Shown here: piece by piece, positions 1 to 64,000 of the stretch
How positions within the stretch are numbered: the stretch's first letter is position 1
How the letters are laid out: each line of letters begins with the position of its first letter
DNA from: a virus
Reading direction: 5' to 3' (one strand)
Virus record (IMG/VR): IMGVR_UViG_3300037153_000606
Length of the DNA: 64,000 nt
Position numbers and translations under genes: made by a program
Notes under the pieces: model-generated
Seen by the model: the letters and a program-made list of their open reading frames with translations, nothing else
What the model was told of the DNA's origin: nothing
The model's database searches: none

Positions 1-51
1 GTGGGGTCCTAGTTCGCGAGTGAGGGTCGAGGGATCTTATGATGACCCGGC

Positions 52-116
52 GACGTGGCTAGGCGTGGCCAGGCTAGGCGAGTCAGGGCCCGGCACGGCG
101 AGGCACGGCATGGCAG
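52..116 (+). ncRNA. Solo GGY-NN guide-like unit (12 pentamers + GGCAG end)
   Basis: GAC-GT GGC-TA GGC-GT GGC-CA GGC-TA GGC-GA GTC-AG GGC-CC GGC-AC GGC-GA GGC-AC GGC-AT GGCAG; same grammar as the 15703-17275 array. Confidence 0.6.
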
Positions 117-2677
117 GACAGGCTGGGCTGTCGCCGGTTCAGGCTTCCTGGATCGGCGACAACCCCGACGAGCCGACGTTGCACTGGCGCGCGCCGAATC
201 TGCGATACGAGGTTCACATCAAGAACTACATGCCCAGCCGGGACCTGCGTGAGGGGTACGGCGCGGTGCCGCACCAGTACGTGTCGTTGCATGAGAACGA
301 TCTGCACAACCCGCACGCGAAGCCTTCGATCCGCAGTGTCGAGAACGGCGAGCTGCGCGCCGTCGACCAGTTCGGCAACCGGCCCGGCAAGCCGCCTGCG
401 CATGTGATGCGGCACATCAACGACGCCATCGACCAGGTGCGCCAGCACGCCGACACACACGCCGACCTGTACGGCCAGCTCGCCGAGCAGCAGGACATCC
501 GTGACGACCTGGCCGCCGTGCCGCACCGGATGCAGCAGGAGGAGCGCGGCCGGGCGATGTTCGAGAACCTGCTGCGCAGCGCCGAGGAGCGTGGCGAGCA
601 CGAGGCGGCGCTCACCCCGGCGCACGAATGGGCCAGACTGTATCTGGCCGCCGGGGCGGGGACTCCAGCCACAGCCCTGGTGGCCCTCAGATCGTTGGGA
701 ATGGCCCACGAGGCCGCCCGAGGTGTATTGGACTACGCGACCTCGTCCTGGGCCGCCTGCGGCGTTCTGGTGTCCGGGGAACCGGACACCATCATCGACG
801 TCGACCCGATCGCCAAGACTGCCGTGCTCTATGACGGCCGGACGGTCGACACCGATCTGGTGCGGTATGCGGCCAGTCATCCGGAGGGCGAACACCTCCG
901 GCATCGACGGCGGCATTTCGCACCGTCCTACGCCCCGGCCTACGGGATGGCCTGGTGCCCGTGGTGTCTCGGCGACGGGTGCGAGCGGTGTGACGACAAC
1001 GGTCAGGTGCCCGCCGACTCCCAGGACGCCGCCGCCGGTGCCGATACGGGTATGGGCGGCACCGACGGCGGCACCACGGCGGCCCTGCAGGAACAACCCG
1101 ATTTCGGTGACGACCTCTCTGGCGGTGAGGAGGATTTCGTCGGTGATCCCGCCGACGGTTCGGGGAGCCAACAGGTCACCGGCATGTGGCACCAGGCCGA
1201 CTACGAGGTCGGCGGGTTGGCCGCCGCCGGTCCCGCGCCGTCGTTCCGGCGTCGCACGCCGCATTCCGAGTCGGATAATCCCGGGTCGACCGGATTCGCG
1301 ACCTCCGCCGACCCGACCAACTGGACCTCCACGGTCGCCTCGCCGTCCAATTTGACCAACTGGAACGCGTCGTTGCACACCGCCAAGCAGGGCGACGAGG
1401 TGACGCATGCCGGAGTGGCGTTGAAGGCCGCAGACACCGGCAGGGTGCTGATGATCCAAAGGTCTAACAAGGACGAGAAGGATCCGGCGCGCGGTACCTG
1501 GGAGTTCCCGGGTGGGAGCCTCGAAGACGGTGACTCCACCTCGTTGCACGGTGCCATCCGGGAGTTCGAGGAGGAGGTCGGGTCGAAGTTCCCTGAGGGT
1601 GGCCACCTGACCCACGTGCATCGCAACAAGAACTATGTGCTGCACACGGTGGTTGTGCCGGAAGAATCCTCGATCAACTTCGCGGACGGCCGGAAAACCG
1701 TCAACCCTGACGACCCGGACGGCGATGATCACGAGCAGTCGGCATGGTGGCAGATCGGCGACGCGCAGAAGAACCCGGCGTTGCGCCGCGAGGTGAAGAA
1801 AACCCCGTGGGACGAGATCAAGAAGGCGGCGAATGTGACCTCGGTCACATTGTCAGGGGGTAATGGGGTCGCCGGTACCTATAAGCCCGCAGGGCGTACA
1901 ACGGCCGAGCTGCGCAGCGACCAGGAGAAGGTCCTGGACCCGGACTGGAAGACCGGGTACACCCACGCGATCGACGACCAGCCCTATCAGCTGCCCGACT
2001 ACACGCCCGGTGAGGGCGGCTTCATGCGGGCCACTCGGTATGCCCAGGGGTACTCCGACGGGCGTGACGACCAGGGCCAGAAGTGGGGCGTCCTGCACGA
2101 CATCCCCGAACCCGCGTTGCCGTCCACCGACGGTGCCAGCGAGGACGCCGATGATATGAGTATCGGCGGCGACGTCCCGAGCGGGGCGCAGCCGTGGCAG
2201 GAGCCGGACGCCGGGTTGCCGGTGGACCGGGACGAGCCGTGGGGCTTCGAGCAGGGTTATCCACCGCAGGGCGCACACCTTGTGGACGCCGATGACACCT
2301 CCACCGCCTCCGACGACCTGTCCAACGTGCCGTCCAGCACGCCGGACATCACCGCCAACGCGGTGTTGGCGCAGTTCTGGAAGTCGGCCGGAGGCGCGGC
2401 ATTGCGCGCCGACGTGACCGAGGGCAAGAACTCCGGCCCGGCCGGTGAATCCACACCCGGCCGGGCCGATGACATCACCGACGGTGACATCGCCGCCACC
2501 GCGCGGGCGGTGTTGGCCAAGATGGGGGCCAAGGACTTCTCCTTCGCCGAGCAGCGCGAGCTGATCGACGAGGGGTTGACCAGCAACGCGCGGGCCCGCA
2601 ACTTCGACGATCTCGACCTCGCAGGCACGCATTACGCGCACATGGCCGACGAGCAGGACGAGGATCTCTGGTTGTGA
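110..2677 (+). CDS. Large multidomain protein with NUDIX hydrolase domain, probably head-associated
   Basis: Nudix box WEFPGGSLEDGDSTSLHGAIREFEEEVG; CPWCLGDGCERC Zn-finger; acidic linkers. ORF is open from 20, but 20-109 overlaps the repeat unit, so ATG 110 is preferred; start uncertain. Confidence 0.75.
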   Translation: MAGQAGLSPVQASWIGDNPDEPTLHWRAPNLRYEVHIKNYMPSRDLREGYGAVPHQYVSLHENDLHNPHAKPSIRSVENGELRAVDQFGNRPGKPPAHVMRHINDAIDQVRQHADTHADLYGQLAEQQDIRDDLAAVPHRMQQEERGRAMFENLLRSAEERGEHEAALTPAHEWARLYLAAGAGTPATALVALRSLGMAHEAARGVLDYATSSWAACGVLVSGEPDTIIDVDPIAKTAVLYDGRTVDTDLVRYAASHPEGEHLRHRRRHFAPSYAPAYGMAWCPWCLGDGCERCDDNGQVPADSQDAAAGADTGMGGTDGGTTAALQEQPDFGDDLSGGEEDFVGDPADGSGSQQVTGMWHQADYEVGGLAAAGPAPSFRRRTPHSESDNPGSTGFATSADPTNWTSTVASPSNLTNWNASLHTAKQGDEVTHAGVALKAADTGRVLMIQRSNKDEKDPARGTWEFPGGSLEDGDSTSLHGAIREFEEEVGSKFPEGGHLTHVHRNKNYVLHTVVVPEESSINFADGRKTVNPDDPDGDDHEQSAWWQIGDAQKNPALRREVKKTPWDEIKKAANVTSVTLSGGNGVAGTYKPAGRTTAELRSDQEKVLDPDWKTGYTHAIDDQPYQLPDYTPGEGGFMRATRYAQGYSDGRDDQGQKWGVLHDIPEPALPSTDGASEDADDMSIGGDVPSGAQPWQEPDAGLPVDRDEPWGFEQGYPPQGAHLVDADDTSTASDDLSNVPSSTPDITANAVLAQFWKSAGGAALRADVTEGKNSGPAGESTPGRADDITDGDIAATARAVLAKMGAKDFSFAEQRELIDEGLTSNARARNFDDLDLAGTHYAHMADEQDEDLWL

Positions 2678-3006
2678 CCCGCCCGCAGCGCTGGACGCTG
2701 CACCCGGACGGTGAGACCGGCGCGAGTTGGGCAGTAGCGCGGGGCAACCGGCCCGTCGCCGCCGGTCTCACCCAGGCGCAGGCGCAACAACTCGTGCAGT
2801 CCCGGATACGTCCCGGGGAACGGGTGTTCAGCGCCGACCGTGACGGCTATCTTACGGAGCTGACACCACGGTCTCGGAGGGGGCGACCGCATGCGACTGT
2901 TGATCGACCTGTGGGTGGGCCTGTTCGGGACCCGGACGACCCGCCGGAACGCAGCGGTTGGCCGCGCCACGATTGGCGTCGGCACGACTGGGCCCGCCAC
3001 ACTTGA
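2674..3006 (+). CDS. Hypothetical protein
   Basis: GTGA overlap with upstream stop; 110 aa. Confidence 0.5.
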   Translation: MTRPQRWTLHPDGETGASWAVARGNRPVAAGLTQAQAQQLVQSRIRPGERVFSADRDGYLTELTPRSRRGRPHATVDRPVGGPVRDPDDPPERSGWPRHDWRRHDWARHT

Positions 3007-3009
3007 GCG

Positions 3010-3363
3010 GTGAACCCCTTCGTCGCGGCGTTGCCCGACGCCCAGGTGATGATCCGCAACCTGGTTCGGGCCGGGTACGACGCCAGCATTTCGATCGTTC
3101 ATGACCTCTTCGATCCGGACGGACTGCAGTGCCCGATGCGCCGTATCCGCGTCCGGATCGGTTTCGCGCAGGTCGACCAGGTCGTGTTGGACTGTGATGC
3201 GGAAGCGTTCATCCCCGATCCCGGTTTGGTGGAGTGGGTGGCCCGCGAGGCCGTGATGGAGTGTCTTCGTCAATGGCCTGCCGAGCAGGTGTTCGGTAGT
3301 GGGTCTGATTGGTTGTGCAACGAACCCTCGGATCAGAGCAGATTGCCCACGAAAGTAGTGTGA
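3010..3363 (+). CDS. Hypothetical protein
   Basis: 117 aa, tight packing, protein-like composition. Confidence 0.6.
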   Translation: MNPFVAALPDAQVMIRNLVRAGYDASISIVHDLFDPDGLQCPMRRIRVRIGFAQVDQVVLDCDAEAFIPDPGLVEWVAREAVMECLRQWPAEQVFGSGSDWLCNEPSDQSRLPTKVV

Positions 3364-4007
3364 CCCAGCCGCCACCCATCACCGCCGTCGTCGGAGCGGA
3401 GCAGCCGACCGTCGCGGTGTTGCCCGGTCCGCAGCAGCAGGTCGTGGTGTTGCCCCGCCAGCAGGGCCCGGTCGCGGTGGTCGGCGGCCCGAGCGCGTTG
3501 CGCGCCACGCTGGCCAGGACCGGTTCCCCGTCGGTCACCGTCGGGGCCAGCCAGGGCATCGACACCGATGCGGTGCACTGGCGCGGGCCGTGGACGCCCG
3601 GCACCCAGTACAACCGCAACGACCTGGTGACCTACCAGGACAAGCTCTGGATCTGTGACACGCCGACGAACACGATCGGGTTCTCGACCGGCTACTTCAC
3701 CGAGATCGGCGCGATCCACACCGTGACCGGGACATTGCAGGCCGCCGACCCGAGCGACCCTGCCGACTTGGTCACGCTGCGCTACCTGCAGACCTCCGTG
3801 CCGGAGACGGTGCCGATCTCCTACCGGCACGTGCAGTCCACCCCGGCGGCAGTGTGGACGATCACCCACAACCTGGGGTTCCAGCCCAACGCCACGGTGG
3901 TCGACTCGGCGGGCACCGAGGTGATCGGCGACCTGGACTACGTGGACGACCACACCGTGCGGATCACCTTCTCGGCCGCCTTCGGCGGCGAGTGTTACCT
4001 CTCGTGA
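3360..4007 (+). CDS. Virion structural protein (fibre/collar-like)
   Basis: GTG 3360 overlaps upstream TGA; WRGPWTPGTQYNRNDLVTY motif and C-terminal WTITHNLG..P.VVDSAG..V motif typical of fibre-associated proteins. Confidence 0.7.
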   Translation: MTQPPPITAVVGAEQPTVAVLPGPQQQVVVLPRQQGPVAVVGGPSALRATLARTGSPSVTVGASQGIDTDAVHWRGPWTPGTQYNRNDLVTYQDKLWICDTPTNTIGFSTGYFTEIGAIHTVTGTLQAADPSDPADLVTLRYLQTSVPETVPISYRHVQSTPAAVWTITHNLGFQPNATVVDSAGTEVIGDLDYVDDHTVRITFSAAFGGECYLS

Positions 4008-4027
4008 TGATCTCGTAGGAGACGGCG

Positions 4028-5491
4028 ATGCCCACCATGCTGGTCCCGCTGGACCTCAAGCAGAACGAGCTGCGCAACGCCTCCATCCAGAACTTGGGCA
4101 CCCCGCCGTCCAATCCGGTCAAGGGCCAGATGTACTTCGATACTGGGTCGAACACGCTCTACTACTGGGACGGCACCGCGTGGCAAGCGGTCAAGTCCGG
4201 CACCGGCGGGCCGCCGACCGGTGCGGCGGGCGGTGACCTCTCCGGCACCTACCCGAACCCGGGTGTCGTGAAGATCAACGGGACGACACTGTCCGGGCTC
4301 GCCACCGGCATCCTGAAGAACACCACCGCCACCGGTGTGCCGTCCATCGCCACGGCGTCCGACATCCCTACCGTCGCGGCCGGGGGCACCGGCCCGCTGA
4401 ATGCCTCTGACGCGTCCACCACGAACGCCCGCACGCCCATTGCGCACGCCACCACTCACCAGCCGGGTGGATCGGACCCGATGGCGGTCGACGCGGTGGT
4501 GGGCACCGGCAGCCTGCGCACCATCGGCACCGGTGCGCAGCAGGCGATGGCGGGCAACACGCGCCTGGACACCATCGCCATGCCGACCGGCAACGTCAAC
4601 ATCAACGGGCACTACATCAACAACGTGCTCGATCCGGTCAGCAGCAGCGACGCGGCGACGAAGAACTACGTCGACACCACCTCCCAGGGCCTGGACGCCA
4701 AAGCCAGCGTGAAGGCCGCGTCGGCCGGGTCGAACCTCACCCTGTCCGGCACGCAGACGGTGGACGGCATCGCGCTGGTGGCCAACGACCGGATCCTGGT
4801 CAAGGACCAGAGCACCACCGCGAACAACGGCATCTACGTGGTCGCGGCCGGAGCGTGGTCCCGCGCGACCGACATGGACTCCTGGGCCGAGGTCCCGGCG
4901 GCGTTCACCTTCGTGGAGCAGGGCACCGTCAACGCCGACACCGGCTGGGTGTGCACCTCCGACCAGGGTGGCACGCTGAATACCACCGCGATCACCTGGA
5001 CGCAGTTCTCCGGTGCCGGTCAGCTCACCGCCGGGGCCGGTCTGACCAAGACCGGCAACCAGATCGACGTGGTCTCCAGCAATGCCGCGATTGCAGTGGC
5101 GGCAGATGCTCTCGCACTGACCCTCGATACCAGCGGTGCAGGCAATGGCCTGCTCGTCACCTCGGGCGGACTCACGGCCAAGGTAGGTCCGGGGCTGACG
5201 TTGAGCGGCCTTGGCATCGTCGTTGATTTTGTCAACACAGCCGGGGCCGCGAATACCTGGATTCCGCGTAAGTGGACGGGCGCGCTGGCCGGGTCGGTCG
5301 CCTACGCCACCGGCGAGGTCTTCACGCACAACCTCGGAACCCGCGATATCCAGGTCGCTGTGGTCAACAACGGCTCGCCCTACAACGCCATCGAGGTGGA
5401 CTGGGAGGCGACCACGGTCAATACCGCCACCATCCGCTACAACTTCAACGTGCTCAACCCCACGGGGTACCGCCTAGTGATCGTGGGCTGA
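4028..5491 (+). CDS. Virion fibre/minor tail protein
   Basis: GGAG RBS; Gly/Thr/Ala-rich; DAATKNYVD and DRILVKDQ..NGIYVV motifs common in phage fibre proteins. Confidence 0.8.
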   Translation: MPTMLVPLDLKQNELRNASIQNLGTPPSNPVKGQMYFDTGSNTLYYWDGTAWQAVKSGTGGPPTGAAGGDLSGTYPNPGVVKINGTTLSGLATGILKNTTATGVPSIATASDIPTVAAGGTGPLNASDASTTNARTPIAHATTHQPGGSDPMAVDAVVGTGSLRTIGTGAQQAMAGNTRLDTIAMPTGNVNINGHYINNVLDPVSSSDAATKNYVDTTSQGLDAKASVKAASAGSNLTLSGTQTVDGIALVANDRILVKDQSTTANNGIYVVAAGAWSRATDMDSWAEVPAAFTFVEQGTVNADTGWVCTSDQGGTLNTTAITWTQFSGAGQLTAGAGLTKTGNQIDVVSSNAAIAVAADALALTLDTSGAGNGLLVTSGGLTAKVGPGLTLSGLGIVVDFVNTAGAANTWIPRKWTGALAGSVAYATGEVFTHNLGTRDIQVAVVNNGSPYNAIEVDWEATTVNTATIRYNFNVLNPTGYRLVIVG

Positions 5492-5493
5492 CC

Positions 5494-8400
5494 GTGCCCC
5501 GCAGTCTTGGCACTGTCAATATCCCGGCGCTCGCCTCGGCCCCGGCCAGTCCGGTCACCGGCGACCAGTACTACGACACTGGGACTAAGCGTCGCTACAT
5601 CTACAACGGCACCGCATGGGTGACTCCGGATGTGCTCGCGGGCGGCACTGCCGGGCAAGTGCTGACCAAGGTCGACGGCACCGACTACAACACGCAGTGG
5701 CAGACGATCAGCGGTGGCGGCGGTGGTTTCGCCGTCACTGACATCGCGGACGGAAGCACCTCGGCGAACACCTTGGTCAGCCCCGGTATCTACCGCATCC
5801 AGTTCACCCAACTCGGACTACCAAGTTGGTCGAGGTGGAACACCTCCAACGGAATCGGGTTCCTGGCCGTCTATAGCTTCGGGAGCAACATCACGCAGAT
5901 GGTCGAATCCTCGATCGCTCCGGCTAGTGGGTTTCCTGGCGGTGGCGAATTGTGGATGCGCTCCAGCGGCAATACGGGCTCGTCGTGGTCCGACTGGCAG
6001 TCGATCAACTCGGCCAATAGCAACCTGATCTCCGACTTCAACCTCGCTCGCGGGCCTGGCTATTACTCTTTGCCAGGGGACAACGCCAACGGTCCCGGTG
6101 TCCCGGGGAACGGGATGTTGTTCGTGGACACCGACATGTCACCGAAGTCGGCGTTCTGGGCTAACACCGCGCAGACGTGGTTCTGTTCTGCTGGTGGCAA
6201 CGCTGGGCAGGTATGGGCGCGGGCAGTGACCGCCGGTGGCGTGGCCGGGCCGTGGCGGCGCATCGACAGCGCGATGCTCACCGGGGGCAGCGCAGGCCAG
6301 GTGTTGTCCAAGGTCGACGGTTCCGACTACAACACGCAGTGGGCCACTCCGGCTACAGTTCCGGGATTCGCTGCACCAACGGCGGAAACTGCTTTCGGTA
6401 CATCTTCGGCAGCCGGTTCCTCGACTTCAGTGCCTCGTGCCGACCACACCCATGGCAACCCTGCGAATCCATTGCCGACAGGCGGTGCGGCAGGGCAGGT
6501 GTTGTCCAAGATCAGTTCTGCCGACTACAACACGACGTGGTCGACGCCGTTACCGGCATACCGGGCCACGGTCACCTCTGACATGGCCGACCAGGGCACC
6601 GACCCCCTGTTCACCCGGTGGCCGTCCCAGTACGGCGTCATCCTCGCCAACAGCGGCGGGCAGTACCGGCTGACCGCTGCCGCCTCGAACCAGTACACCG
6701 GGCTGAAGACCGATTTCACCAACACCCCGCTGGTGTTGGACTGGCTGGAGGCGAAGGTCACCGCAGATCTGGCCGGGACCGCGCCGCTGTTCTTCTTCGG
6801 GATCAAGGACTCCACCGACGGCAACCGGGCCGGGTTCACCCTGTCCGGCACCTCGGTCACCCCGGTGGACCAGACCAACTACACCGACAACCATCCGCAG
6901 GGCACGCCGGTCACGATCACCGCCAACACCCCGGTGTACCTGGCGTTGGCCATCGGGACCGACGCAGTCCGGTACGGCGAGGTCAACCCGAACCCGGCCA
7001 ACCTGTACATGTACACCTCCACCGACGGGTTGGTCTGGACCCGGCGCTACGGCAACACCGCACCCACCATCGCCGCCGCCTGCCGGATCGCCTTCGACGT
7101 ACAGAACTCTGGTGCAACCAGTCTGTTCTACATCTCCCAGATCAATCTTGTCTCGGTCGCGCCGTCCACGACGAGCCTGGATTCGGGTTGGCACTACCTC
7201 AACGCACCGGGTGAGCCGACGTGCACCTATCCGCCCTACGACCTGGCCGGGAACTCTTATTCGCCGGGCCGGTTCCGCCGCGACGGGGCGGGATGTGTCT
7301 GGCTCGACGTGATGATCGTGCCGCCCACCGCGAGTGCGACAGCGGTGTTGTTCACTCTGCCGCAAGGTTTCCGTCCGGCGTACTCGATCTTCCTGTGTGT
7401 GTCGCACACTTCTGGTCCGGCAGTTATCCGGGTGGACCCGAACGGCGACGTGGTGTTCGCCTACTGCGTTACGGGCACACTTACCTGGACCCATCTCGGT
7501 TCGGCCACCTTCATGGCTGAGGACGCGCAGACGGTCAACTGGGTAACACCGGCACTCGGTGGCAGTTGGACCAACCTGGGCACACTCGGCGGCAAGACCT
7601 GCGCCCCGGCCCGGTACTTCGTGGACGCGGCAGGCGACATCCATCTGTCCGGCATGATTGCAGGCGGCGGCACGGGTTCTGCCAACGCACCTTTCTCGTT
7701 GCCCGCAAACCTGTGGCCGAACGGCACGGACGGTGCGATCATCAATCAGCCGACGTGTTGCTCACCAGGTTCGGCAGGCGCGCAGGCCCGTGTCGATGTG
7801 AACAATGGCGCGTTGGGCGTCGTGGTCGTGAACAGCTACGGCGGCGGTGGCGGCAACGCCTGGGTGTCACTGGACGGCATCGTCATCGCCAACCCGAACG
7901 GCAACTGGTCAACCCCGGCGCTCATCAACTCGTGGGTCGCCTATTCGGCGTCCTATGTGACAACCCAGTTCTGTGTGAACAAGTTCGGCATCGCCGCGAT
8001 GCGCGGGCTCATCAAGTCCGGCAGTGGTGGTGCGGTCGCGGCGGCGAGTATGTCCACCGAGATCGCACCGCGCTACACAGTCATCTTCTTGGGATATGCC
8101 AACGCCGGATGTGCCCGTCTGGACACGATATATGACGGGCGGATCACGCCGAGCACCTATTGGAACTCCGGTACGAATGCCTTCGTCTCCACGGTGGGCC
8201 GATGGTGGTCCGAGGCCGAAGGTGGCGGAAGTGGTCCGCAGGGACCAACCGGCCCACAAGGACCGTCCGGCGGGCCGGTGCCGTCCGGGGGACAGACCGG
8301 GTTTGTGCTCGCCAAGAAGTCGGCCACCGATGGTGATGTGCAGTGGGCTAATCCAGTATCGGACACGGGTTGGAAAACGCTGCCCATCGCCAGCGGTTAT

Positions 8401-8715
8401 GCCGCCTACACGAACACACCTGCCCCGGCGTACCGGATCATCAGTGGTGTCGTCTATTTCCGGGGCCAGGTCGGCAAGACGGATGGCACGGCGTTCGCAG
8501 CCACCTCGTTCAACCCAGTCACCGCACTACCCGCCGAGGCGCAGCCGACCCTGGCGAGCGGTGGTTACGTGATGGCGGCGATAGCCACCAGTTCGGGCTC
8601 GATCACCGCACGGCTTTACATCGGCTATTCCAATACCGCCCAGATGACCACCAACATGAGTGCCACAGGAGCGGTCTACATCGACATCGGCGGGTTCTCC
8701 TATCCACTTGGCTGA
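5494..8715 (+). CDS. Modular tail fibre / receptor-binding protein
   Basis: GTG just after upstream stop; 4 copies of GGxxGQVLxKxxxxDYNTxW-type linker; short GPQGPT collagen stretch; fibre-tip-like beta modules. Confidence 0.8.
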   Translation: MPRSLGTVNIPALASAPASPVTGDQYYDTGTKRRYIYNGTAWVTPDVLAGGTAGQVLTKVDGTDYNTQWQTISGGGGGFAVTDIADGSTSANTLVSPGIYRIQFTQLGLPSWSRWNTSNGIGFLAVYSFGSNITQMVESSIAPASGFPGGGELWMRSSGNTGSSWSDWQSINSANSNLISDFNLARGPGYYSLPGDNANGPGVPGNGMLFVDTDMSPKSAFWANTAQTWFCSAGGNAGQVWARAVTAGGVAGPWRRIDSAMLTGGSAGQVLSKVDGSDYNTQWATPATVPGFAAPTAETAFGTSSAAGSSTSVPRADHTHGNPANPLPTGGAAGQVLSKISSADYNTTWSTPLPAYRATVTSDMADQGTDPLFTRWPSQYGVILANSGGQYRLTAAASNQYTGLKTDFTNTPLVLDWLEAKVTADLAGTAPLFFFGIKDSTDGNRAGFTLSGTSVTPVDQTNYTDNHPQGTPVTITANTPVYLALAIGTDAVRYGEVNPNPANLYMYTSTDGLVWTRRYGNTAPTIAAACRIAFDVQNSGATSLFYISQINLVSVAPSTTSLDSGWHYLNAPGEPTCTYPPYDLAGNSYSPGRFRRDGAGCVWLDVMIVPPTASATAVLFTLPQGFRPAYSIFLCVSHTSGPAVIRVDPNGDVVFAYCVTGTLTWTHLGSATFMAEDAQTVNWVTPALGGSWTNLGTLGGKTCAPARYFVDAAGDIHLSGMIAGGGTGSANAPFSLPANLWPNGTDGAIINQPTCCSPGSAGAQARVDVNNGALGVVVVNSYGGGGGNAWVSLDGIVIANPNGNWSTPALINSWVAYSASYVTTQFCVNKFGIAAMRGLIKSGSGGAVAAASMSTEIAPRYTVIFLGYANAGCARLDTIYDGRITPSTYWNSGTNAFVSTVGRWWSEAEGGGSGPQGPTGPQGPSGGPVPSGGQTGFVLAKKSATDGDVQWANPVSDTGWKTLPIASGYAAYTNTPAPAYRIISGVVYFRGQVGKTDGTAFAATSFNPVTALPAEAQPTLASGGYVMAAIATSSGSITARLYIGYSNTAQMTTNMSATGAVYIDIGGFSYPLG

Positions 8716-8728
8716 GATGAGGGGCCTG

Positions 8729-8760
8729 ACTGCCTCCTCCCGGCCCTGACCGGCGAAGTA
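8729..8760 (+). promoter_or_regulatory. Putative phage late promoter, CCTG-N22-GAAGTA family
   Basis: ACTG at 8729 and GAAGTA at 8755; same spacing at seven other intergenic sites. Confidence 0.55.
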
Positions 8761-8774
8761 CGGAGGAGGCCGCC

Positions 8775-8921
8775 ATGCTGCGCAAGTACGGCACCCTGGA
8801 GGTGTTGTCGGCCGCGATCGGCCAGATCCCCCGGGGCACCCGGTCACTGGACCCCCGGTTGGGGCACCGTGCGGTGTTCTCCTTCGTGCCCCGGGCCGGG
8901 TTCCTCTACGTCCGGTCCCGG
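8775..8921 (+). pseudogene. Orphaned original 5' end of the protease/scaffold gene
   Basis: [11 protein letters not shown]; encodes ...HRAVFSFVPRAGFLYVRSR, repeated as HRAVFSFVPRPGFLYVRSR in the 9466 ORF; similarity ends where the HNH gene begins. Confidence 0.8.
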
Positions 8922-9439
8922 GTGCTGCGGTATCGCTGGCTGGCCTCTTGTCGACAGGTTCGGCAAGCCCGGACACCCTTGTACAGGTATGTGTTCTCGG
9001 CGGTGAACTCGTGACCATGCTTACAGTGCGTCTTGGCGAGATTCCAGGCTTGAACCGAGTTGCCGCGCAGTGTGTTCTCCCGCGAGGTGACCGGTCGGAC
9101 ATGGTCAGGATTGACGCAGGCCCGGTTGTCGCAGACGAAGTGGTCGAGTACTTTTCCGACCGGTACGGGTCCGTATTTCCGTTCATAGTAGAACTTGGTC
9201 GCCTTGACGGTCTTGTGTCCCTTGGCGGGGTCGTTGGTCAGTCCGTACCCGTCGGCATTGAGGTGCTTCTGCCAGATCCAGCACCCGTTGCCCGCGACGA
9301 TGTAGTCGATCTTTCGGGTGTTATGTCCGTGGACGAAGCGCATCGGTTCTCCACGCACCCAGCCGAATCTTCGGTGGGACTGTGGAGCGATCTTGGTGCG
9401 TTGTCCGCAGCCACACTCGCAGAGCCCATCACTTGCCAT
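8906..9439 (-). CDS. HNH homing endonuclease
   Basis: CECGCG N-terminus; CWIWQ..GYG..LDHFVCDNRACVNPDH..T.REN; KTHCKHGH..CRTC C-terminal domain. Confidence 0.9.
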   Translation of the reverse strand: MASDGLCECGCGQRTKIAPQSHRRFGWVRGEPMRFVHGHNTRKIDYIVAGNGCWIWQKHLNADGYGLTNDPAKGHKTVKATKFYYERKYGPVPVGKVLDHFVCDNRACVNPDHVRPVTSRENTLRGNSVQAWNLAKTHCKHGHEFTAENTYLYKGVRACRTCRQEASQRYRSTRDRT

Positions 9440-9465
9440 GTGATGAATCTTTGCGGAGGTGAGTG

Positions 9466-12400
9466 ATGTTCCGCAAGTTTGCTTCTGCTGAAGTGTTGGC
9501 CGTTGCAAAAGGTGAGTCATTGAAAAAGGATGCTCATCGAGCGGTCTTTTCATTTGTACCTCGACCTGGGTTTCTCTATGTAAGGTCTAGAAGTATATCT
9601 AGTCGCTGCAACGACAACTACGATTTTTTCGGCGCGGACGAGATCGCCAAGTCCTACCGGACCTTCATCGGCAAGCCGGTGTTCGTCAACCACAACAACT
9701 CCGACCACCGCCGGGCCCGGGGGATGGTCATCGACGCGGTCCTGCACCGGGACCGCAACGCCGACGGGTCCCCGGATTTCTGGGTCGAAGCGCTCATGGA
9801 GGTCGACGCCGAGACCTACCCGAAACTCGCCAAGTCGATCCTGTCCGGCGAGATCGACCGCACCTCGATGGGATGCGACGTCGAGTTGTCCAAGTGTTCC
9901 TACTGCGGCAACGAGGCGACCTCGCCGTTGGAGTACTGCCAGCACATTCCCGGCAAGAAGGGCAAGCGGATCTACAAGATGCTTCCCGACGGACGCCGGG
10001 AAGGACAACTCGTCTTCGAGATCTGTTCTGGTTTGTCGTTCTTCGAGAACTCACTGCTGGTGGAGCCTCCGGCAGATCCGACGGCTTATTTCCTTGGGCA
10101 GCCGGTATTGGGACCTGGTTTAGAGCATCTCAGGCAGAAAGCAGCGAATCTGCAGGCCGTTCTGGAGGAACAGCCTGCCGCGCCACGCCATGACATGCCT
10201 AGCCGAGCCTCGACAAACCAAGCCCGGCCGTTGCAGCGTACGGCAGCGGCTGGTGACGACTGGCATGTCGGGATGGACCCTGAGCGCCGCCGCAAGGCCG
10301 AGGAGGCCGCAGGCAAGCTCTGGGAGGGGTTCCACCAGATCATGGATCCGGGGTCGACGCCCGCCTCACGCGTCTCCGACCGCAACATGCGGGTGATGAA
10401 CAACCTGCAGAACCTGGGATATCAGCCGCATCACATCAAGTTCGAGGACGACGAGGACGAAGGGCATCCGTACGCCCACATCCAGGGACCCAAGGGGTGG
10501 TACGGCGTCGACTACGGCGGCCCGCACATGGAGATCCGGCACCAGGCCACCGGCAACGAGTCCCACGACTTGATCAACTTGCAGCACTACGACAAGGAGA
10601 CCCGCGAGCAACACCGGATGCCCGGGTACGGACCGCACGAGGCCGAGGCGGACCTGCACCACTGGGTACACGGCGACCCGGAGGAGACTGGCGGGAGCGC
10701 CGAGTACCTGGAGCACAACGACCCGCGCATCAAGCGGTGGATCGGCCGCCACCAGGCCGCGTTGCAGGTCGAGGCGGTCACCCAGGAGCATGCCGAGGAC
10801 TACCTCAACGAGCACCCGATCAGCCCCACACACATCCTGAGCCGGGTCGAGCAGGCCGCCTCGGACCCGGCCACCCTGCACTCCGGGATGAAGTGGTACG
10901 ACGACGCACACGGGATGGCCAAGACCATGGCCAGCCACCACGGCGTGCCGTTGCAGCACGCGGCAGGTGCACTGGGGGTCTACTCCTCCAGCTCGGCCCC
11001 GGCCCCGAACTTCCACATGGCCTCGATCGCCCTGCATGCCGGAAAGGGGATCTGGGCCCGTGAGTCCGGCGGTTCCGCCGAACACGGTTACAAGGGATCC
11101 CCGATGGCGTCCGAGGCCGATGCCAAGAAGGTGGACCGGATCTTCTCCGGAGAGCACTACAACGACGTCATCGGTTCGTCCAAGACCAAGCACTACGCCC
11201 GGCTGATCCACGACCCGTCCAACGATCACGACGTGGTCATCGACCGGCACGCGGTGGCGGCGGCGATCGGTCATTACGGCAACTCCGGCGAGCCGTACAA
11301 CAACGTGGCCGGGCCGATGGAGAACGTCAACGCCAAGGGGGCGGGCAAGCTCTACGACCGGTTCTCCGACGCCTACCGGCAGGCCACCCACCACCTGAAC
11401 ACGTCGCCCGAGTACAGCCCTCTGCGCAAGCACATGGTCCGGTCCGGACTGCTCGGCGAGGGCGAGAAGATCAAGCCGCACCAGGTGCAGGCGCTGGCCT
11501 GGATCGCGCAGAAGGACATCAGCGACCAGCATGCCCGCAACGACATGACCAACGCCAACCAGCGCGCCATCGACGACTGGCAGAACCACTACACCAGCCG
11601 GTACGGGGTGGACGCGCACCACCCGGTGTCCGGCAAGGGGTTCTACGGCCAGGAGCCGACCCCGGCGAAAGCGGCGAGCATGCAGCGCCTCTCCTACGGG
11701 GAAACGAAAGCCCCTCAGGACGTCGACACGCTGCGCGACGAGCGGTGCGCGATCTGCGGTAACGACACGGCCTACGACGGGCGGGAGTGCCTGGTCTGCG
11801 GGTACATCGCGCCGCCCAAGGCGTTGGGTGACCCGGACGTCGACAAGGCCAAGCATCTGGACGAGTTGAAGCAGTCGGTCGACGACGCGCTCTCCGAGGT
11901 CGACCCGTCCCGGCCGGGTGCGGACTTCGACCCCGGCGACCTGGACGAGATCCAGGCCGAGATCGGTGAGGCGGGCACCCCGCCGATGGTGTGCCCGAAC
12001 TGCGACTCGGTCTTCGACCCGGCCGAGGAAGAGATCAATGCCGGTGATACCTGCCCGGACTGCGGTCAGGCCGAGGTGGCGGAGGCCGAGCCGGAGGAGG
12101 GCGAGGGAGACGCCCAGGATGTGGCCGAGGACGAGGCCACCGAGGGGCTGCCCGGCGAACAGGCCGAGGACCAGGACGTGCCCAGCGGGGACGAGGACGA
12201 AGACGCCGACGAGGACGAGGAAGACGAGGACGGGGAACCAGACGACGAAGACGAGGAGGACGAGGAAGACAAGCGCAGACGTCGTCCTGTTGCCAGCCGG
12301 TCCGCGACCTCGAAGTACCGACCACCATCGAAGGGGTACGACATGCAGAAGGCACTGGCGGCACTGGCCGAGCTGCAGGCCCTGGTCGAGCACCAGCAGC

Positions 12401-13263
12401 ACGAGAACCTGAAGCTGCAGCGGCGGCTCGCCGCCAAGGACAGCCAGATCCAGCGGTTGACCTACGGTCTGCAGGCGATCGCCCAGCATCTCGGCCCCGA
12501 CGTGGACACCCTGGTGCGTTCGGCCATGCTGCGCAAGCGGGCCGACGAGCAGAACCCGGCCCAGCCGGTGCCCGAGCCCGCGCCGGAACCGCCGACCGAG
12601 TCCACCGTGCAGGCCGAGACGCCGGAGGCGTTCGCCGACGTCACCGCGCCGGGCATGGTGCCGGGGTCCACCCAGGACGTGGCCGCCGACGCCGTCTCCA
12701 CCGCGTACACGCCCGGTCAAGACGTGGGCGCGCCGCCACTGCGCCAGTTGGTCGACGTGACCCGGCCCATCGACGGCACCCAGGGACCGCGCCCGTTAAG
12801 CGAGACCAAGACCAACGTGGACGTGCGGGTGGGCAACCCGATGAACCCGCAGACCGCGTTCCCGCTCGGCGGTGACTTCGCCCAGGCGCAGCGCACCGGT
12901 TCGGTCAACGGCGGCAGCGGGGACCTGAAGACGATGGCCTCGATCCGGCTGGCCAGGCTGCGCATCGCGGCCAACATCGAGGACGGCGAGGACCTGGCCA
13001 TCGCGCAGCGCATCGCCGCCGAGCTGGACGTCCCGGCGATCAACGCCGAGATCGCCACGCTGTCCAACGTGATCAAGGCGAGTGCGGCGCGCCGCCAGCA
13101 GCAGCCACCGCCGCGCGGAGTGCCGCCGCGCCCGGCTCCGGGGGTGGGCCGCACCGTTCCGCCGATGACCCGTTCGGCCGGGTTGCGCACCGCATCGCGG
13201 CCGGACGCCGAGGACGCCGACCTGGCGCTGGTTTTCCTCTCCGAGCAAGCCCTGTCCAGCTGA
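9466..13263 (+). CDS. Capsid maturation protease / scaffold polyprotein with inserted domains
   Basis: GGAGGT RBS (GTG 9463 or ATG 9466); FIGKPVFVNH, TSMGC, FFENSLLVEPPADP protease-like motifs; Zn fingers, acidic tract, coiled coil; lies upstream of decoration and capsid genes. Confidence 0.75.
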   Translation: MFRKFASAEVLAVAKGESLKKDAHRAVFSFVPRPGFLYVRSRSISSRCNDNYDFFGADEIAKSYRTFIGKPVFVNHNNSDHRRARGMVIDAVLHRDRNADGSPDFWVEALMEVDAETYPKLAKSILSGEIDRTSMGCDVELSKCSYCGNEATSPLEYCQHIPGKKGKRIYKMLPDGRREGQLVFEICSGLSFFENSLLVEPPADPTAYFLGQPVLGPGLEHLRQKAANLQAVLEEQPAAPRHDMPSRASTNQARPLQRTAAAGDDWHVGMDPERRRKAEEAAGKLWEGFHQIMDPGSTPASRVSDRNMRVMNNLQNLGYQPHHIKFEDDEDEGHPYAHIQGPKGWYGVDYGGPHMEIRHQATGNESHDLINLQHYDKETREQHRMPGYGPHEAEADLHHWVHGDPEETGGSAEYLEHNDPRIKRWIGRHQAALQVEAVTQEHAEDYLNEHPISPTHILSRVEQAASDPATLHSGMKWYDDAHGMAKTMASHHGVPLQHAAGALGVYSSSSAPAPNFHMASIALHAGKGIWARESGGSAEHGYKGSPMASEADAKKVDRIFSGEHYNDVIGSSKTKHYARLIHDPSNDHDVVIDRHAVAAAIGHYGNSGEPYNNVAGPMENVNAKGAGKLYDRFSDAYRQATHHLNTSPEYSPLRKHMVRSGLLGEGEKIKPHQVQALAWIAQKDISDQHARNDMTNANQRAIDDWQNHYTSRYGVDAHHPVSGKGFYGQEPTPAKAASMQRLSYGETKAPQDVDTLRDERCAICGNDTAYDGRECLVCGYIAPPKALGDPDVDKAKHLDELKQSVDDALSEVDPSRPGADFDPGDLDEIQAEIGEAGTPPMVCPNCDSVFDPAEEEINAGDTCPDCGQAEVAEAEPEEGEGDAQDVAEDEATEGLPGEQAEDQDVPSGDEDEDADEDEEDEDGEPDDEDEEDEEDKRRRRPVASRSATSKYRPPSKGYDMQKALAALAELQALVEHQQHENLKLQRRLAAKDSQIQRLTYGLQAIAQHLGPDVDTLVRSAMLRKRADEQNPAQPVPEPAPEPPTESTVQAETPEAFADVTAPGMVPGSTQDVAADAVSTAYTPGQDVGAPPLRQLVDVTRPIDGTQGPRPLSETKTNVDVRVGNPMNPQTAFPLGGDFAQAQRTGSVNGGSGDLKTMASIRLARLRIAANIEDGEDLAIAQRIAAELDVPAINAEIATLSNVIKASAARRQQQPPPRGVPPRPAPGVGRTVPPMTRSAGLRTASRPDAEDADLALVFLSEQALSS

Positions 13264-13312
13264 CCGTGCTACCCGCCAAGCAATAGCAACGGCGTAGAGA
13301 GGAAAGATCACA

Positions 13313-13828
13313 ATGCTGAGGACGCCACTCAACCTCAACTACATGAAGCGCACCATCCGGCCGCTCTACGCCAACACCCAGGCCACCCCGAAGGGCATGT
13401 TCCTGGACCCGGCGTGGGCGTTCACGGTGGACATCTACCCCGGCATGGCGATGCAGAAGAACGCGGGCCAGCTGGTCGCGCCGCTCGGCTCCGGCGACCC
13501 GTACGGCCTGTCGGACTTCTTCGAGGCCCCCACCCTCGGGATCCGTCAGATCACCGATTCAGGCATCAACGCCTGCGCGGTGTGGGTGCTCGATCCCGAT
13601 GCGGAGTTCCAGGTGCTGCCTCCGGCCTTCGACACCACGCTGGCCTGGGCCGAGGCGGGCGGAGGTGCGATGACCCCGGTGTTCGCCTACACCAGCGGCG
13701 CGAAGCAGGGCCAGCTGGCGATCGGCACCGGTGCAGGCATCGGCACCAAGGCGGTGGCCCGGCTGCTCAACGTGTCCGGCACCGGGGCCAATTCAGTGAT
13801 CACCATCGGCGGGCTGCCGAGCAGCTAA
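13313..13828 (+). CDS. Capsid decoration / head structural protein
   Basis: 171 aa between scaffold and capsid genes; RBS AGAGG; assigned by synteny. Confidence 0.65.
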   Translation: MLRTPLNLNYMKRTIRPLYANTQATPKGMFLDPAWAFTVDIYPGMAMQKNAGQLVAPLGSGDPYGLSDFFEAPTLGIRQITDSGINACAVWVLDPDAEFQVLPPAFDTTLAWAEAGGGAMTPVFAYTSGAKQGQLAIGTGAGIGTKAVARLLNVSGTGANSVITIGGLPSS

Positions 13829-13873
13829 GACGCCCGGACCATCGTTCCCGGCCCGAGAATCAGGAGAAGCGCA

Positions 13874-14848
13874 ATGACCCAGCTGATGGTCCCGCAGGGC
13901 GTCCAGGTCCCGATGAAGTCGGACGACTACGTCGCCCAGATCATGGCCAGGCACCAGGGCAAGACAGCCACCCACAACCAGAAGCTGCAGGCCATCGCGC
14001 GGGTGCTCTCCGACGAGGTCTCCGGCTTCAAGCGGCTCGGTGTCGGCATGATCGGCCCGATCCAGCTCAAGCTGCGTTATCAGGGCATCACCCGCAACGT
14101 GCTGGTCGAGGACCCGGTCACGCCGGGCACCCCGGTCGAGTACGACGTGTGGGACGACCTGGGCCAGGCCTTCATCCTGTCCGGCAACGAGGGCGAAGTC
14201 GACATCACGATCTTCGAGGGCAAGCGGGTGCGGGTGGACTTCTACCGCATCGCGTCGCAGGCCCAGATCCGCAAGGAAGACCTGATGTACCTGCGCATCA
14301 ACGCCGTCGAGCAGGCGCAGGACGAGACCAAGCAGTCCATCCTCAAGCAGGAGGACTCCCGGCTGATCATCGTGTTGCAGGCGGCGCTGACCAACTACGC
14401 GACCCGGCCGGACCACGTGATCACCCCGAACCACACGGTGTCGGAGACCTCGGGCTACTACACCCCGGCCTCGTTCTATCAGGCGGTCGCGCAGACCGAC
14501 ATGCACGAGCTGGTGTCCAGCCGCATGCTGGTCAACCCGATGGACTACCGGGACTTCTTCAAGTGGGACATCAACACCACCGGTTGGGCGTTCAAGGACC
14601 GCGTGGTGGCCGGTGAGACGATCACCAGCTTCGGCGAGTTCCAGGTGCAGCGCTCGATCATGGTGCCGCAAAAGTCGCTCTACCTGCTGCCCGAGCCGAA
14701 CTTCCTCGGCGTCTTCCCGGTCCTGTACAGCTTGGACGTGGAGGAGAACCACCAGGTGGCGCGCTTCCTGCGCGGTTGGGTGTTCGACGAAATGGTTTGC
14801 CAATTGGTTCTCAACCCGAGAGGCATAGCGGCTGTTACCAAGCCGTGA
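13874..14848 (+). CDS. Major capsid protein
   Basis: 324 aa; AGGAG RBS; strongly GC3-biased codons; C-terminal LVLNPRGI; synteny; followed by terminator. Confidence 0.8.
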   Translation: MTQLMVPQGVQVPMKSDDYVAQIMARHQGKTATHNQKLQAIARVLSDEVSGFKRLGVGMIGPIQLKLRYQGITRNVLVEDPVTPGTPVEYDVWDDLGQAFILSGNEGEVDITIFEGKRVRVDFYRIASQAQIRKEDLMYLRINAVEQAQDETKQSILKQEDSRLIIVLQAALTNYATRPDHVITPNHTVSETSGYYTPASFYQAVAQTDMHELVSSRMLVNPMDYRDFFKWDINTTGWAFKDRVVAGETITSFGEFQVQRSIMVPQKSLYLLPEPNFLGVFPVLYSLDVEENHQVARFLRGWVFDEMVCQLVLNPRGIAAVTKP

Positions 14849-14860
14849 GACCATAGTTTT

Positions 14861-14907
14861 ACGTTACTACCCCTTCCCATTCGATGGTGAAGGGGTAGTA
14901 TCGTTTT
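14861..14907 (+). terminator. Hairpin + T-tract after capsid gene, covering the RBS of the next gene
   Basis: TACTACCCCTTC (14865-76) pairs with GAAGGGGTAGTA (14889-900), then TTTT, then ATG 14908. Confidence 0.75.
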
Positions 14908-15738
14908 ATGCCTCGGCCGCCGTCTCCAACGACTTCGAAGACGTGTCAACGTGACGGTTGCGATAACCGATTCGAAGTCACCCAAGCCAAAGCTCAGAGG
15001 GATCGTCGATTTTGTTCGAAAGATTGCTCGAACAAAGCCACCGCGCTAATCCGTGGCGCTTCGTATCGAGCCAGTCATGGGTATAAGCCGCCAGTTTGTC
15101 CATGTGGTCGTTCTATCCAACCGAGACCGGGCCAGCGGTACGTCTATTCGAAGAAATATTGCGACATGGAGTGTCGTGCTCGATTTAGCCCGAGGCGACA
15201 ACCCAATCCTGAAAAGTGGGGTTCATACACGTGTCGCGTGTGTGGCACTGAATTCACCCGCCGGAAGAACTCTCGTAATGCCAAGATCTATTGCAGCCTT
15301 GCGTGTGCCAACAAGGAGACCAAGAAGAAGCATCACATCGTGTTGCGCGATGACGATGTTGTGTTCGACAGTGCCTGGGAGGCGTTCTTTTACGGCGCGT
15401 GCAAGATCGCGAAGATCCCGATCGAACGGTTCGACCGAGATCATGGTGTTGCCTACGACCCAGAATACCTGGATCGGTGGTACGCGCCAGACTTCTGGTT
15501 GCCCGACGTCCAGGCATGGGTCGGTCGCACCGGCGTTGCGATCGAAATCAAAGGTGTTGAAGACGACCGCGACGAAACCCGGTGGACCGCCTTCCGGTCG
15601 ACGGGAGTCGACCTGGTGGTGATGGACCGGTACCGGATGGAGAACCTGTCTGCACACTCGTTGTCCGACATCCTGCGAGTCGCCACGATGAGGGACAATC
15701 CCGCCTTGCCATGCCAAGCCGCGACACGCCTAGCCTAA
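14908..15738 (+). CDS. Free-standing endonuclease: Cys-rich zinc-finger repeats + PD-(D/E)XK domain
   Basis: Repeated CxxC..(F/Y)CS..C units; FDSAWEAFF..YAPDFWLP..IEIKG; lower-GC 5' half; 3' end runs into the array. Confidence 0.75.
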   Translation: MPRPPSPTTSKTCQRDGCDNRFEVTQAKAQRDRRFCSKDCSNKATALIRGASYRASHGYKPPVCPCGRSIQPRPGQRYVYSKKYCDMECRARFSPRRQPNPEKWGSYTCRVCGTEFTRRKNSRNAKIYCSLACANKETKKKHHIVLRDDDVVFDSAWEAFFYGACKIAKIPIERFDRDHGVAYDPEYLDRWYAPDFWLPDVQAWVGRTGVAIEIKGVEDDRDETRWTAFRSTGVDLVVMDRYRMENLSAHSLSDILRVATMRDNPALPCQAATRLA

Positions 15739-17275
15739 CCTTGCCACGCCGAACCAGGACTGCCGCGCCCTGCCAAGGGTTGCCCCGCCCAACCCAACCG
15801 GGCCTCGCCTGGCACGCCGAGACGAACCCGGCCAAGTACCGCCGTGCCATGCCGCACCTTGGCAGCCTCACCGAGCCATGCCGAGCCATGCCCATCCACG
15901 CCGTGCCCTGACCACCATGCCGTGCCTGCCGAGCCACGCCAAGCCTTGACCCGCCCTGACGGGCCGAGCCTTGCCCTGACTGCCGAACCACGCCAAGCCA
16001 CACCAAGACCCGACCTGCCAAGCCGAGCCGTGCCGAGCCATGCCTGCCCCGCCGCACCACGCCGCACCATGCCGCTGCCCTACCGTGCCGCACCCTGCCC
16101 GCCTTGCCCAGCCAAGACGTGCCACTCCAGGCCAAACCCTGCCCGCCTTGCCTCACCTCGCCGTGGCCCGCCCAACCGCACCGAGCCCCGCCAAGCCTGC
16201 GTCGCCCCGCCGTGACCCGTCACGCCGGGCCCAACCAAACCACGCCTGCCCGACCGAGCCCTGCGTTGCCCTGCCTGGACCAACCGCGCCTCGCCTGCCA
16301 TGCCCCACCTGGCCAGACCATGCCCAGCCGTGCCAGCCTGCCAAACCGAGCCCTACCGAGCCGTACCCAGACGAGCCAAGCCACACCGTGCCCGCCCAAC
16401 CGGGCCGCACCGGGACTCGCCGAGCCCTACCTTGCCTGCCTTGCCGAGCCGAGCCTCGCCAAGCATTGCCATGCCCAGCCGTGCCTGCCGAACCGAGCCC
16501 TACCGGGCCGAGCGGTGCCCTGCCTGGCCTAGCCGCGCCGCGACTGCCCTGCCTTGCCTCACCCAGCCTTGCCGAGCCGCACCAAGCCTTGCCGCGCCTG
16601 CCGTACCTCGCCCAGCCGAGCCCGGACGGACCTAGCCCCACCGCACGGTGCCCTGCCGAGCCATGACTGCCCTGCCCTGCCGCACCGAACCGAGACGTGC
16701 CGGACCACCCGGGCCAAGCCACGACTGCCGTGCCACACCCTGCCGACCATGCCCAACCCAGCCATGCCGAGGCTGCCCCGCCGTACCGGACCCGGCCGCA
16801 CCAAACCAAGCCATGCCTGCCGCGACCTGCGATGCCCTGCGGTACCAGGACATGCCGTGCCTGCCGAGCCGGGACCCGCCCCGCCATGACTAGCCATGAC
16901 CGGACTTGCCCCACCGAGCCTGCCCAGCCACGCCTTGCCCAGACTTGCCAGGCCTTGCCGTGCGCTGCCAGCCGAGCCAAGCCTTGGCTGCCTCGCCACG
17001 CCGAGCCCTGCCGAGCCCACCTAGCCTTGCCCTGCCACGGCTGCCCTGACATGACCCGCCGTGCGATGCCGAACCGGGCCGGACCATGCCTGCCTACCAG
17101 GCCACGCCCCGACTCGTCCCGCCTTGCCTTGCCTGCCGGGCCGAGCCTTGACTAGCCATGCCTAGCCACGCCATGCCGAGGCTGCCCAGCCATACTGCGC
17201 CGTGCCGAGACTTGCCCCGCGACGACCCGACATGCCTGCCCGACCTCGCCACGCCCACCTAGCCGTGACTGCCAC
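15703..17275 (-). repeat. GGY-NN pentamer array, ~29 units; putative guide-RNA array (VIPR-like)
   Basis: Plus strand reads RCC-NN in 5-nt register, broken about every 8-13 pentamers by a 4-nt step (gcct/gact/ggct/gccc); downstream of and co-oriented with a RAMP-like gene. Confidence 0.85.
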
Positions 17276-17282
17276 GAAGCGA

Positions 17283-17320
17283 ACCGCCGGGATCATGCCC
17301 CACCACATGATCCCGGCGGT
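17283..17320 (-). promoter_or_regulatory. Perfect 15-bp hairpin in the array leader
   Basis: ACCGCCGGGATCATG - 8 nt loop - CATGATCCCGGCGGT. Confidence 0.7.
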
Positions 17321-17363
17321 CCAAAGCCACCCATTCCCTCCCGCGAGACGAGTGGCCGGTCTG

Positions 17364-17819
17364 TCAGCTCGCCTGATGCTCGCCGTTCAGGTCGTCGAGC
17401 ACCATCCGGGTGAACTCATCCAAGTGACGGTACTGAGCTGCTAGCGCACGCCAGCGCCGTTCCGCCTCCTGCAGGATCAACCTCCGCTTGAGCGGGTCGA
17501 GCGCGATGTCCTCGACCGGTTCATAGTTCGGTTGGTGCGCCGTAGGGCGCGACACCGCGATGTACTTGCGGACCCGTTTCTCCTCGTCCGATGCATCCCG
17601 GTAGACCACCTTCACCGAGGTGATCAGCTTGTGGGCCTGGGTGAGCCGGTGTTTCTCCCCGGCCACCCGGTTGTCCCACTCGAAACGCGAGTACAGCGGG
17701 TGTTTCCTGCCGAGCGACTGGACGTCGGCCAACACCGCCCGAGGAGTCAGCTCGCCCTGTCGTTGGCGAACCTCCTCAAGCTGGCGAGCCAACTCCTCGT
17801 GAGCGGTGAAGGCGGTCAT
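17364..17819 (-). CDS. Accessory protein of the RAMP/array operon, function unknown
   Basis: 151 aa; starts 3 nt after RAMP-like gene stop; LTPRAVL..HPLYSRFEWDN..AGEKHRL.QA..LI. Confidence 0.8.
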   Translation of the reverse strand: MTAFTAHEELARQLEEVRQRQGELTPRAVLADVQSLGRKHPLYSRFEWDNRVAGEKHRLTQAHKLITSVKVVYRDASDEEKRVRKYIAVSRPTAHQPNYEPVEDIALDPLKRRLILQEAERRWRALAAQYRHLDEFTRMVLDDLNGEHQAS

Positions 17820-17822
17820 GGC

Positions 17823-18452
17823 TTAGTTGATGACCGTGATCTCGCGGGCCTGGTCGATCTCGAACGTCCCGTACTCGCCGTTCTTCTCCGGACGCCACTC
17901 ACCGACACCGACGGTGAGACCGGCGGCGGAGATGATCGAGAGCACCGAGTCGCGGGTGATCGCGGACTTGACGTACTGCACGGTCAGCTCGGAGGTCCAG
18001 TCCGGGAACTCGGCGCGGTAGCGCAGGTCGGTGCCACTGATGCCAACCGTCACCATGTCCTCGCGCATCTTCGGCTCGCCGACGATCGGGAAGAGCGCCT
18101 GGTTGCAGTGTTCGCTCATCACGCCACGGAAGAACAGGAACTGGCGCAGCTCGGTCATCCGGACCGACTTGCCGTACAGCCGGGCGGCGGACACCGTCGC
18201 GGCCTTGAACGCGACGGACGGGAAGCCGTAGCCGTCGGCGGTGCGGTACAGCGAGGACTCGAACTCGGCCTCGGGGTCGCGGGGTTCCTTGATGGTCTTG
18301 CGGCCCTGCTGGGTGTCCAGCATCTGGCGCTTGGCCTTCTCCGACCAGTTGTGCACGATCAGCGGCATGGTGCCGACGACCGGCACGAGCAACGTCTCGA
18401 CGTCGATCTTGGTGATGTCCAGTTGGGCTGGAGCGGCGGCTGCTGCGGGCAT
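17823..18452 (-). CDS. Stand-alone Cas7/RAMP-like RNA-binding protein (Vipr-like)
   Basis: 209 aa from ATG 18452 with AGGAGG RBS; V.GTMPLIVH first strand, FPSVAFKAA helix, C-terminal glycine loop GVGEWRPEKNGEYGTF; no other cas genes in the window. Confidence 0.75.
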   Translation of the reverse strand: MPAAAAAPAQLDITKIDVETLLVPVVGTMPLIVHNWSEKAKRQMLDTQQGRKTIKEPRDPEAEFESSLYRTADGYGFPSVAFKAATVSAARLYGKSVRMTELRQFLFFRGVMSEHCNQALFPIVGEPKMREDMVTVGISGTDLRYRAEFPDWTSELTVQYVKSAITRDSVLSIISAAGLTVGVGEWRPEKNGEYGTFEIDQAREITVIN

Positions 18453-18549
18453 GTAAGCCTCCTGGGGCTCGATACGTAATGGGTAGAACGTTGACGAGGG
18501 GGAAGTTAGCACGGTGAAGAGGACTCCCGCAAAGCCAGTACGTTTTCTT

Positions 18550-18581
18550 CCTGTCCTTTGCTGGATACACACGCAGAAGCA
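18550..18581 (+). promoter_or_regulatory. Putative late promoter upstream of lysin
   Basis: CCTG 18550, GAAGCA 18576. Confidence 0.5.
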
Positions 18582-18583
18582 AC

Positions 18584-19546
18584 GTGGATGCCGCCACACT
18601 GGTCAAGGCGATGCCGGGGCTCAGCCTCACCCGGGCCAGCCAGCTGGTCAATGGGGCCAATGCCGCGATGTCCATCGGGCAGATCAACACCGTCAAGCGG
18701 TGTGCGATGTTCCTGGCGCAGATCGGCACCGAGTCCGCTTCGTTGCGTTACCAGCAAGAGATCCAGCCGCCGCCGGGCGCGCAGTACCCGCCCTACATCG
18801 GGCGCACCTTCATCCAGGTCACCTGGCGGGACAACTATTCCGCGTTCGGCAAGTGGTGCAAGGCCAAGAACCTGCTCGCGGACGCGAATCTGTTCGTCAA
18901 CAAGCCCGCCACCCTGGCCGCCGACCAGTGGGCCTGGCTCGGGCCGGTGTGGTACTGGACGGTGGCCCGGCCCAATCTGAACGCGATGGCGGACGCGGGT
19001 GACATCGTCGGGTGCACCCGGGCCATCAACGGCGGGCTGAACGGGCTGGAGGACCGCACCCAGCGTTACCACCGCTGCCTGAGCCTCGGCACCGCGATCC
19101 TGCCGACCACCGCCACGCCCCAGCCGGAGGACGACATGCCCACCCAGCTCTACCTCACCGCATCCTCGAAGAAGCCGACCAAGGTGCCCGCTGGCGGGAA
19201 ATGGACCCCGGTGCTGTGGGACGGCTGGTCCCCGAAGGGCATCTCCGGCGGTGTCGGCGTGATACTCGGCAAGACGACCAAGTTGTTCAGCATGTCGGCG
19301 TGGCTCTACACCACCGGGCTGACCCCGGATGACAACATCTACTTCAAGGTGCAGACGCTGGCCACGAAGGACAACAAGCCGCTGGCCACTTTCCCTTACT
19401 CGGAGCAGCGTGGCACCACCGGCGGGTCCAACTTCAACTACAGCCAGGTCGGTTCGGTCAACCCCGGCACCAACCTGCGGCTGCTGGTCTCGGCCACCCG
19501 CGAATGCACCGTCACCCAGGCCTGGTGGCGAATCTTTGTTTGGTGA
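18584..19546 (+). CDS. Endolysin, GH19 (chitinase-like) catalytic domain
   Basis: MFLAQIGTES, YIGRTFIQVTWRDNY, TRAINGGLNGLEDR..RY motifs. Confidence 0.9.
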   Translation: MDAATLVKAMPGLSLTRASQLVNGANAAMSIGQINTVKRCAMFLAQIGTESASLRYQQEIQPPPGAQYPPYIGRTFIQVTWRDNYSAFGKWCKAKNLLADANLFVNKPATLAADQWAWLGPVWYWTVARPNLNAMADAGDIVGCTRAINGGLNGLEDRTQRYHRCLSLGTAILPTTATPQPEDDMPTQLYLTASSKKPTKVPAGGKWTPVLWDGWSPKGISGGVGVILGKTTKLFSMSAWLYTTGLTPDDNIYFKVQTLATKDNKPLATFPYSEQRGTTGGSNFNYSQVGSVNPGTNLRLLVSATRECTVTQAWWRIFVW

Positions 19547-19557
19547 GTGAGGTTGCC

Positions 19558-19899
19558 ATGCTCAACGCCTATGTCACCTCCGCGATCCGGACCGGCGTGC
19601 CGCTCCTGGTCGGTTGGATCGTCTCCTGGCTGGTGGCCAAGGGGATCGGCATCGACGACCAGACCCGCGACTGGCTGGTCTCGTTCCTGACCTTCGTGCT
19701 GTCCATGGCCTACTACCTGATCGCTCGCTGGCTGGAGCAGAAGAACCCGAAGCTGGGCTTCCTGCTCGGGGTACCGGTGCAGCCGGTCTACGTCGCGCCG
19801 GGTGCGACCCCGGCGGCCGTGTCCTCCACCACGGATACGGTGACCGAGGACGTGACCGTGACGAAGAAGGCGGCCAAGCCGCCCAACTCGGCTGGCTAG
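19558..19899 (+). CDS. Holin
   Basis: Two hydrophobic helices; IRTGVPLLVG..YYLIARWLE; directly after lysin. Confidence 0.8.
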   Translation: MLNAYVTSAIRTGVPLLVGWIVSWLVAKGIGIDDQTRDWLVSFLTFVLSMAYYLIARWLEQKNPKLGFLLGVPVQPVYVAPGATPAAVSSTTDTVTEDVTVTKKAAKPPNSAG

Positions 19900-19927
19900 G
19901 TCCTTCCGGCGTGGCTACTCTGCGCCC

Positions 19928-20314
19928 GTGCGACTACGGGTGCTGATCCTCGGCGACTACGACTACGGGCGGCCTGAGCGGGTCTACGCCGACCTGTCCC
20001 GGCTGTTCCTGCAGGACGGGCTGCAGGTGCTCACCGTGGTGCACGGCGGCGCGCTCACCGGCCCGGACCGGATGGCGCGAACGTTCGCCGAGGAGTGGCA
20101 ACCCTGGTGCGTGTTCTTCGGCCGTGACGTGGTGCAGGAGGTGCACCAGGCGGCCTGGGCGGCCTTCCAGCTGGAGGCGGGTGGGATCCGGGACTGGGCC
20201 ATGATCGCCACTCAGCCCGACCTGTGCCTGGCCTACCCCGGACCGTCCGGGCGGAGCCGGGGTCTACTGGACGAGGCGCGGCAGGTCATGGAGGTCTGGG
20301 ATCGATCCGGTTGA
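19928..20314 (+). CDS. SLOG-family (DUF2493-like) protein
   Basis: RVLILG..Y, VVHGGA.TGPD..A, AGGIRD.AM, DLCLAYP. Confidence 0.65.
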   Translation: MRLRVLILGDYDYGRPERVYADLSRLFLQDGLQVLTVVHGGALTGPDRMARTFAEEWQPWCVFFGRDVVQEVHQAAWAAFQLEAGGIRDWAMIATQPDLCLAYPGPSGRSRGLLDEARQVMEVWDRSG

Positions 20315-20339
20315 GACAACTCCGGTTATGCGATACACT
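20311..20339 (+). promoter_or_regulatory. Sigma70-type promoter
   Basis: TTGAGA-17 nt-TACACT upstream of GAGGAG RBS. Confidence 0.5.
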
Positions 20340-20378
20340 GATGGAACAGTTACGACCCACTTTTACCGAGGAGCCACC

Positions 20379-21233
20379 ATGATGATCGAGTTGCTCAAGT
20401 ACCGTCCCGGGATGCCGATCCATGCGGGGATGCGTGTACTCGTCTTCCGCAAGATCGCGGACTTCTGCTGCGAGTGGTCCCCCGCGCTCATCGTCAGTAT
20501 CAATTCTGACGGCGATCCCGAGTTCCTATTCGATGGGGACGAACCGCGAGAAGGGCAGCTGCAAAAGCTGTCGATGGACGTACGGCAAGAGAATGGAGAT
20601 GTGATCAATTACATCCACTCCTATCCGCATCTTTTGCACGGTAAGAGATTCTTGATGTGGGATCGCGATCGACAGGGGTGGGAACCCGGGACGATTATCT
20701 TCGGCAACGGGGTGAACGGCGGAGGCTATTCGATCAGGTTCGATCACCCAGTTGTGCCGGTGCGTGTCAAGGCTGAGCTGACCCCTGCACAAGAGCGTTC
20801 CCGGAATCGTTGGGCGGGCTACCAGGTCGTGCTGGGCCTCATCTTCCTGTTCATCTATCTGGGCACTGTCGGCAACGCCAAGGGGGTACCGGGCGGTCTG
20901 TTCCTGCTCGGCCTGGTGTTCATCATCGGCTTCTTCTCGCTGTTGACCTATCTGGCCTACCGGTTCCCGACCGCGACCAAGGCCGTCGCCGTCATCGGTG
21001 GCGGGGTCGCTGCCGCGAGCATGGCGAGCCGGGTCTACCGTGCAGCCGCGCATCCGAGCACCGGTGACTCCAGCACGTGGTTGCCGCCCGCACCGGTGCC
21101 GCCCGCCGTGCCTCCGGCCCCCTCGGGGCGTTACATCTACCACGAGATGAACACCCCGTACGCGCACGGCTCGAACGGGCAGACCTATGTCGGCAACGGT
21201 GGTCCGCTCCAGTGGGTCCGCGATCCGCAGTGA
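20379..21233 (+). CDS. Membrane protein
   Basis: GAGGAG RBS; 2-3 hydrophobic segments; Pro-rich tail; lower-GC 5' half. Confidence 0.7.
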   Translation: MMIELLKYRPGMPIHAGMRVLVFRKIADFCCEWSPALIVSINSDGDPEFLFDGDEPREGQLQKLSMDVRQENGDVINYIHSYPHLLHGKRFLMWDRDRQGWEPGTIIFGNGVNGGGYSIRFDHPVVPVRVKAELTPAQERSRNRWAGYQVVLGLIFLFIYLGTVGNAKGVPGGLFLLGLVFIIGFFSLLTYLAYRFPTATKAVAVIGGGVAAASMASRVYRAAAHPSTGDSSTWLPPAPVPPAVPPAPSGRYIYHEMNTPYAHGSNGQTYVGNGGPLQWVRDPQ

Positions 21234-21254
21234 CCTGAGAAAAGACAACTCAGG

Positions 21255-21317
21255 TTGTGGTGACTCAGTTTATTGGGCTATGATGGTGCTACCACCTACT
21301 GAGGAGCCACACTCATG
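21255..21317 (+). promoter_or_regulatory. Early-type promoter and conserved start-associated sequence
   Basis: TATGATGGTGCT (21279) and GAGGAGCCACACTCATG, both echoed at 22600-22648. Confidence 0.55.
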
Positions 21318-22268
21318 AACGCCAGAACTGACGTCCACCGCCCGTCCGCCCCCGAGTTCGACCCGGCCCTGTACGACTGCCGGGGCGTCTTCGACACCTG
21401 CACCGACCCGCTCAAGGGCGGCGGTTCGCAGCAGCCCCGTCTGGACGCCGTTCGTGCGCTGCGCGAGCAGGGCTACACGTTCGGTCCGGGTTCCTCGCAC
21501 CAGTGCGGGCACTGCGGTGCGCACATCCGCTACTGCGCGCTGATGGTCCGCGAGGACGTCAAGCAGTTCATCTACGTCGGCGAGACCTGCCTGGACGGCC
21601 GCTTCGAGCTGACCAAGGGCGAGTTCGACGCGCTGCGCAAGGCCGCCCAGTTGGACCGGGAGAAGCAGCGGCTGCTGACCGCCTACCGCGAGCTGTGCGA
21701 GCGTCACCAGGCACTGGCCTACGCCTCGTACGCGATCGACATCATCGACGGCTACATCAACGAGGTGTCCGACCCGGAGCGGGCGCTGCACCTGCGTGCC
21801 GGTGCCGGGTGGGCGCTGTCCACGATGGCCGACATCGCCCGCAAGGCGCGCAAGTACGGCGACATCAGCGACAAGCAGGTCGCCTTCCTGGAGCGGCTCC
21901 TGGTCGAGGTGGACGAGAAGATCGCCGCCCGGATCGCCAAGGACGCCGAGATTGCCAACAAGCCCCAGGCTGTTCTGGTGGTCACCGGCAAGCGCCAGCT
22001 GGTCGAGGGCACCGTGATCAGCCGCAAGGACCAGGAGAACCCGTACAGCTACAACGGCGGCAGGATCTGGAAGATCTTGGTCGAGCAGGCCGACGGTTCC
22101 CGGGTCTGGGGCACCGAGCCGGGTGCGTTCGTCACGGACAAGGGTGACAGAGTCAAGTTCATGGCCGCCGTCAAGGTCTCCGACAAGGACCCGGGGTTCG
22201 GGTTCTACTCCCGGCCGACCGGCTTCGAGGTCGTCGAGCGCACCGCCGCCGAGGAGGTGGCGGTGTGA
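21315..22268 (+). CDS. Hypothetical protein with Zn-binding motif and OB-fold-like C-terminus
   Basis: CGHCG..YVGETC; beta-rich C-terminus ending FGFYSRP. Confidence 0.75.
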   Translation: MNARTDVHRPSAPEFDPALYDCRGVFDTCTDPLKGGGSQQPRLDAVRALREQGYTFGPGSSHQCGHCGAHIRYCALMVREDVKQFIYVGETCLDGRFELTKGEFDALRKAAQLDREKQRLLTAYRELCERHQALAYASYAIDIIDGYINEVSDPERALHLRAGAGWALSTMADIARKARKYGDISDKQVAFLERLLVEVDEKIAARIAKDAEIANKPQAVLVVTGKRQLVEGTVISRKDQENPYSYNGGRIWKILVEQADGSRVWGTEPGAFVTDKGDRVKFMAAVKVSDKDPGFGFYSRPTGFEVVERTAAEEVAV

Positions 22269-22471
22269 GCACCTGGCGGTTGACCCTGCGCGGGTACGGC
22301 TTCGAGATGCGCGGTGTCGCGAGCGGGGACGTGCTGCACGAAGTCATCAGAGATCTGGACACCTTCGGCAACGCGCACCACATCCAGCTGATCTTCAGCA
22401 AGACCGGGGACGACTATCAGCCGTTCTCGGGTCCGGATCCGCAGGAGGACGTTCCGGGGTATCGGTCGTGA
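22265..22471 (+). CDS. Small hypothetical protein
   Basis: GGAGG RBS, GTGA overlap. Confidence 0.65.
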   Translation: MSTWRLTLRGYGFEMRGVASGDVLHEVIRDLDTFGNAHHIQLIFSKTGDDYQPFSGPDPQEDVPGYRS

Positions 22472-22563
22472 CCGCACTCATCGTGACTATCTGGGTCGTC
22501 GTCGCGGTCATGGTCCTGTACGTGGTCGGTGAGCACTGGCTGGACCACAAGCGCGACGATTGA
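22468..22563 (+). CDS. Small membrane peptide (31 aa)
   Basis: GTGA overlap; MTALIVTIWVVVAVMVLYVVGEHWLDHKRDD, one hydrophobic helix. Confidence 0.5.
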   Translation: MTALIVTIWVVVAVMVLYVVGEHWLDHKRDD

Positions 22564-22599
22564 CAACTCACGTTCTACAACTCATCTTGCGCCATGGTG

Positions 22600-22648
22600 T
22601 ATAATGGTGCTGTACGTTTCATCAACTACTTGAGGAGCCACACTCATG
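22600..22648 (+). promoter_or_regulatory. Early-type promoter and start-associated sequence
   Basis: TATAATGGTGCT; GAGGAGCCACACTCATG. Confidence 0.55.
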
Positions 22649-23533
22649 GACAAGCAACTGGATCGCATCAGCAAACTGCTCCGGCAGGCCGAGAAGGCCG
22701 GGACCCCGGAAGAGGCCGACGCCTTCATGGCCAAGGCGCAGCAGCTCGCCACCGCCACTGCCATCGATCTGGAGGTCGCTCGCCAGCACGTCGCCGACAA
22801 AGAGCGCCGCAAGGTGCCCACCATGCGCCAAGTCAAGATCGGCGAGCAGGGCAAGCGGCTGCTGCACACCTACGTCGAGCTGTTTTTGGCCATTGCCCGC
22901 GCCAACGACATCACCTGCGACATCGCGCACAACTCCACCTACGTCTACGCCTTCGGCTTCGACACCGACATCGACGTAGCCGAGGCGCTCTACGCTTCGC
23001 TGGTGGTGCAGATGGTGGAGGCCTCCAATGCCTATCTGCACTCTGGTGAGTTCAAGGCCGAGAAGATCTGGGTGCCTGGTGGTTACCGTCGCACCGGCAA
23101 GCGTTACTACAACGAGTGGACCGATCGCTATGTCCAGGACACGGAGTACGTCGAGGGGCGGTACAAGTCCACTCCCACCATCACCGCCCGCAAGTCCTTC
23201 CAGGTGGCCTTCGCCCGCAAGGTCGGCCAGCGGCTCACTGAGGCCCGTGGGCAGGCCATCGCAGCCGCCGAGGCGGCCGAGGCCGAGCTGATCATTCCAG
23301 TGTCCGGAGTTCCGGATGCCGCCAGCACCGGGACCGCGCTGGTCCTGCGGGCCAAGGAGGTCGAGGTCCGCGACTTCTACAAGGCCACCTCGCGCGCACG
23401 CGGCTCCTACCGGGGCGGTCGTTCCTCAACCAGCTCCGGCCATGCCCGCAACGCGGGTCGCGAGGCCGGGGCCAAGGCTCGGCTCGGCGGGGAGCGGGCC
23501 ATCGGCGGCGGCCGGAGGACGATCACCTCATGA
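22646..23533 (+). CDS. DUF2786-domain protein (Rv0184-like)
   Basis: N-terminal LDRISKLLRQAE..GTPEEADAFMAKAQQL signature. Confidence 0.85.
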   Translation: MDKQLDRISKLLRQAEKAGTPEEADAFMAKAQQLATATAIDLEVARQHVADKERRKVPTMRQVKIGEQGKRLLHTYVELFLAIARANDITCDIAHNSTYVYAFGFDTDIDVAEALYASLVVQMVEASNAYLHSGEFKAEKIWVPGGYRRTGKRYYNEWTDRYVQDTEYVEGRYKSTPTITARKSFQVAFARKVGQRLTEARGQAIAAAEAAEAELIIPVSGVPDAASTGTALVLRAKEVEVRDFYKATSRARGSYRGGRSSTSSGHARNAGREAGAKARLGGERAIGGGRRTITS

Positions 23534-24024
23534 GCGGGCGCGACTTCCAGCGATCCAAGGTCTACGCCGCCGAGATCGAGATGATCAACCTGGTCGACAC
23601 CGCGCAGAAGATGGGCATCACCACGCTGCGGATCGGCGCGTCGGACATCGCGGTGCCGATCGAGCGCAAGTTCGGCGACATGGACGGTGTGCAGCGCTAC
23701 GTGGACCTGGTGCTCGGCGAGGTGGCCCGCGAGTACGGCGTCTCGGCAGACGTGCGGGTGCGTGAGCGCAAGGGCAACACCAAGGCGCATTACGAGTCCC
23801 CCGGCGGAGTGATCGCCGTGCCGCCGCACCAGGGCTCCCGGTCCTCGTGGGCGATGCGCGAGTTCGTGGTGCTGCACGAGATCGCGCACCACCTGACCAA
23901 CGGGCACCAGCACGACGGGGTGTTCGTGGCCGCCCTCGCCGACCTGTTCGGCCGCTTCGTCGGTCCCGAGGCGCAGTTCATGTTCACCGTCATCACGCAC
24001 CAGGGCAACGTGACGCACAGCTGA
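23530..24024 (+). CDS. HEXXH metallohydrolase, TIGR04338/Rv0185-like
   Basis: RDFQRSKVYAAE; WAMREFVVLHEIAHHL..H...F. Confidence 0.85.
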   Translation: MSGRDFQRSKVYAAEIEMINLVDTAQKMGITTLRIGASDIAVPIERKFGDMDGVQRYVDLVLGEVAREYGVSADVRVRERKGNTKAHYESPGGVIAVPPHQGSRSSWAMREFVVLHEIAHHLTNGHQHDGVFVAALADLFGRFVGPEAQFMFTVITHQGNVTHS

Positions 24025-24025
24025 C

Positions 24026-24057
24026 CCTGTCCTGTCGGCCCCCTCCGGACGGAAGTA
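24026..24057 (+). promoter_or_regulatory. Putative late promoter
   Basis: CCTG 24026, GAAGTA 24052. Confidence 0.6.
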
Positions 24058-24083
24058 GCGACACCCGTCCTGAGGAGGCCGAT

Positions 24084-24650
24084 ATGCCGTTGGCAGCGCT
24101 GGAACTGGCTCGTCTGGCGAACGAGACCGACATGATCGTGTTGCGGAACACCCGACCCGGTTACACGGTGTTCCAGGACGACAACACCAAGGTCACGTTG
24201 GTCTTCGCCGGAGCAGGTGACCCGGCTGGTGAGGATGTGCAGCAGTGCTCGGCGGCGCTGCTGAAGAACTCCCGGCTGGTGCGGGCCGTCTCCATCGGGA
24301 TCCTGCAGATCGAGGAAGCTCCCGAAGCGCTGCAGGCCGCTCTGGACGCTCAACGCAACGAGTACGAATCCCGTGAGGCGAAGATGGCCGAAGCGGCCGA
24401 TCTCGCCCAGCGTGCGGCCGACCGGACCGTCGCCCGAGGCATCGCCTGCATCGCGCCGAAGGGGTCCCGAGGCGAGCTGTGCGGCTCCTACACGCTGGCT
24501 GCGCAGAACCCTCGGGAACGGCCTCCGTTGTGTGCCGAGCACCAGCACCTGGCCAGCCAGTACGCGATCATGGAGACGGACAACATCGACGACAACGGCA
24601 AGGCTGAAGTGGTATGGCGGCGCGCGTCGCTGTCGCGGGCGCGCGGGTAA
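24084..24650 (+). CDS. Hypothetical (likely virion assembly) protein
   Basis: GAGGAGG RBS; 188 aa; C..C..C..H cluster. Confidence 0.75.
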   Translation: MPLAALELARLANETDMIVLRNTRPGYTVFQDDNTKVTLVFAGAGDPAGEDVQQCSAALLKNSRLVRAVSIGILQIEEAPEALQAALDAQRNEYESREAKMAEAADLAQRAADRTVARGIACIAPKGSRGELCGSYTLAAQNPRERPPLCAEHQHLASQYAIMETDNIDDNGKAEVVWRRASLSRARG

Positions 24651-24680
24651 GAAACCTATCCGGAGAAGGAAGAGAAGGAC

Positions 24681-25286
24681 ATGACCGATCCCAGCACCCC
24701 CGACGTCCCCACCACCTCCGAGGCTGCCGCCGCAGGACCGCCCTCCGGTGAGACACCGGTCGCCACGGCGCAGTCCGCCGAGACGCCCGCCGATGAGGAG
24801 TCCGGCCAGGAATTCGTGCCGAACCCGCTGTTCCAGACCGGCGTGGTGGACACCTCTGGCCTGGGGGTTCCCGACATCAGCTCGGTCAGCCCGGTGCTGG
24901 ACCAGGCGCGGTCCGACTCGCTGCAGGCGGCCATCGACGACCTGGAGTCCGATGCCCCGAACACCGGCAACGTGGTGCTGGGCGATCGGGACAAGGACGA
25001 GGTGCTCGGTGAGCTAAAAGCCGCCCAGGAGGCGCACGAGGCCGCTGTGGCTGAGAAGGCCGGAGAGGGCGACGAGGCCGCCGAGGCCGCCGAGGCCGGT
25101 GAGGGCGAGGCTCCTGCCGCCGATGAGACGTCGGCGGGCACCGGGACCGCAGACAGCTCTGGCACTCAGGTGGAGGGCACCGTCGAAGGCACCGTGCACG
25201 GCACCGATGATCCGGCGTCCGAACCGGCCGCCGACAGTCAGGCCGAGGAGTCCGGGACTACCGACGAGTCCACGCCGCCAGCCTGA
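24681..25286 (+). CDS. Acidic low-complexity hypothetical protein
   Basis: GAAGGA RBS; E/A/D/T-rich. Confidence 0.7.
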   Translation: MTDPSTPDVPTTSEAAAAGPPSGETPVATAQSAETPADEESGQEFVPNPLFQTGVVDTSGLGVPDISSVSPVLDQARSDSLQAAIDDLESDAPNTGNVVLGDRDKDEVLGELKAAQEAHEAAVAEKAGEGDEAAEAAEAGEGEAPAADETSAGTGTADSSGTQVEGTVEGTVHGTDDPASEPAADSQAEESGTTDESTPPA

Positions 25287-25438
25287 TCCTCGGGCCCTTC
25301 TCCCGGAGATCTGTCCAGACCGACCGGCACGCCACTGACCCTTGGCGTGTCGGTCGGTCCATGCCGGGGCCCGGCGCTCGGAGGCGAAGTAGTGCGATGC
25401 GCGGCGGTTCCGGCCCAGGCCAGAGAGGCAGCGGATAG

Positions 25439-26083
25439 ATGACGGCCAATACCACGCCCCGGTTGGGGCTGATGCTGCCAGTCGGTTCCGACACCTTCAC
25501 TCCGGATGACTTCATCTCCACCTTCACCAAGCTCGACGGAGTACCCGGGATCACTCCGGTGTCGAGCTATGCCGCATTGCCGACCGGCCTGACCGAGAAG
25601 CAGCACGGATCGGTCTACATGCAGACCGACAACCTGGCCCAGTGGATGTGGAACAAGCCGACCTCGACCTCGACCGGCGTGTGGCAACGGATCAACTCGG
25701 TCGGTTTCCTCGGCAGTGCCCCGGCCATGACGAAGAGCTACACCAACAGCACCACTTCGGAGACCGGTGCGCCGACCATCCAGACCGTCACCGTGAAAGC
25801 GCCAGGTGGTCGCCGTCTCGGCGTCTACGCCCGTATCTCGTCGATGAGCCACAGCGCGTCGGGCGTCACCGAGATCTTTATCGTGTATAACGGCACGACG
25901 GTCGTCGTCAGGGGTTATGGGAGTTCCGGCAATACCACCGGCAACTCGCAGGAACTTTACTACATCACCGGGGTGGCTTCGGTGGGCCAGAGCCTCCAAT
26001 TCGACTTCAGGTTCCGGCCCTACAACGCAGGTACGTCAACTGCCAACAACGGCGGCAGCGCCCTGTACGTCTGGGAGATCTAG
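25439..26083 (+). CDS. Virion structural protein
   Basis: TTPRLGLMLP..SD N-terminus seen in fibre-type proteins; Thr/Ser/Gly-rich. Confidence 0.65.
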   Translation: MTANTTPRLGLMLPVGSDTFTPDDFISTFTKLDGVPGITPVSSYAALPTGLTEKQHGSVYMQTDNLAQWMWNKPTSTSTGVWQRINSVGFLGSAPAMTKSYTNSTTSETGAPTIQTVTVKAPGGRRLGVYARISSMSHSASGVTEIFIVYNGTTVVVRGYGSSGNTTGNSQELYYITGVASVGQSLQFDFRFRPYNAGTSTANNGGSALYVWEI

Positions 26084-26089
26084 TTCGCG

Positions 26090-26935
26090 ATGGCCGACAG
26101 CGACCGGGCCTACGTCTCTCAGTACTCGCAGGAGACGCTCGGCCTGATGCTCGCAGTGGCCTCGGTACCCACCGACGCCGACGGCACCGTGCTGGTCACC
26201 GTGTCCAACCAGGACACCCAGGCCACGCTGTTCCAGCGGGTCGCCGATCACGTCGGCGTCGGGCAGTACCAGATCGATCTGACGCCGGACGACACGGCGG
26301 TGCTGGGCAACTACATCGCGCAGTGGGCCTACCAGCTCAACGGCGCGCAGAAGAGCTACAACGGCTACTACTCCATCGGCGGCGCAGAACCGGCCTACGA
26401 CCAGCTCACCCCCGCGCTGAAGCAGATCGTGGACAACGTCTGGATCCGCTTCGCCGACCTGTTCGACTCGCCGTCCGGCGGCCCGAACCTGCAGACCTAC
26501 TTCCAGACCAACTGGAACCGGGGCCGTATCGCCCAGTTGATGGGGTTCGCGGTCGGCTACCTGAACACCATGGCGCAGCCGTACTCGACCTACACGGCGG
26601 CCACCTTCCCGGTCGACCAGTGGGGTTCGCTGCTCGAACAAAGCACCTACGTGGAGTGCCTGAAGCACCTGCGGCGCAGCTACGTCGAACAGCCCGAATA
26701 CCAGGGCGGCTCGATCTCCCGGCTGGACCGGCGTGACTACCTGCAACGCTGGGAGGACGTGCTCGCCGACGAACAGGCGCTGCTGAAGGGCCAGATGGAC
26801 ACCTTCAAGATCAGCCAGATGATGCTCGGTCGTCCGGCCGTGCTCGTCTCCGGCGGAGTGTTCGGCAGGTGGGCCCCGTCCGCCTACCCGGGCAACATGG
26901 GACGCCCCCGGCTGTGGTGGTCGAATTATTTTTAG
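26090..26935 (+). CDS. Neck/head-tail adaptor-like structural protein
   Basis: 281 aa, GC3-biased codons; function from synteny only. Confidence 0.6.
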   Translation: MADSDRAYVSQYSQETLGLMLAVASVPTDADGTVLVTVSNQDTQATLFQRVADHVGVGQYQIDLTPDDTAVLGNYIAQWAYQLNGAQKSYNGYYSIGGAEPAYDQLTPALKQIVDNVWIRFADLFDSPSGGPNLQTYFQTNWNRGRIAQLMGFAVGYLNTMAQPYSTYTAATFPVDQWGSLLEQSTYVECLKHLRRSYVEQPEYQGGSISRLDRRDYLQRWEDVLADEQALLKGQMDTFKISQMMLGRPAVLVSGGVFGRWAPSAYPGNMGRPRLWWSNYF

Positions 26936-26970
26936 ACTATTCAGTAATCTGACCGTGCTACGGTCCCACT

Positions 26971-27480
26971 ATGGTCAACCCGACATGGGACACCAGCAGG
27001 GTCGAGGACGTCACCGAGCACTTCTGGAGTCGGGTCGACGGATCCGGTGGGCAGGACGCTTGTTGGCCGTGGACTGGCCCTCCGATGAAGTCGGGATACG
27101 GGCAGCTCAACCTCAAGGCGCTCGGCGGCCACGTCTACGCCCACCGGATGGCCTTCATCCTGTTCTACGGGCCGATCCCGGATGAGGCGTCCGTCGATCA
27201 CGAGTGTCACAACCGCGATCACTCCTGTGCGGGCGGGAACAGTTGTCCGCACCGCCTGTGCTGCAACCCGAAGCACCTGAAGGCCAAGACGCGGGGCGAG
27301 AACGTCAAGGCCGCCTACGAGGGCCGCCAGCGCGGATCCAACATCACGCACTGCCCGCACAACCACGAGTACACGCCGGAGAACACCAAGACCACCGGCC
27401 ACGGTCGGCAATGCCGGACCTGCCTGCGGAAGAGAGCCAACGAGTACTACGCCCGGAAACGAGCCGAGCGCAATAGTTGA
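26971..27480 (+). CDS. HNH homing endonuclease
   Basis: FWSRVD..CWPWTG..GYG..AHRMAF..VDHECHN..CCNPKHL..EN; THCPHNH..CRTC. Confidence 0.9.
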   Translation: MVNPTWDTSRVEDVTEHFWSRVDGSGGQDACWPWTGPPMKSGYGQLNLKALGGHVYAHRMAFILFYGPIPDEASVDHECHNRDHSCAGGNSCPHRLCCNPKHLKAKTRGENVKAAYEGRQRGSNITHCPHNHEYTPENTKTTGHGRQCRTCLRKRANEYYARKRAERNS

Positions 27481-27496
27481 TCTTGGTTTGGCCTGT

Positions 27497-27528
27497 CCTG
27501 CCGTGTGTACCGATCCCGCCGCGAAGTA
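27497..27528 (+). promoter_or_regulatory. Putative late promoter
   Basis: CCTG 27497, GAAGTA 27523. Confidence 0.6.
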
Positions 27529-27559
27529 GGGAGCGCGGACTGACGGACGGAGACCGGGC

Positions 27560-27904
27560 ATGGCCATCGCCACCGATACCGAGAAGAACTCGATCATCAC
27601 CAAGTACGGTTCCGACGTGGTGGCTTTTTCGCTGCACTCGGCCGACCCGGGAACCACCGGGGCGAACGAGTTGGGCGGCGGGTCACCCCCGTACGCCCGG
27701 AAGGCACCGGCCTGGTCCGCCCCGAACGCGGGTGTGATCACCAGCCAGACCGTCTTCGACATCCCTGCGGGGGCCACTGTGGCCTGGGTGGGGGCCTGGT
27801 CGTCGGTCTCCGGCGGCACCTTCCTGGACAAGGCCCAGGTCTCCCAGCAGCAGTTCAACAGCCAGGGCCAGTACCAGGTCAACGCCACGGCCACAGCGCA
27901 GTAG
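27560..27904 (+). CDS. Small virion structural protein
   Basis: SLHSADPGTTGANE..G..YAR motif typical of small fibre-associated proteins. Confidence 0.7.
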   Translation: MAIATDTEKNSIITKYGSDVVAFSLHSADPGTTGANELGGGSPPYARKAPAWSAPNAGVITSQTVFDIPAGATVAWVGAWSSVSGGTFLDKAQVSQQQFNSQGQYQVNATATAQ

Positions 27905-27914
27905 GGGGTGGCCC

Positions 27915-29525
27915 ATGGTCCCGCAGCAGCGGGACGTTCTGAACTATGACGCCACGTCGGTCTCCAACGCGTCTTTCAGCATCCCGCTACCTTCCACCGT
28001 CACCGGCACCGACGGGGACGGCAACCCGATCTACACGATCACCATCCAGCCCGATGACTGGGGCATCGTGCTGGTGGTCTGGTCGGCGGTCAGTGGTTCC
28101 CCGCTCGCCGGGCTGAGCACCTCCTGGCAGGTGCTGCAACCGCCGACGGTGGCCAACCAGGTGTGTTTCGCGGTGCTGGCACGCCAATTCGTCGATGGCG
28201 ACACGGTCGTCGACATCGAGCTGACCGACAGCAGGTTCCTGCTCGCGGTCGGTATCTGGTACTCCGGCGCGGACCGGGTTGACACAGTGGGACAGCCGGG
28301 GATCAACCCGAGCGCGGTGCTGCAGACCTCGACCGCGCCGTCGATGGTCGCCTCTGGCGCGTCCGACGAGCTGGGCCTGTCGCTGTTCGTCTCGGCGATG
28401 CGGTCCGTGCCGCCGGTGGTGCAGGTCAGCCAGGGCACCGTGGTAGTCGGCAGGACCGGCAATCCGAACACGGTGCTCGGCCTGATCGCCGCCGGGCCGC
28501 TCTCAGGACCCGGGCCCACCGGGGACGTCATCGCCACCTACGACACAGGCGCACAGTCCCGCGCCGGGATCCAGCTCGGCCTGCTGACGCTCGGCGGGCA
28601 GATCGCCGGGACCGCCAGCTTCGGGACCCAGGTGACCCTCGCGGCCACCGGCGTCCCGGCACGGCCTACCGACGCCGCATTCGCTGTTGCGGTCGCACTG
28701 GCCGTCACCGGCCTATCCGGTAGTCAGGCCGCGTTCACCCCGACGGTCGTACTCAGCGCAGTGGGGCGACCGATCGTCCCGATCAACCTCAACCCGGTCG
28801 TCAACCTGAGCACCGTCGGGCAGATACGCGGCTTCGCCACGAAGACCATGACCATCGGGCTGGCCACCATCGGCTCGCCCCACTTCACCGGCACGCCCGC
28901 GTTCAACCCGAGGGTCGTCCTCGCCGCCACCGGGGTGAAGAAGGTCAGCGGCATGATCGGCCTCGGCCCCACCGTGACACTCTCCACGCGGGGTCGGGCG
29001 CTGACCTGGGCACGTCCCGGTTTCACCGTCACCGTCCGGCTGGCGGCACTGGGCACCCCGACCATTCCCGGCACCGCCCATTTCCGGCCCGGCGTCACGT
29101 TGTTCACCCGGCGCAACGGGGTCTTCATCCTCGGCACGGCGGGCTGGGGGCCGTTGGTCACACTGCGCGCCGCCGGTGTGTTGATGGCCACCTCCGGCAG
29201 TGCGGACTTCACCCCCGAGATCACTCTGACCGCCGACGGCACTCCGGACTTCACACCGGTCGGGGAAGTCGATTTCGGACTGCGGGTGACACTGGCCGCC
29301 GACGGGTTCTCGCTGCCGCGCGGCCCGGTGGGTGTCACCATCAAACCGGTGCTGCAGGAACCGGATCCGGACTGGCACGGGCGGCCCAAGGACGAGTACG
29401 ACTGGCGGGTGGACCTGCCGGTCGGCACGGCCGGGTTCGATACTGAGGTCACCCTGATCGCCGAAGGCGGCGAGCTGCTCGGCGCGACCCAGCACGCCGC
29501 GCACACGTGGAGCGTGGACGAATGA
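27915..29525 (+). CDS. Virion structural protein with beta-strand repeats
   Basis: Repeated F..(V/T)TL.A.G units. Confidence 0.7.
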   Translation: MVPQQRDVLNYDATSVSNASFSIPLPSTVTGTDGDGNPIYTITIQPDDWGIVLVVWSAVSGSPLAGLSTSWQVLQPPTVANQVCFAVLARQFVDGDTVVDIELTDSRFLLAVGIWYSGADRVDTVGQPGINPSAVLQTSTAPSMVASGASDELGLSLFVSAMRSVPPVVQVSQGTVVVGRTGNPNTVLGLIAAGPLSGPGPTGDVIATYDTGAQSRAGIQLGLLTLGGQIAGTASFGTQVTLAATGVPARPTDAAFAVAVALAVTGLSGSQAAFTPTVVLSAVGRPIVPINLNPVVNLSTVGQIRGFATKTMTIGLATIGSPHFTGTPAFNPRVVLAATGVKKVSGMIGLGPTVTLSTRGRALTWARPGFTVTVRLAALGTPTIPGTAHFRPGVTLFTRRNGVFILGTAGWGPLVTLRAAGVLMATSGSADFTPEITLTADGTPDFTPVGEVDFGLRVTLAADGFSLPRGPVGVTIKPVLQEPDPDWHGRPKDEYDWRVDLPVGTAGFDTEVTLIAEGGELLGATQHAAHTWSVDE

Positions 29526-30229
29526 CGCAGCCGAAACCGTTCCTCCCGGTGCAGCCGAACAACCAGCCCTACTACGTGCGCGAGGTGCAGAACTGGGCGA
29601 TCCAGCAGGAACGGCAGAGGCATATCGAAGCAATCCTCTGGGTCGGAGAGCCGACTCTGTTTCTGTTGCTCTGGAAAGTGGAGGACTACGAGGCCGGGTA
29701 CGTGGCCCGGTGCCCGCGTTGCCGCCTGTCCGACGACTCGCTCAACGACCGCATCGAGAAGGTCTACCAGCAGCCGGTACAGGCCACCTGCCCGTACTGC
29801 TTCGGCACCACTTTCGACGGCGGGGTGCGGGCCAAGGTGGTCCGGCCCGCGATCTTCACCGACTCCAACGAGATCGAGCGCAAGTCGGCCCGGGGCGTGA
29901 TCTATCCGGAGAGCTGCGTGGTGGAGAGCACCGACGACTTCCGGGCCCGGCAGGGCGACTACGCCTGTCGTCAGGACGGATCGCGCTGGCAGTTGTCCCA
30001 GCCGAACGGGATCCAGCTGCGCACCGGGTATGCACACCCGGCCCAGGCCAACGCCGCGCTCGGCTACGCGCAGATCCCGGCCACCCGCCAGGACCCGTCC
30101 AGCGTGGCTTTCCAGATCCCGCCCAACGACGCCGAGCTGGGTGGCTGGCTCACCTCGCCGCAGTACTGGCCCACACCGGCCAACGACATGGTCGCGGGCC
30201 CGGCCATCCCGGGTGGGGAGGTGCCGTAG
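29522..30229 (+). CDS. Head-tail joining protein
   Basis: ATGA overlap; CPRC..CPYCFGT.F.GG; synteny. Confidence 0.65.
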   Translation: MTQPKPFLPVQPNNQPYYVREVQNWAIQQERQRHIEAILWVGEPTLFLLLWKVEDYEAGYVARCPRCRLSDDSLNDRIEKVYQQPVQATCPYCFGTTFDGGVRAKVVRPAIFTDSNEIERKSARGVIYPESCVVESTDDFRARQGDYACRQDGSRWQLSQPNGIQLRTGYAHPAQANAALGYAQIPATRQDPSSVAFQIPPNDAELGGWLTSPQYWPTPANDMVAGPAIPGGEVP

Positions 30230-30960
30230 TGCCGCTGGAGATGCTGCCCGAGTCGCGGCTGAGCTGGGACCCGGACCGGATCGTGATCCTGGTCGACTCG
30301 ACCGGCGGGTTGGACACCAACCTGCTGGCTGAGCAGGCGGTGCACGAGGCACGGGTGGTGATGCCGAAGGTCACCGGCTATCTGGTGACCACGCTGCGGG
30401 CCATCCACGGCGACAACTTCTTCGGCATCTACTTCCCGGACAAGCGGGTCCGGTACCTGGAACAGGGCACCGGGCCGTTCACCATGAACAACCTGGCCGG
30501 GAAGACCGTCCCGATGTGGATCGACGACCCGAGCGGGAAGGAGCGGGCCGCCAACCCGAAAGCGAAGACCCGGACCACCGTGGACGGCCGGACCCAGGTG
30601 CTCATCTTCCGGCGCGCGGCGCTCAAGGGGTCGCGCCGCAACGTGCGCAGAACGCTCCCAGGCGGCCGTACCCGCGTCGTCAGCGTCCCGGCCTCCTATC
30701 CGGGTGCGGCGGGCCGGATCAGCCGCCGTGAGGCCTCTCAGCCCCTCACCACGGCAGGCCGTCAGGGCGGCCGGGTGGCACGCGGCAACGTCGGGGTGCG
30801 CTGGCGGCACCCCGGCATCACCGGACGCCAGTTCCTCAACTACGCGATGTCGGTCACCGCCATCACCAACGGATTGGGTGTGGACGTGGTCTACCTCGCC
30901 GACGCGGTGACCATCTTCACGCTGCTGCGCAAGTACACCCAGGGAGGTGGCAGCGCATGA
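30229..30960 (+). CDS. Neck/tail completion-like basic protein
   Basis: GTG overlaps upstream TAG; YLEQGT and WRHPGI..RQFL motifs. Confidence 0.6.
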   Translation: MPLEMLPESRLSWDPDRIVILVDSTGGLDTNLLAEQAVHEARVVMPKVTGYLVTTLRAIHGDNFFGIYFPDKRVRYLEQGTGPFTMNNLAGKTVPMWIDDPSGKERAANPKAKTRTTVDGRTQVLIFRRAALKGSRRNVRRTLPGGRTRVVSVPASYPGAAGRISRREASQPLTTAGRQGGRVARGNVGVRWRHPGITGRQFLNYAMSVTAITNGLGVDVVYLADAVTIFTLLRKYTQGGGSA

Positions 30961-31622
30961 CCGCACCGCACACCGGCTACCTGACCCGGCTCAAGGGCTG
31001 CGTCGTGGACGCGCTGTCCACGGTGTTCAATTCGACCTTCCCCGACCCGCGTTTCCGGGGTCTGAAGGTGTCCATCGAGTACCCGTTGGACCAGCAGAGC
31101 TACCCCTCGATCTGGGTGAACTACGACGACTCGGACTCGCTGGAGATCGCTTCGATCGACCATCGCGAGTTCCTGGTCGATACCGACGGCCTGCATCACG
31201 AGGTAACCCGGTGGAACTTCGCCGGATCAGTCACCCTCACCGTGGTCGCGCTGAGTTCGCTGGAGCGCGACGCGCTCTATGACGAGGTGGTGCGCATCTT
31301 CGCGTTCAGTCGGATCGAGGAGGCCAATCCGGACTTCCGCACCATTCTGGAGACCAACGACTTCCTGTATCTCGCGGTCAACTGGGACCAGTTGCGCCCG
31401 CACGGGGATGCCGCCGCCCCGGGTACCCCGTGGGGCAGCGAGGACGAGGTCATCTACGAGCGGTCGCTGGGCTTCGACGTGGAAGGTGAGTTCGTCTCCG
31501 ACTGGCGTACCAACACCCTGGTGCCGCTGCGGGAGATCGTGGTGGTCGGCGAGGCGGTCAACGATGCGGGTGATCCGCTCGGGCTGGAACCAATGATCCT
31601 CGGTATCGGCCGCACCGACTGA
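30957..31622 (+). CDS. Tail terminator-like protein
   Basis: Immediately before sheath; YPSIWVNY..LTVVALSSLERD. Confidence 0.6.
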   Translation: MTAPHTGYLTRLKGCVVDALSTVFNSTFPDPRFRGLKVSIEYPLDQQSYPSIWVNYDDSDSLEIASIDHREFLVDTDGLHHEVTRWNFAGSVTLTVVALSSLERDALYDEVVRIFAFSRIEEANPDFRTILETNDFLYLAVNWDQLRPHGDAAAPGTPWGSEDEVIYERSLGFDVEGEFVSDWRTNTLVPLREIVVVGEAVNDAGDPLGLEPMILGIGRTD

Positions 31623-31625
31623 CCT

Positions 31626-31657
31626 CCTGCCCTGCCACCGGGCCGCGCAGCGAAGTA
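31626..31657 (+). promoter_or_regulatory. Putative late promoter
   Basis: CCTG 31626, GAAGTA 31652. Confidence 0.6.
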
Positions 31658-31691
31658 ACGAGCCTTCGCGTCCATCAGCCAGGAGGGCCTC

Positions 31692-33209
31692 GTGACCAGT
31701 GGCGTCAACTTCTCGGCGGGCTATGTCCCGCCCGGTGTCTACGTCTCCACCAAGTCCACCGGCTCGACCGGCGTGGTCGGGGTCGGCGACACCGTCGTCT
31801 GCCTGGTGGGACGGGGAATCGGCTATCAGACCTACACCGAGTCGATCAACTTCGGCAGCGGCGACAACGTCACCCTGGACAACCTGGGCATCGACCCCAC
31901 TTCGGTGGTGGTGACCAGCTCGGGCGCGGCACAGACGCCGTACACGCCGGATGAGCCGAGCCTGCCGCACGACTACTCGGTCAGCCAGAGCCAGGAACCG
32001 GACCTGCAGGACCGCAGCACGGTCATCACTCGCACGCCGAGCGGGGAGATCCCCACCAACGTCAACCTGCTGGTGCGTTACAACTACACCAGCGAGGCCT
32101 ACAACGCGCTGCACAGCTTCACCGACTACGCCACGTTCGTCTCGGTGTACGGCCCGGCTCTGGACCCGGTGACCGGCGCGATCGTCAGCCCGCTCACCCT
32201 GGCCGCTCAGATCGCGTTCCAGAACGGCGCGAACGTGCTCTACGCGGTCGCCCTGGACACCACCAGCGGCCTGTCGCTGCCCGACCAGTTCGCGGCGGCC
32301 TATGCACTGACCATCCCGAACTACGACATCAACATCATGGTGCCGCTGTTCGAGGACGCCATGGACGCGGGGTCTGCCAAGACCGAGATCGCCGCCCTGT
32401 CCTCGTTCCTGAACAGCGCCGAATCCAACGGCTTCCCCCGCATCGCGATCGTCGGCCCGGCGGCGGGATTCGTCGGCGATCCGGGCGAGGTTGCCACCGA
32501 CACGGCCTACCGGCGTGTCGTGTGGACCTGGCCGCAGGGGTTCCTGTTCTTCAACCCGGTGCGCACGGTCAACGGCACGGTGACCGTGGACGGCTTCTAT
32601 GCGGCAGCCGGGGCGGCCGGGTACCTGGCCAACAATGACCCGAACCAGGGTCTGACCCAGGCGCAGCTGCGCAGCTTCTCGGGGATGCCGGTGAGCATCC
32701 TGTCCGCGATCGCCGACCCGACCAAGAAGAACATCTGGTCCTCCTCCGGGGTGGCCGTGTTCGAGATGAACCGGATCAACCAGATCATCTGCCGCCACGG
32801 GGTGACCACCGACGTGTCCAACGTCGGTACCCGGGAGATCTCCATCGTGCGGTGCCAGGACGCGCTGTTCGTGGAGATCGAGCTGACCCTGGTGGAGGCC
32901 AACCTGATCGGCACCCCGATCACGGCGAACACCCCGCTGATGGTCAAGTCCCTGGTCACCGGTGCGCTGGAGTCGGCGCTGGCCAACTACACCATCGCCT
33001 CCTACGACTCGGTGGTGGTCAACCAGCAGGCACTCCCCACCGGCGACCCGACGGTGATCGAGGTCAGCTTCAACTACCAGCCCACCTACCCGCTGGACTA
33101 CATCACCGTCACCTTCACCCTGGACCTGTCCACCGGCAACATCTCCAGCCCGATCACCGACACGGCCGGTTCCGGCGGCAGCAGCAGCGCGCTGCAGGTC
33201 GCGGGCTGA
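31692..33209 (+). CDS. Tail sheath protein
   Basis: YVPPGVYV N-terminus; RHGVTT..REISIVR; YQPTYPLDYITVTF C-terminus. Confidence 0.9.
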   Translation: MTSGVNFSAGYVPPGVYVSTKSTGSTGVVGVGDTVVCLVGRGIGYQTYTESINFGSGDNVTLDNLGIDPTSVVVTSSGAAQTPYTPDEPSLPHDYSVSQSQEPDLQDRSTVITRTPSGEIPTNVNLLVRYNYTSEAYNALHSFTDYATFVSVYGPALDPVTGAIVSPLTLAAQIAFQNGANVLYAVALDTTSGLSLPDQFAAAYALTIPNYDINIMVPLFEDAMDAGSAKTEIAALSSFLNSAESNGFPRIAIVGPAAGFVGDPGEVATDTAYRRVVWTWPQGFLFFNPVRTVNGTVTVDGFYAAAGAAGYLANNDPNQGLTQAQLRSFSGMPVSILSAIADPTKKNIWSSSGVAVFEMNRINQIICRHGVTTDVSNVGTREISIVRCQDALFVEIELTLVEANLIGTPITANTPLMVKSLVTGALESALANYTIASYDSVVVNQQALPTGDPTVIEVSFNYQPTYPLDYITVTFTLDLSTGNISSPITDTAGSGGSSSALQVAG

Positions 33210-33225
33210 GAAGGGAGCCTGAGCG

Positions 33226-33717
33226 ATGCCCAGTCCGAAGGTGCGGGTGGTCGGCAGCGGCTACTCGACGTTCACCTATGCCGGTCAGATCATCGCCTTC
33301 TTGGAGCAGGTCGACGACTCCGGACAGCGGGCTTTCTCCGACGCGGGCGCACCGTACCAGTTCATCCAGCCGATCGGGGCGATGCACCCGACCGAGATCG
33401 CCACCAGCCGGGTACTGCAGGGCGGCACCCTGAACCTGACCATCCGCGAGCTGTGGAACACCTACGTCTGGGAGCAGCTGGCCAACCTGACCGGCACCCG
33501 CAACATCGTCGACATCTTCAACCGGCTCGCCGCGCAGAACACCTATGTGACCTGCCAGATGGTGATCCGGCCGCCCACCGGCTCCGGCAAGCCGCGCGGC
33601 AAAAACTACCACAACTGCACCATCGTCGACATCGGCGACAACGACACGATCACCGTCGGTGCACTCGCGGTCACCAAGGGCATCGTGGTCGCTTACACGC
33701 ACACGAGCGCGCTATGA
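33226..33717 (+). CDS. Tail tube protein
   Basis: 163 aa directly after sheath. Confidence 0.8.
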   Translation: MPSPKVRVVGSGYSTFTYAGQIIAFLEQVDDSGQRAFSDAGAPYQFIQPIGAMHPTEIATSRVLQGGTLNLTIRELWNTYVWEQLANLTGTRNIVDIFNRLAAQNTYVTCQMVIRPPTGSGKPRGKNYHNCTIVDIGDNDTITVGALAVTKGIVVAYTHTSAL

Positions 33718-34247
33718 CCACCGGGCCGAACGAGGCGGACCTGTTGCCGGTGGATGCACAGGCCACGTTCGGCCCGTCGTTCGTGCTTCCCATCACCCCG
33801 GAGACCGAACCGGAGGAAGGCCCTTTCGACGACGTCGACACCGAGCTGGACCCGAAGATCCGGGAGGATTTCATCGGGCTCACCTATCTGGGCAAGCTGG
33901 AGGAGACGTGTCGGGTTGCTGGGCACACCTTCCTGTTGCGCACCCCGTCCCAGGTGGACCGGCTGGAGATGGGGCCGCTGCACAAGCCGTATCTGAACAC
34001 GGTCACCACCGAGGCAGCGTGGCGGCAGCTCACCGTGGCCGCCTATTTGCGCCGCATCGACTCGCAGGTCGCGCCCGACCCGCTCTCCCCGTCGATCACC
34101 GCGCTGCGCGTCCGATTGGACTGGGTGCGCGAGAACATCTATTCCGAGCAGGTCGTCGACCGGCTCTACGACGAGTGCCTGCTGCTCGACTCGCGGGTGC
34201 GCGACGTCATCGAAGCCCTGGACGGCCAGGGGGAACCCTCGGCCTGA
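33714..34247 (+). CDS. Tail assembly chaperone
   Basis: ATGA overlap; between tube and tape measure; slippery site near the end. Confidence 0.75.
   Translation: MTTGPNEADLLPVDAQATFGPSFVLPITPETEPEEGPFDDVDTELDPKIREDFIGLTYLGKLEETCRVAGHTFLLRTPSQVDRLEMGPLHKPYLNTVTTEAAWRQLTVAAYLRRIDSQVAPDPLSPSITALRVRLDWVRENIYSEQVVDRLYDECLLLDSRVRDVIEALDGQGEPSA
34229..34235 (+). other. -1 programmed frameshift site GGGGGAA
   Basis: G GGG GAA in chaperone frame; the -1 frame stays open to 34657. Confidence 0.7.
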
Positions 34248-34255
34248 CCGGAGCG

Positions 34256-34657
34256 ATGGACCCCTGGGTCACCACCCAGATCCGGCTGGCCGAACGACAG
34301 GGTCTGCTCACCGGCTCCGTACTGAGCCCGGTGCAGCTCAAGGCCGTGCTGTTGTGCGAGACGATGGACCTGGTACGCGCCACGAACCGGTCCGAACGGG
34401 AGCTGCGCCAGGCGATGCTGGCCACTGGCCGCTGGGAGTTCGCCGACCTGTTCCCGGAGTACGTCCCGGCGACCGATTCCGAGGAGGCGGTGCAGGCCGA
34501 CCTGGAGTCCGAGGACCAGGTGGTCTACTACTTCCCCGCCCCGGGCGACCCGAACTTCGACCCGAAAGAGGCGCAGCGGCTGCTCGACGAACTGGTCAGG
34601 GGCAACTCCTCCGGCAACGTGTCGGCGGCCGAGCTGAACGGGCACGAACATGCCTAG
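34256..34657 (+). CDS. Tail assembly chaperone, frameshift extension
   Basis: In the -1 frame relative to the upstream chaperone; precedes tape measure. Confidence 0.7.
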   Translation: MDPWVTTQIRLAERQGLLTGSVLSPVQLKAVLLCETMDLVRATNRSERELRQAMLATGRWEFADLFPEYVPATDSEEAVQADLESEDQVVYYFPAPGDPNFDPKEAQRLLDELVRGNSSGNVSAAELNGHEHA

Positions 34658-37097
34658 GCGCAACTCGGTCGGCGCGCTGACCCAGCAGATCCGTGAGTCG
34701 TTCACCGAACTGAAGACGGCGGCGGACATGCTCAGCCAGGCCGCCTCGGCCAGCCAGAATACCGCCGCCGACATGGCCAAGGCATCCAAGGAGAACAAGG
34801 CCTCGATCGATGACCTGGTCAATACGCTCAGTGCGATGGCGGGCATGCCGGGCCAGTATGGCCCCACCATCGGCGGTACCCGCACTCCCGGATACGCGTT
34901 CGGCCGGACTCCCGGCGTGGGTGGTTATCAGACGCCGCGTCCTTCTTCATGGCCCGGTGGGCATTACCCCGGTGGCGCGTCCTACGGGATGGGTGTTCAG
35001 GGTGGTCCCGGCCTTCCGGCCCGCCGCCCGCAGAACCTCAGCGAGGTGCGCGGTTGGGCGGCCCAGGCGATCCACCAGCGCTTCGGCACCGGCGGGCTGA
35101 CCTACGAGCGCACCGGGGGCAAGACCGCCAGTGGCGAGGACGAGTACCGGGTCAGTGGGCCGGGGATACGTGAGGGCGGTTTCACCGGTTCTGCTGAGCA
35201 GGTATCCCAGCACGCGGCTGGACAGAGATCCGGTATCGGGGGAGCGGTCACACGTGGTTTCGCCTCGCGTATGGCCGGAGGGATGCTCGGTGGCGAAGGG
35301 GCGCTCGGAGGTGTGCTCGGGGCGTCACGGGCCATCCCCTTCGTCGGTGAGGCGCTCATGGCCGCTGAGGCGGTGTACAAGGGCGCGCAGTTCATCGGCA
35401 ACCAGCGGCAGGCCAACGCTGCCTACCAGGGCATCTACGACCAGTCGAACATGGCCGGGATGGGCCAGCGCTTCCTGCAGGAGGGCTACAAGCTCAGTCA
35501 GATCTTCTCCGGCGGCCTCACCGGTGCGCAGGCCGACCAGGCGTTCAAGGCCGTCTCGGCGATGGGTTATCAGGGCGGGGCCCGACAGCAGCGGCTGGAC
35601 TTCGTCCAGTCCAACTACAAATCGATGGGCATGTCGGTCCAGGACTCGATGCAACTCATCAGCATCGCCAGCCAGTCGCTCACCACGTCGCTGCAGGGGC
35701 TGCATTCCGAGCTGCAGGGCGTCTCGGACATCGCCAAGCAGACCGGCCAGAACGCCCAGGTGTTGCGCCAGTCGCTGACCCAGAACCTGGCGCTCGCCAC
35801 CAACGCCGGGTATGGCCAGGCGGCCGGGCCGCTCGCCGAGGCGATGACCGCCTCCACCACCGGGCTGGGCCGCATGTACGCGGGCACCTCGATGGGCGGG
35901 ATGGTCAACAGCCTGCAGCAGCAGACCATCACCGCGATCTACGGCGGGTACGCCGGTGCTGGGCAGCTGGCGCTCGCCACCCAGACCAACCCGCTGGCCC
36001 CGGCCATGGCCGCGCAGGCGCGGGTCAACGCCACCCTGGACTCGCTGCTGCCGAGCAACGTGACGCAGGCGGTGAAACAGCAGATCCAGGCGGCCGGAGG
36101 GCCGAAGGCGATCACCAGCAGCAGTAACGGCGACGTCATCGCCCGGCGGATCGGGCTGGACACCATCGCGGGCAGCGGCGTGGACGCGATGTCGATCTAC
36201 AACACGCTGCAGGCGCAGGGCATCACACCGCCCCAGGACACCGGGGCGCTGTACGGATACGTGGTCTCCTTGATCGCCAAGCAGATGAGTGGCGGAATGA
36301 CCACGGACACCGCCAAGCGGGTGGCGGCCGGAGACGTGCAGACCGGCGGCCAGGCCCAGAAGTCGATCTCCAAGGCCAACCAGACCGAACCGGTGGTGCC
36401 TAAGGGGCAAACCGGCGGACAGGCCAGCAATCCGAACAGCATCGGAGCCGCCACCACGCTCACCACGCTCGCGGCGGGCACCACGACGGGCGGGGAGAGC
36501 ACCTTCGACCCGGTGATCCAGGCGGCCGAGAAGGACATCGGCCGGGGCGGTTTCGTGCAGGTGACCACGGGCACCGGCCAACGGGTGGTCACCCTCTCCG
36601 AGGCGGCCAAGAGCTACCGCGACCAGTTGGTCAGCGGTACCGCGATCATCGTCGGTGCGGAGAAGGGCAAGAAGACCGAGAACGCGGGCAAGACCTTCGG
36701 CGAGGCCTACGGCACGGAGAGCCTCGGGTCGAAGATGTACGGCATCTCCACCAAGTCCAAGACCGGTCCGGCGGGCGGTGCGCTGGGCAGTCAGGGCAGC
36801 GCGATCATGAAGCTCGGACTTTCCGATACCGACCTGACCAAGGTGGCGCAGAAGTACGCCCAGGGGGGCGACAAGGGGCTGCTGAAGTACGCCCAGGGGC
36901 TGCAGAAGGACGAGGCCAAGCAGAACGCCACCGACAAGAAGACCAATGCCGAGATCAAGCTGTACATGACCCCGGAGTTGTCCCGGTGGCTCGGCGTGGA
37001 CACCACCGACAACGTCACCAAGGTGAACTCCTCGGCCAACTCCGGAGCGCCGTTGGATTCCACCACTAACTACGGCGCATCCACCCCGCTGGGATAG
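34650..37097 (+). CDS. Tape measure protein
   Basis: 815 aa, Ala/Gly/Gln-rich helical; synteny; short length fits a short contractile tail. Confidence 0.75.
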   Translation: MPRRNSVGALTQQIRESFTELKTAADMLSQAASASQNTAADMAKASKENKASIDDLVNTLSAMAGMPGQYGPTIGGTRTPGYAFGRTPGVGGYQTPRPSSWPGGHYPGGASYGMGVQGGPGLPARRPQNLSEVRGWAAQAIHQRFGTGGLTYERTGGKTASGEDEYRVSGPGIREGGFTGSAEQVSQHAAGQRSGIGGAVTRGFASRMAGGMLGGEGALGGVLGASRAIPFVGEALMAAEAVYKGAQFIGNQRQANAAYQGIYDQSNMAGMGQRFLQEGYKLSQIFSGGLTGAQADQAFKAVSAMGYQGGARQQRLDFVQSNYKSMGMSVQDSMQLISIASQSLTTSLQGLHSELQGVSDIAKQTGQNAQVLRQSLTQNLALATNAGYGQAAGPLAEAMTASTTGLGRMYAGTSMGGMVNSLQQQTITAIYGGYAGAGQLALATQTNPLAPAMAAQARVNATLDSLLPSNVTQAVKQQIQAAGGPKAITSSSNGDVIARRIGLDTIAGSGVDAMSIYNTLQAQGITPPQDTGALYGYVVSLIAKQMSGGMTTDTAKRVAAGDVQTGGQAQKSISKANQTEPVVPKGQTGGQASNPNSIGAATTLTTLAAGTTTGGESTFDPVIQAAEKDIGRGGFVQVTTGTGQRVVTLSEAAKSYRDQLVSGTAIIVGAEKGKKTENAGKTFGEAYGTESLGSKMYGISTKSKTGPAGGALGSQGSAIMKLGLSDTDLTKVAQKYAQGGDKGLLKYAQGLQKDEAKQNATDKKTNAEIKLYMTPELSRWLGVDTTDNVTKVNSSANSGAPLDSTTNYGASTPLG

Positions 37098-37100
37098 CTG

Positions 37101-37874
37101 ATGGCCGCCGCATCCTGCCAACTGGGCGACCTGCGCTGGCGGGTGAATCCGACCAACATCAGCTGGAACTACCAGCTGGACACCGCCGTGATCGAGACGC
37201 TGGGCGGTCAGGTGGTGCAGATCCTCGGGGCGACCTTGGGTGATCTGACCATCTCCGGCGACTTCGGCCAGAAGTGGATCTCGGCCACCGGCAAGGGCAG
37301 CAGCGCGGACTCCTGGGAACTGGCCAACGCGTTCCACACCAAGATCAAGGGGATGATGGACGCCCAGTCCTCCATCCCGTTCATCAAGGGTTCCGGGGCC
37401 GGGCGCACGGTCAAGGCCGAACAGGCCTTCGTGCACAAGCCGTATGCGTTCACCTACTCCGACGACCTGCACACCTGGAACTTCAAGGTGCTGATCAAGG
37501 CCATCGCGGACGCCGACGGCGACGGCAGTTCGATCAGCTACTCCAACGGCAAGTACAACCAGCGCTACCAGCTCACCCTGTTCATCGTGCAGGCCGACTC
37601 CGACGTGGTGAAGACGATCGCCTCGGACGCGTTCATCGCCCGCATCGCGAAGGGCATCGGATGGCGCAAGTCGGGCGGCTTCCACGGTTCGGTGACCGCC
37701 CAGCAGGCCCAGGACATCATCCTGGCCAATGGCGGCACGATCAGCCAGATGCTGGCCCAGACCCTGGGCGGGCAGCCGATCAAGATCCCGGCCAGTACCA
37801 CTCCGCCGACGTCGAGTCGTAAGTCGGCGTCCGATTCGAGTAGAGGGGTCGGACGCGGTGTACGGGCCATCTAG
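37101..37874 (+). CDS. Tail/baseplate protein
   Basis: RVNPTNISWNY..ETLGGQVVQILG; synteny. Confidence 0.65.
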   Translation: MAAASCQLGDLRWRVNPTNISWNYQLDTAVIETLGGQVVQILGATLGDLTISGDFGQKWISATGKGSSADSWELANAFHTKIKGMMDAQSSIPFIKGSGAGRTVKAEQAFVHKPYAFTYSDDLHTWNFKVLIKAIADADGDGSSISYSNGKYNQRYQLTLFIVQADSDVVKTIASDAFIARIAKGIGWRKSGGFHGSVTAQQAQDIILANGGTISQMLAQTLGGQPIKIPASTTPPTSSRKSASDSSRGVGRGVRAI

Positions 37875-37883
37875 GAGGAACCG

Positions 37884-38081
37884 ATGACCAACCCGCTGGT
37901 CAACACCTGGGGGTGCGATGTGCCGGTGAGCATGCCCGAGCCGGTCGAGTTCGATCCCGACGTCGCCGCCGACATGGGTAGTCATGTGTTCACGCCGGAC
38001 GGGCTGCGGATCGCGTTGAACAAGGCCACCCTGCAGGAGACGTTCGCGCCGACTTACGCACCGCCGTCGAGGGTTCGATGA
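37884..38081 (+). CDS. Small hypothetical protein
   Basis: AGGAGG RBS; ATGA overlap with next gene. Confidence 0.65.
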   Translation: MTNPLVNTWGCDVPVSMPEPVEFDPDVAADMGSHVFTPDGLRIALNKATLQETFAPTYAPPSRVR

Positions 38082-38806
38082 GCAACGCAGTCACCGGCGT
38101 CACGGGCAACCCGTCACTCGCGATCGCGCCGATCTCACCTAAAGGGCACCGGGGCGGCAACGCCAACATGGCGCTGACCTACACCTACCAGGGCGTCTAC
38201 TACAGCGCGATGGTGCGCTGCACCAAACTCGCGATCAGTTACTCGCTCAACTCCGAGGAGAGCCATTCCCGCCAGACCAAGGCGTTCTACCCGCACCGGC
38301 GCGCGCAAGGCCAGTTCGCCATCACCCTGGCTCTGGTCGGCTGGAATGAGTACTCCCAGGCGATGGGATGGTTCACCCGGTTCGCCCGGCAGGCGCTCGC
38401 CATGTCCAGCAACGACCCGGCGCTGTGGGTGGAGGTGTCGATGCCGTCCCGCAAGTTCACCCGCTGGGGGATCCCTACCACCGGGATGAACTTCGGTGAT
38501 CACACGGCCTCGATGGTCTTCTCGCCGACCATCACCTTCATCTCGGTGCGTGACCCGAACGACCCATCCACGGCGATCCTGTCTGGTCGCGCCAACCAGA
38601 TCTCCCGGCAGAGCAATGCCGGGATCGACCCGCTCGCAGTGAGCTTTTTTTATCCCTCGTCGGCGGTCAACACGCCCGGCAAGCTCGATGAGAGCCTGTA
38701 CGGCCCGACCGGGGCGCTACCGGCACTGCCCACAGATCAGGCCCAGCAACAAGTCTCGCCGAGCAGCCCGTCCCAGGGCATCGGGCGGGGCGTGTACGAG
38801 GAGTAA
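38078..38806 (+). CDS. Tail/baseplate protein
   Basis: 242 aa in tail operon; C-terminal GIGRGV resembles GVGRGV at the end of the 37101 gene. Confidence 0.65.
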   Translation: MSNAVTGVTGNPSLAIAPISPKGHRGGNANMALTYTYQGVYYSAMVRCTKLAISYSLNSEESHSRQTKAFYPHRRAQGQFAITLALVGWNEYSQAMGWFTRFARQALAMSSNDPALWVEVSMPSRKFTRWGIPTTGMNFGDHTASMVFSPTITFISVRDPNDPSTAILSGRANQISRQSNAGIDPLAVSFFYPSSAVNTPGKLDESLYGPTGALPALPTDQAQQQVSPSSPSQGIGRGVYEE

Positions 38807-38812
38807 TCGATC

Positions 38813-41440
38813 TTGGCCACGCTCATTTACACTCCGGCAATTAGGGCGCACATCGCGCCCAGCAAGGGCGGCATCATCGACATCAGCGAGGACTTGGTGT
38901 CCTGGACGCTGATCCTGCGCGAGAACGCCCCGCACACCTTCACCTTCAAGCTGCAGAACAGCCAGCGCAAGTACGACGGGACGTTCCTGCCGATGGACCG
39001 GATCTCCATCGGCCTGAAGCGGATCAACTGGCTGCAGTGCTTCACCGGCTATCTCAACGATTCGCCGATCTTCCAGGCGTGGCCGGGCACCCTGGACCTG
39101 ACCGCCACCTGCACCCTCAAGGTGCCGTTGTTCTACTACTGGGACCCGAACACCAAAGAAGGCATCGCGCTGATCACGAAGTCGCTGGCCAAGATGAAAT
39201 CGCCGGACCAGGTGGTGGGCGACCGGGGCCTGTCCGGGCTGATCGTGGATTCGCTGACCCAGGTGGTGAAGTGGCCGCAGAAGCGCATCCACATCGGCCA
39301 GGTGCCCAACACCTGGCTCAAGATCGCCACCAAAGTGGGCCAGCAGATCGAGGAGGACACGGCGGTCTACGAGAAGCTCGGCGTCGGCTACACGATCAAC
39401 GGCACCTCCTCCGACGCGGCGGTGAACATCCCGGTGGGTGGCAATCTGAACGCCACTCAGGCCAAGCGTGCCTCGCAGATCTACAGCGCCCTGATCGGGC
39501 CGCTGAAGATCACCGACACGCCGCTGCAGGTGATGACGTTCATGTGCGCGCTGGTCGAGTCCGGACTGAAGATGTACGCCAACTCCAACAACCCGGAGTC
39601 GATGAAGATCGACCATGACGCGGTCGGCTCGGACCACGGGTCGGTCGGGCTGTACCAGCAGCAGGTCGGCGGCGCGCCGAACTCGACAGCGGACTGGGGA
39701 ACCACCCAGGAGCTGATGGACCCAGTTACTTCGACGAAGAAGTTCACCGACCGGCTCAAGAGTGCGGTCAAGGGCGCGCAGTACAACCCGCAGGGACTGT
39801 CGGACGAATCCCAATGGGGGGCCTACGTCCAAACGGTGCAGGGCTCGGCCTATCCGGACCGCTACCAGGAGCAGCTGGGGGCGGCGAAGGCGATCGTGGC
39901 CAGTGCACAGAAGGTGACGTCAACCTCCGGAACGGGTGCGGCAGCGTCCACGCCGTTCGGCACCTCCGACATCGGCACCTCCGACGTGGCCGAGTCCACC
40001 GGCAACCAGGTTGCCAAAGTGGCCTCGAACTTGATCCAGACGCACGCCGCGTCCAAGAAGTGGATCATCTATGTGCTCGGCGGTGACGATCCGGACCACA
40101 CCGACATCGGCGCGGTGACCAAACTGGACTGTTCTTCGCTGGTGGATTGGGTGTACTACCACTCCACCGGCGGTAAGCACCTATTCGCTTCCGGTGGCGG
40201 GCGTTCGAATGTGGGGTCGATCCTGAACACCTGCCAACGGCTCAACCGCACCATTCCCGTCGACTTGGCCGCGTACGTGCGCGGTGCAGTGCTCATTCAC
40301 GGGCCCAACGAACACATCGGTGTGTCGCTGGGCAACGGTGCCGACCACGTGGCCGCACATTGCCCCTACCCGGATCCGTCCAAGGACGTCGACATCTCTC
40401 CGATCGCCGGGAACGGGTTCACCATCGGCGGACTATTGCCGGACGTCGACTACTCCGGGTCGGCCACCACCCAGGCCGCCGCCAATCAGCTCAAGTCGAT
40501 CATGAAGTACTCGAATGTCACGGTTGCACCGAAGGATCTCTCGCTAGTGCCCGATCCGTCCCAGACCAGTGCCGGGGTGTCTGACCCGACTTCCGGCCAG
40601 GTCGACCCGTTCCAGTCGCTGGTCAACGGCATCTACTTCAACGGGCAGAACGCCAACACCCTGGGCTCGTTGTTCGGCGGCCCGATCATGATGATGAACA
40701 CCCAGCCGTTCCTGCCGTGGTTGCAGAACCTGGTGGCCAGCTCGATGCGCTCGTTCTGCTCGGCCCCGAACGGCGACTTCATCGCCTGGTTCCCGGACTA
40801 TTTCGGGCTGTGGAAGACCGCCGCGATCATGAACATTGAGCCGATCGAGCTGCAGAACTTCGCGGTCTACTGGTCCGACCAGCAGATCGTCACGCACCAG
40901 TACGTGATCGGCAACATCGGGGAGTCCGCGTTCGACCCGGCTTCCGGGGGACTGGGCTGGATGAACGACACCGTCACCGACCTCGCCGCGCTGGCGCGGG
41001 GCAGCTCCGGGGTGGCCACCATGGACTACCCGGAGATCTTCGAGGTGATCTACAACGACAAGAGCAAGGGGGCCGACTCGGGCTTCATCCAGGCGTTCTT
41101 GCAACGCTTCGGGGCCCGCCCGCACACCGACCAGATGCCCAATATCGCCAAGGGCAAGGCAGAGTTCTTCTACGCGCTGTACCGCTTCATGCAGAGCTGG
41201 GCCGGGCAGTTCACCGCCACGATGCCGACCACCTTCATGCCCGAGGTATTCCCCGGGATGCTGGTGCGGATCCCGGACTACGGGTTCCAGGCCTACGTGC
41301 AGGGCGTGCAGCACCAGGGCGTGTACGGGCAGGGCGGCGGCTTCACCACCCAGATCTCGATCTGCGCCCCGTCCACCATCGGCACCAAGAACAACAACAC
41401 CATGCTGGCGTGGTTGCCGAATGCGGCGGCGAGTTTGTAA
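38813..41440 (+). CDS. Baseplate hub with lysozyme-like and NlpC/P60 peptidoglycan hydrolase domains
   Basis: TTG start, GAGGAG RBS; ALVES..SVGLYQQ..WG..MDP; LDCSSLV..HIGVSLG..H. Confidence 0.8.
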   Translation: MATLIYTPAIRAHIAPSKGGIIDISEDLVSWTLILRENAPHTFTFKLQNSQRKYDGTFLPMDRISIGLKRINWLQCFTGYLNDSPIFQAWPGTLDLTATCTLKVPLFYYWDPNTKEGIALITKSLAKMKSPDQVVGDRGLSGLIVDSLTQVVKWPQKRIHIGQVPNTWLKIATKVGQQIEEDTAVYEKLGVGYTINGTSSDAAVNIPVGGNLNATQAKRASQIYSALIGPLKITDTPLQVMTFMCALVESGLKMYANSNNPESMKIDHDAVGSDHGSVGLYQQQVGGAPNSTADWGTTQELMDPVTSTKKFTDRLKSAVKGAQYNPQGLSDESQWGAYVQTVQGSAYPDRYQEQLGAAKAIVASAQKVTSTSGTGAAASTPFGTSDIGTSDVAESTGNQVAKVASNLIQTHAASKKWIIYVLGGDDPDHTDIGAVTKLDCSSLVDWVYYHSTGGKHLFASGGGRSNVGSILNTCQRLNRTIPVDLAAYVRGAVLIHGPNEHIGVSLGNGADHVAAHCPYPDPSKDVDISPIAGNGFTIGGLLPDVDYSGSATTQAAANQLKSIMKYSNVTVAPKDLSLVPDPSQTSAGVSDPTSGQVDPFQSLVNGIYFNGQNANTLGSLFGGPIMMMNTQPFLPWLQNLVASSMRSFCSAPNGDFIAWFPDYFGLWKTAAIMNIEPIELQNFAVYWSDQQIVTHQYVIGNIGESAFDPASGGLGWMNDTVTDLAALARGSSGVATMDYPEIFEVIYNDKSKGADSGFIQAFLQRFGARPHTDQMPNIAKGKAEFFYALYRFMQSWAGQFTATMPTTFMPEVFPGMLVRIPDYGFQAYVQGVQHQGVYGQGGGFTTQISICAPSTIGTKNNNTMLAWLPNAAASL

Positions 41441-42141
41441 TGGCCACCAAGACGGCCGTCGTCAAGCTGCCTTCGACGACATCGACCTCTGGGTCCGGAG
41501 CGGCCATCTCCACCGGGAAGATCATCTCGGTGGTCGGCAATGTGGCCCAGGTCCGGCTGTCTATCGGAAACCAGGTCGTCCAGGTACGTACCGACCTACT
41601 GCGGGCTAAAGGGGTCGCCCCGAAGACCGGGGAGAACTGGATCCTCGACCAGCAGTTCGGGGTCGGCTGGTGCCTGGCGGCCATTGCCAGCTATCCCGGC
41701 CTGGACGCGGCGGCGTGGGCCGCCCCGGTGTTGCTCGGGAGCTGGGTCAACGCCTCCACCGCGCCGTGGACCAACAGCAACGGCACGTACGCCCCGGCAG
41801 GGTGGCTCCGGGACGATCTGGGCTGGGTGAGCCTGCGCGGCACGGTCACCGGCGGTACGGCGTCAGCATCCAATGCGGCCGGGCCGCTTCCCGCCGACAT
41901 CATGCAGCTCCCGGACGGCTACCGACCACCGCTGGACGGGCAGCTCCGCTTCCCGGTGGGTGCCGGGGCCAGTTCGACCGGTGTGGTGATGGTGCGCCCG
42001 GACGGCTTCGTGCGGGCCATGGCCGGAGCGACGCCGATCTCATTGGACGGGATCCGGTTCCGCTACGTCCAGCAGGCCGTCTACAACGTGAGCTTCACTC
42101 CGACAGTTACCCTCAGCGCGTCGGGGCAGCGCAAGGTCTGA
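41440..42141 (+). CDS. Baseplate spike-like / minor tail protein
   Basis: OB-like N-terminus (PKTGENWIL); V.LRG.V..LPDGYRP tip module. Confidence 0.6.
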   Translation: MATKTAVVKLPSTTSTSGSGAAISTGKIISVVGNVAQVRLSIGNQVVQVRTDLLRAKGVAPKTGENWILDQQFGVGWCLAAIASYPGLDAAAWAAPVLLGSWVNASTAPWTNSNGTYAPAGWLRDDLGWVSLRGTVTGGTASASNAAGPLPADIMQLPDGYRPPLDGQLRFPVGAGASSTGVVMVRPDGFVRAMAGATPISLDGIRFRYVQQAVYNVSFTPTVTLSASGQRKV

Positions 42142-42143
42142 GT

Positions 42144-42175
42144 CCTGGCGTCTCTCCGGATCGGCCCGCGAAGTA
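42144..42175 (+). promoter_or_regulatory. Putative late promoter
   Basis: CCTG 42144, GAAGTA 42170. Confidence 0.6.
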
Positions 42176-42205
42176 TGGAAGGGCTCGGGACAGGAGGCGC
42201 GTGCC

Positions 42206-42634
42206 GTGCAGACGCTGGCGGTCGTCGATGGCGATTTGGTGCTCAACGCCGGAAGCATCCTGACCATCTCCGGGCCTAACAAGATCAAGCAGGACCTGTA
42301 CTTCGCACTGCACGAGGCCTACGGTGCCGATCCGTACCACCCGACCTGGGGGACCGTATTGGACCAGTTCATCGGGCTGCCGCAGACGCCTGCGGTGCGT
42401 CAGAGCGCCATCAACGAGGTGAGCCGGGTCCTCGACAACTACGTGGCGGTGCAGTCGGACCAGATCAACTCCTACACCGCCACTGACAACCGGTCCGGCT
42501 TCTACGCCTCCGACGTGGTCCGTTCCGTCGACTCGATCGACGTCCAGGGGATGGGGCCCAATATCATGATCACGGCGAACCTCACCACGATGGCGGGCCA
42601 GCAGCTCAGTGCGCAGCGTGAGGTGGGCAGCTGA
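42206..42634 (+). CDS. Baseplate wedge protein (gp25-like)
   Basis: GDL..KIKQDL..YHPTWGTVLDQFIG. Confidence 0.8.
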   Translation: MQTLAVVDGDLVLNAGSILTISGPNKIKQDLYFALHEAYGADPYHPTWGTVLDQFIGLPQTPAVRQSAINEVSRVLDNYVAVQSDQINSYTATDNRSGFYASDVVRSVDSIDVQGMGPNIMITANLTTMAGQQLSAQREVGS

Positions 42635-44526
42635 TGCCGACCACTGCCGAGATCGCCTCGAACATCGTCGCCTCGCTGGCGTTGACCGAACCCACTCTGG
42701 ACACCTCGGTCGGCTCGGTCACCCGCAAGATCATCGATGCGGTGTCCGGAGTGCTCTCCGAGCAGTCCTCGGACAACCACCTGATCACTTACACCTACGA
42801 CATCGACTCCAAGACCGGTGCGGACCTGGACGACTTCTGCGCACTGTTCGGGATCAAGCGGTTCACCGGTAACCGGGCCACCGGGATCTGCACGTTCTCA
42901 CGCCCGGCCGACACCGCCTCCACCACCGTCGCCTCGGTGCCGATGGGCACCCAGGTTTCCTCCGCAACGGCAACGCCGGTCAGTTTCCAGACCGTCATGT
43001 CGGCCACCCTCGGGCTCGGCCAGCTGGCCGTCGACATCCCGGTGCAGGCGTTCTCCTCCGGCCCCAGTGGCAACGTCGCAGCAGGCACCCTGGTGAACCT
43101 CGCATCGTCCTTGGACGGCATCGGCACCGTGAACAATGCCCAGCCGTGCGTCGGCGGCACCAACGACGAGACCGATGACCAGCTGCGCACCCGGTTCAAG
43201 GCGACCGTGTTCCAGAGCCTGGCCGGAACCCAGCAGATGTACCGGGGCATGGCCCTCAAGACCCAGGCCGACCCGACCGATCCGACCTCGCTGGCCGTCA
43301 CCGCCGCCAACGTCATCGGCCCCCGGATGACCTACAACGAGCAGGTGGCCATCCAAGCCGACGGGACGGCCATGTCCTCGATCCCGGACGCCGCGTTCAT
43401 CTACTCGGCCTCGGTGTACCTGGGTGCGGACATCGCCGGAGGCTTGGTCGAACCGCAAGGGGCCAACCAGTCCTACACGGTGACCATCAACAACGCCGTC
43501 TTCCCGGCCACACTGAAGGTCACCGCCGTCTCCGGCGGGCCGCTGGTTGTCGGCACGGTCTGGGATCTGCAGTTCGACTACGTCTCGAAGTTCTCCCGCA
43601 ACGACCCGTTCGGCACCCGGTGGGCGGGCGGGTCCTACATCTCCACCCGGGTCGACCTGTGGGTCAACGGGCTGATCACCAGGCAGTTCACCCAGTCCTG
43701 CGTGTACTCCACCGACGCGTCACTGACCTTCGTCACCGACACCCCGCACCAGGGCCCGATGGACCCCACCCGGTTCTCGCTGCTCAACGGCAGCCAACCG
43801 GTCGCCGGAGATTTCTTCACCCCGCTGCTGGCCGGGCCGATCCTGTGGGTACCCACCACGCTGCAGGATGCCGCCGCGAAGACCTACACGCTGGGCACGC
43901 ACTACGACATCGTGCATCAGTCCGACGCGTTCGGGTATTCACCGACCTCGAAGTTCGGTCTGGTCTGGCACCATGCCGCCTCGGCACTACCGGCCAACGG
44001 CACCAAGTTCACCCTGACCTACAACTACAACCGGGTACCCACCCAGATCCAGAACGACATCGAGTCGCAGTGGCGGCTGCTGGGCACCGACATGCAGGTG
44101 CACGGCGGCATCGCCAAGTACTACCGGTACCATCTGGCGGTCGTGTACAACCCGGGCACGTCCACCCCCACGGTGAACCTGGACATCAACACCGCGCTGT
44201 TCAACCTGGTCAACTCGCTCGGGTTCCGGTCTGCCCTGCAGGTCTCGGACATCTTGCAGGCAGTGCACAACGTGGCCGGAGTGGACAACGTGCGGTTCCT
44301 GACCAGCACCGACGACCCGACGAACTACGGCATCCAGCAGCTGTACCGCGATCCGCTCTATCCGAGCACCGGGCACACCACCCCGGCCATCACCGGCCCG
44401 ATCAGCGCGGTCGGCGGGCGCGCCGCCGACGTCTACTTCGACGACGCCAGCTACCCGCAGTTCGATCCGACACTGAGCCCGGTCCGGATCGTGGTTAAGG
44501 CGAGAAACACGTTTGGTGTCAGCTGA
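42634..44526 (+). CDS. Baseplate J-like protein
   Basis: GADLDDFCALFGIKR..ATG..TF; GPSGNVAAG; GGTNDETDDQLRTR. Confidence 0.9.
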   Translation: MPTTAEIASNIVASLALTEPTLDTSVGSVTRKIIDAVSGVLSEQSSDNHLITYTYDIDSKTGADLDDFCALFGIKRFTGNRATGICTFSRPADTASTTVASVPMGTQVSSATATPVSFQTVMSATLGLGQLAVDIPVQAFSSGPSGNVAAGTLVNLASSLDGIGTVNNAQPCVGGTNDETDDQLRTRFKATVFQSLAGTQQMYRGMALKTQADPTDPTSLAVTAANVIGPRMTYNEQVAIQADGTAMSSIPDAAFIYSASVYLGADIAGGLVEPQGANQSYTVTINNAVFPATLKVTAVSGGPLVVGTVWDLQFDYVSKFSRNDPFGTRWAGGSYISTRVDLWVNGLITRQFTQSCVYSTDASLTFVTDTPHQGPMDPTRFSLLNGSQPVAGDFFTPLLAGPILWVPTTLQDAAAKTYTLGTHYDIVHQSDAFGYSPTSKFGLVWHHAASALPANGTKFTLTYNYNRVPTQIQNDIESQWRLLGTDMQVHGGIAKYYRYHLAVVYNPGTSTPTVNLDINTALFNLVNSLGFRSALQVSDILQAVHNVAGVDNVRFLTSTDDPTNYGIQQLYRDPLYPSTGHTTPAITGPISAVGGRAADVYFDDASYPQFDPTLSPVRIVVKARNTFGVS

Positions 44527-45803
44527 TGGCCGTCATCCAGAACGTCAACGAGGCACCGTCGTTCTTCGCCACCCAGTCCCAGAGCGACGTTTCCGACGAT
44601 CTGATCACCTCGCAGGTCGACCCGACCCAGCCGCAGGTCAACGGGCTGTCCAGCTACACCGACCCGCTGGTGGTCGACCACACGGTCAAGTCCCGGTTGC
44701 CGAACTTCGACCCCACCCTGTACAACCTCGATCCATCCAGTCACCTGATGCACTTCCTCGGTGCACTGCTCGGAGTGGCCGGGGTCGGCGGGCTGCGCCG
44801 CCAGCAGACCATCAACCGGATGTCGGGCACCATGGCGGGGGCGCACTTCCTGGACCTCGACGGGTTCTGGGGCGCGTTGTTCGGGGCGTACCGGATGTCC
44901 GACGAGCAGATCCCCGAAGTGGACGGGGCGATCCTCGACCCGGCCGTCTCGGTCGCCGACCCGGAGACCTGGGACGCTGCTCGCAGCCGGGACGGCAAGA
45001 TGCGCTCCCGGATCGTCCAACTGGCCGCCGGGTTCGCCCAGGGAGCCACTTACTCGGGAGTCCGGATGGCCGCCGAGGCGGTGCTGGGCAGCGAGGTGGA
45101 CGTCTCGGAATCGTGGATGATCGTGGACACGCTGCCACCGGGGCATGCATCCACCGTGCAGCCCAACACCTATTTCGCGGTGCAGTCGCAGTACCACACC
45201 TACGACGAGATGAAGGGCAACCGGTGGTCCGCCCTGCAGGGCGGGTACGTCGTGCCGGGCAACACCCCGCTGGGCAACCGGGGCGAGGTGGTGATCACCC
45301 CGAAGCGGGCGATCAGCGACGAGGAACGCATCCAGGTCGCGCACGTGCTGCAGGATCTCGCCCCGGCCGGGGTAGTGATCACCGTGCTGGCCACTCCGGC
45401 GGTGGCGCACCGCGAGGTGCTGCCCCGTTTCGTCTACGCCGACTCCTCGGACTGGTCGGTCACCTCCGTCATCGCCTCCTACCAGAACGTCGAAGACTTC
45501 GGCGATGTCATCTACCCGAGTGTGGACGGTGCGAACGCGGCCAGCCGCCCGGCGTTGAGCCAGTACAGCGGCGAGCGCTGGAACTACAACTCGCGGGTGG
45601 CTGCGGTCACCGCCTACCAGATGGTCAACAACGCGCAGTCCAGCACGGCGGTGGATGCCCAGACCATCCTCTACGCCGACGGCACGGCCCATGAGTACGC
45701 CCCGACGCTGGCCATGTTGGACCCGAAGCAGGGGGCGTTGATCCGCACCGGGACCGAGGGTGTGCTCACCAGCTACCCGTACGCGGCCGGGCGGTTCGGA
45801 TGA
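44526..45803 (+). CDS. Baseplate wedge (tail protein I-like)
   Basis: Follows J; LDGFWGALFG..R; LQDLAPAG. Confidence 0.7.
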   Translation: MAVIQNVNEAPSFFATQSQSDVSDDLITSQVDPTQPQVNGLSSYTDPLVVDHTVKSRLPNFDPTLYNLDPSSHLMHFLGALLGVAGVGGLRRQQTINRMSGTMAGAHFLDLDGFWGALFGAYRMSDEQIPEVDGAILDPAVSVADPETWDAARSRDGKMRSRIVQLAAGFAQGATYSGVRMAAEAVLGSEVDVSESWMIVDTLPPGHASTVQPNTYFAVQSQYHTYDEMKGNRWSALQGGYVVPGNTPLGNRGEVVITPKRAISDEERIQVAHVLQDLAPAGVVITVLATPAVAHREVLPRFVYADSSDWSVTSVIASYQNVEDFGDVIYPSVDGANAASRPALSQYSGERWNYNSRVAAVTAYQMVNNAQSSTAVDAQTILYADGTAHEYAPTLAMLDPKQGALIRTGTEGVLTSYPYAAGRFG

Positions 45804-48800
45804 CGTCGCCTCCGGCGGTCAACCCGGTCGGCACCGTCACGGCCCTCGCGCCGCTGTTCGTCGACCACTCCGATCTGGGCATCTTCAGCCAAGCGGTCAA
45901 CGCCACGATGCAGACCAGCCCCGGCGCGCGACAGCTGGCCGGACAGATGTTCTGGTCCACCGACGCACGCCCGGCCGACTCGCCGGTTCAGGAGACGCTG
46001 GAGATCTCGCTGTCCTCCACCCGGTTGGTGAACTGGATCAAGTTCGACATCTCGATCTTCCCGACCCTGATGGCGATCCAGTACTACGACGCGGCCAGCA
46101 ACAACTGGCTGCCGCTACTGGACCAGTTCGGCCAGCCCTATCAGCAAATGATCATGCGGTCGATCCCGGTGCAGCTGCCCAACCCGGTCAACGTGCCCGG
46201 TCACCTGCACCCCCAGCACTCCTTCGTGGGGCACTGGCGGTCGGTGTCGCAGCGGCTCAAGCCGACCTATCTGCAGCGGCTGCGATTCGTGCTGCAGCGA
46301 CTCAACAATGGTCTGGGACCGGTGAGCCCCCTGGGTGACCAGGTGCCCTACTCGCTGGCGCTGCGCAGCATCACCTTCGGTTACGAGGTCGCCACTCGCG
46401 CCGATGTGCCGCGCACCCTGCCGGTCGACGACACCTACAACCAGTCCTTCGCCTCCACCGATGACCTGCTCGGTTCTGCGATCGCGTTCTCGCTGCGTGA
46501 TCCGGTGGTCAACCGGATCGTCGACAACACCGACACTGACGCGGATGCGATCTGGGTATGTGAACCGCAGCCCTATCCCGGAGCGGTGGTGTGCTTCTAC
46601 GCCGACCTGCGCGACGCCACCGGGAATCCGCAACTGATCGACCAGATCTACATCAACCCGGTTTCCTCCGGGGCACACGTCACCGTCTACGTGTCCAACG
46701 ACCTCACGGTCGGCGGTTTCGATTCGCCCACCACCCCGTTGGACATCACCCAGGTGCAGACCGTCGGCACCACCCCGGTGACGATCCAGTACGGTCGCCT
46801 GCTCCATTTCGGTCAGTACGGCGAGCAGGCCGCGCTGGCCATCACCAATGTGCCGTTGGATGTGAACGACCCGGCCATGCGGCACAAGGCGGTGCTCGGT
46901 TACGACCCCACATTGCCGTGGTGGTTCGGGGTGACCGTGAGCCCCGGTTTCGACCAGGGGGTGGACACCGCCGAGCACCCGATCTTCGACTGTGGGGTAT
47001 GGCGGCTCTCGCTCACCGCCGACGGGGTGACGCTGATTTTCGCCGACGGGGATGCGCACATCTGCCCGATTACCTACCAGGGGTTGCAGGACACCTCGGT
47101 CGTGGTGAGTTACGACGGCGAGGGCACCTTCCACATGCACGCCCGCAACTCTTCCGACGACCAGACCGATGACTTCTGGGTGGTGCCGCTGCAGCCCACC
47201 CCGTCGCCGGTAGTGACTCTCGGGACCGATGTCGGGATGGAGTACTTCCTGAACTCCGACCTGACCTACATGGTGCTCAAGGAGGAGCTGGCCGACGGCA
47301 GCGACGGGTACTTGGACAACCCCGGCAGTTACTGCACGGTCGCCCAGTTCTCCGGCAACGACACGCCGCAGTCGCACAACGCACTGCTGCGCCTGGACCT
47401 GTCCGCGACCACCTTGATCGACGCCACCCACCCGTGGGGACTGTTCGGTGGCCCGAGCGCGCAGTACGAGAACCTGGTCTGGTCCCCGGTGCCGCGCGAC
47501 TTCGTGATGACACGCGGGTGGATGTACCTGCCGCCGACCGAGGCGCGCTTCGTCAAGCTGGAGATCACCAACCTGCAGGCGGTGCCTTATGACGTGGCGG
47601 TGGTGGGACCGCAGCAGGTGAAGACCTTCCCGCCCCAGGTGCTCGACGCCTACCGGGACCAGTTGATCAACACCGCGTCGGTGGTGCCGCCACTAGGGGC
47701 GGCCACCCAGATCTCGCTGTCTGGGACGGTGCCGTACGAGCTGCCGGTCTTCGTCTCCACCGGCGGCAACGGGGACCGGGGCTACACGAACACCGAGGTC
47801 TACATCTCCGACGACTACAGCGCCCAGGAGCGGCTGCGTGCGCTCAACGCGTCGGTGTGGAACTACCAGACTTGGCACGTGGGGATCCGGGCTCCCCGCT
47901 TCACGAGCGCCCAGGTGCATCGCTACACCCAGGAGACGATCACCCGCACCGGGAAGGTCGCCTACCAGTGCGGCCTGCGCCAGATCTCGTTCGCCTACTC
48001 CTCGTTCACCTCCCAGCAGGACACCGGGATGTACGAGGAGACGTTCTACTCCGATCGCAACATCAACAACGACCCCAACCAGACCAACATCGTCTATGAC
48101 CCTGATCTGGACGCGCTGTACTCCGGCGATACCACGACCAAGGCGAGCGCCACGTCGCTGGTCTACACGTCGTTGCGGGACGTGCGCGCGGTGCAGTTCG
48201 CGGTGCAACAGTCGCAGCCGGTGCAGCTGCTGCCCGACGACGAGTTCGAGGACCCGAGCTACTCGAACTGGACGCTGCTCGGCGATGTCGCACCGCCGCA
48301 GGAAGGGATCGTCACCTCGCCGGTGTTCGGTTCGCTGCTGCCGATCGACCGCCAGCTGGTGGGAGGGTTCTGGGCCGATATCGAGCCGGTGTACCACACC
48401 TGGGGCGGCATCACCGACCAGGGCAAGCTCTACAGCGATCTGGGGTCCAACGTCCCGAAGTCGGACGAGACCTACGGCGGGGTGGCCTCGGCCCCTGTCA
48501 CCCAACCGGCCGGTGGGCGGCTGTACGCGGCGGCACGGGTGGTCTCCGACCAGGACTTGTCCAGTCCGCTGTCGCTGCAAATCATGGACTCGGTCACCGG
48601 CCAGCCGTTGGCCGAAAAGTCGATCAACGTGAAGGCCAACCAGGTGACCGAGTGGTACGTCGGGTACACCGTCGGCGAGGGCGGTGAGACCACCGCCAAT
48701 ACGTGGGGCGATTTGACTGGTGCCTACCTGAACAACTTCCCGTCGTTCTCGGACAGCTTCCAGCGCGCCGACTCCACATCGCTGGGGCTGATGGACTCCG

Positions 48801-50584
48801 GCCAGCAGTGGCAGTCCCCGGCCTCCTCGGCGGGCTCGCTGGCCATCGTCAACAAGATCGCGGTGTGCAATGTCGCCGGGCAGGTCAGCTGGGTGGACAC
48901 CCAGACACCGTGGGGCACGCTGTCTGTGGTGCTGGGGAACTCGTTCACCACCGGCACCGCGTCGGCCTCGGTGCCGTTGCTCTACCTGGGCCATTACCGG
49001 CTGATGAACGACGGCCGGGTGGTGGACAGCAACACCGGCCGGGTGGTCGCCACCACCGCCGGGATCGCCACCGGAGATTCGCTGCAGGCCACATTCCTGC
49101 CCACCGCGCTGCTCTCCTCACCGCCGGGCGGCGTTGACCCGACCGTGCAGTCCTGGTCGTTCACGCTCTCCCGCAACGGCACCCAGGTCGCCACTCTGTC
49201 CAGTGCGCACGGCATCGGCACGATGCGCGGGCTGGCCGGTGCGGTCGGCCAGCAGTTCACCTCGTTCAGCTGGGTGCCCCGTGCGGCGGCCGTCCCGGCC
49301 GGGACGGTCATCCCGGCCCAGCCGATGCCCACCGACGGCGCGGAGGACCCGTCCGGGCTGCAGTGGGTGCAGGCCAACGGCCAGGTATGGAGCACTCCGC
49401 AGTCCCCCATGCAAAGTCCGCCGGTGCCACCCACGTGGGGAAGTCTCCCGGCGTGGCAGGGCGGCGCGAACACCATCACCGCCCCGGCCTTCCCGAGCGG
49501 TGATACCCCGGCCATCGTGATGGTCTCGACCGACACCGGAAACCAGTACGGCACGTTCATCTTCCGGATCACCCAGCTCGCCGCCACGATCGCGGCCAAC
49601 ACCTATTCGATCGCGGTGCTCGACCAGCCCAACGCGAACACCCAGCTGCAGCTGCAGGCCAACGGCGACCTGGTCCAGGTGGTGTCCGGGACGGTGACCA
49701 CCGTCAAGGCGGGGGTGATCCCGGCGGCGTCGATGACGACCGGCGACATCGCGATCAAGTACGCCAAGACCTCGCAGCTGTCCACGGCGTTCAAGACCGC
49801 TCAGGGCATCTCGAACAGCAGCGCCCAGAGCATGATCTTCATGGTCGACGACACGGTGGTCGGCACCTACTCCGGCAACAACATCTTCAGCCAGTCGATC
49901 CGGGGGTTGTTCGGTTACAACGACAACGCGGGGCACTACACCATCACCACCGGGTTCGGCTGGTTCACCGACGCCAACGGGGTGACCACCTCCTCGGGCG
50001 ACGAGACCTGGGACGACGTGAGCGCGCACGAGTCGCGTACCTGGGGCGACCTGTCGATGAACATCAGCGAGGACAACCCCAACCCGGTCTTCGTCCAGGT
50101 GATCCAGGAGAACGCCTCGGTCGACTCGTGGTACATGGATACCTTGTCGCTGTTCTCCGACCCGATCGTGTGGGAGTTCTCCAACAACGGCGGGAAGAGC
50201 TGGGTACCCGGTTACGACGTGGCCAACAACCCGGAGGGGGCGGTCGCGTTCAACCCCAAGAACCCGAACGACCTGGCCGCCGTGTCCAACCAGCTCTGCT
50301 ACCGGGTGACCATCTGGGCACCGGGGAAGTGGGTCAGCCACTTGGCGATCCGGCCCTGGTACCAGGGCTTCATGCGGTGCATGCCGTTCCGGCCGCAAGG
50401 CGTCCCGCAGGGCCCGAACATCAACCCGTGGGACCATTACCCGCCGATCGAGCTGGACCCGCGCTGGCAGGTGTGGCACCTGCCGATCCCGCGTGAATGG
50501 TGGTTCGCGTTCCGGGTGCCGGACACCAGGCCGCGCTACATCACTCCGTACGTCACCGACAACGTCGTGGTCAGTGGGGTCTGA
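45800..50584 (+). CDS. Large baseplate/minor tail protein
   Basis: 1594 aa, beta-rich, GC3-biased; DSFQRADSTSLG motif; synteny. Confidence 0.75.
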   Translation: MTSPPAVNPVGTVTALAPLFVDHSDLGIFSQAVNATMQTSPGARQLAGQMFWSTDARPADSPVQETLEISLSSTRLVNWIKFDISIFPTLMAIQYYDAASNNWLPLLDQFGQPYQQMIMRSIPVQLPNPVNVPGHLHPQHSFVGHWRSVSQRLKPTYLQRLRFVLQRLNNGLGPVSPLGDQVPYSLALRSITFGYEVATRADVPRTLPVDDTYNQSFASTDDLLGSAIAFSLRDPVVNRIVDNTDTDADAIWVCEPQPYPGAVVCFYADLRDATGNPQLIDQIYINPVSSGAHVTVYVSNDLTVGGFDSPTTPLDITQVQTVGTTPVTIQYGRLLHFGQYGEQAALAITNVPLDVNDPAMRHKAVLGYDPTLPWWFGVTVSPGFDQGVDTAEHPIFDCGVWRLSLTADGVTLIFADGDAHICPITYQGLQDTSVVVSYDGEGTFHMHARNSSDDQTDDFWVVPLQPTPSPVVTLGTDVGMEYFLNSDLTYMVLKEELADGSDGYLDNPGSYCTVAQFSGNDTPQSHNALLRLDLSATTLIDATHPWGLFGGPSAQYENLVWSPVPRDFVMTRGWMYLPPTEARFVKLEITNLQAVPYDVAVVGPQQVKTFPPQVLDAYRDQLINTASVVPPLGAATQISLSGTVPYELPVFVSTGGNGDRGYTNTEVYISDDYSAQERLRALNASVWNYQTWHVGIRAPRFTSAQVHRYTQETITRTGKVAYQCGLRQISFAYSSFTSQQDTGMYEETFYSDRNINNDPNQTNIVYDPDLDALYSGDTTTKASATSLVYTSLRDVRAVQFAVQQSQPVQLLPDDEFEDPSYSNWTLLGDVAPPQEGIVTSPVFGSLLPIDRQLVGGFWADIEPVYHTWGGITDQGKLYSDLGSNVPKSDETYGGVASAPVTQPAGGRLYAAARVVSDQDLSSPLSLQIMDSVTGQPLAEKSINVKANQVTEWYVGYTVGEGGETTANTWGDLTGAYLNNFPSFSDSFQRADSTSLGLMDSGQQWQSPASSAGSLAIVNKIAVCNVAGQVSWVDTQTPWGTLSVVLGNSFTTGTASASVPLLYLGHYRLMNDGRVVDSNTGRVVATTAGIATGDSLQATFLPTALLSSPPGGVDPTVQSWSFTLSRNGTQVATLSSAHGIGTMRGLAGAVGQQFTSFSWVPRAAAVPAGTVIPAQPMPTDGAEDPSGLQWVQANGQVWSTPQSPMQSPPVPPTWGSLPAWQGGANTITAPAFPSGDTPAIVMVSTDTGNQYGTFIFRITQLAATIAANTYSIAVLDQPNANTQLQLQANGDLVQVVSGTVTTVKAGVIPAASMTTGDIAIKYAKTSQLSTAFKTAQGISNSSAQSMIFMVDDTVVGTYSGNNIFSQSIRGLFGYNDNAGHYTITTGFGWFTDANGVTTSSGDETWDDVSAHESRTWGDLSMNISEDNPNPVFVQVIQENASVDSWYMDTLSLFSDPIVWEFSNNGGKSWVPGYDVANNPEGAVAFNPKNPNDLAAVSNQLCYRVTIWAPGKWVSHLAIRPWYQGFMRCMPFRPQGVPQGPNINPWDHYPPIELDPRWQVWHLPIPREWWFAFRVPDTRPRYITPYVTDNVVVSGV

Positions 50585-50585
50585 C

Positions 50586-52361
50586 ATGCCTGTCGCGCAC
50601 CTCTACCGGGTGGTGCAGGACGCCGCCGGGAACGCCATCGCCGGGGTGCAGGTCACCCTGTGCGACCCGGGCACCGACAACCCGATCGTCGACGGCATCT
50701 ACGCCGACGTGAACCTGACGTCCCCGATGTCCAACCCGTTCACCTGCATGACCGGGGTCATCGACGTCTACCTCTCCCGGGCCCGCACGGTCCGGGTGAA
50801 CGCCAGCTACGGGTCCCAGACCCAGATGGCGGATTACATCGACATCCTGCCCAGCGCCGAGATGATTCTGGCCGCCACCAGCCCGATCGAGGTGGACAAC
50901 GACGCGTTCCCAGGCGCGATCCTGCAGATGATCGACAACGACACTGCCGAGTGGGTCGCCACGCCTGCCGCCGCCGGTGCCGTGGTGGAGATCGTCCCGG
51001 GCAACGACGTCACCGTGGACAACACCGACCCGTCCCGTCCGGTGGTCGGGGTGACCTCCGGCGCGGCCGGTGGCGGCAACGTCACGTTCAAGGGCGCTTG
51101 GCAGTCGATCGCCTATTACCTCAACGATGTGGTCACCTATCTCAACCGGCTCTACATCTGCGTGCTGGACGTCTCGGCCACGTTCATCTCCCCGGATTCG
51201 GACCAGGCGCACTGGGCCGAGATCGCGGCGATCCACGACGGCAACGGCCGGTTGCAGGCGACCGATCCTGCCGCGACCGGCGATCTGGTCACACTCAACT
51301 ACTTCAACACGAACGCGGTCCGTAACCCGCCCCCGTCGGATCTGATCACCGATCTCGGTTCTGGGTCGAACCGGTGGCGGCGCGTCTACACCGGCGCGGT
51401 CGTCACGCCGCCGACCCAGTCCACCCCGAACGGTGCCTCGGTCACCGTCGATGCAACCAAGGGTGATGCGCTGATCCCGCTCGGGTCGACCCCGATCACC
51501 TTCTCGCAGATCATCAACCCCGCCGTCGGGCAACTACTGCGGATCACCTGGGTACAGGGCAACTCACCGGTCACCTTCGTCTGGCCGTCGAACTGCCTGT
51601 TCGCCGACGGGACCGGCCCGCAGGTGCTGCAACCCAACTACCAGCTCACCGTCGAGTTCCGCTGGAACGGGAGCTTCTGGATCGAGATCTCGCGGTCCTC
51701 GGTGGCGCACGGCATCCCGATCGGCGGAGCTGCGGGTCAGATGCTGGGCAAGGTGTCCGGCACCGACTACGACGCGGCATGGGTGCCGCCGCCGATCGCG
51801 GTGCCGACCGGTGGAATCGTTCTGTTCGGTGCGGTCAACGCTCCGTCGGGATGGCTGTTGTGCAACGGGCAGGCGGTGTCGCGGACCAGTTATTCCGCGC
51901 TGTTCGCGGTGATCGGCACGACCTACGGCGCGGGAGACGGCTCGACCACGTTCAACGTGCCCAACCTGTCCAGCCGGTTCCCGTACGGCACCACCCCGGG
52001 CTCGACCGGCGGGGCCGCCTCGCACACGCACTCGTTCAGCGACGGCGGGCACACCCACTCGTCCGCCACGCACTACCACGGACTGTCCGGGAACGGTCAG
52101 GCCCGTATCCACTTCGGCACCAGCCATATCTGGATGGACTCGTCCTCGGCGGGCGCGTCATGGACCAGTGACACCAACTCCGGATGGGGTGGCGGCAACG
52201 ATCTCCCGAACGTCGGCGGGAACTCGAACGGTGCGGCGCTGGGCGGCACCACGGATAACGCGACACCGGGCGCGACCGGTTCCGGCACCGCAAATGGAAC
52301 CACCGGATCGGCGTCGAGCCTGCCGCCCTATCTGGGCGTGCAGTACATCATCAAGATCTGA
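50586..52361 (+). CDS. Tail fibre with tail-collar domain
   Basis: PTGGIVLF..APSGWLLCNGQAVSRTSYSALFAVIGTTYGAGDGSTTFNVPNL; PPYLGVQYIIK. Confidence 0.9.
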   Translation: MPVAHLYRVVQDAAGNAIAGVQVTLCDPGTDNPIVDGIYADVNLTSPMSNPFTCMTGVIDVYLSRARTVRVNASYGSQTQMADYIDILPSAEMILAATSPIEVDNDAFPGAILQMIDNDTAEWVATPAAAGAVVEIVPGNDVTVDNTDPSRPVVGVTSGAAGGGNVTFKGAWQSIAYYLNDVVTYLNRLYICVLDVSATFISPDSDQAHWAEIAAIHDGNGRLQATDPAATGDLVTLNYFNTNAVRNPPPSDLITDLGSGSNRWRRVYTGAVVTPPTQSTPNGASVTVDATKGDALIPLGSTPITFSQIINPAVGQLLRITWVQGNSPVTFVWPSNCLFADGTGPQVLQPNYQLTVEFRWNGSFWIEISRSSVAHGIPIGGAAGQMLGKVSGTDYDAAWVPPPIAVPTGGIVLFGAVNAPSGWLLCNGQAVSRTSYSALFAVIGTTYGAGDGSTTFNVPNLSSRFPYGTTPGSTGGAASHTHSFSDGGHTHSSATHYHGLSGNGQARIHFGTSHIWMDSSSAGASWTSDTNSGWGGGNDLPNVGGNSNGAALGGTTDNATPGATGSGTANGTTGSASSLPPYLGVQYIIKI

Positions 52362-52376
52362 CCGGGGATTCGGAAT

Positions 52377-55300
52377 ATGAGCGCGCTTCGCGACACCATG
52401 CCGTACGACTTCACCAGCGGGCCGTATGACGAGGACACCACCAAGACCTACACATTGCCTTTCGACGTCACCATCGGCGGGATCACCACCGACCAGGTGA
52501 CGGCGTGCTGCTGCGGGTGGATCGCGTTTGGCACCTTGAACTGGTCGGAGGACACCGATCAGGGTGGTACGACCGGGCGGTTCCCGACCGGGGATCCTGC
52601 CGCAAGCGGGCTCACTTCCGGTGGGTTGGTCTGTGCTTTCTTCGCACCGATCCCGACCGGCCAGGAAGGATCGCCCGCCTCGGTCAGCACCACCACCATC
52701 GGCGGGGTACAGGCCTGGACCATTACCTGGCCGTTCCAGTATCTCGGTGGCGACTACATCACCAATGCGTTCCAGGTGGTGGTCTACAACAGCCCCGGCG
52801 GGTACCAGATCGAGATCAACATCGGCTCGATCCTGGTGGATCAGTGGCCGACCGACACCGCACCGGCGGGGATGCCGATGTTCGGTATCTACGTCCCGAC
52901 TGCATCGGGTGAGACGACGATCCTGAGTGAGCCGGTGGCCGGTGCGTGGCTGGACTCCGACTCCGTGCACGGCCTGGCGAACAACACGGCCGGTACTGAC
53001 ACGACCCCGGGCCGCTACACCTACGTCTCGGCAGCCCCTCCTCCGCCGGTCACCCTGCATGCCGTCGCGCACCTCTACCGGGTGGTGCAGGACGCCGCCG
53101 GAAACATCCTGCCGGGTGCCCAGGTGTCGCTGTGCGATCCGGGTTCGACCAGCATCATCCCGAACAAGCTCTACTCCGACGTCAACCTCACCGTGCCGAT
53201 CTCCAACCCGTTCACCGTCCCGAACGGGATCATCGACGTCTACCTGGAACGACCCCGCAGTGTCACCGTGATCACCGTGTACGGCGGCAGCACGATCACC
53301 GCCGACTACCTGGAGCTGATGCCGCTGGCCGAGAACATCCTCGCGGCCACCGGCCCGGTCGTGATCGACAACGACGCGTTCGCCGGTGGCGTGCTGCAGA
53401 TGGTCAACTCGGCGACCGCCGAGTGGGTGGAACCGTCGTTCCTGTCCGGCGGGGTGGCCGAGATCCAGGCCGGTGAGAACGTCACTGTCGATGCGACCGA
53501 TCCCGCCTCGCCGGTGGTCTCGGCCAACCCCGGTGTCACCACGATTCAGCCTGGTACCAACATCACCGTCGATGCCACCGACCCGGCCCAGCCGATCGTC
53601 GCTGCCGCAGGTGCCGCCGACGGCGATGTGGCGGCGCTGATCGCGAGCCCGACCAGCAACACCCACCAGCAGCTGAACACGCTCTACGGCGGCGCGCCGT
53701 CGAAGTGGTTCGTGCAGAACACCCCGTACGCCACGCACACCGCCGTCCCGACCCCGTACGAGGGGGACGAGTTCCTCTACACCACGACCGGTGCCGCGCC
53801 GCGTGTCGCCGGGGACGTGTGGACATACCACGCGAACGCCTGGGCCAAGACCGGCAACATCCTCGGCCCGCAGGGCCCGACTGGTGCTACCGGTGCGACT
53901 GGTCCGCAGGGGACGACAGGCGCGACAGGCCCACAAGGAACCACCGGTGCAACTGGCCCGCAGGGTTCGAAGGGTGATATCGGGGCGACCGGTGTTACCG
54001 GTCCGCAAGGACCTGCCGGTCCTACCGGCCCCACCGGTACGACCGGATCACAAGGCCCGAAGGGCGACAAGGGCGATACAGGCGCGACAGGCCCGGCCGG
54101 GCCGACAGGTCCCACCGGGTTGCAGGGGAATGCCGGTCCCATCGGCGCAACAGGCCCGCAGGGCGACACCGGCCCACAGGGACCGATCGGGCCGGAAGGG
54201 CCGGTAGGGCCGCAGGGTGCGGCCGTCTCGGTGAAGGGCACCGTGGCGACCTCGGCCGACCTGCCCGCGACCGGCAACACCGCCGGGGACGGGTTCGTCG
54301 TCGATGACACCGGGCACCTGTGGTCCTGGACGGGTTCGGAATGGGTGGACTGTGGGGCGTTGCAGGGACCGCCCGGTGATCAAGGACCCTCCGGGGAGGG
54401 CGTGCCGACCGGAGGCACCGCCGGTCAGGTACTGTCCAAGATCGACGGGACTGATTTCAACACGCAATGGGTCGACCAGACTGGTTCCACCGAGGTCATC
54501 GACACCCGTGCCGCCGGAACCTCAGCCGATGATCTGACCACTCCCGGCCTCTACCTCATCACCGCGAGCCATCTGGGCATCGTCAACGCCCCAGTGGTGG
54601 ACTCCGACTGCGTTGGCATCCTGACCGTCGACAGGTTCGATGATGCGTCGGAAGGCACTAACTACATCACCCAGGTTTGGCGAGCCACTGATGTCGACAG
54701 GGGAGGTGATTACTGGTTCCGGTCCACCAATTACCTACCTGACTGGTTTGACTGGACACCCATCAAGATGGCGCTGTACCAGACCGTCAACGACTTCAAC
54801 CTAGTGATGTTACCTGGTGTGTACCAGACATTTGGCAACTACCCAAACGGTCCTGGTTACGGCAGTAACGGGTTGCTTGTGGTGCAAACTCTTGGCAATG
54901 GAGCGGTCAACCCGGATGCGATGACCCCACCGACGCAAGTCCAGTATTGGACCGCTACTCTCAGTAATTATTCCTATCGACGCATCTACACCAACCTGGA
55001 TGGTTGGAGCGCATGGAGTTTCGTCGGTTCTCTCCCGGCAGGCGGGAGTACCGGGCAGGTTCTCGCCAAGATCGACAACAATGATTACCGCGTCCAGTGG
55101 GTTGACCAGGCGGCAGGCGGTGGCGGTACCCCGTCGAGCACCGTCACCACCCAGGCAATCGGAGACACCGGGATAGTCGGCACCAGTACCAACTTCGCCC
55201 GCGAGGACCACGAGCACGGGATGCCCAACTTCGGCGGCGTCACGGCGCAGACCACTCCCGGAGCAGCATCATCGAACGGGTCGGCAACGTCGGTTTCCCG

Positions 55301-57161
55301 CAGCGATCACACGCACGGCACGCCGCTCAATTCGTTACCGACCGGAGGATCCGCAGGACAGGTTCTTTCCAAGATCGATTCAGCTAGTTACAACGTGCAG
55401 TGGGTGACAGTCGGCGTCTGGCGCGGTGAATGGGTGAGTGGCACAAGCTATGCCGCCAATGATGTCGTTACGAGTACCAGCATCTCCGGGGCCAATATCA
55501 CGGCGACCTACGTGTGCACATCAGCGAACACCGGCACATCCGCACCGTCGCTGGACACCGCACACTGGGCCGAACTGGGTGCTCGGCACAACATCAACGG
55601 CAACCTCACCCAGACGGAATCGGGAAACCCGCCGACCAACGCAAGGGAGTTGACACCGAAAAGCTACGTCGATTCACACGACATGCAGGCTGGCGGTACC
55701 GCTGGACAAGTGCTGACCAAACAGTCCGGCACCGACTACGACACTGCGTGGGCAGCACCTGCCGGTGTCATCACACCGGTGCAAACCATCAATCCAGCCA
55801 ATGGCGCGATCACCATCGATGTCAGCAAGGGTGATGCCTATCTGCAGGTTTCTTCGCCGGGGATCACGAGCATTGCGCTCACGAATCCGGTCGACAATCA
55901 GATCTTCAGGTTGACGATCAACCAAGGCATTTCAGGCAGTTTCCCGTACGACGTGATATGGCCGACGAACATTCAATGGGCCGGTCAGCCAGGAACAACT
56001 GGGCCCAACCCGAATATGGCGGCCAATATGACGATCACCCTTCGGTACCGGGCATCGGGTTCGGCGTGGATCGAACTTGAGCGCAGCCAGATGCCCATGG
56101 TCTACAAGGGTTCCTGGTCTGCGGCCAGCAACGCTCGTTTTCGGCGCGGTGACGTCGTGCTCTACAACGGCATGCCCTACGTCGCCACAGCGGACAAGGC
56201 GACGGCCGGGACCTGGGTGCCCGCCGAATGGCAAGCGCTCAGTGACCTGCCTACCGGCGGCACGGCTAATCAGGTGCTCACCAAGGTCGACGCAACGAAC
56301 TACAACACCGCTTGGCAGTCAGCAGCCCGGTGCAAGGTCGACACCTATGCGATAGCCGGTAGCTACACCTGGAACAAGCCCGCCGGGGCGATCATGGTCC
56401 AGGTCATAGGTATCGGCGGTGGTGCAGGTGGCGGATCTGGCAATACCACCGCATCGGCCGTTCTCGGCGTCGGAGGAGCGGGCGGTGCAGGCGGCGGATT
56501 GTTCAACCGCACCATCAACGCTGTGGACATTCCGGCGACTGTCTCGGTCATAGTCGGCGCAGGTGGGGCGGGGGGTGCCAGTGTCTCGGCCAACTCCACT
56601 GCAGGGAGCAACGGTGGCGGCGGGACGGGCTCGTCTTTCGGAGGTGCGACCTTCTATTGCAGCACCGCTACATCGGTTGCTGGATCCGGATCATCTACCT
56701 CGATTCCCTCAGGTATCTACGGCGGGGGTAACGGTGCCGGGGGCGGGAGTGGTGTGGCGGGAGGAAGCGCTATCCCCGCTGTCTCTACAGTCGCTCCTCT
56801 GGGGCTGTTTGCCGGTGCGGGCGGTGGCGGTGGAGGTGGAGGGATTTCCGCTGCCAATGCCGCCGCCGCCGGTGGTTCCGGTGGGGCGACTTCGGCCGGT
56901 TCGGGGACTTTTTCGTCCGGTGGTGCCATCGCGACCAACGGCAGTGCAGGCAACCTCAATGCGTCGACCCCCAACTCGGTGTATGCCGGAAGTGGCGGCG
57001 GTGGTGGAGGTTCGGGGTTGACCGCAGCTGGTGGGTCTGGCGGTGCTGGGGGTTGGCCAGGGGGAGGCGGTGGCGGCGGAGGTGCCGCCCGCAACGGGTA
57101 CACCTCGGGGGCCGGAGGCAATGGTGCGGACGGCTTCGTGCAGGTCATCACCTGGTTCTAG
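52377..57161 (+). CDS. Long tail fibre with collagen-like repeats and Gly-rich C-terminal domain
   Basis: G-X-Y run ~53865-54220; five GGxxGQVL linkers; Gly-rich end [14 protein letters not shown]. Confidence 0.85.
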
Positions 57162-57298
57162 AAGGTCTGCTGAGGATGGATTTCGGTTATGTGGGTTACG
57201 AAAGACATCATCTAAGAGATACTGGGGGTTGACAAAGCCCGGTATTTGTTGCCTAACCCAGGACTCCCCGGCACACTCTTGCACATAGAGGAGGAGTG

Positions 57299-57622
57299 AT
57301 GTCGACGCTTGACTATGCCGCCGCGCGTGCCGTGGCGCGGGCGCGACTCCTCGAACGCGCGGTGCACGACTCGGGCCCCTGGCAGATCGAGATCGCCGGG
57401 ATCCGCGAGGACGCGGTCAAGGTCCGTACCCCGCACCGGGTGCTGTTCCTGGCCAATTTCTACTCCGTTCCCGACCCGGACGCCACGGTGGCGTGGCTGC
57501 TCTGCGATGGGCAGTTCCTGTCCTCCAAGGACATCCGGCTCGGCGACTCCGGGCCGTTCTCCATCGAGTGGTCCATCATCGGCCCGGATTCGCTGGAGCC
57601 CTCGTCACCGGCAGTCGCATGA
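57299..57622 (+). CDS. Hypothetical protein
   Basis: GAGGAGG RBS; ATGA overlap with helicase. Confidence 0.65.
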   Translation: MSTLDYAAARAVARARLLERAVHDSGPWQIEIAGIREDAVKVRTPHRVLFLANFYSVPDPDATVAWLLCDGQFLSSKDIRLGDSGPFSIEWSIIGPDSLEPSSPAVA

Positions 57623-59193
57623 CCGCATCACCGGCCGCCGCCGCCCGGCCGGTGATGGACAACGGGCGGCTCTTCCACTCCCCACTCGGCCTATTCGGCT
57701 TCCAGGCCGAGTGCGTGGCACGCGCCTACTACCAGGACGGGCTGCTCGCGGTCTGCGATACCGGGCTCGGCAAGACGATCATCTCGATGGCGCTGGCCGC
57801 GCAGCTGTTCCAGGACGACCAGGTCGACCTCGTCATCCACGTGGCGCAGAAGAACAAGATCGACAAGAGCGAGTTCCCGGCCGACTGGGCCCGGTTCAGC
57901 TCGCTGCGCACGCACGTCTACCACGGCACCAACCGGGGCAGGCGACTGGCCAAGGCGGGCACCCCGGACGTGCTGATCAGCACCTACGAGACGCTGCGCG
58001 AGGACCTGGTCATCTTCTCCGGCCGGTCCGGGCGGGCCCGCACCGACGGCATGCTGGTCGAGGTGCTCAAGCTGCGCACCGCACGGGTGCTGTGGATCTT
58101 CGACGAGATCAGCAAGCTGGGCAACCGGTCCTCCAAGCTGTACCGCGCCTTCGAGTACGTGCTCACCCAGCAGCGCAACCACGGCCTGCCGCCCCGGGTG
58201 CTGGGTCTCTCGGCTACCCCGATGTCCACCGACTACGAGCAGCCGTTCAACATCGGCCGGATCGTCTGGCCCGCCCGGATGCCGAGCGTCACCTACTTCG
58301 AGGACACCTACACCTACGGCCGCGACGACCACGGGCGGCTGCTGTACAAGCGCGGTGCCCGGGAGTGGTTCGCCGCCCAGTTCGAGCCGCTGATCTACCG
58401 CAAGCGGCGCACCGACCCGGACGTGGTCGACCAGATGCCCCGGCTGATGGAGAAGGTGCTCCCGGTCGACCTGCACCCGGAGCACCGTGCGCTCTACGAG
58501 GCCGTGGGACGCCTGTACGGCCCCGATCCCACCCCGAGGCAGCAGGACCTGCTGCTGATGGCCCAGCGGCTCACTGCGGGCCATCCCCGGGCACTGCTGC
58601 GCAGCGGCTCGGAACTGGCCAAGGCGGTGGTGGAGACGCTCGGCGCAGACCGGCTGCGAGCCGTCCCGTCGGCCAAGACGCTACGGCTGATCGAGCTGCT
58701 GTCCACACTGAAGGCGCAGGGCGACCCGGCGTTGGTGTTCTGCGCCTTCGCCGAGACCGTGCTGCCCGAGGTGGCCGCCGATCTGGTGTCCGCCGACCTG
58801 CGGGTGGGTATCTACACCGGAGGGCAGTCGTCCAGCTCGAACGAGGCCGCCAAGGCCGCGTTCAAGGCCGGAGAGCTGGACGTACTGCTGTCCTCGGACG
58901 CTGCGGCTACTGGGCTGAACTTGCCTCAGGCGGCCTACGTGATCGAATACGATGCCGCGTCCACGTTCGCCCTGCGAACACAGCGGTTCGGACGCGGGTT
59001 GCGTATCGACTCGGCCAAGTCCCATGTCTATGGCTTGACTATTGTGGCCCGCCGGACCGTCGAGGTCGGCCTGCTGCAGAGCATGCTCAAACGCAACGAC
59101 CTACAAGACGAGTTGCACGGCGATCGTGGTGCAGAAGGACATCTCGACGCCAAAGTGCGCCGAGATGTCTCCTTCGAGGCGTTGCGGAATTAG
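57619..59193 (+). CDS. SNF2-like SF2 helicase
   Basis: CDTGLGKT (I), FDEIS (II), SATP (III), GLNLPQAAYVIEYD (V), QRFGRGLRI (VI). Confidence 0.9.
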   Translation: MTASPAAAARPVMDNGRLFHSPLGLFGFQAECVARAYYQDGLLAVCDTGLGKTIISMALAAQLFQDDQVDLVIHVAQKNKIDKSEFPADWARFSSLRTHVYHGTNRGRRLAKAGTPDVLISTYETLREDLVIFSGRSGRARTDGMLVEVLKLRTARVLWIFDEISKLGNRSSKLYRAFEYVLTQQRNHGLPPRVLGLSATPMSTDYEQPFNIGRIVWPARMPSVTYFEDTYTYGRDDHGRLLYKRGAREWFAAQFEPLIYRKRRTDPDVVDQMPRLMEKVLPVDLHPEHRALYEAVGRLYGPDPTPRQQDLLLMAQRLTAGHPRALLRSGSELAKAVVETLGADRLRAVPSAKTLRLIELLSTLKAQGDPALVFCAFAETVLPEVAADLVSADLRVGIYTGGQSSSSNEAAKAAFKAGELDVLLSSDAAATGLNLPQAAYVIEYDAASTFALRTQRFGRGLRIDSAKSHVYGLTIVARRTVEVGLLQSMLKRNDLQDELHGDRGAEGHLDAKVRRDVSFEALRN

Positions 59194-59247
59194 CCTCGCC
59201 CTGCCAAGCCATGCCCCGCTGAGCCGCGCCGGGCCTAGCCATGCCGT
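59193..59247 (-). ncRNA. Solo GGY-NN guide-like unit (11 pentamers)
   Basis: gcctc gccct gccaa gccat gcccc gctga gccgc gccgg gccta gccat gccgt, directly at the helicase stop. Confidence 0.75.
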
Positions 59248-59274
59248 GCAGGAGCGAGTCTAGGCTCCGGACCC

Positions 59275-59598
59275 ATGGCGCACACCCACCTGCTGACGCA
59301 GGTCGAGTTCTGGATCCCGCCGTTGCTGGAGGAGCTGGCACCGGGTGAGAAGGTGACCTGGCAGGCGAGCTTCCTGACGCTGCCCGACCCGTCCGTGGAG
59401 GGCGGCGGCTGGGTGCCGGTGGTCTGCCTGTACCTGGAGGTGCCGGTGACGGCGGAGAACTCGTTCTACGGCACCACCATGCTGCCGCCGTTCGCGCTCA
59501 CCCTGCCGCAGGTGCGCCAGGCGGTGGTGGAGACGCTGGAGCAGCTGGTCAAGCGCCGGGACGAATACCACGCCGCTAGCGGGGCCGACAAGACCTAG
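59275..59598 (+). CDS. Hypothetical protein
   Basis: 107 aa, GC3-biased codons. Confidence 0.7.
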   Translation: MAHTHLLTQVEFWIPPLLEELAPGEKVTWQASFLTLPDPSVEGGGWVPVVCLYLEVPVTAENSFYGTTMLPPFALTLPQVRQAVVETLEQLVKRRDEYHAASGADKT

Positions 59599-59599
59599 A

Positions 59600-60340
59600 T
59601 TCCGGGGCCGCGAGGGGGTTAGGTTCCCGGAACAGACAGAAGCCCCGAGTCGTAGCCTCGAAGCTGCGTGCCGTCGTCGCTACGGGCCCAGGGCCTCTAT
59701 CTGCCTTTACCAGCGATGGGAGCGTAGCTGATGTTGTGCACAGCGCACCAGTGATCGCCGAATAACGGCATTACGTCGTTATTGGCGAGCCCGACGCTAA
59801 CCAGCCGCCCGCATGGTCCGGGCTGGCATGACCGAAAACTGTCGGGGCCGGGATGAACTCCGGTTCGAACCCAGGTCGCACTGGACGGTTGCGTGCGCCC
59901 GGAAATGGGTGTCCGGGAGTTCTTGCACACCGAAGACCGACGATCCGACCCGGGCAAGCGTGCCGTCCGGGGCGAGTCGGGGTGAGACCCGGAGCGTGGC
60001 GGGACAGGGGAAGCCCGAACCCGGCCCGAGACGTCGGATGTGCAGGGACACCGCGACCAGGTAGCCGTGACGGCTGGAACACCCGGAGTCCGGTGCTGCC
60101 GAGACCGCACGGCCCCAGTTAGCGGCTGGGGCTGCCTGAACAAGGCCGAAGGCATCTGTCGTTAGCTGCCGCCGTAACCCCCTGCTGGAGGGGGTGGTGG
60201 TGTCTCGGCATCCTGATGCCACCGGTACGGGGTGTGGGATGCGTCGACAGCCTGATCCTGGGTGCGGGAGCAGGCAGCGGATGCCCTAGGGTCGGGAGGC
60301 AACGGTTGGACATCCAGCCACATGTCACCACCTACCGGGA
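59600..60340. ncRNA. Candidate large structured non-coding RNA
   Basis: No convincing ORF; several stems including a long-range 9-bp pair; T-loop-like GGTTCGAACCC. Confidence 0.35.
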
Positions 60341-60356
60341 CGGGAACGGACCTTAC

Positions 60357-60614
60357 GTGCCACTTGCCACCAACTTCCCGCGCCGCCAGGCACCCACCGG
60401 ATCCTTGCGTTGCCTGGCCTGCCTGTCCCGGCACCGGCTCACCCGGATCTGTCTCGGGCAGGGTGTCACCTGGATGTGTCCGACCTGCCTGCGGCTGGTG
60501 GACCACCTGGCCAGTGTCGAGGGGGTGGACCGGGACCGCGCGGTACGCCGCACGGTGCGGACCATGCGGGCGGCCTCGGCAGCGGAGACGATGCACCGCG
60601 CGGGCCGCCGTTGA
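60357..60614 (+). CDS. Small zinc-finger protein
   Basis: CLAC..CPTC; GTG 60357 preferred over ATG 60216. Confidence 0.55.
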   Translation: MPLATNFPRRQAPTGSLRCLACLSRHRLTRICLGQGVTWMCPTCLRLVDHLASVEGVDRDRAVRRTVRTMRAASAAETMHRAGRR

Positions 60615-60653
60615 TAGGTGCGGCACCGGGGAGGGTAGGCCGTGCCGGTAGTG

Positions 60654-60712
60654 GAAAGCCGCCGGTCCAGACGACTCAGGGGAGGGTCGTTGGGGGTGGA
60701 CCGGCGGCTTTC
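60654..60712. terminator. 16-bp inverted repeat
   Basis: GAAAGCCGCCGGTCCA / TGGACCGGCGGCTTTC between convergent genes. Confidence 0.6.
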
Positions 60713-60771
60713 TGCCTGCCCATCATGACGGACCGCCCGTAAGACGGGGGTAGTGCGTCATCTAGATGACA

Positions 60772-60807
60772 ACGAAGGCCCCGCCGGAAAAGTGACGGGG
60801 CCTTCGT
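60772..60807 (-). terminator. 12-bp inverted repeat after minus-strand gene
   Basis: ACGAAGGCCCCG / CGGGGCCTTCGT. Confidence 0.65.
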
Positions 60808-60824
60808 CGATCAGGTGGTGAATG

Positions 60825-61874
60825 TCAGCGCCGTCCGGTGGACGTGTAACAGGACGCGGTAGCTCGCGCTATCGCACCAGCCCCACCTGTGCTCGCGGCA
60901 TTGAGCACCAAGGGTCCGCCGTCCAGCGAGACGGTAACAGTACCCACCGTCCCCGCCGGGGTCGAGGCATATACCGGATCACGTGAGGTCTGCACGAACT
61001 GCACATTGATCCCGATGTCTCGTTGTTGCCCGAAGTCATCGGTCGCGAACTGCATCGTCAATGACCGACAGCTGCCTGGATTGTCGTGGTCAAAGATCAC
61101 GTTGTCGGTATATTTCGGCGCGGTCGAGGTATCCACGATATCTGTTGTGTTGAACAGCGAGTTGCCGACTTGGGTCGTCTGGGGATAACTGCCACGTTCC
61201 GAGAACATCGGTGTGAAGTTGATGGTGGCGTAGCTGTACACCGGCGTGCCCTTACCGACGGCGAGTGCCGAGGACCCCCGGTAGGCCACTAGCCGGTAGT
61301 ACATCCTGCCCATCGGGATCTTGGGAGCGGTGACCGTGCCGGACGAGTGATAAAGCCGCATCACCGAGTGGTAGGTCGAGCCGTAGGTGCGTTGCAGGGT
61401 CAGCGACCAGCCGGAGGGCAGGTTGTGCGCCGCGTAGCTGAAGGTGGCCCCGGTGGAGTTCGCGGTGACGTGGGTGTGTATCCCCTTGAGGCTGACGCTG
61501 ACCGCCGGGAGCACCCCGACGTAGGACGACCTGGTGCCGGTCACCCAGCGGTGGTGGTAGACCGCGAGCCGGTACCGGTAGGTGCCGGTGTAGTTCAGCT
61601 TCGGCGCGGTCACCGTTCCGGAGCGGCGGGTGCCCAGCGCGACCACGGTGACCCACTTCTTGCCGGAGAGCCGTTGCAGGTAGCCGTGCGACCCGGCCGG
61701 GACGTGGTGTTCGGCGAAGCTGAAGACCTCCGAGTGCCTGACGTTGATGTAGCGCTGGCTGGCGTGCAGGCTGGCGTGGGCGGCGGCGGCTTGGGCCGCC
61801 GGTGCGACTGCCAGACCCCCGGCCAGCAGCCCCGCGCCGGTGAGCGCGGCGACCAGTTTCCGATTGACGTGCAT
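60825..61874 (-). CDS. Secreted protein with signal peptide and tandem beta-sandwich domains
   Basis: MHVNRKLVAALTGAGLLAGGLAVAPAAQA; duplicated LQR..SGTVTAPK..YRL unit. Confidence 0.75.
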   Translation of the reverse strand: MHVNRKLVAALTGAGLLAGGLAVAPAAQAAAAHASLHASQRYINVRHSEVFSFAEHHVPAGSHGYLQRLSGKKWVTVVALGTRRSGTVTAPKLNYTGTYRYRLAVYHHRWVTGTRSSYVGVLPAVSVSLKGIHTHVTANSTGATFSYAAHNLPSGWSLTLQRTYGSTYHSVMRLYHSSGTVTAPKIPMGRMYYRLVAYRGSSALAVGKGTPVYSYATINFTPMFSERGSYPQTTQVGNSLFNTTDIVDTSTAPKYTDNVIFDHDNPGSCRSLTMQFATDDFGQQRDIGINVQFVQTSRDPVYASTPAGTVGTVTVSLDGGPLVLNAASTGGAGAIARATASCYTSTGRR

Positions 61875-61955
61875 GCGGTGTATCCCCCCGAAGACGTAAG
61901 AAGAAGCCCGGCTGATCCGGGCTTCCGTCTCGGGCAACATAGCTGGCGGTGAGGA

Positions 61956-62297
61956 TCATCGCCACTTCAACGGTTGCCCGCCCGCCTGGCGAACCCCGCC
62001 CGCCTTCTGGAACCGTTCGTGCACGGCGGACCGGGACATGCCCATCGCGTCGGCGATCTCCGCCCAGGAGTAGGCCCACCGGTCGGTACGCAGCTCGGTG
62101 ATCGCGGCCAACAGCTCGTCGTCGAGCTGGGCACGCAGTTCGGCCAGACCCTGCAGCGCGACCAGGTCGCCCTCCTCGGCAGTGCGCCTGCGCAGGCCCC
62201 TGACGACGCGCTGGACGAACCCGATGTACTCGGTGTTCTCCCGGCGGCGTTTCGTCGATCTGGTGTCCGGAGATCCGGACGTCATCGTGGCAGTCAT
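61956..62297 (-). CDS. Small HTH DNA-binding protein
   Basis: YSWAEIADAMGMSRSAVHERF; start uncertain (ORF open from 62381). Confidence 0.75.
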   Translation of the reverse strand: MTATMTSGSPDTRSTKRRRENTEYIGFVQRVVRGLRRRTAEEGDLVALQGLAELRAQLDDELLAAITELRTDRWAYSWAEIADAMGMSRSAVHERFQKAGGVRQAGGQPLKWR

Positions 62298-62515
62298 CTG
62301 GTAACGCTCCAAACGTAAGAGATGCCGGATGAGATAACCGGCGTTAGGACTACGGTACAACAACTCACGAATTGCCAGCAACCGTTACAACCGACTAATC
62401 TCCACCGGTTGCGGTCTCTCGATCGGTGTGCGTACGATCACACTTCATCCTGACCTGGTCAGTTGATTTTCCTGCCCTGGGTCGGAAACTACGTGAGATT
62501 ACGGGGACGTGACGT

Positions 62516-63367
62516 ATGACTAGAACATGGCAGGACAACGCGCACGAGTTCGGCGCGTTGACCAAGCAGGGCAAGGACTTCCGGCTCGCGTTGCTGGTCG
62601 CCTGCTCGGTCGAACGAGGACGGCCTGGACCGAAGGCGATAGACCCAAACGGGTCTATCTCCACCAAGGTCGACGCCAAGTCGTTCGCAGAGGTGGCGCT
62701 GGGCATCCGCAAGTCCGACCGTGTACTGCGTCACTTGGATGCCTGGAACAAGATGGCCGAGGCGTTGCCCGATCAGGTGCCTGTCGCCGACACCCTCACT
62801 CCCGTCGACGCCGAGACCTTCGGCGAAGTCAGTGAGGAGGTCCAAGACAAGTTCGCCGAAGTCTTCACGTCGATCACCGACGAGAAGCCGACTGGCGGAC
62901 GCCCACGCGACTCCAAGCCCGAGGATGCGGCGGCGATCATCGGCAAGCGCGGTGCCAAGGCCGTCCTGGACGAGATGTCCACCGACGAGTTCAACAAGCT
63001 GGCCGAGGCGGTTAGCAAGAAGCGTGCTGAGAACTTTGAGTCCGATTTCGCCAAGCAGCGCAAGCGCAAGCCCAAGCCGAAGGACAACGGCAACGACGGT
63101 GGTGCGGACAAAGACGAACTGGCCAAGCAGGCCACCCGACTCGCCTTGTTCGCCCAGACCGAACCCGGTCCGGGTTCGTTGTTGGAGATCAACTCAATTC
63201 TCGTCGGCCCTAAGCGGACCCATCTGGATGCCGAGATCTTCCAGTATTTAGGGGAATGGATCGACCGGATGCGGATGGGTCTCGACATGGTCGAACGCGC
63301 TCTCAAAAGCGCCACGACCGGCGAGGATCTGGCGGGCCAGATCGAAGACTTCCTCAGCGAGCAGTAG
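62516..63367 (+). CDS. Hypothetical protein
   Basis: 283 aa, charged and helical. Confidence 0.7.
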   Translation: MTRTWQDNAHEFGALTKQGKDFRLALLVACSVERGRPGPKAIDPNGSISTKVDAKSFAEVALGIRKSDRVLRHLDAWNKMAEALPDQVPVADTLTPVDAETFGEVSEEVQDKFAEVFTSITDEKPTGGRPRDSKPEDAAAIIGKRGAKAVLDEMSTDEFNKLAEAVSKKRAENFESDFAKQRKRKPKPKDNGNDGGADKDELAKQATRLALFAQTEPGPGSLLEINSILVGPKRTHLDAEIFQYLGEWIDRMRMGLDMVERALKSATTGEDLAGQIEDFLSEQ

Positions 63368-63412
63368 AGGGCGAGCTGGGGCAGAAATCTACCAAGAGGG
63401 AGGTGAACACAT

Positions 63413-63877
63413 ATGGGACGACGATTACAAGCAGCGTCAACCGTGGCCTTCCTCAAGCAACGCGGGGGAGCTAACTGGATAGATCTTGCCGCCGAGTTCG
63501 GTGTCACCCGGGCAGGGGTGAAGAACCGGATCAAGGCGGCCCGGATCTACCTGGTAGAACAAGGTGCGCGAGAGACGATCGCGAGACCGACCCGGGAGAA
63601 CGATTTCCTGTACATGGTGACCGGGCAGTTGTACGGCACCAGTTGGACAGAGCCCGGCATTACCCCGGGAGCCAGGGATGATCTCCAGGCGATTCGCGGG
63701 ATCTTGATCAGGATGCGCGATCAGATCGAGATCGGGTTGGACAACGAGGTCAACCGCAAGAGCGGCCAGTACCGCGAAGGCCAGAAGGTTGCCGCGTCGC
63801 TGACCTTGGTCATCGACGAGACTGACAAGAAGGAGAAGGTCATCAGGAAGTATCTCGCCCGCAGTATGGGCACCTGA
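63413..63877 (+). CDS. HTH-containing protein
   Basis: GGAGGT RBS; WIDLAAEFGVTRAGVKNRIKAAR. Confidence 0.7.
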   Translation: MGRRLQAASTVAFLKQRGGANWIDLAAEFGVTRAGVKNRIKAARIYLVEQGARETIARPTRENDFLYMVTGQLYGTSWTEPGITPGARDDLQAIRGILIRMRDQIEIGLDNEVNRKSGQYREGQKVAASLTLVIDETDKKEKVIRKYLARSMGT

Positions 63878-63936
63878 CCGAAGGCCGGGCAGGCGGCGTC
63901 CCGTCGCAAGTTCTGCCGCCTGCCTGGTCCTCGGTC
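63876..63936 (+). terminator. Long imperfect hairpin
   Basis: GACCGAAGGCCGGGCAGGCGGC / GCCGCCTGCCTGGTCCTCGGTC. Confidence 0.55.
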
Positions 63937-64000
63937 AGGACCTAAAGAGTATCAGGTTGAGATGACTCAGGATATGATTAGTCCTGTAATTGACAACCGC

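What the first reader, a model, noticed from the sequence alone, without database searches (positions are those of the whole stretch)
16248..17091. Other decoded units resemble TIR, ThiF/E1 and HTH motifs: possible silencing of defence or rival-element genes
Seen and decoded: 16248-16296 cg ga ct tt ct tg ca gc tc = R[DE]L[FL]L[CW][HQ]AS, like the TIR first strand D.F.sHAS. 17043-17091 ct at cc gt at ga gg gg at = L[IM]PV[IM][DE]GG[IM], like ThiF/E1 LIPVIDGGI. 16340-16393 aa ga ct ga gt ca ga aa ac gt = [KN][ED]L[ED]V[HQ][ED][NK]TV, like the HTH L.VH.NTV. Others read as plausible peptides: 16600-16668 VSHDRGYPAVLEI and 16863-16921 DGPPMYIRLPE. Knowledge: TIR (Thoeris), E1-like and MazG-like domains are common in antiphage systems and mobile elements. 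Inference: the array may act as programmable anti-defence as well as against other phages. The motifs are short and degenerate, so each match is weaker than the MazG one.
Basis: inference. Interest (0 to 1): 0.8.

Follow-up and report, generated by a model that had tools for sequence, protein, structure and literature searches.

The report
Phage VIPR guides matching defence genes
This stretch is part of a long guide-RNA array of a recently described phage system (VIPR). Two of its guides spell conserved motifs of bacterial TIR and E1-like (ubiquitin-type) genes, so the phage may use it to switch off host or rival-element defence genes.

Summary
The region lies inside a 1.57 kb array (15701-17273, RNA sense on the minus strand) of GGY-NN pentamers, punctuated by 4-nt GGCA phase shifts. 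Downstream of it on the plus strand lie a Cas7-like gene (17823-18452) and a small partner gene.

This is a VIPR system, published in three 2026 bioRxiv preprints.

Results per guide:
- **ThiF/E1:** confirmed. At least 120 exact hits in metagenome contigs; 77 of the 80 fetched are in frame as LIPVIDGGI. All 7 ORFs tested carry a Pfam ThiF domain, often beside multiubiquitin genes. There are 6 exact hits in 400 Actinomycetes genomes and 0 for the reversed control.
- **TIR:** supported. It matches 17/18 bases in frame at RDLFLCHAW, the start of TIR_2 domains in Actinomycetes (shuffled controls never better than 15/18). One such gene sits beside GmrSD on an integrative element.
- **HTH:** not demonstrated. 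The best match is 18/20, in a PucR-type HTH, at the chance rate.
- **The two "plausible peptides":** no exact hit in viral contigs.
- **MazG guide (reference):** 38/38 exact in-frame hits.

The system is already known; guides against defence-type genes are not mentioned in those preprints. Silencing itself is untested. Earlier notes of this scan on the same genome proposed the same reading.

The parts
15701..17273 (-). Staggered vrRNA array: about 30 units of 6-13 GGY-NN pentamers, separated by 4-nt GGCA (TGCC on the + strand) phase shifts
   Evidence: Parse; triplet counts; matches the 'staggered arrays with 1-nt overlapping vrRNAs' of the VIPR preprint
16247..16295 (-). Guide decoding to R[DE]L[FL]L[CW][HQ]AS; candidate target is the N-terminal strand of TIR_2 domains (RDLFLCHAW)
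   Evidence: 17/18 bases in frame in L203, L211; 15/16 core in L204; shuffled controls mean 4.5, min 3 mismatches; ORFs are TIR_2, E 1e-11 to 1e-15
16339..16392 (-). Guide decoding to [KN][DE]L[DE]V[HQ][DE][KN]TV; target unresolved (PucR-type HTH-like at best)
   Evidence: 0 exact hits; single 18/20 hit in a GAF-GGDEF_2-HTH_30 ORF; 18-base trimmed scans at chance level
16486..16544 (-). Guide decoding to [DE][DE]LG[DE]VLWYAA; matches MazG-like NTP pyrophosphohydrolase genes (reference unit from another finding)
   Evidence: 38 exact 22/22 hits in viral contigs, 38/38 in frame as DELGDVLWYAA
16599..16667 (-). 13-NN guide (one pentamer has a broken GGY scaffold); target not found
   Evidence: 0 exact hits in viral contigs
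16862..16920 (-). 11-NN guide; target not found
   Evidence: 0 exact hits in viral contigs
17042..17090 (-). Guide decoding to L[IM]PV[IM][DE]GG[IM]; matches LIPVIDGGI in the ThiF domain of E1-like proteins of multiubiquitin-type operons
17283..17320 (.). Perfect 15-bp inverted repeat between the partner gene and the array; role unknown, no T-run follows it
   Evidence: I17; sequence
17364..17819 (-). Small partner gene (151 aa), in the position of a vap gene; phrog_15946, no Pfam hit
   Evidence: a gene of similar size follows the vipr homologue in the Ecliptus, UmaThurman, Donkeykong and Naumannella loci (homology not tested)
17823..18452 (-). vipr gene (209 aa), a Cas7-like RAMP
   Evidence: Profile hit to PDB 36pp_D 'SUSP1 Vipr protein', E 2.2e-7; AF2 model pLDDT 84; Foldseek hits to Csm3/Cas7 at E about 1e-5; phrog_4652; 4736 relatives, none with a Pfam domain among the 120 listed
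54..115 (+). Short GGCNN pentamer run; possible solo vrRNA
59198..59249 (-). Short NNGCC pentamer run; possible solo vrRNA

Best explanation
The region is the central part of a staggered vrRNA array of a phage-encoded VIPR system.

**Shown elsewhere, for E. coli and Pseudomonas systems.** The array is transcribed. Each roughly 45-70 nt unit is coated by a helical filament of the Cas7-like Vipr protein, which buries the GGY triplets and presents the NN pairs. The NN pairs base-pair with one strand of double-stranded DNA, skipping every third base. This forms a triplex that blocks transcription.

**Inferred here by homology and architecture.** The same mechanism applies to this actinophage. The RNA is read from the minus strand.

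**Shown here by search.**
- One guide in the region equals the codon-position-1,2 string of the conserved LIPVIDGGI motif of E1-like ThiF proteins in multiubiquitin-type operons.
- One matches the RDLFLCHAW start of a TIR_2 subfamily in Actinomycetes, with a single mismatch at the 5'-most NN of the guide.
- A neighbouring guide equals the DELGDVLWYAA motif of phage MazG genes.
- All three guides are complementary to the coding strand.

**Inferred.** By aiming at invariant protein motifs and ignoring wobble bases, the phage can silence whole families of genes carried by hosts or resident mobile elements. Some of these look like anti-phage defence genes. The other three guides named in the finding have no identified target.
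For: **Vipr identity**
-.

**Array next to vipr homologues**
- Seen in Gordonia phages Ecliptus and UmaThurman, Mycobacterium phage Donkeykong, Pseudomonas phage LESphi2 and cyanophage Cy-LDV1.
- A Naumannella prophage has a 250-nt gap after vipr, which I did not scan.

**Published code and mechanism**
-.

**MazG guide**
- 38/38 exact in-frame hits, where far fewer than 1 is expected.

**ThiF guide**
- At least 120 exact hits; 77 of the 80 fetched are in frame.
- 7 of 7 tested ORFs carry ThiF PF00899.
- In 400 Actinomycetes genomes, 17 have a match with at most 1 mismatch and 6 are exact; the backwards control gave 0.
- The three exact hits fetched belong to the same E1 family.
- Neighbours include Multi_ubiq, HTH_3 plus Peptidase_M78, and ResIII/methylase.

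**TIR guide**
- 17/18 bases against a minimum of 3 mismatches in 200 shuffles.
- The ORFs are TIR_2. One lies beside a second TIR gene, GmrSD, and pSAM2-type RepSA and FtsK genes.

**Orientation**
- Plus-strand decoding looks protein-like. NN frequencies correlate with codon positions 1-2 of the window's own genes (r = 0.56) but not with the reverse complement (r = -0.02).
Against: - No RNA or binding data exist for this phage, and its host is unknown.
- The TIR match has one mismatch. No exact TIR hit exists in one genome each of 185,579 species.
- The HTH guide and the two other guides have no target above chance.
- The E1 family falls below every curated NCBIfam cut-off. It gives only partial PADLOC hits to CBASS E1-E2 models, so its defence role is inferred from gene context only.
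- A 9-NN string could coincide with a very common conserved motif by chance at perhaps 0.1-1% per guide (my own rough estimate).
- Guides do not converge on one element: only the MazG guide matches the 38 MazG contigs.
Confidence: 0.8

Rival explanations
1. The guides are aimed at rival mobile elements (integrative elements, prophages, satellites), as in published VIPR cases. The TIR and E1 genes are simply conserved cargo that makes a convenient target. The benefit would be competition between elements, not relief from immunity.
For: Published natural targets are satellites, prophage regulators and other VIPRs. The matched TIR gene in G094 lies on a pSAM2-type integrative element. MazG is a phage gene.
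Against: Guides on one element should converge on it, and that was not seen on the contigs available. The motifs are conserved across phyla rather than specific to one element. The two readings are not exclusive.
Confidence: 0.3
2. The TIR and ThiF resemblances are coincidences: short degenerate strings that happen to hit common motifs. The real targets lie elsewhere.
For: Units are only 9 NN long. Exact TIR-pattern hits were at chance level (12 found, about 17 expected) and none were in TIR genes. The HTH guide behaves like chance.
Against: The ThiF hits are 96% in frame, in one protein family, with 0 control hits. The TIR test was made a priori on TIR loci, and 0 of 200 shuffles reached the observed score. 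The 11-NN MazG guide shows that this array does encode conserved protein motifs.
Confidence: 0.08
3. The array is not a guide store. It is a repeated binding platform or decoy (a TRAP- or CsrB-like protein sponge, or structural DNA) in which the NN are mere spacers.
For: Period-5 triplets resemble TRAP sites. One NN position avoids making GGCC.
Against: The neighbouring protein is a Vipr homologue. NN strings equal real coding motifs. Published experiments show that the NN set the specificity.
Confidence: 0.03

Closest known systems
VIPR (Viral Interference Programmable Repeat) systems: Vipr protein + vrRNA + vap. bioRxiv 10.64898/2026.04.26.720920, 10.64898/2026.04.26.720927, 10.64898/2026.10.15.759431
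   Same: Cas7-like Vipr gene, adjacent small partner gene, GGY-NN pentamer RNA array, staggered array layout, 1-nt-skip code aligned to codon wobble, phage-encoded.
   Different: The host range is actinophage, in a genome of about 150 kb. The array is very long (about 30 units, 1.57 kb), and I saw no conserved 3' tail between units. The guides match TIR_2, E1-like ThiF and MazG motifs, target classes that a term search of two of the preprints did not find. All three validated guides are complementary to the coding strand.
Class 1 CRISPR-Cas backbone (Cas7/Csm3 filament on crRNA)
   Same: RAMP fold. The protein polymerises along a guide RNA, and pairing is interrupted periodically.
   Different: There are no CRISPR repeats or spacers, and I saw no cas1/cas2 or other cas genes next to the locus. 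Pairing is 2 bases per 5-nt RNA unit and 3-nt DNA step, instead of 5 of 6. The published outcome is repression rather than cleavage.
Phage anti-defence by nucleic-acid mimicry or regulation (for example phage-borne CRISPR arrays and 'dummy' crRNAs; from my own knowledge and the discussion shown)
   Same: A phage carries programmable RNAs that could neutralise host or rival functions.
   Different: Here the proposed action is transcriptional silencing of defence genes by a phage-encoded effector. It does not hijack or block a host effector.

Membership tests
VIPR system | Vipr protein: a minimal RAMP (RRM core, G-loop, thumb) related to SUSP1 Vipr | tested here: met
   Profile of 28 homologues hits PDB 36pp_D 'SUSP1 Vipr protein', E 2.2e-7. 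The AF2 model (pLDDT 84) hits Csm3 / type VII Cas7 by Foldseek, E 1e-5.
VIPR system | vrRNA made of tandem GGY-NN pentamers (9-16 per guide) next to vipr | tested here: met
   286 pentamers, 79% GGY on the minus strand, mostly in units of 6-13 (a few short fragments). The array ends about 90 nt from the partner gene, on the same strand as vipr.
VIPR system | Targets follow the 1-nt skip rule, with the skip at the codon wobble position | tested here: met
   MazG 22/22 (38 hits, all in frame), ThiF 18/18 (77/80 in frame), TIR 17/18 in frame. Within the window, no skip period from 2 to 6 beat shuffled guides.
VIPR system | Accessory vap gene | tested here: inconclusive
   A 151-aa gene follows vipr (phrog_15946, no Pfam hit). 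Genes of similar size follow the vipr homologue in the relatives I looked at, but neither their homology to it nor its relation to published vap1-6 was tested.
VIPR system | vrRNAs are expressed, processed and bound by Vipr; target transcription is repressed | not testable with these tools
   Needs sRNA-seq, pull-down and reporter assays.
VIPR type II (SUSP1 / P. fulva clade) | Each vrRNA ends in a conserved ~40-nt structured 3' tail | tested here: not met
   Units abut through a 4-nt GGCA shift, leaving no room for a ~40-nt tail. This fits the 'staggered array' class of the preprint instead. The VIPR type was not assigned.
CRISPR-Cas | Repeat-spacer array | tested here: not met
   No repeat of more than 5 nt alternating with spacers. 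I saw no cas genes among the neighbouring ORFs, but did not search for them specifically.

The most novel reading that the evidence does not exclude
A lytic-type actinophage uses VIPR as a programmable, family-wide anti-defence device. Guides written against invariant motifs of TIR-domain and E1-like (multiubiquitin-type) immune genes shut down their transcription in the infected cell. Guides against MazG and other genes handle rival phages. The published VIPR papers read here do not mention this role.
Probability: 0.4. Interest if true: 0.75.

Novelty: new member of a known kind. Interest (0 to 1): 0.55.

Why it matters
VIPR was described only in 2026, with targets in satellites, prophage regulators and other VIPRs. 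This locus adds a very large staggered array in an actinophage. It also adds computational evidence that some guides spell invariant motifs of TIR and E1-like genes found in defence-type contexts.

If those genes are real targets, RNA-guided silencing joins the list of phage counter-defence strategies. Decoded VIPR arrays could then be read as a catalogue of what a phage fears in its host.

The work also gives a practical lesson for target calling. Exact-pattern scans missed the TIR target because of one mismatch at the guide's 5'-most NN.

Tried and rejected
- **Protein-coding reading of the array:** rejected. Period 5 with 4-nt shifts, and stops in all frames.
- **TRAP- or CsrB-like binding-site sponge:** my first idea. 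Dropped once the Vipr homology and the real coding matches appeared.
- **Self-targeting:** none. No guide matches the rest of the window better than shuffled guides at periods 2-6. The same holds for six related phage loci.
- **Convergence of other guides on the 38 MazG contigs:** none.
- **Exact scans that found nothing or only chance hits:**
  - 13-NN and 11-NN guides in viral contigs.
  - HTH guide in viral and metagenome contigs, plus two trimmed versions.
  - ThiF guide in viral contigs.
  - TIR guide in genome and viral contigs.
- **Literature searches on 'pentanucleotide/pentamer repeats':** nothing relevant. The link came from the PDB hit named 'Vipr'.
- **Naming the E1 family:** NCBIfam and PADLOC gave only sub-threshold ThiF/MoeB and partial CBASS E1-E2 hits. 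A literature search on multiubiquitin, ThiF and phage gave one general review.
- **Locus L209:** left out of the TIR test because it comes from the unpublished genome G025.

Full report
**1. The observation**

The plus strand between about 15701 and 17273 is C-rich (GC skew -0.30). It consists almost wholly of 5-nt units of the form NN[G/A][C/A]C.

A dynamic-programming parse finds 286 pentamers. Their triplets are GCC 177, ACC 50, GAC 34 and others 25. The pentamers fall into runs of mostly 6-13, each run preceded by a 4-nt unit (TGCC, sometimes CGCC). On the minus strand this reads GGY-NN pentamers punctuated by GGCA.

Every coordinate is off by one base.

**2. What the array is**

*Neighbouring genes.* Two minus-strand genes lie just to the right of the array.
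- 17823-18452 (209 aa) is phrog_4652.
- 17364-17819 (151 aa) is phrog_15946.
- Neither has a Pfam hit.

*Array next to homologues in other phages.* tblastn finds homologues of the 209-aa protein in 34 phage records. I fetched five of these loci, and a GGY-NN array with GGCA punctuation lies directly next to the gene, on the same strand, in each:
- Gordonia phages Ecliptus and UmaThurman;
- Mycobacterium phage Donkeykong;
- Pseudomonas phage LESphi2 and cyanophage Cy-LDV1, which share only 25-26% identity.

*Size and fold of the family.* The family has 4736 clusters in the large protein collection, and none of the 120 listed has a Pfam domain. A profile of 28 members hits one solved structure, PDB 36pp_D 'SUSP1 Vipr protein', at E 2.2e-7. 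An AlphaFold model (pLDDT 84) matches Csm3 and type VII Cas7 subunits at Foldseek E about 1e-5.

*Literature.* The name 'Vipr' led to three 2026 preprints. They describe VIPR systems as follows:
- They are mostly phage-borne.
- They consist of a minimal RAMP (Vipr), an accessory vap gene, and vrRNAs of 9-16 GGY/NN repeats.
- The NN pairs recognise double-stranded DNA with one base skipped per pair. In natural targets the skipped base is usually the codon wobble.
- Vipr forms a helical filament that buries the GGY triplets. The gapped RNA-DNA hybrid wraps the other DNA strand as a triplex.
- The outcome is transcriptional repression.
- Seven types exist, and 'staggered arrays' of vrRNAs overlapping by 1 nt are one described layout.

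The window's locus fits that layout.

**3.

*Orientation.* The plus-strand reading looks protein-like, while the reverse reading is rich in Ser, Arg and stop-compatible pairs. NN frequencies correlate with codon positions 1-2 of the window's own genes (r = 0.56) but not with their reverse complement (r = -0.02). A model of independent bases explains much of this (r = 0.87).

*Reference unit (MazG).* The 11-NN unit at 16486-16544, searched as a 22-base gapped pattern, gives 38 exact hits in IMG/VR. All 38 are in frame, spelling DELGDVLWYAA in ORFs of 51-192 aa (some cut by the locus end) whose sequence around the motif looks MazG-like; I did not run a family search on them. Chance predicts far fewer than one hit. 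This shows that the array really encodes conserved protein motifs. No other unit matches those contigs.

*ThiF/E1 unit (17042-17090).*
- It has no hit in IMG/VR.
- In 77 of the 80 fetched loci the pattern's frame is the longest open frame. The peptide is LIPVIDGGI, in the context PRxVLNxIAYAHLIPVIDGGI, within ORFs that are mostly 450-630 aa.
- Seven of seven tested ORFs have Pfam ThiF (E 1e-26 to 1e-33), and the motif lies inside the domain.
- In 400 genomes sampled from the class containing Naumannella, 17 have a match with at most 1 mismatch and 6 are exact. The backwards control pattern has none.
- The three exact hits fetched belong to the same E1 family. The 1-mismatch hits include unrelated proteins.
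- In one locus the operon reads HTH_3, Peptidase_M78, Multi_ubiq, a small ORF, then ThiF. In another locus the neighbours are a ResIII/TnsA-like protein and a DNA methylase.
- Simple phmmer finds Multi_ubiq relatives in 24 of 83 loci and the E1 N-terminal region in 67 of 83.
- Curated models do not name the family.
- From my own knowledge, multiubiquitin/E1/E2 operons are regarded as conflict systems, and HTH plus M78 pairs regulate CBASS. That link is an inference, not a test.

*TIR unit (16247-16295).*
- Exact scans gave 12 hits in one genome each of 185,579 species, against about 17 expected by chance. They gave 2 hits in IMG/VR. The hits are mostly out of frame, and none is in a TIR gene.
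- I then tested the hypothesis directly. In 29 TIR_2 loci drawn from about 100 Actinomycetes genomes (97 kb), the unit matches 17/18 bases in frame at RRDLFLCHAWDDR in two loci, and its 8-NN core matches 15/16 in a third.
- 200 order-shuffled guides averaged 4.5 mismatches and never did better than 3.
- The one mismatch is the last plus-strand pair (TC against TG), which is the 5'-most NN of the vrRNA.
- The ORFs are TIR_2 (E 1e-11 to 1e-15), and the motif lies at the start of the domain.
- In G094 the gene lies beside a second, ThsB-like TIR gene, a GmrSD endonuclease, and pSAM2-type RepSA and FtsK/SpoIIIE genes. I read that as defence cargo on an integrative element.

*HTH unit (16339-16392).*
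- No exact hit in IMG/VR or in metagenome contigs.
- Two trimmed 18-base versions give two hits each, about the chance rate, with no common family.
- With up to 2 mismatches, 101 Actinomycetes genomes give one hit, against about 1.4 expected.
- That hit is in frame in the HTH_30 (PucR-type) domain of a GAF-GGDEF_2-HTH_30 regulator, reading KNELHVHVNTV.
- So the resemblance to an 'L.VH.NTV' helix is real at family level, but no target is demonstrated.

*The 13-NN and 11-NN units.* Neither has an exact hit in IMG/VR. The 13-NN unit contains one pentamer with a broken GGY scaffold.

**4. Mechanism**

Steps shown elsewhere and assumed here:
- transcription of the minus strand;
- processing at the phase shifts;
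- Vipr filament assembly;
- gapped pairing and triplex formation;
- repression.

Shown here: the code-level identity of three guides with conserved coding motifs, always complementary to the coding strand.

Inferred: the phage silences TIR- and E1-type genes of the host or of resident elements, and MazG genes of rival phages. Aiming at invariant residues while skipping wobble bases gives family-wide reach.

**5. Novelty**

The system and its code are already published. What this locus adds:
- an actinophage example with a very long staggered array;
- target classes (TIR_2, E1-like ThiF, MazG) that the two preprints I searched for those terms do not mention.

Earlier first-stage notes of this scan on the same genome had proposed the RAMP-plus-array system, the decoding rule and the MazG reading. 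I tested those claims here rather than relying on them.

**6. Verdict**

- Observation: confirmed.
- Interpretation: partly supported. ThiF/E1 is confirmed, TIR is supported with one mismatch, HTH and the two other peptides are unresolved, and the anti-defence function is plausible but untested.

Noticed in passing
L003:6625-6948 (Gordonia phage UmaThurman gp40) and L004:5480-5866 (Mycobacterium phage Donkeykong gp48): CDSs annotated as 'hypothetical protein' lie over GGY-NN vrRNA arrays. They are probably not genes.
   Followed up: partly
L005:2600-2960 (Pseudomonas phage LESphi2) and L006:3590-3800, 4380-4500 (cyanophage Cy-LDV1): Distant vipr homologues (25-26% identity) also have GGCNN arrays beside them. 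In LESphi2 the arrays come as three short runs separated by other sequence. Cy-LDV1 has a second period-5 stretch further downstream.
   Followed up: partly
window 54-115 and 59198-59249: Short isolated pentamer runs far from the vipr gene, in opposite orientations. They may be solo vrRNAs of the kind described for Enterobacteriaceae phages.
   Followed up: no
window 17283-17320: Perfect 15-bp inverted repeat between the partner gene and the array, with no T-run after it. It could be a processing or transcription signal.
   Followed up: no
window 14908-15738 (+): A 276-aa ORF with Cys-rich, HNH-endonuclease-like features (phrog_1271) ends exactly where the array begins, just after the major capsid gene (13874-14848).
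   Followed up: no
L187-L190 (Actinomycetes genomes): One-mismatch matches of the ThiF guide fall in frame in an unrelated conserved motif, L[KN]PV[IM]EGGIHTAGTSSQ, which looks thiolase-like from memory (not tested). These would be off-targets if one mismatch is tolerated.
   Followed up: no
window 15701-17273: All three guides with identified targets are complementary to the coding strand, and the whole array decodes as protein-like only in that orientation. The published systems hit both strands.
   Followed up: partly
L179:5675-7291 (Naumannella halotolerans prophage): The vipr gene sits just after a cro-like HTH gene in the early region of a prophage, with a 250-nt gap before the 142-aa downstream gene. 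This is the same layout as in the Gordonia temperate phages. The gap was not scanned for pentamers.
   Followed up: no

Follow-up and report, generated by a model that had tools for sequence, protein, structure and literature searches.

A predicted solo VIPR guide at the stop codon of a phage helicase gene spells the motif V of sister phages and lies beside a putatively resistant copy

What is the function of a short and highly regular repeat placed exactly where a phage helicase gene ends? In the 64,000-nucleotide stretch analyzed here (the window; IMG/VR record IMGVR_UViG_3300037153_000606), a tract of pentamers starts at the stop codon of a gene for an SNF2/SF2-type helicase. The first-pass annotation of this DNA proposed that the tract is an RNA guide encoding a non-self allele of that helicase's motif V, and that it moves together with a recoded, immune 3' end of the gene and attacks related co-infecting phages as an analogue of homing. 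The system itself is not of a new kind: VIPR, a CRISPR relative composed of the RAMP protein Vipr, its RNA (vrRNA) and vap genes, was described in 2026 (bioRxiv 10.64898/2026.04.26.720920; structures in 10.64898/2026.04.26.720927), and the tract corresponds to a solo vrRNA of VIPR. vrRNAs consist of 9-16 YNNGG repeats in which the GGY is sequestered by Vipr and the NN dinucleotides pair with double-stranded DNA, skipping one base that is usually the wobble base; the outcome is transcriptional silencing with no cutting, and the natural targets are competing phages and satellites (10.64898/2026.04.26.720920). Solo vrRNAs with a self-match lower than their non-self-match have also been published (bioRxiv 10.64898/2026.10.15.759431). 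Judged from its sequence, the tract is a genuine solo VIPR guide that spells the helicase motif V of sister phages beside a resistant copy, and it is likely that it serves the phage's own VIPR by silencing the helicase gene of sibling phages while being linked to a resistant allele.

Table 1. Features of the window that bear on the solo unit (positions are those of the window; RNA-strand features are given on the strand of the RNA)
Feature	Coordinates	Strand	Details
Solo vrRNA repeat tract	59193..59247	-	11 pentamers; plus strand GCC-NN, RNA (minus) strand NNGGY
Predicted promoter candidate for the vrRNA	59257..59262	-	-10-like TAGACT (TANNNT hexamer), 9 nt before the first NNGGC
Candidate vrRNA 3' hairpin/terminator	59138..59169	-	13-bp inverted repeat within the last helicase codons; on the RNA, it lies 24 nt past the tract
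SNF2/SF2-type helicase gene	57619..59193	+	524 aa; PF00176 (SNF2-rel_dom) and PF00271 (Helicase_C); true start ATG 57619
Own helicase motif V, the guide footprint	58912..58944	+	GLNLPQAAYVI; non-matching, putatively resistant allele
Low-GC3 tract, helicase 3' end	58870..59193	+	Begins at the GC3 change point
vipr gene	17823..18452	-	209-aa RAMP/Cas7-like protein; profile match to PDB 36pp_D 'SUSP1 Vipr protein', E=1.8e-7
vap-like partner gene	17364..17819	-	151 aa; 4683 homologues
Staggered vrRNA array	15703..17275	-	~30 units in 1.57 kb; 4-nt phase shift every 9-13 pentamers
Solo 11-pentamer unit	10177-10231		Within ORF 9463-13263 (1266 aa, PF23802 family), a structural gene
Solo 12-pentamer unit	55-114		Opposite orientation with plus-strand GGY; 15-bp hairpin after the tract; upstream of gene 179-2677

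The repeat architecture of the unit is that of a vrRNA, i.e., 9-16 GGY-NN repeats with a constant triplet and a variable dinucleotide. The 55-base tract abuts the helicase TAG (59191-59193), the G of the stop codon being the first base of pentamer 1, and its constant triplet reads GCC ten times and GCT once (GGC and AGC, respectively, on the RNA strand). The dinucleotides form the series tc ct aa at cc ga gc gg ta at gt, exactly as first read. The window contains 70 runs of five GCCNN pentamers, where shuffled sequence would be expected to give 0.12.

Membership of VIPR is supported by the minimal RAMP protein encoded in the same genome (Table 1), a Vipr homologue that provides the RAMP protein in trans that had been postulated. 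Its AF2 model (pLDDT 87.5) finds Csm3, Cmr4 and type VII Cas7 in Foldseek (E ~1e-5), all of which are non-catalytic Cas7-type backbone subunits. The model of the 151-aa partner (pLDDT 95) shows only weak fold matches, which are winged-helix/MarR-like, and the same gene pair is present in Mycobacterium phage Donkeykong. The array follows vipr in the same orientation here and in three other loci (L127, L129 and L131), which makes four independent contexts, and the order vipr, partner, GGY-orientation array recurs in L127, a Naumannella prophage, and in L129, a metagenomic phage. A TRAP-like 11-mer ring, with 11 triplets separated by 2-nt spacers, was also considered for the tract and was dropped because the VIPR preprints show a helical Vipr filament.

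The flanks of the tract, a promoter-like hexamer on one side and a 3' hairpin on the other, are consistent with a small antisense transcription unit. Hexamers similar to the candidate -10 element, TAGAGT in L068 and TAGGGT in L070d, lie ~10 nt ahead of the tracts of these loci, so that two families carry a similarly spaced hexamer; a sigma-70 consensus scan at the unit found no consensus promoter or terminator. The 3' flank has a folding energy of -28.8 kcal/mol (z=-3.7), and its best 45-nt hairpin reaches -27.5 kcal/mol vs -20 to -22 kcal/mol in four orthologues that lack the unit and encode similar C-terminal peptides. A hairpin just 3' of the tract is also found in most of 11 other solo units examined. 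vrRNA genes can overlap coding sequence, as the location of this hairpin within the helicase ORF and of another solo unit within a structural gene illustrates.

The gap between the helicase stop and the next gene measures 81 nt here and 10-27 nt in matched relatives, and the alignment of the intergenic spacer with these relatives is too poor to set the boundaries of the unit's insertion. In the poorly aligning segment 59248-59300 the start of the downstream gene appears rearranged: the AGGAGCGAG of the window aligns with the ATGAGCG start of the corresponding gene in L041, L042 and L046, and the gene of the window now seems to start ~24 nt further on, at ATG 59275. Rfam returned nothing relevant for the region, and blastn against GenBank phages gave no match.

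If the tract is a guide, its dinucleotides should be legible in DNA by the one-base skip, and a unit of the array offers a control for this decoding: array unit 16487-16541 has 38 exact 1-nt-skip matches in viral contigs, and the matches listed all read DELGDVLWYAA. Applied to the solo unit, the same reading aligns in frame with the motif V of the phage's own helicase (GGG CTG AAC TTG CCT CAG GCG GCC TAC GTG ATC), with 5/11 dinucleotides and 15/22 bases (68%) identical, as the first-pass annotation had it. Taken alone, these numbers are only suggestive. Shuffled units reach at least 15/22 within the own helicase gene in 1.7% of trials, and 15/22 is the best match in the 64-kb window, reached at 2 of ~128,000 positions on both strands.

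The alleles of sister phages are a far better match. Among ~37 close helicase orthologues from metagenomes (rows down to E 4e-69; 35 aligned), the closest ones, 72-75% identical and belonging to metagenomic sister phages, have the motif V sequence GLN[LM]PEAGYI[CIV], and the base skipped by the guide is the codon wobble base. The allele of L039 (gene P0007, GLNMPEAGYIV) is matched by the unit at 10/11 dinucleotides and 20/22 bases (91%), that of L041 at 8/11 and 18/22 (82%), and those of L042 and L046 at 8/11 and 17/22. In the 2.3 Mb of sequence assembled from all loci retrieved, shuffled units attain maxima of 16-18/22. Compared as amino acids, the decoded unit agrees with P0007 in 10/11 positions and with P0008 and P0010 in 9/11, where the null gives at most 7. 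None of these relatives carries the unit, and that their alleles match it better than the own gene does bears out the proposal that the tract decodes to a non-self allele. Published target calls for VIPR require an NN match of at least 80%, a level that no self-match passed (10.64898/2026.04.26.720920). By this threshold, which was calibrated on other VIPR types, L039 and L041 are predicted targets and the own gene, at 68%, is not; nor does the 64-kb window contain any self-target at or above 80%.

The match has its limits. Only one orthologue lineage reaches 10/11, and the first dinucleotide (tc) matches no orthologue. The exact 11-codon NNx pattern has no match in viral contigs, and the exact 10-codon pattern yields, in metagenome and genome contigs, a single chance match and no further real target; this match, the same one in both collections, lies on a nanoarchaeal contig of 35% GC and contains an in-frame stop. 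That the scan found the target pattern in no cellular genome counts, by contrast, in favor of the guide reading.

How would the carrier be spared by its own guide? The first-pass annotation spoke of an immune replacement 3' end, in a stretch where it had noticed many A/T-ending codons. Since the guide skips the wobble base, A/T-ending synonymous codons cannot give immunity, and protection of the own gene has to come from changes at codon positions 1-2. Such changes are present. The own allele differs from the guide at codon positions 1-2 in 6/11 codons. Across 288 alignment columns that are invariant in the five closest relatives, the helicase of this phage differs at nine, and the 11-codon footprint accounts for three of these nine lineage-specific changes (E->Q 437, G->A 439 and I->V 441; binomial P=0.002). 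All three hit letters that the guide reads, and no other 11-codon window of the helicase gene holds three such changes. The clustered substitutions look like a signature of escape or immunity, with the association between guide and putatively resistant allele resting on one lineage. They also provide a concrete allele pair, PEAGYI vs PQAAYV, with which the NN-mismatch tolerance of VIPR could be tested. A further point for the guide reading is a polymorphism: a 3156-nt contig recovered for this phage in another sample has one SNP relative to the window, at 59241, and it falls on an NN base of pentamer 10.

The residual match to the own gene could be read differently, namely as the trace of a decaying relic or as the means by which the unit acts on its own helicase through the 68% match, e.g., as an autoregulator. 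In favor of this reading, the population variant at 59241 lifts the self-match of the unit to 16/22. Against a relic stands the preservation of the unit: 10 of its 11 triplets are intact GCC, a second sample yields a contig (L047) with 54 of the 55 bases unchanged, and three further contigs have the 81-nt gap behind their helicase gene as well. Action on the own gene is likewise hard to reconcile with the published work, in which no self-targets of at least 80% were found and disturbed NN pairing abolished silencing (10.64898/2026.04.26.720920). Either version is therefore very improbable. When the GCT triplet served as a mark to look for homologous solo units, a single unit, L133, came up, and it is unrelated.

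Toward its 3' end the helicase gene changes in composition. For GC3, codon 417 (position 58870) is the best change point, with 0.94 to its left and 0.72 to its right (permutation p<0.0005), 30 of the 107 codons of the 3' end are A/T-ending, and GC3 over the same stretch is 0.86-0.97 in four orthologues. The shift toward A/T-ending codons from about 58900 had been correctly noticed; the break is compositional and shows no phylogenetic counterpart at the protein level. The nearest relatives do not switch at 58870, and identity to them is 0.72-0.76 to the left and 0.69-0.75 to the right, so that import from a distant lineage is not evident. A replacement 3' end that travels with the guide thus gains no support at the protein level. 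Three candidate causes of the low GC3 can be named: the constraints of an overlapping RNA gene, a patch from an unsampled close relative of lower GC, and the history of a probable intein that other members of the family carry after motif V.

The last of these candidates comes from two orthologues. In P0019, residues ~443-700 form a probable intein directly after motif V (...YV/C ... HN/C EYE, with a Cys...His-Asn/Cys junction), for which the matches to Hint_2 and Intein_splicing are both below the Pfam cut-offs, and the gene call of P0010 stops at the same insertion point. The footprint of the vrRNA ends at this intein insertion site. Additionally, GC3 is markedly low (0.64-0.83 vs ~0.9 for the genome) in the whole genes 52377-57161, 5272-8715, 14908-15738 and 60825-61874, the first of which is the second of two 1594-aa collagen-repeat fiber-like ORFs (the other being 45800-50584); this suggests that these genes are mosaic acquisitions.

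It could thus be argued that the guide is real but that the divergence of motif V and the low GC3 stem from an intein or homing-endonuclease past, or from mosaic recombination, and that a lineage already resistant acquired the guide. The probable intein of P0019, the seeming truncation of P0010 at the same point and the further low-GC3 genes of a mosaic genome all speak for such a history, as do more distant orthologues that have Q and V at the corresponding places of motif V. It does not readily account for three lineage-specific changes that all fall on guide-read letters and are clustered nowhere else in the gene, or for the position of the GC3 minimum (0.59 at 59095-59190, compared with 0.77 at 58870-59095), which coincides with the 3' flank and hairpin of the vrRNA. 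This separate origin of resistance is unlikely, and the preferred reading remains that of a solo guide whose carrier has changed the letters that the guide reads.

Weapons of this general kind are familiar from viruses. Both virus-borne mini-CRISPR arrays and the free-standing homing endonucleases of T-even phages are directed against relatives, with self-immunity conferred by polymorphism at the homologous site, and the T-even homing endonucleases lie close to their target locus. The tract has neither the CRISPR repeats nor the spacers of the former and, unlike the latter, it comes with no identified nuclease, its expected effect being silencing and not cleavage or gene conversion. The analogy with homing therefore holds in logic, i.e., a weapon near its target and a resistant self allele, and not in mechanism. 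RNA-guided homing in the full sense, as the first-pass annotation envisaged it, would require guide-directed cleavage and a repair that copies the guide and the resistant 3' end into the victim. The target lies only 250 bp from the guide, the self copy is putatively resistant, the low-GC3 stretch sets in 42 nt upstream of the footprint and extends as far as the unit, and some published VIPR types include nuclease vap genes (10.64898/2026.04.26.720920), all of which would suit such a process. Characterized VIPR, however, binds and silences without cutting; a Pfam search found no nuclease domain in Vipr or in the 151-aa partner, and a fold search of the partner found none either, its fold being weakly winged-helix-like; and an imported tract is not evident, protein identity being equal on both sides of 58870. 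Homing by cleavage is accordingly improbable for this locus.

Under the favored reading of a silencing guide, the following course of events can be envisaged. Most likely, the minus strand would be transcribed from the -10-like TAGACT through the eleven NNGGY pentamers to the hairpin in the last helicase codons. Vipr produced from its locus 41 kb away would assemble along the GGY motifs into a polymer that leaves the NN dinucleotides exposed, and the resulting Vipr-vrRNA complex would bind to double-stranded DNA, skipping one base as in published VIPR, and thereby read the motif V codons of the SNF2-type helicase in the closest sister phages. In mixed infections, or where a relative is resident, transcription of the relatives' helicase operon would be blocked, whereas the own allele, owing to its differences at codon positions 1-2, would escape.

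A phage that received the guide but not the resistant allele would have its own helicase silenced, so tight linkage of the two, here over 250 bp, would be expected to be favored by selection. Two distant relatives temper this argument. Just downstream of the helicase, L068 (5380-7190) has three solo units and L070 (5545-5915) has four, none of which match helicases, so that little can be concluded about selected linkage from position alone; the site after the helicase may simply be a favored landing place, which would weaken the linkage argument. A step further, guide and resistant allele might form a linked 'poison-antidote' cassette that spreads through sibling phages by recombination during mixed infection, a scenario that we regard as possible but doubtful. 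Were it true, any recombinant taking the guide would also have to take the resistant motif V, and solo units beside core replication genes would amount to RNA-guided marker exclusion or gene drive. In a more extreme version, guides may even be born locally from the neighboring gene. The present case could be used to test whether, in mixed infections, alleles are replaced because a guide is linked to a resistant one.

With published VIPR the system shares the GGY/NN pentamers, the wobble-aligned 1-nt skip, a vipr homologue with its partner and a staggered array of the type already reported (10.64898/2026.04.26.720920), as well as predicted targets in competing phages and no self-match of at least 80%. 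It differs from the VIPR systems studied experimentally, the type II system of Escherichia phage SUSP1 and that of a Pseudomonas fulva prophage, in being presumably an actinophage system. The tract is followed at a distance of 24 nt by a simple hairpin, with no recognizable pseudoknot tail; in staggered arrays such tails may be missing. The closest parallels are the solo vrRNAs of F5 satellites and VIPR-null SUSP1-family phages (10.64898/2026.10.15.759431), which also stand alone, away from a vipr locus, target the homologous locus of a relative with a lower self-match, and are wobble-aligned in functionally constrained codons. In contrast to these, the carrier phage here keeps its own Vipr, with the solo unit 41 kb from vipr, and the gene whose stop codon the guide adjoins is the one that it matches in sister phages. 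Its predicted target is a motif of a core replication helicase, whereas the F5 and SUSP1-family solos are aimed at vipr, a vrRNA, a satellite gene or a decoy.

The natural biology of VIPR is known mainly from one E. coli phage-satellite pair. The locus described here would add a natural example from a large, high-GC and presumably actinobacterial phage, with a guide apparently aimed at the catalytic motif of a core replication gene of siblings, matching 'escape' substitutions visible in the carrier's own gene 250 bp away, and a population SNP within the guide code.

A solo unit placed beside its own target did not prove to be a general layout: the two other solo units of the window did not yield a neighbor-gene target, and for unit 55-114 no target was found at all. 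Unit 10177-10231 was examined as a neighbor-targeting solo and rejected, its best candidate being a 14/22 match 130 nt downstream that orthologues do not improve. It lies in frame in a variable linker of the structural protein, where it is translated as AAPRHDMPSRASTNQARPL, and is followed on the GGY strand by a 9-bp hairpin. The AAPRHDMPSRASTNQARPL segment is missing in the orthologue P0064, and a similar peptide occurs in P0065.

Units in other genomes show further variations. Each of the post-helicase units of L068 is preceded by a conserved GATAGAGT motif, and their 3' hairpin stems vary between copies with the pairing kept. In L058 (8316-8736), vrRNA-like units lie beside tRNA sequence: a tRNA-Ile (8316-8390) ends 18 nt before one unit, and the flanks of other units carry GGTTCGA T-arm-like motifs, a layout that suggests processing by tRNA enzymes. 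vrRNA arrays can also hide under protein annotation in GenBank phage records. In Gordonia phage UmaThurman (NC_031249.1; L131, 3111-3440), gene 40 is listed as a 'hypothetical protein', yet it is made up of GGY-NN pentamers and immediately follows gene 39, which encodes the Vipr homologue; the supposed CDS is a vrRNA array.
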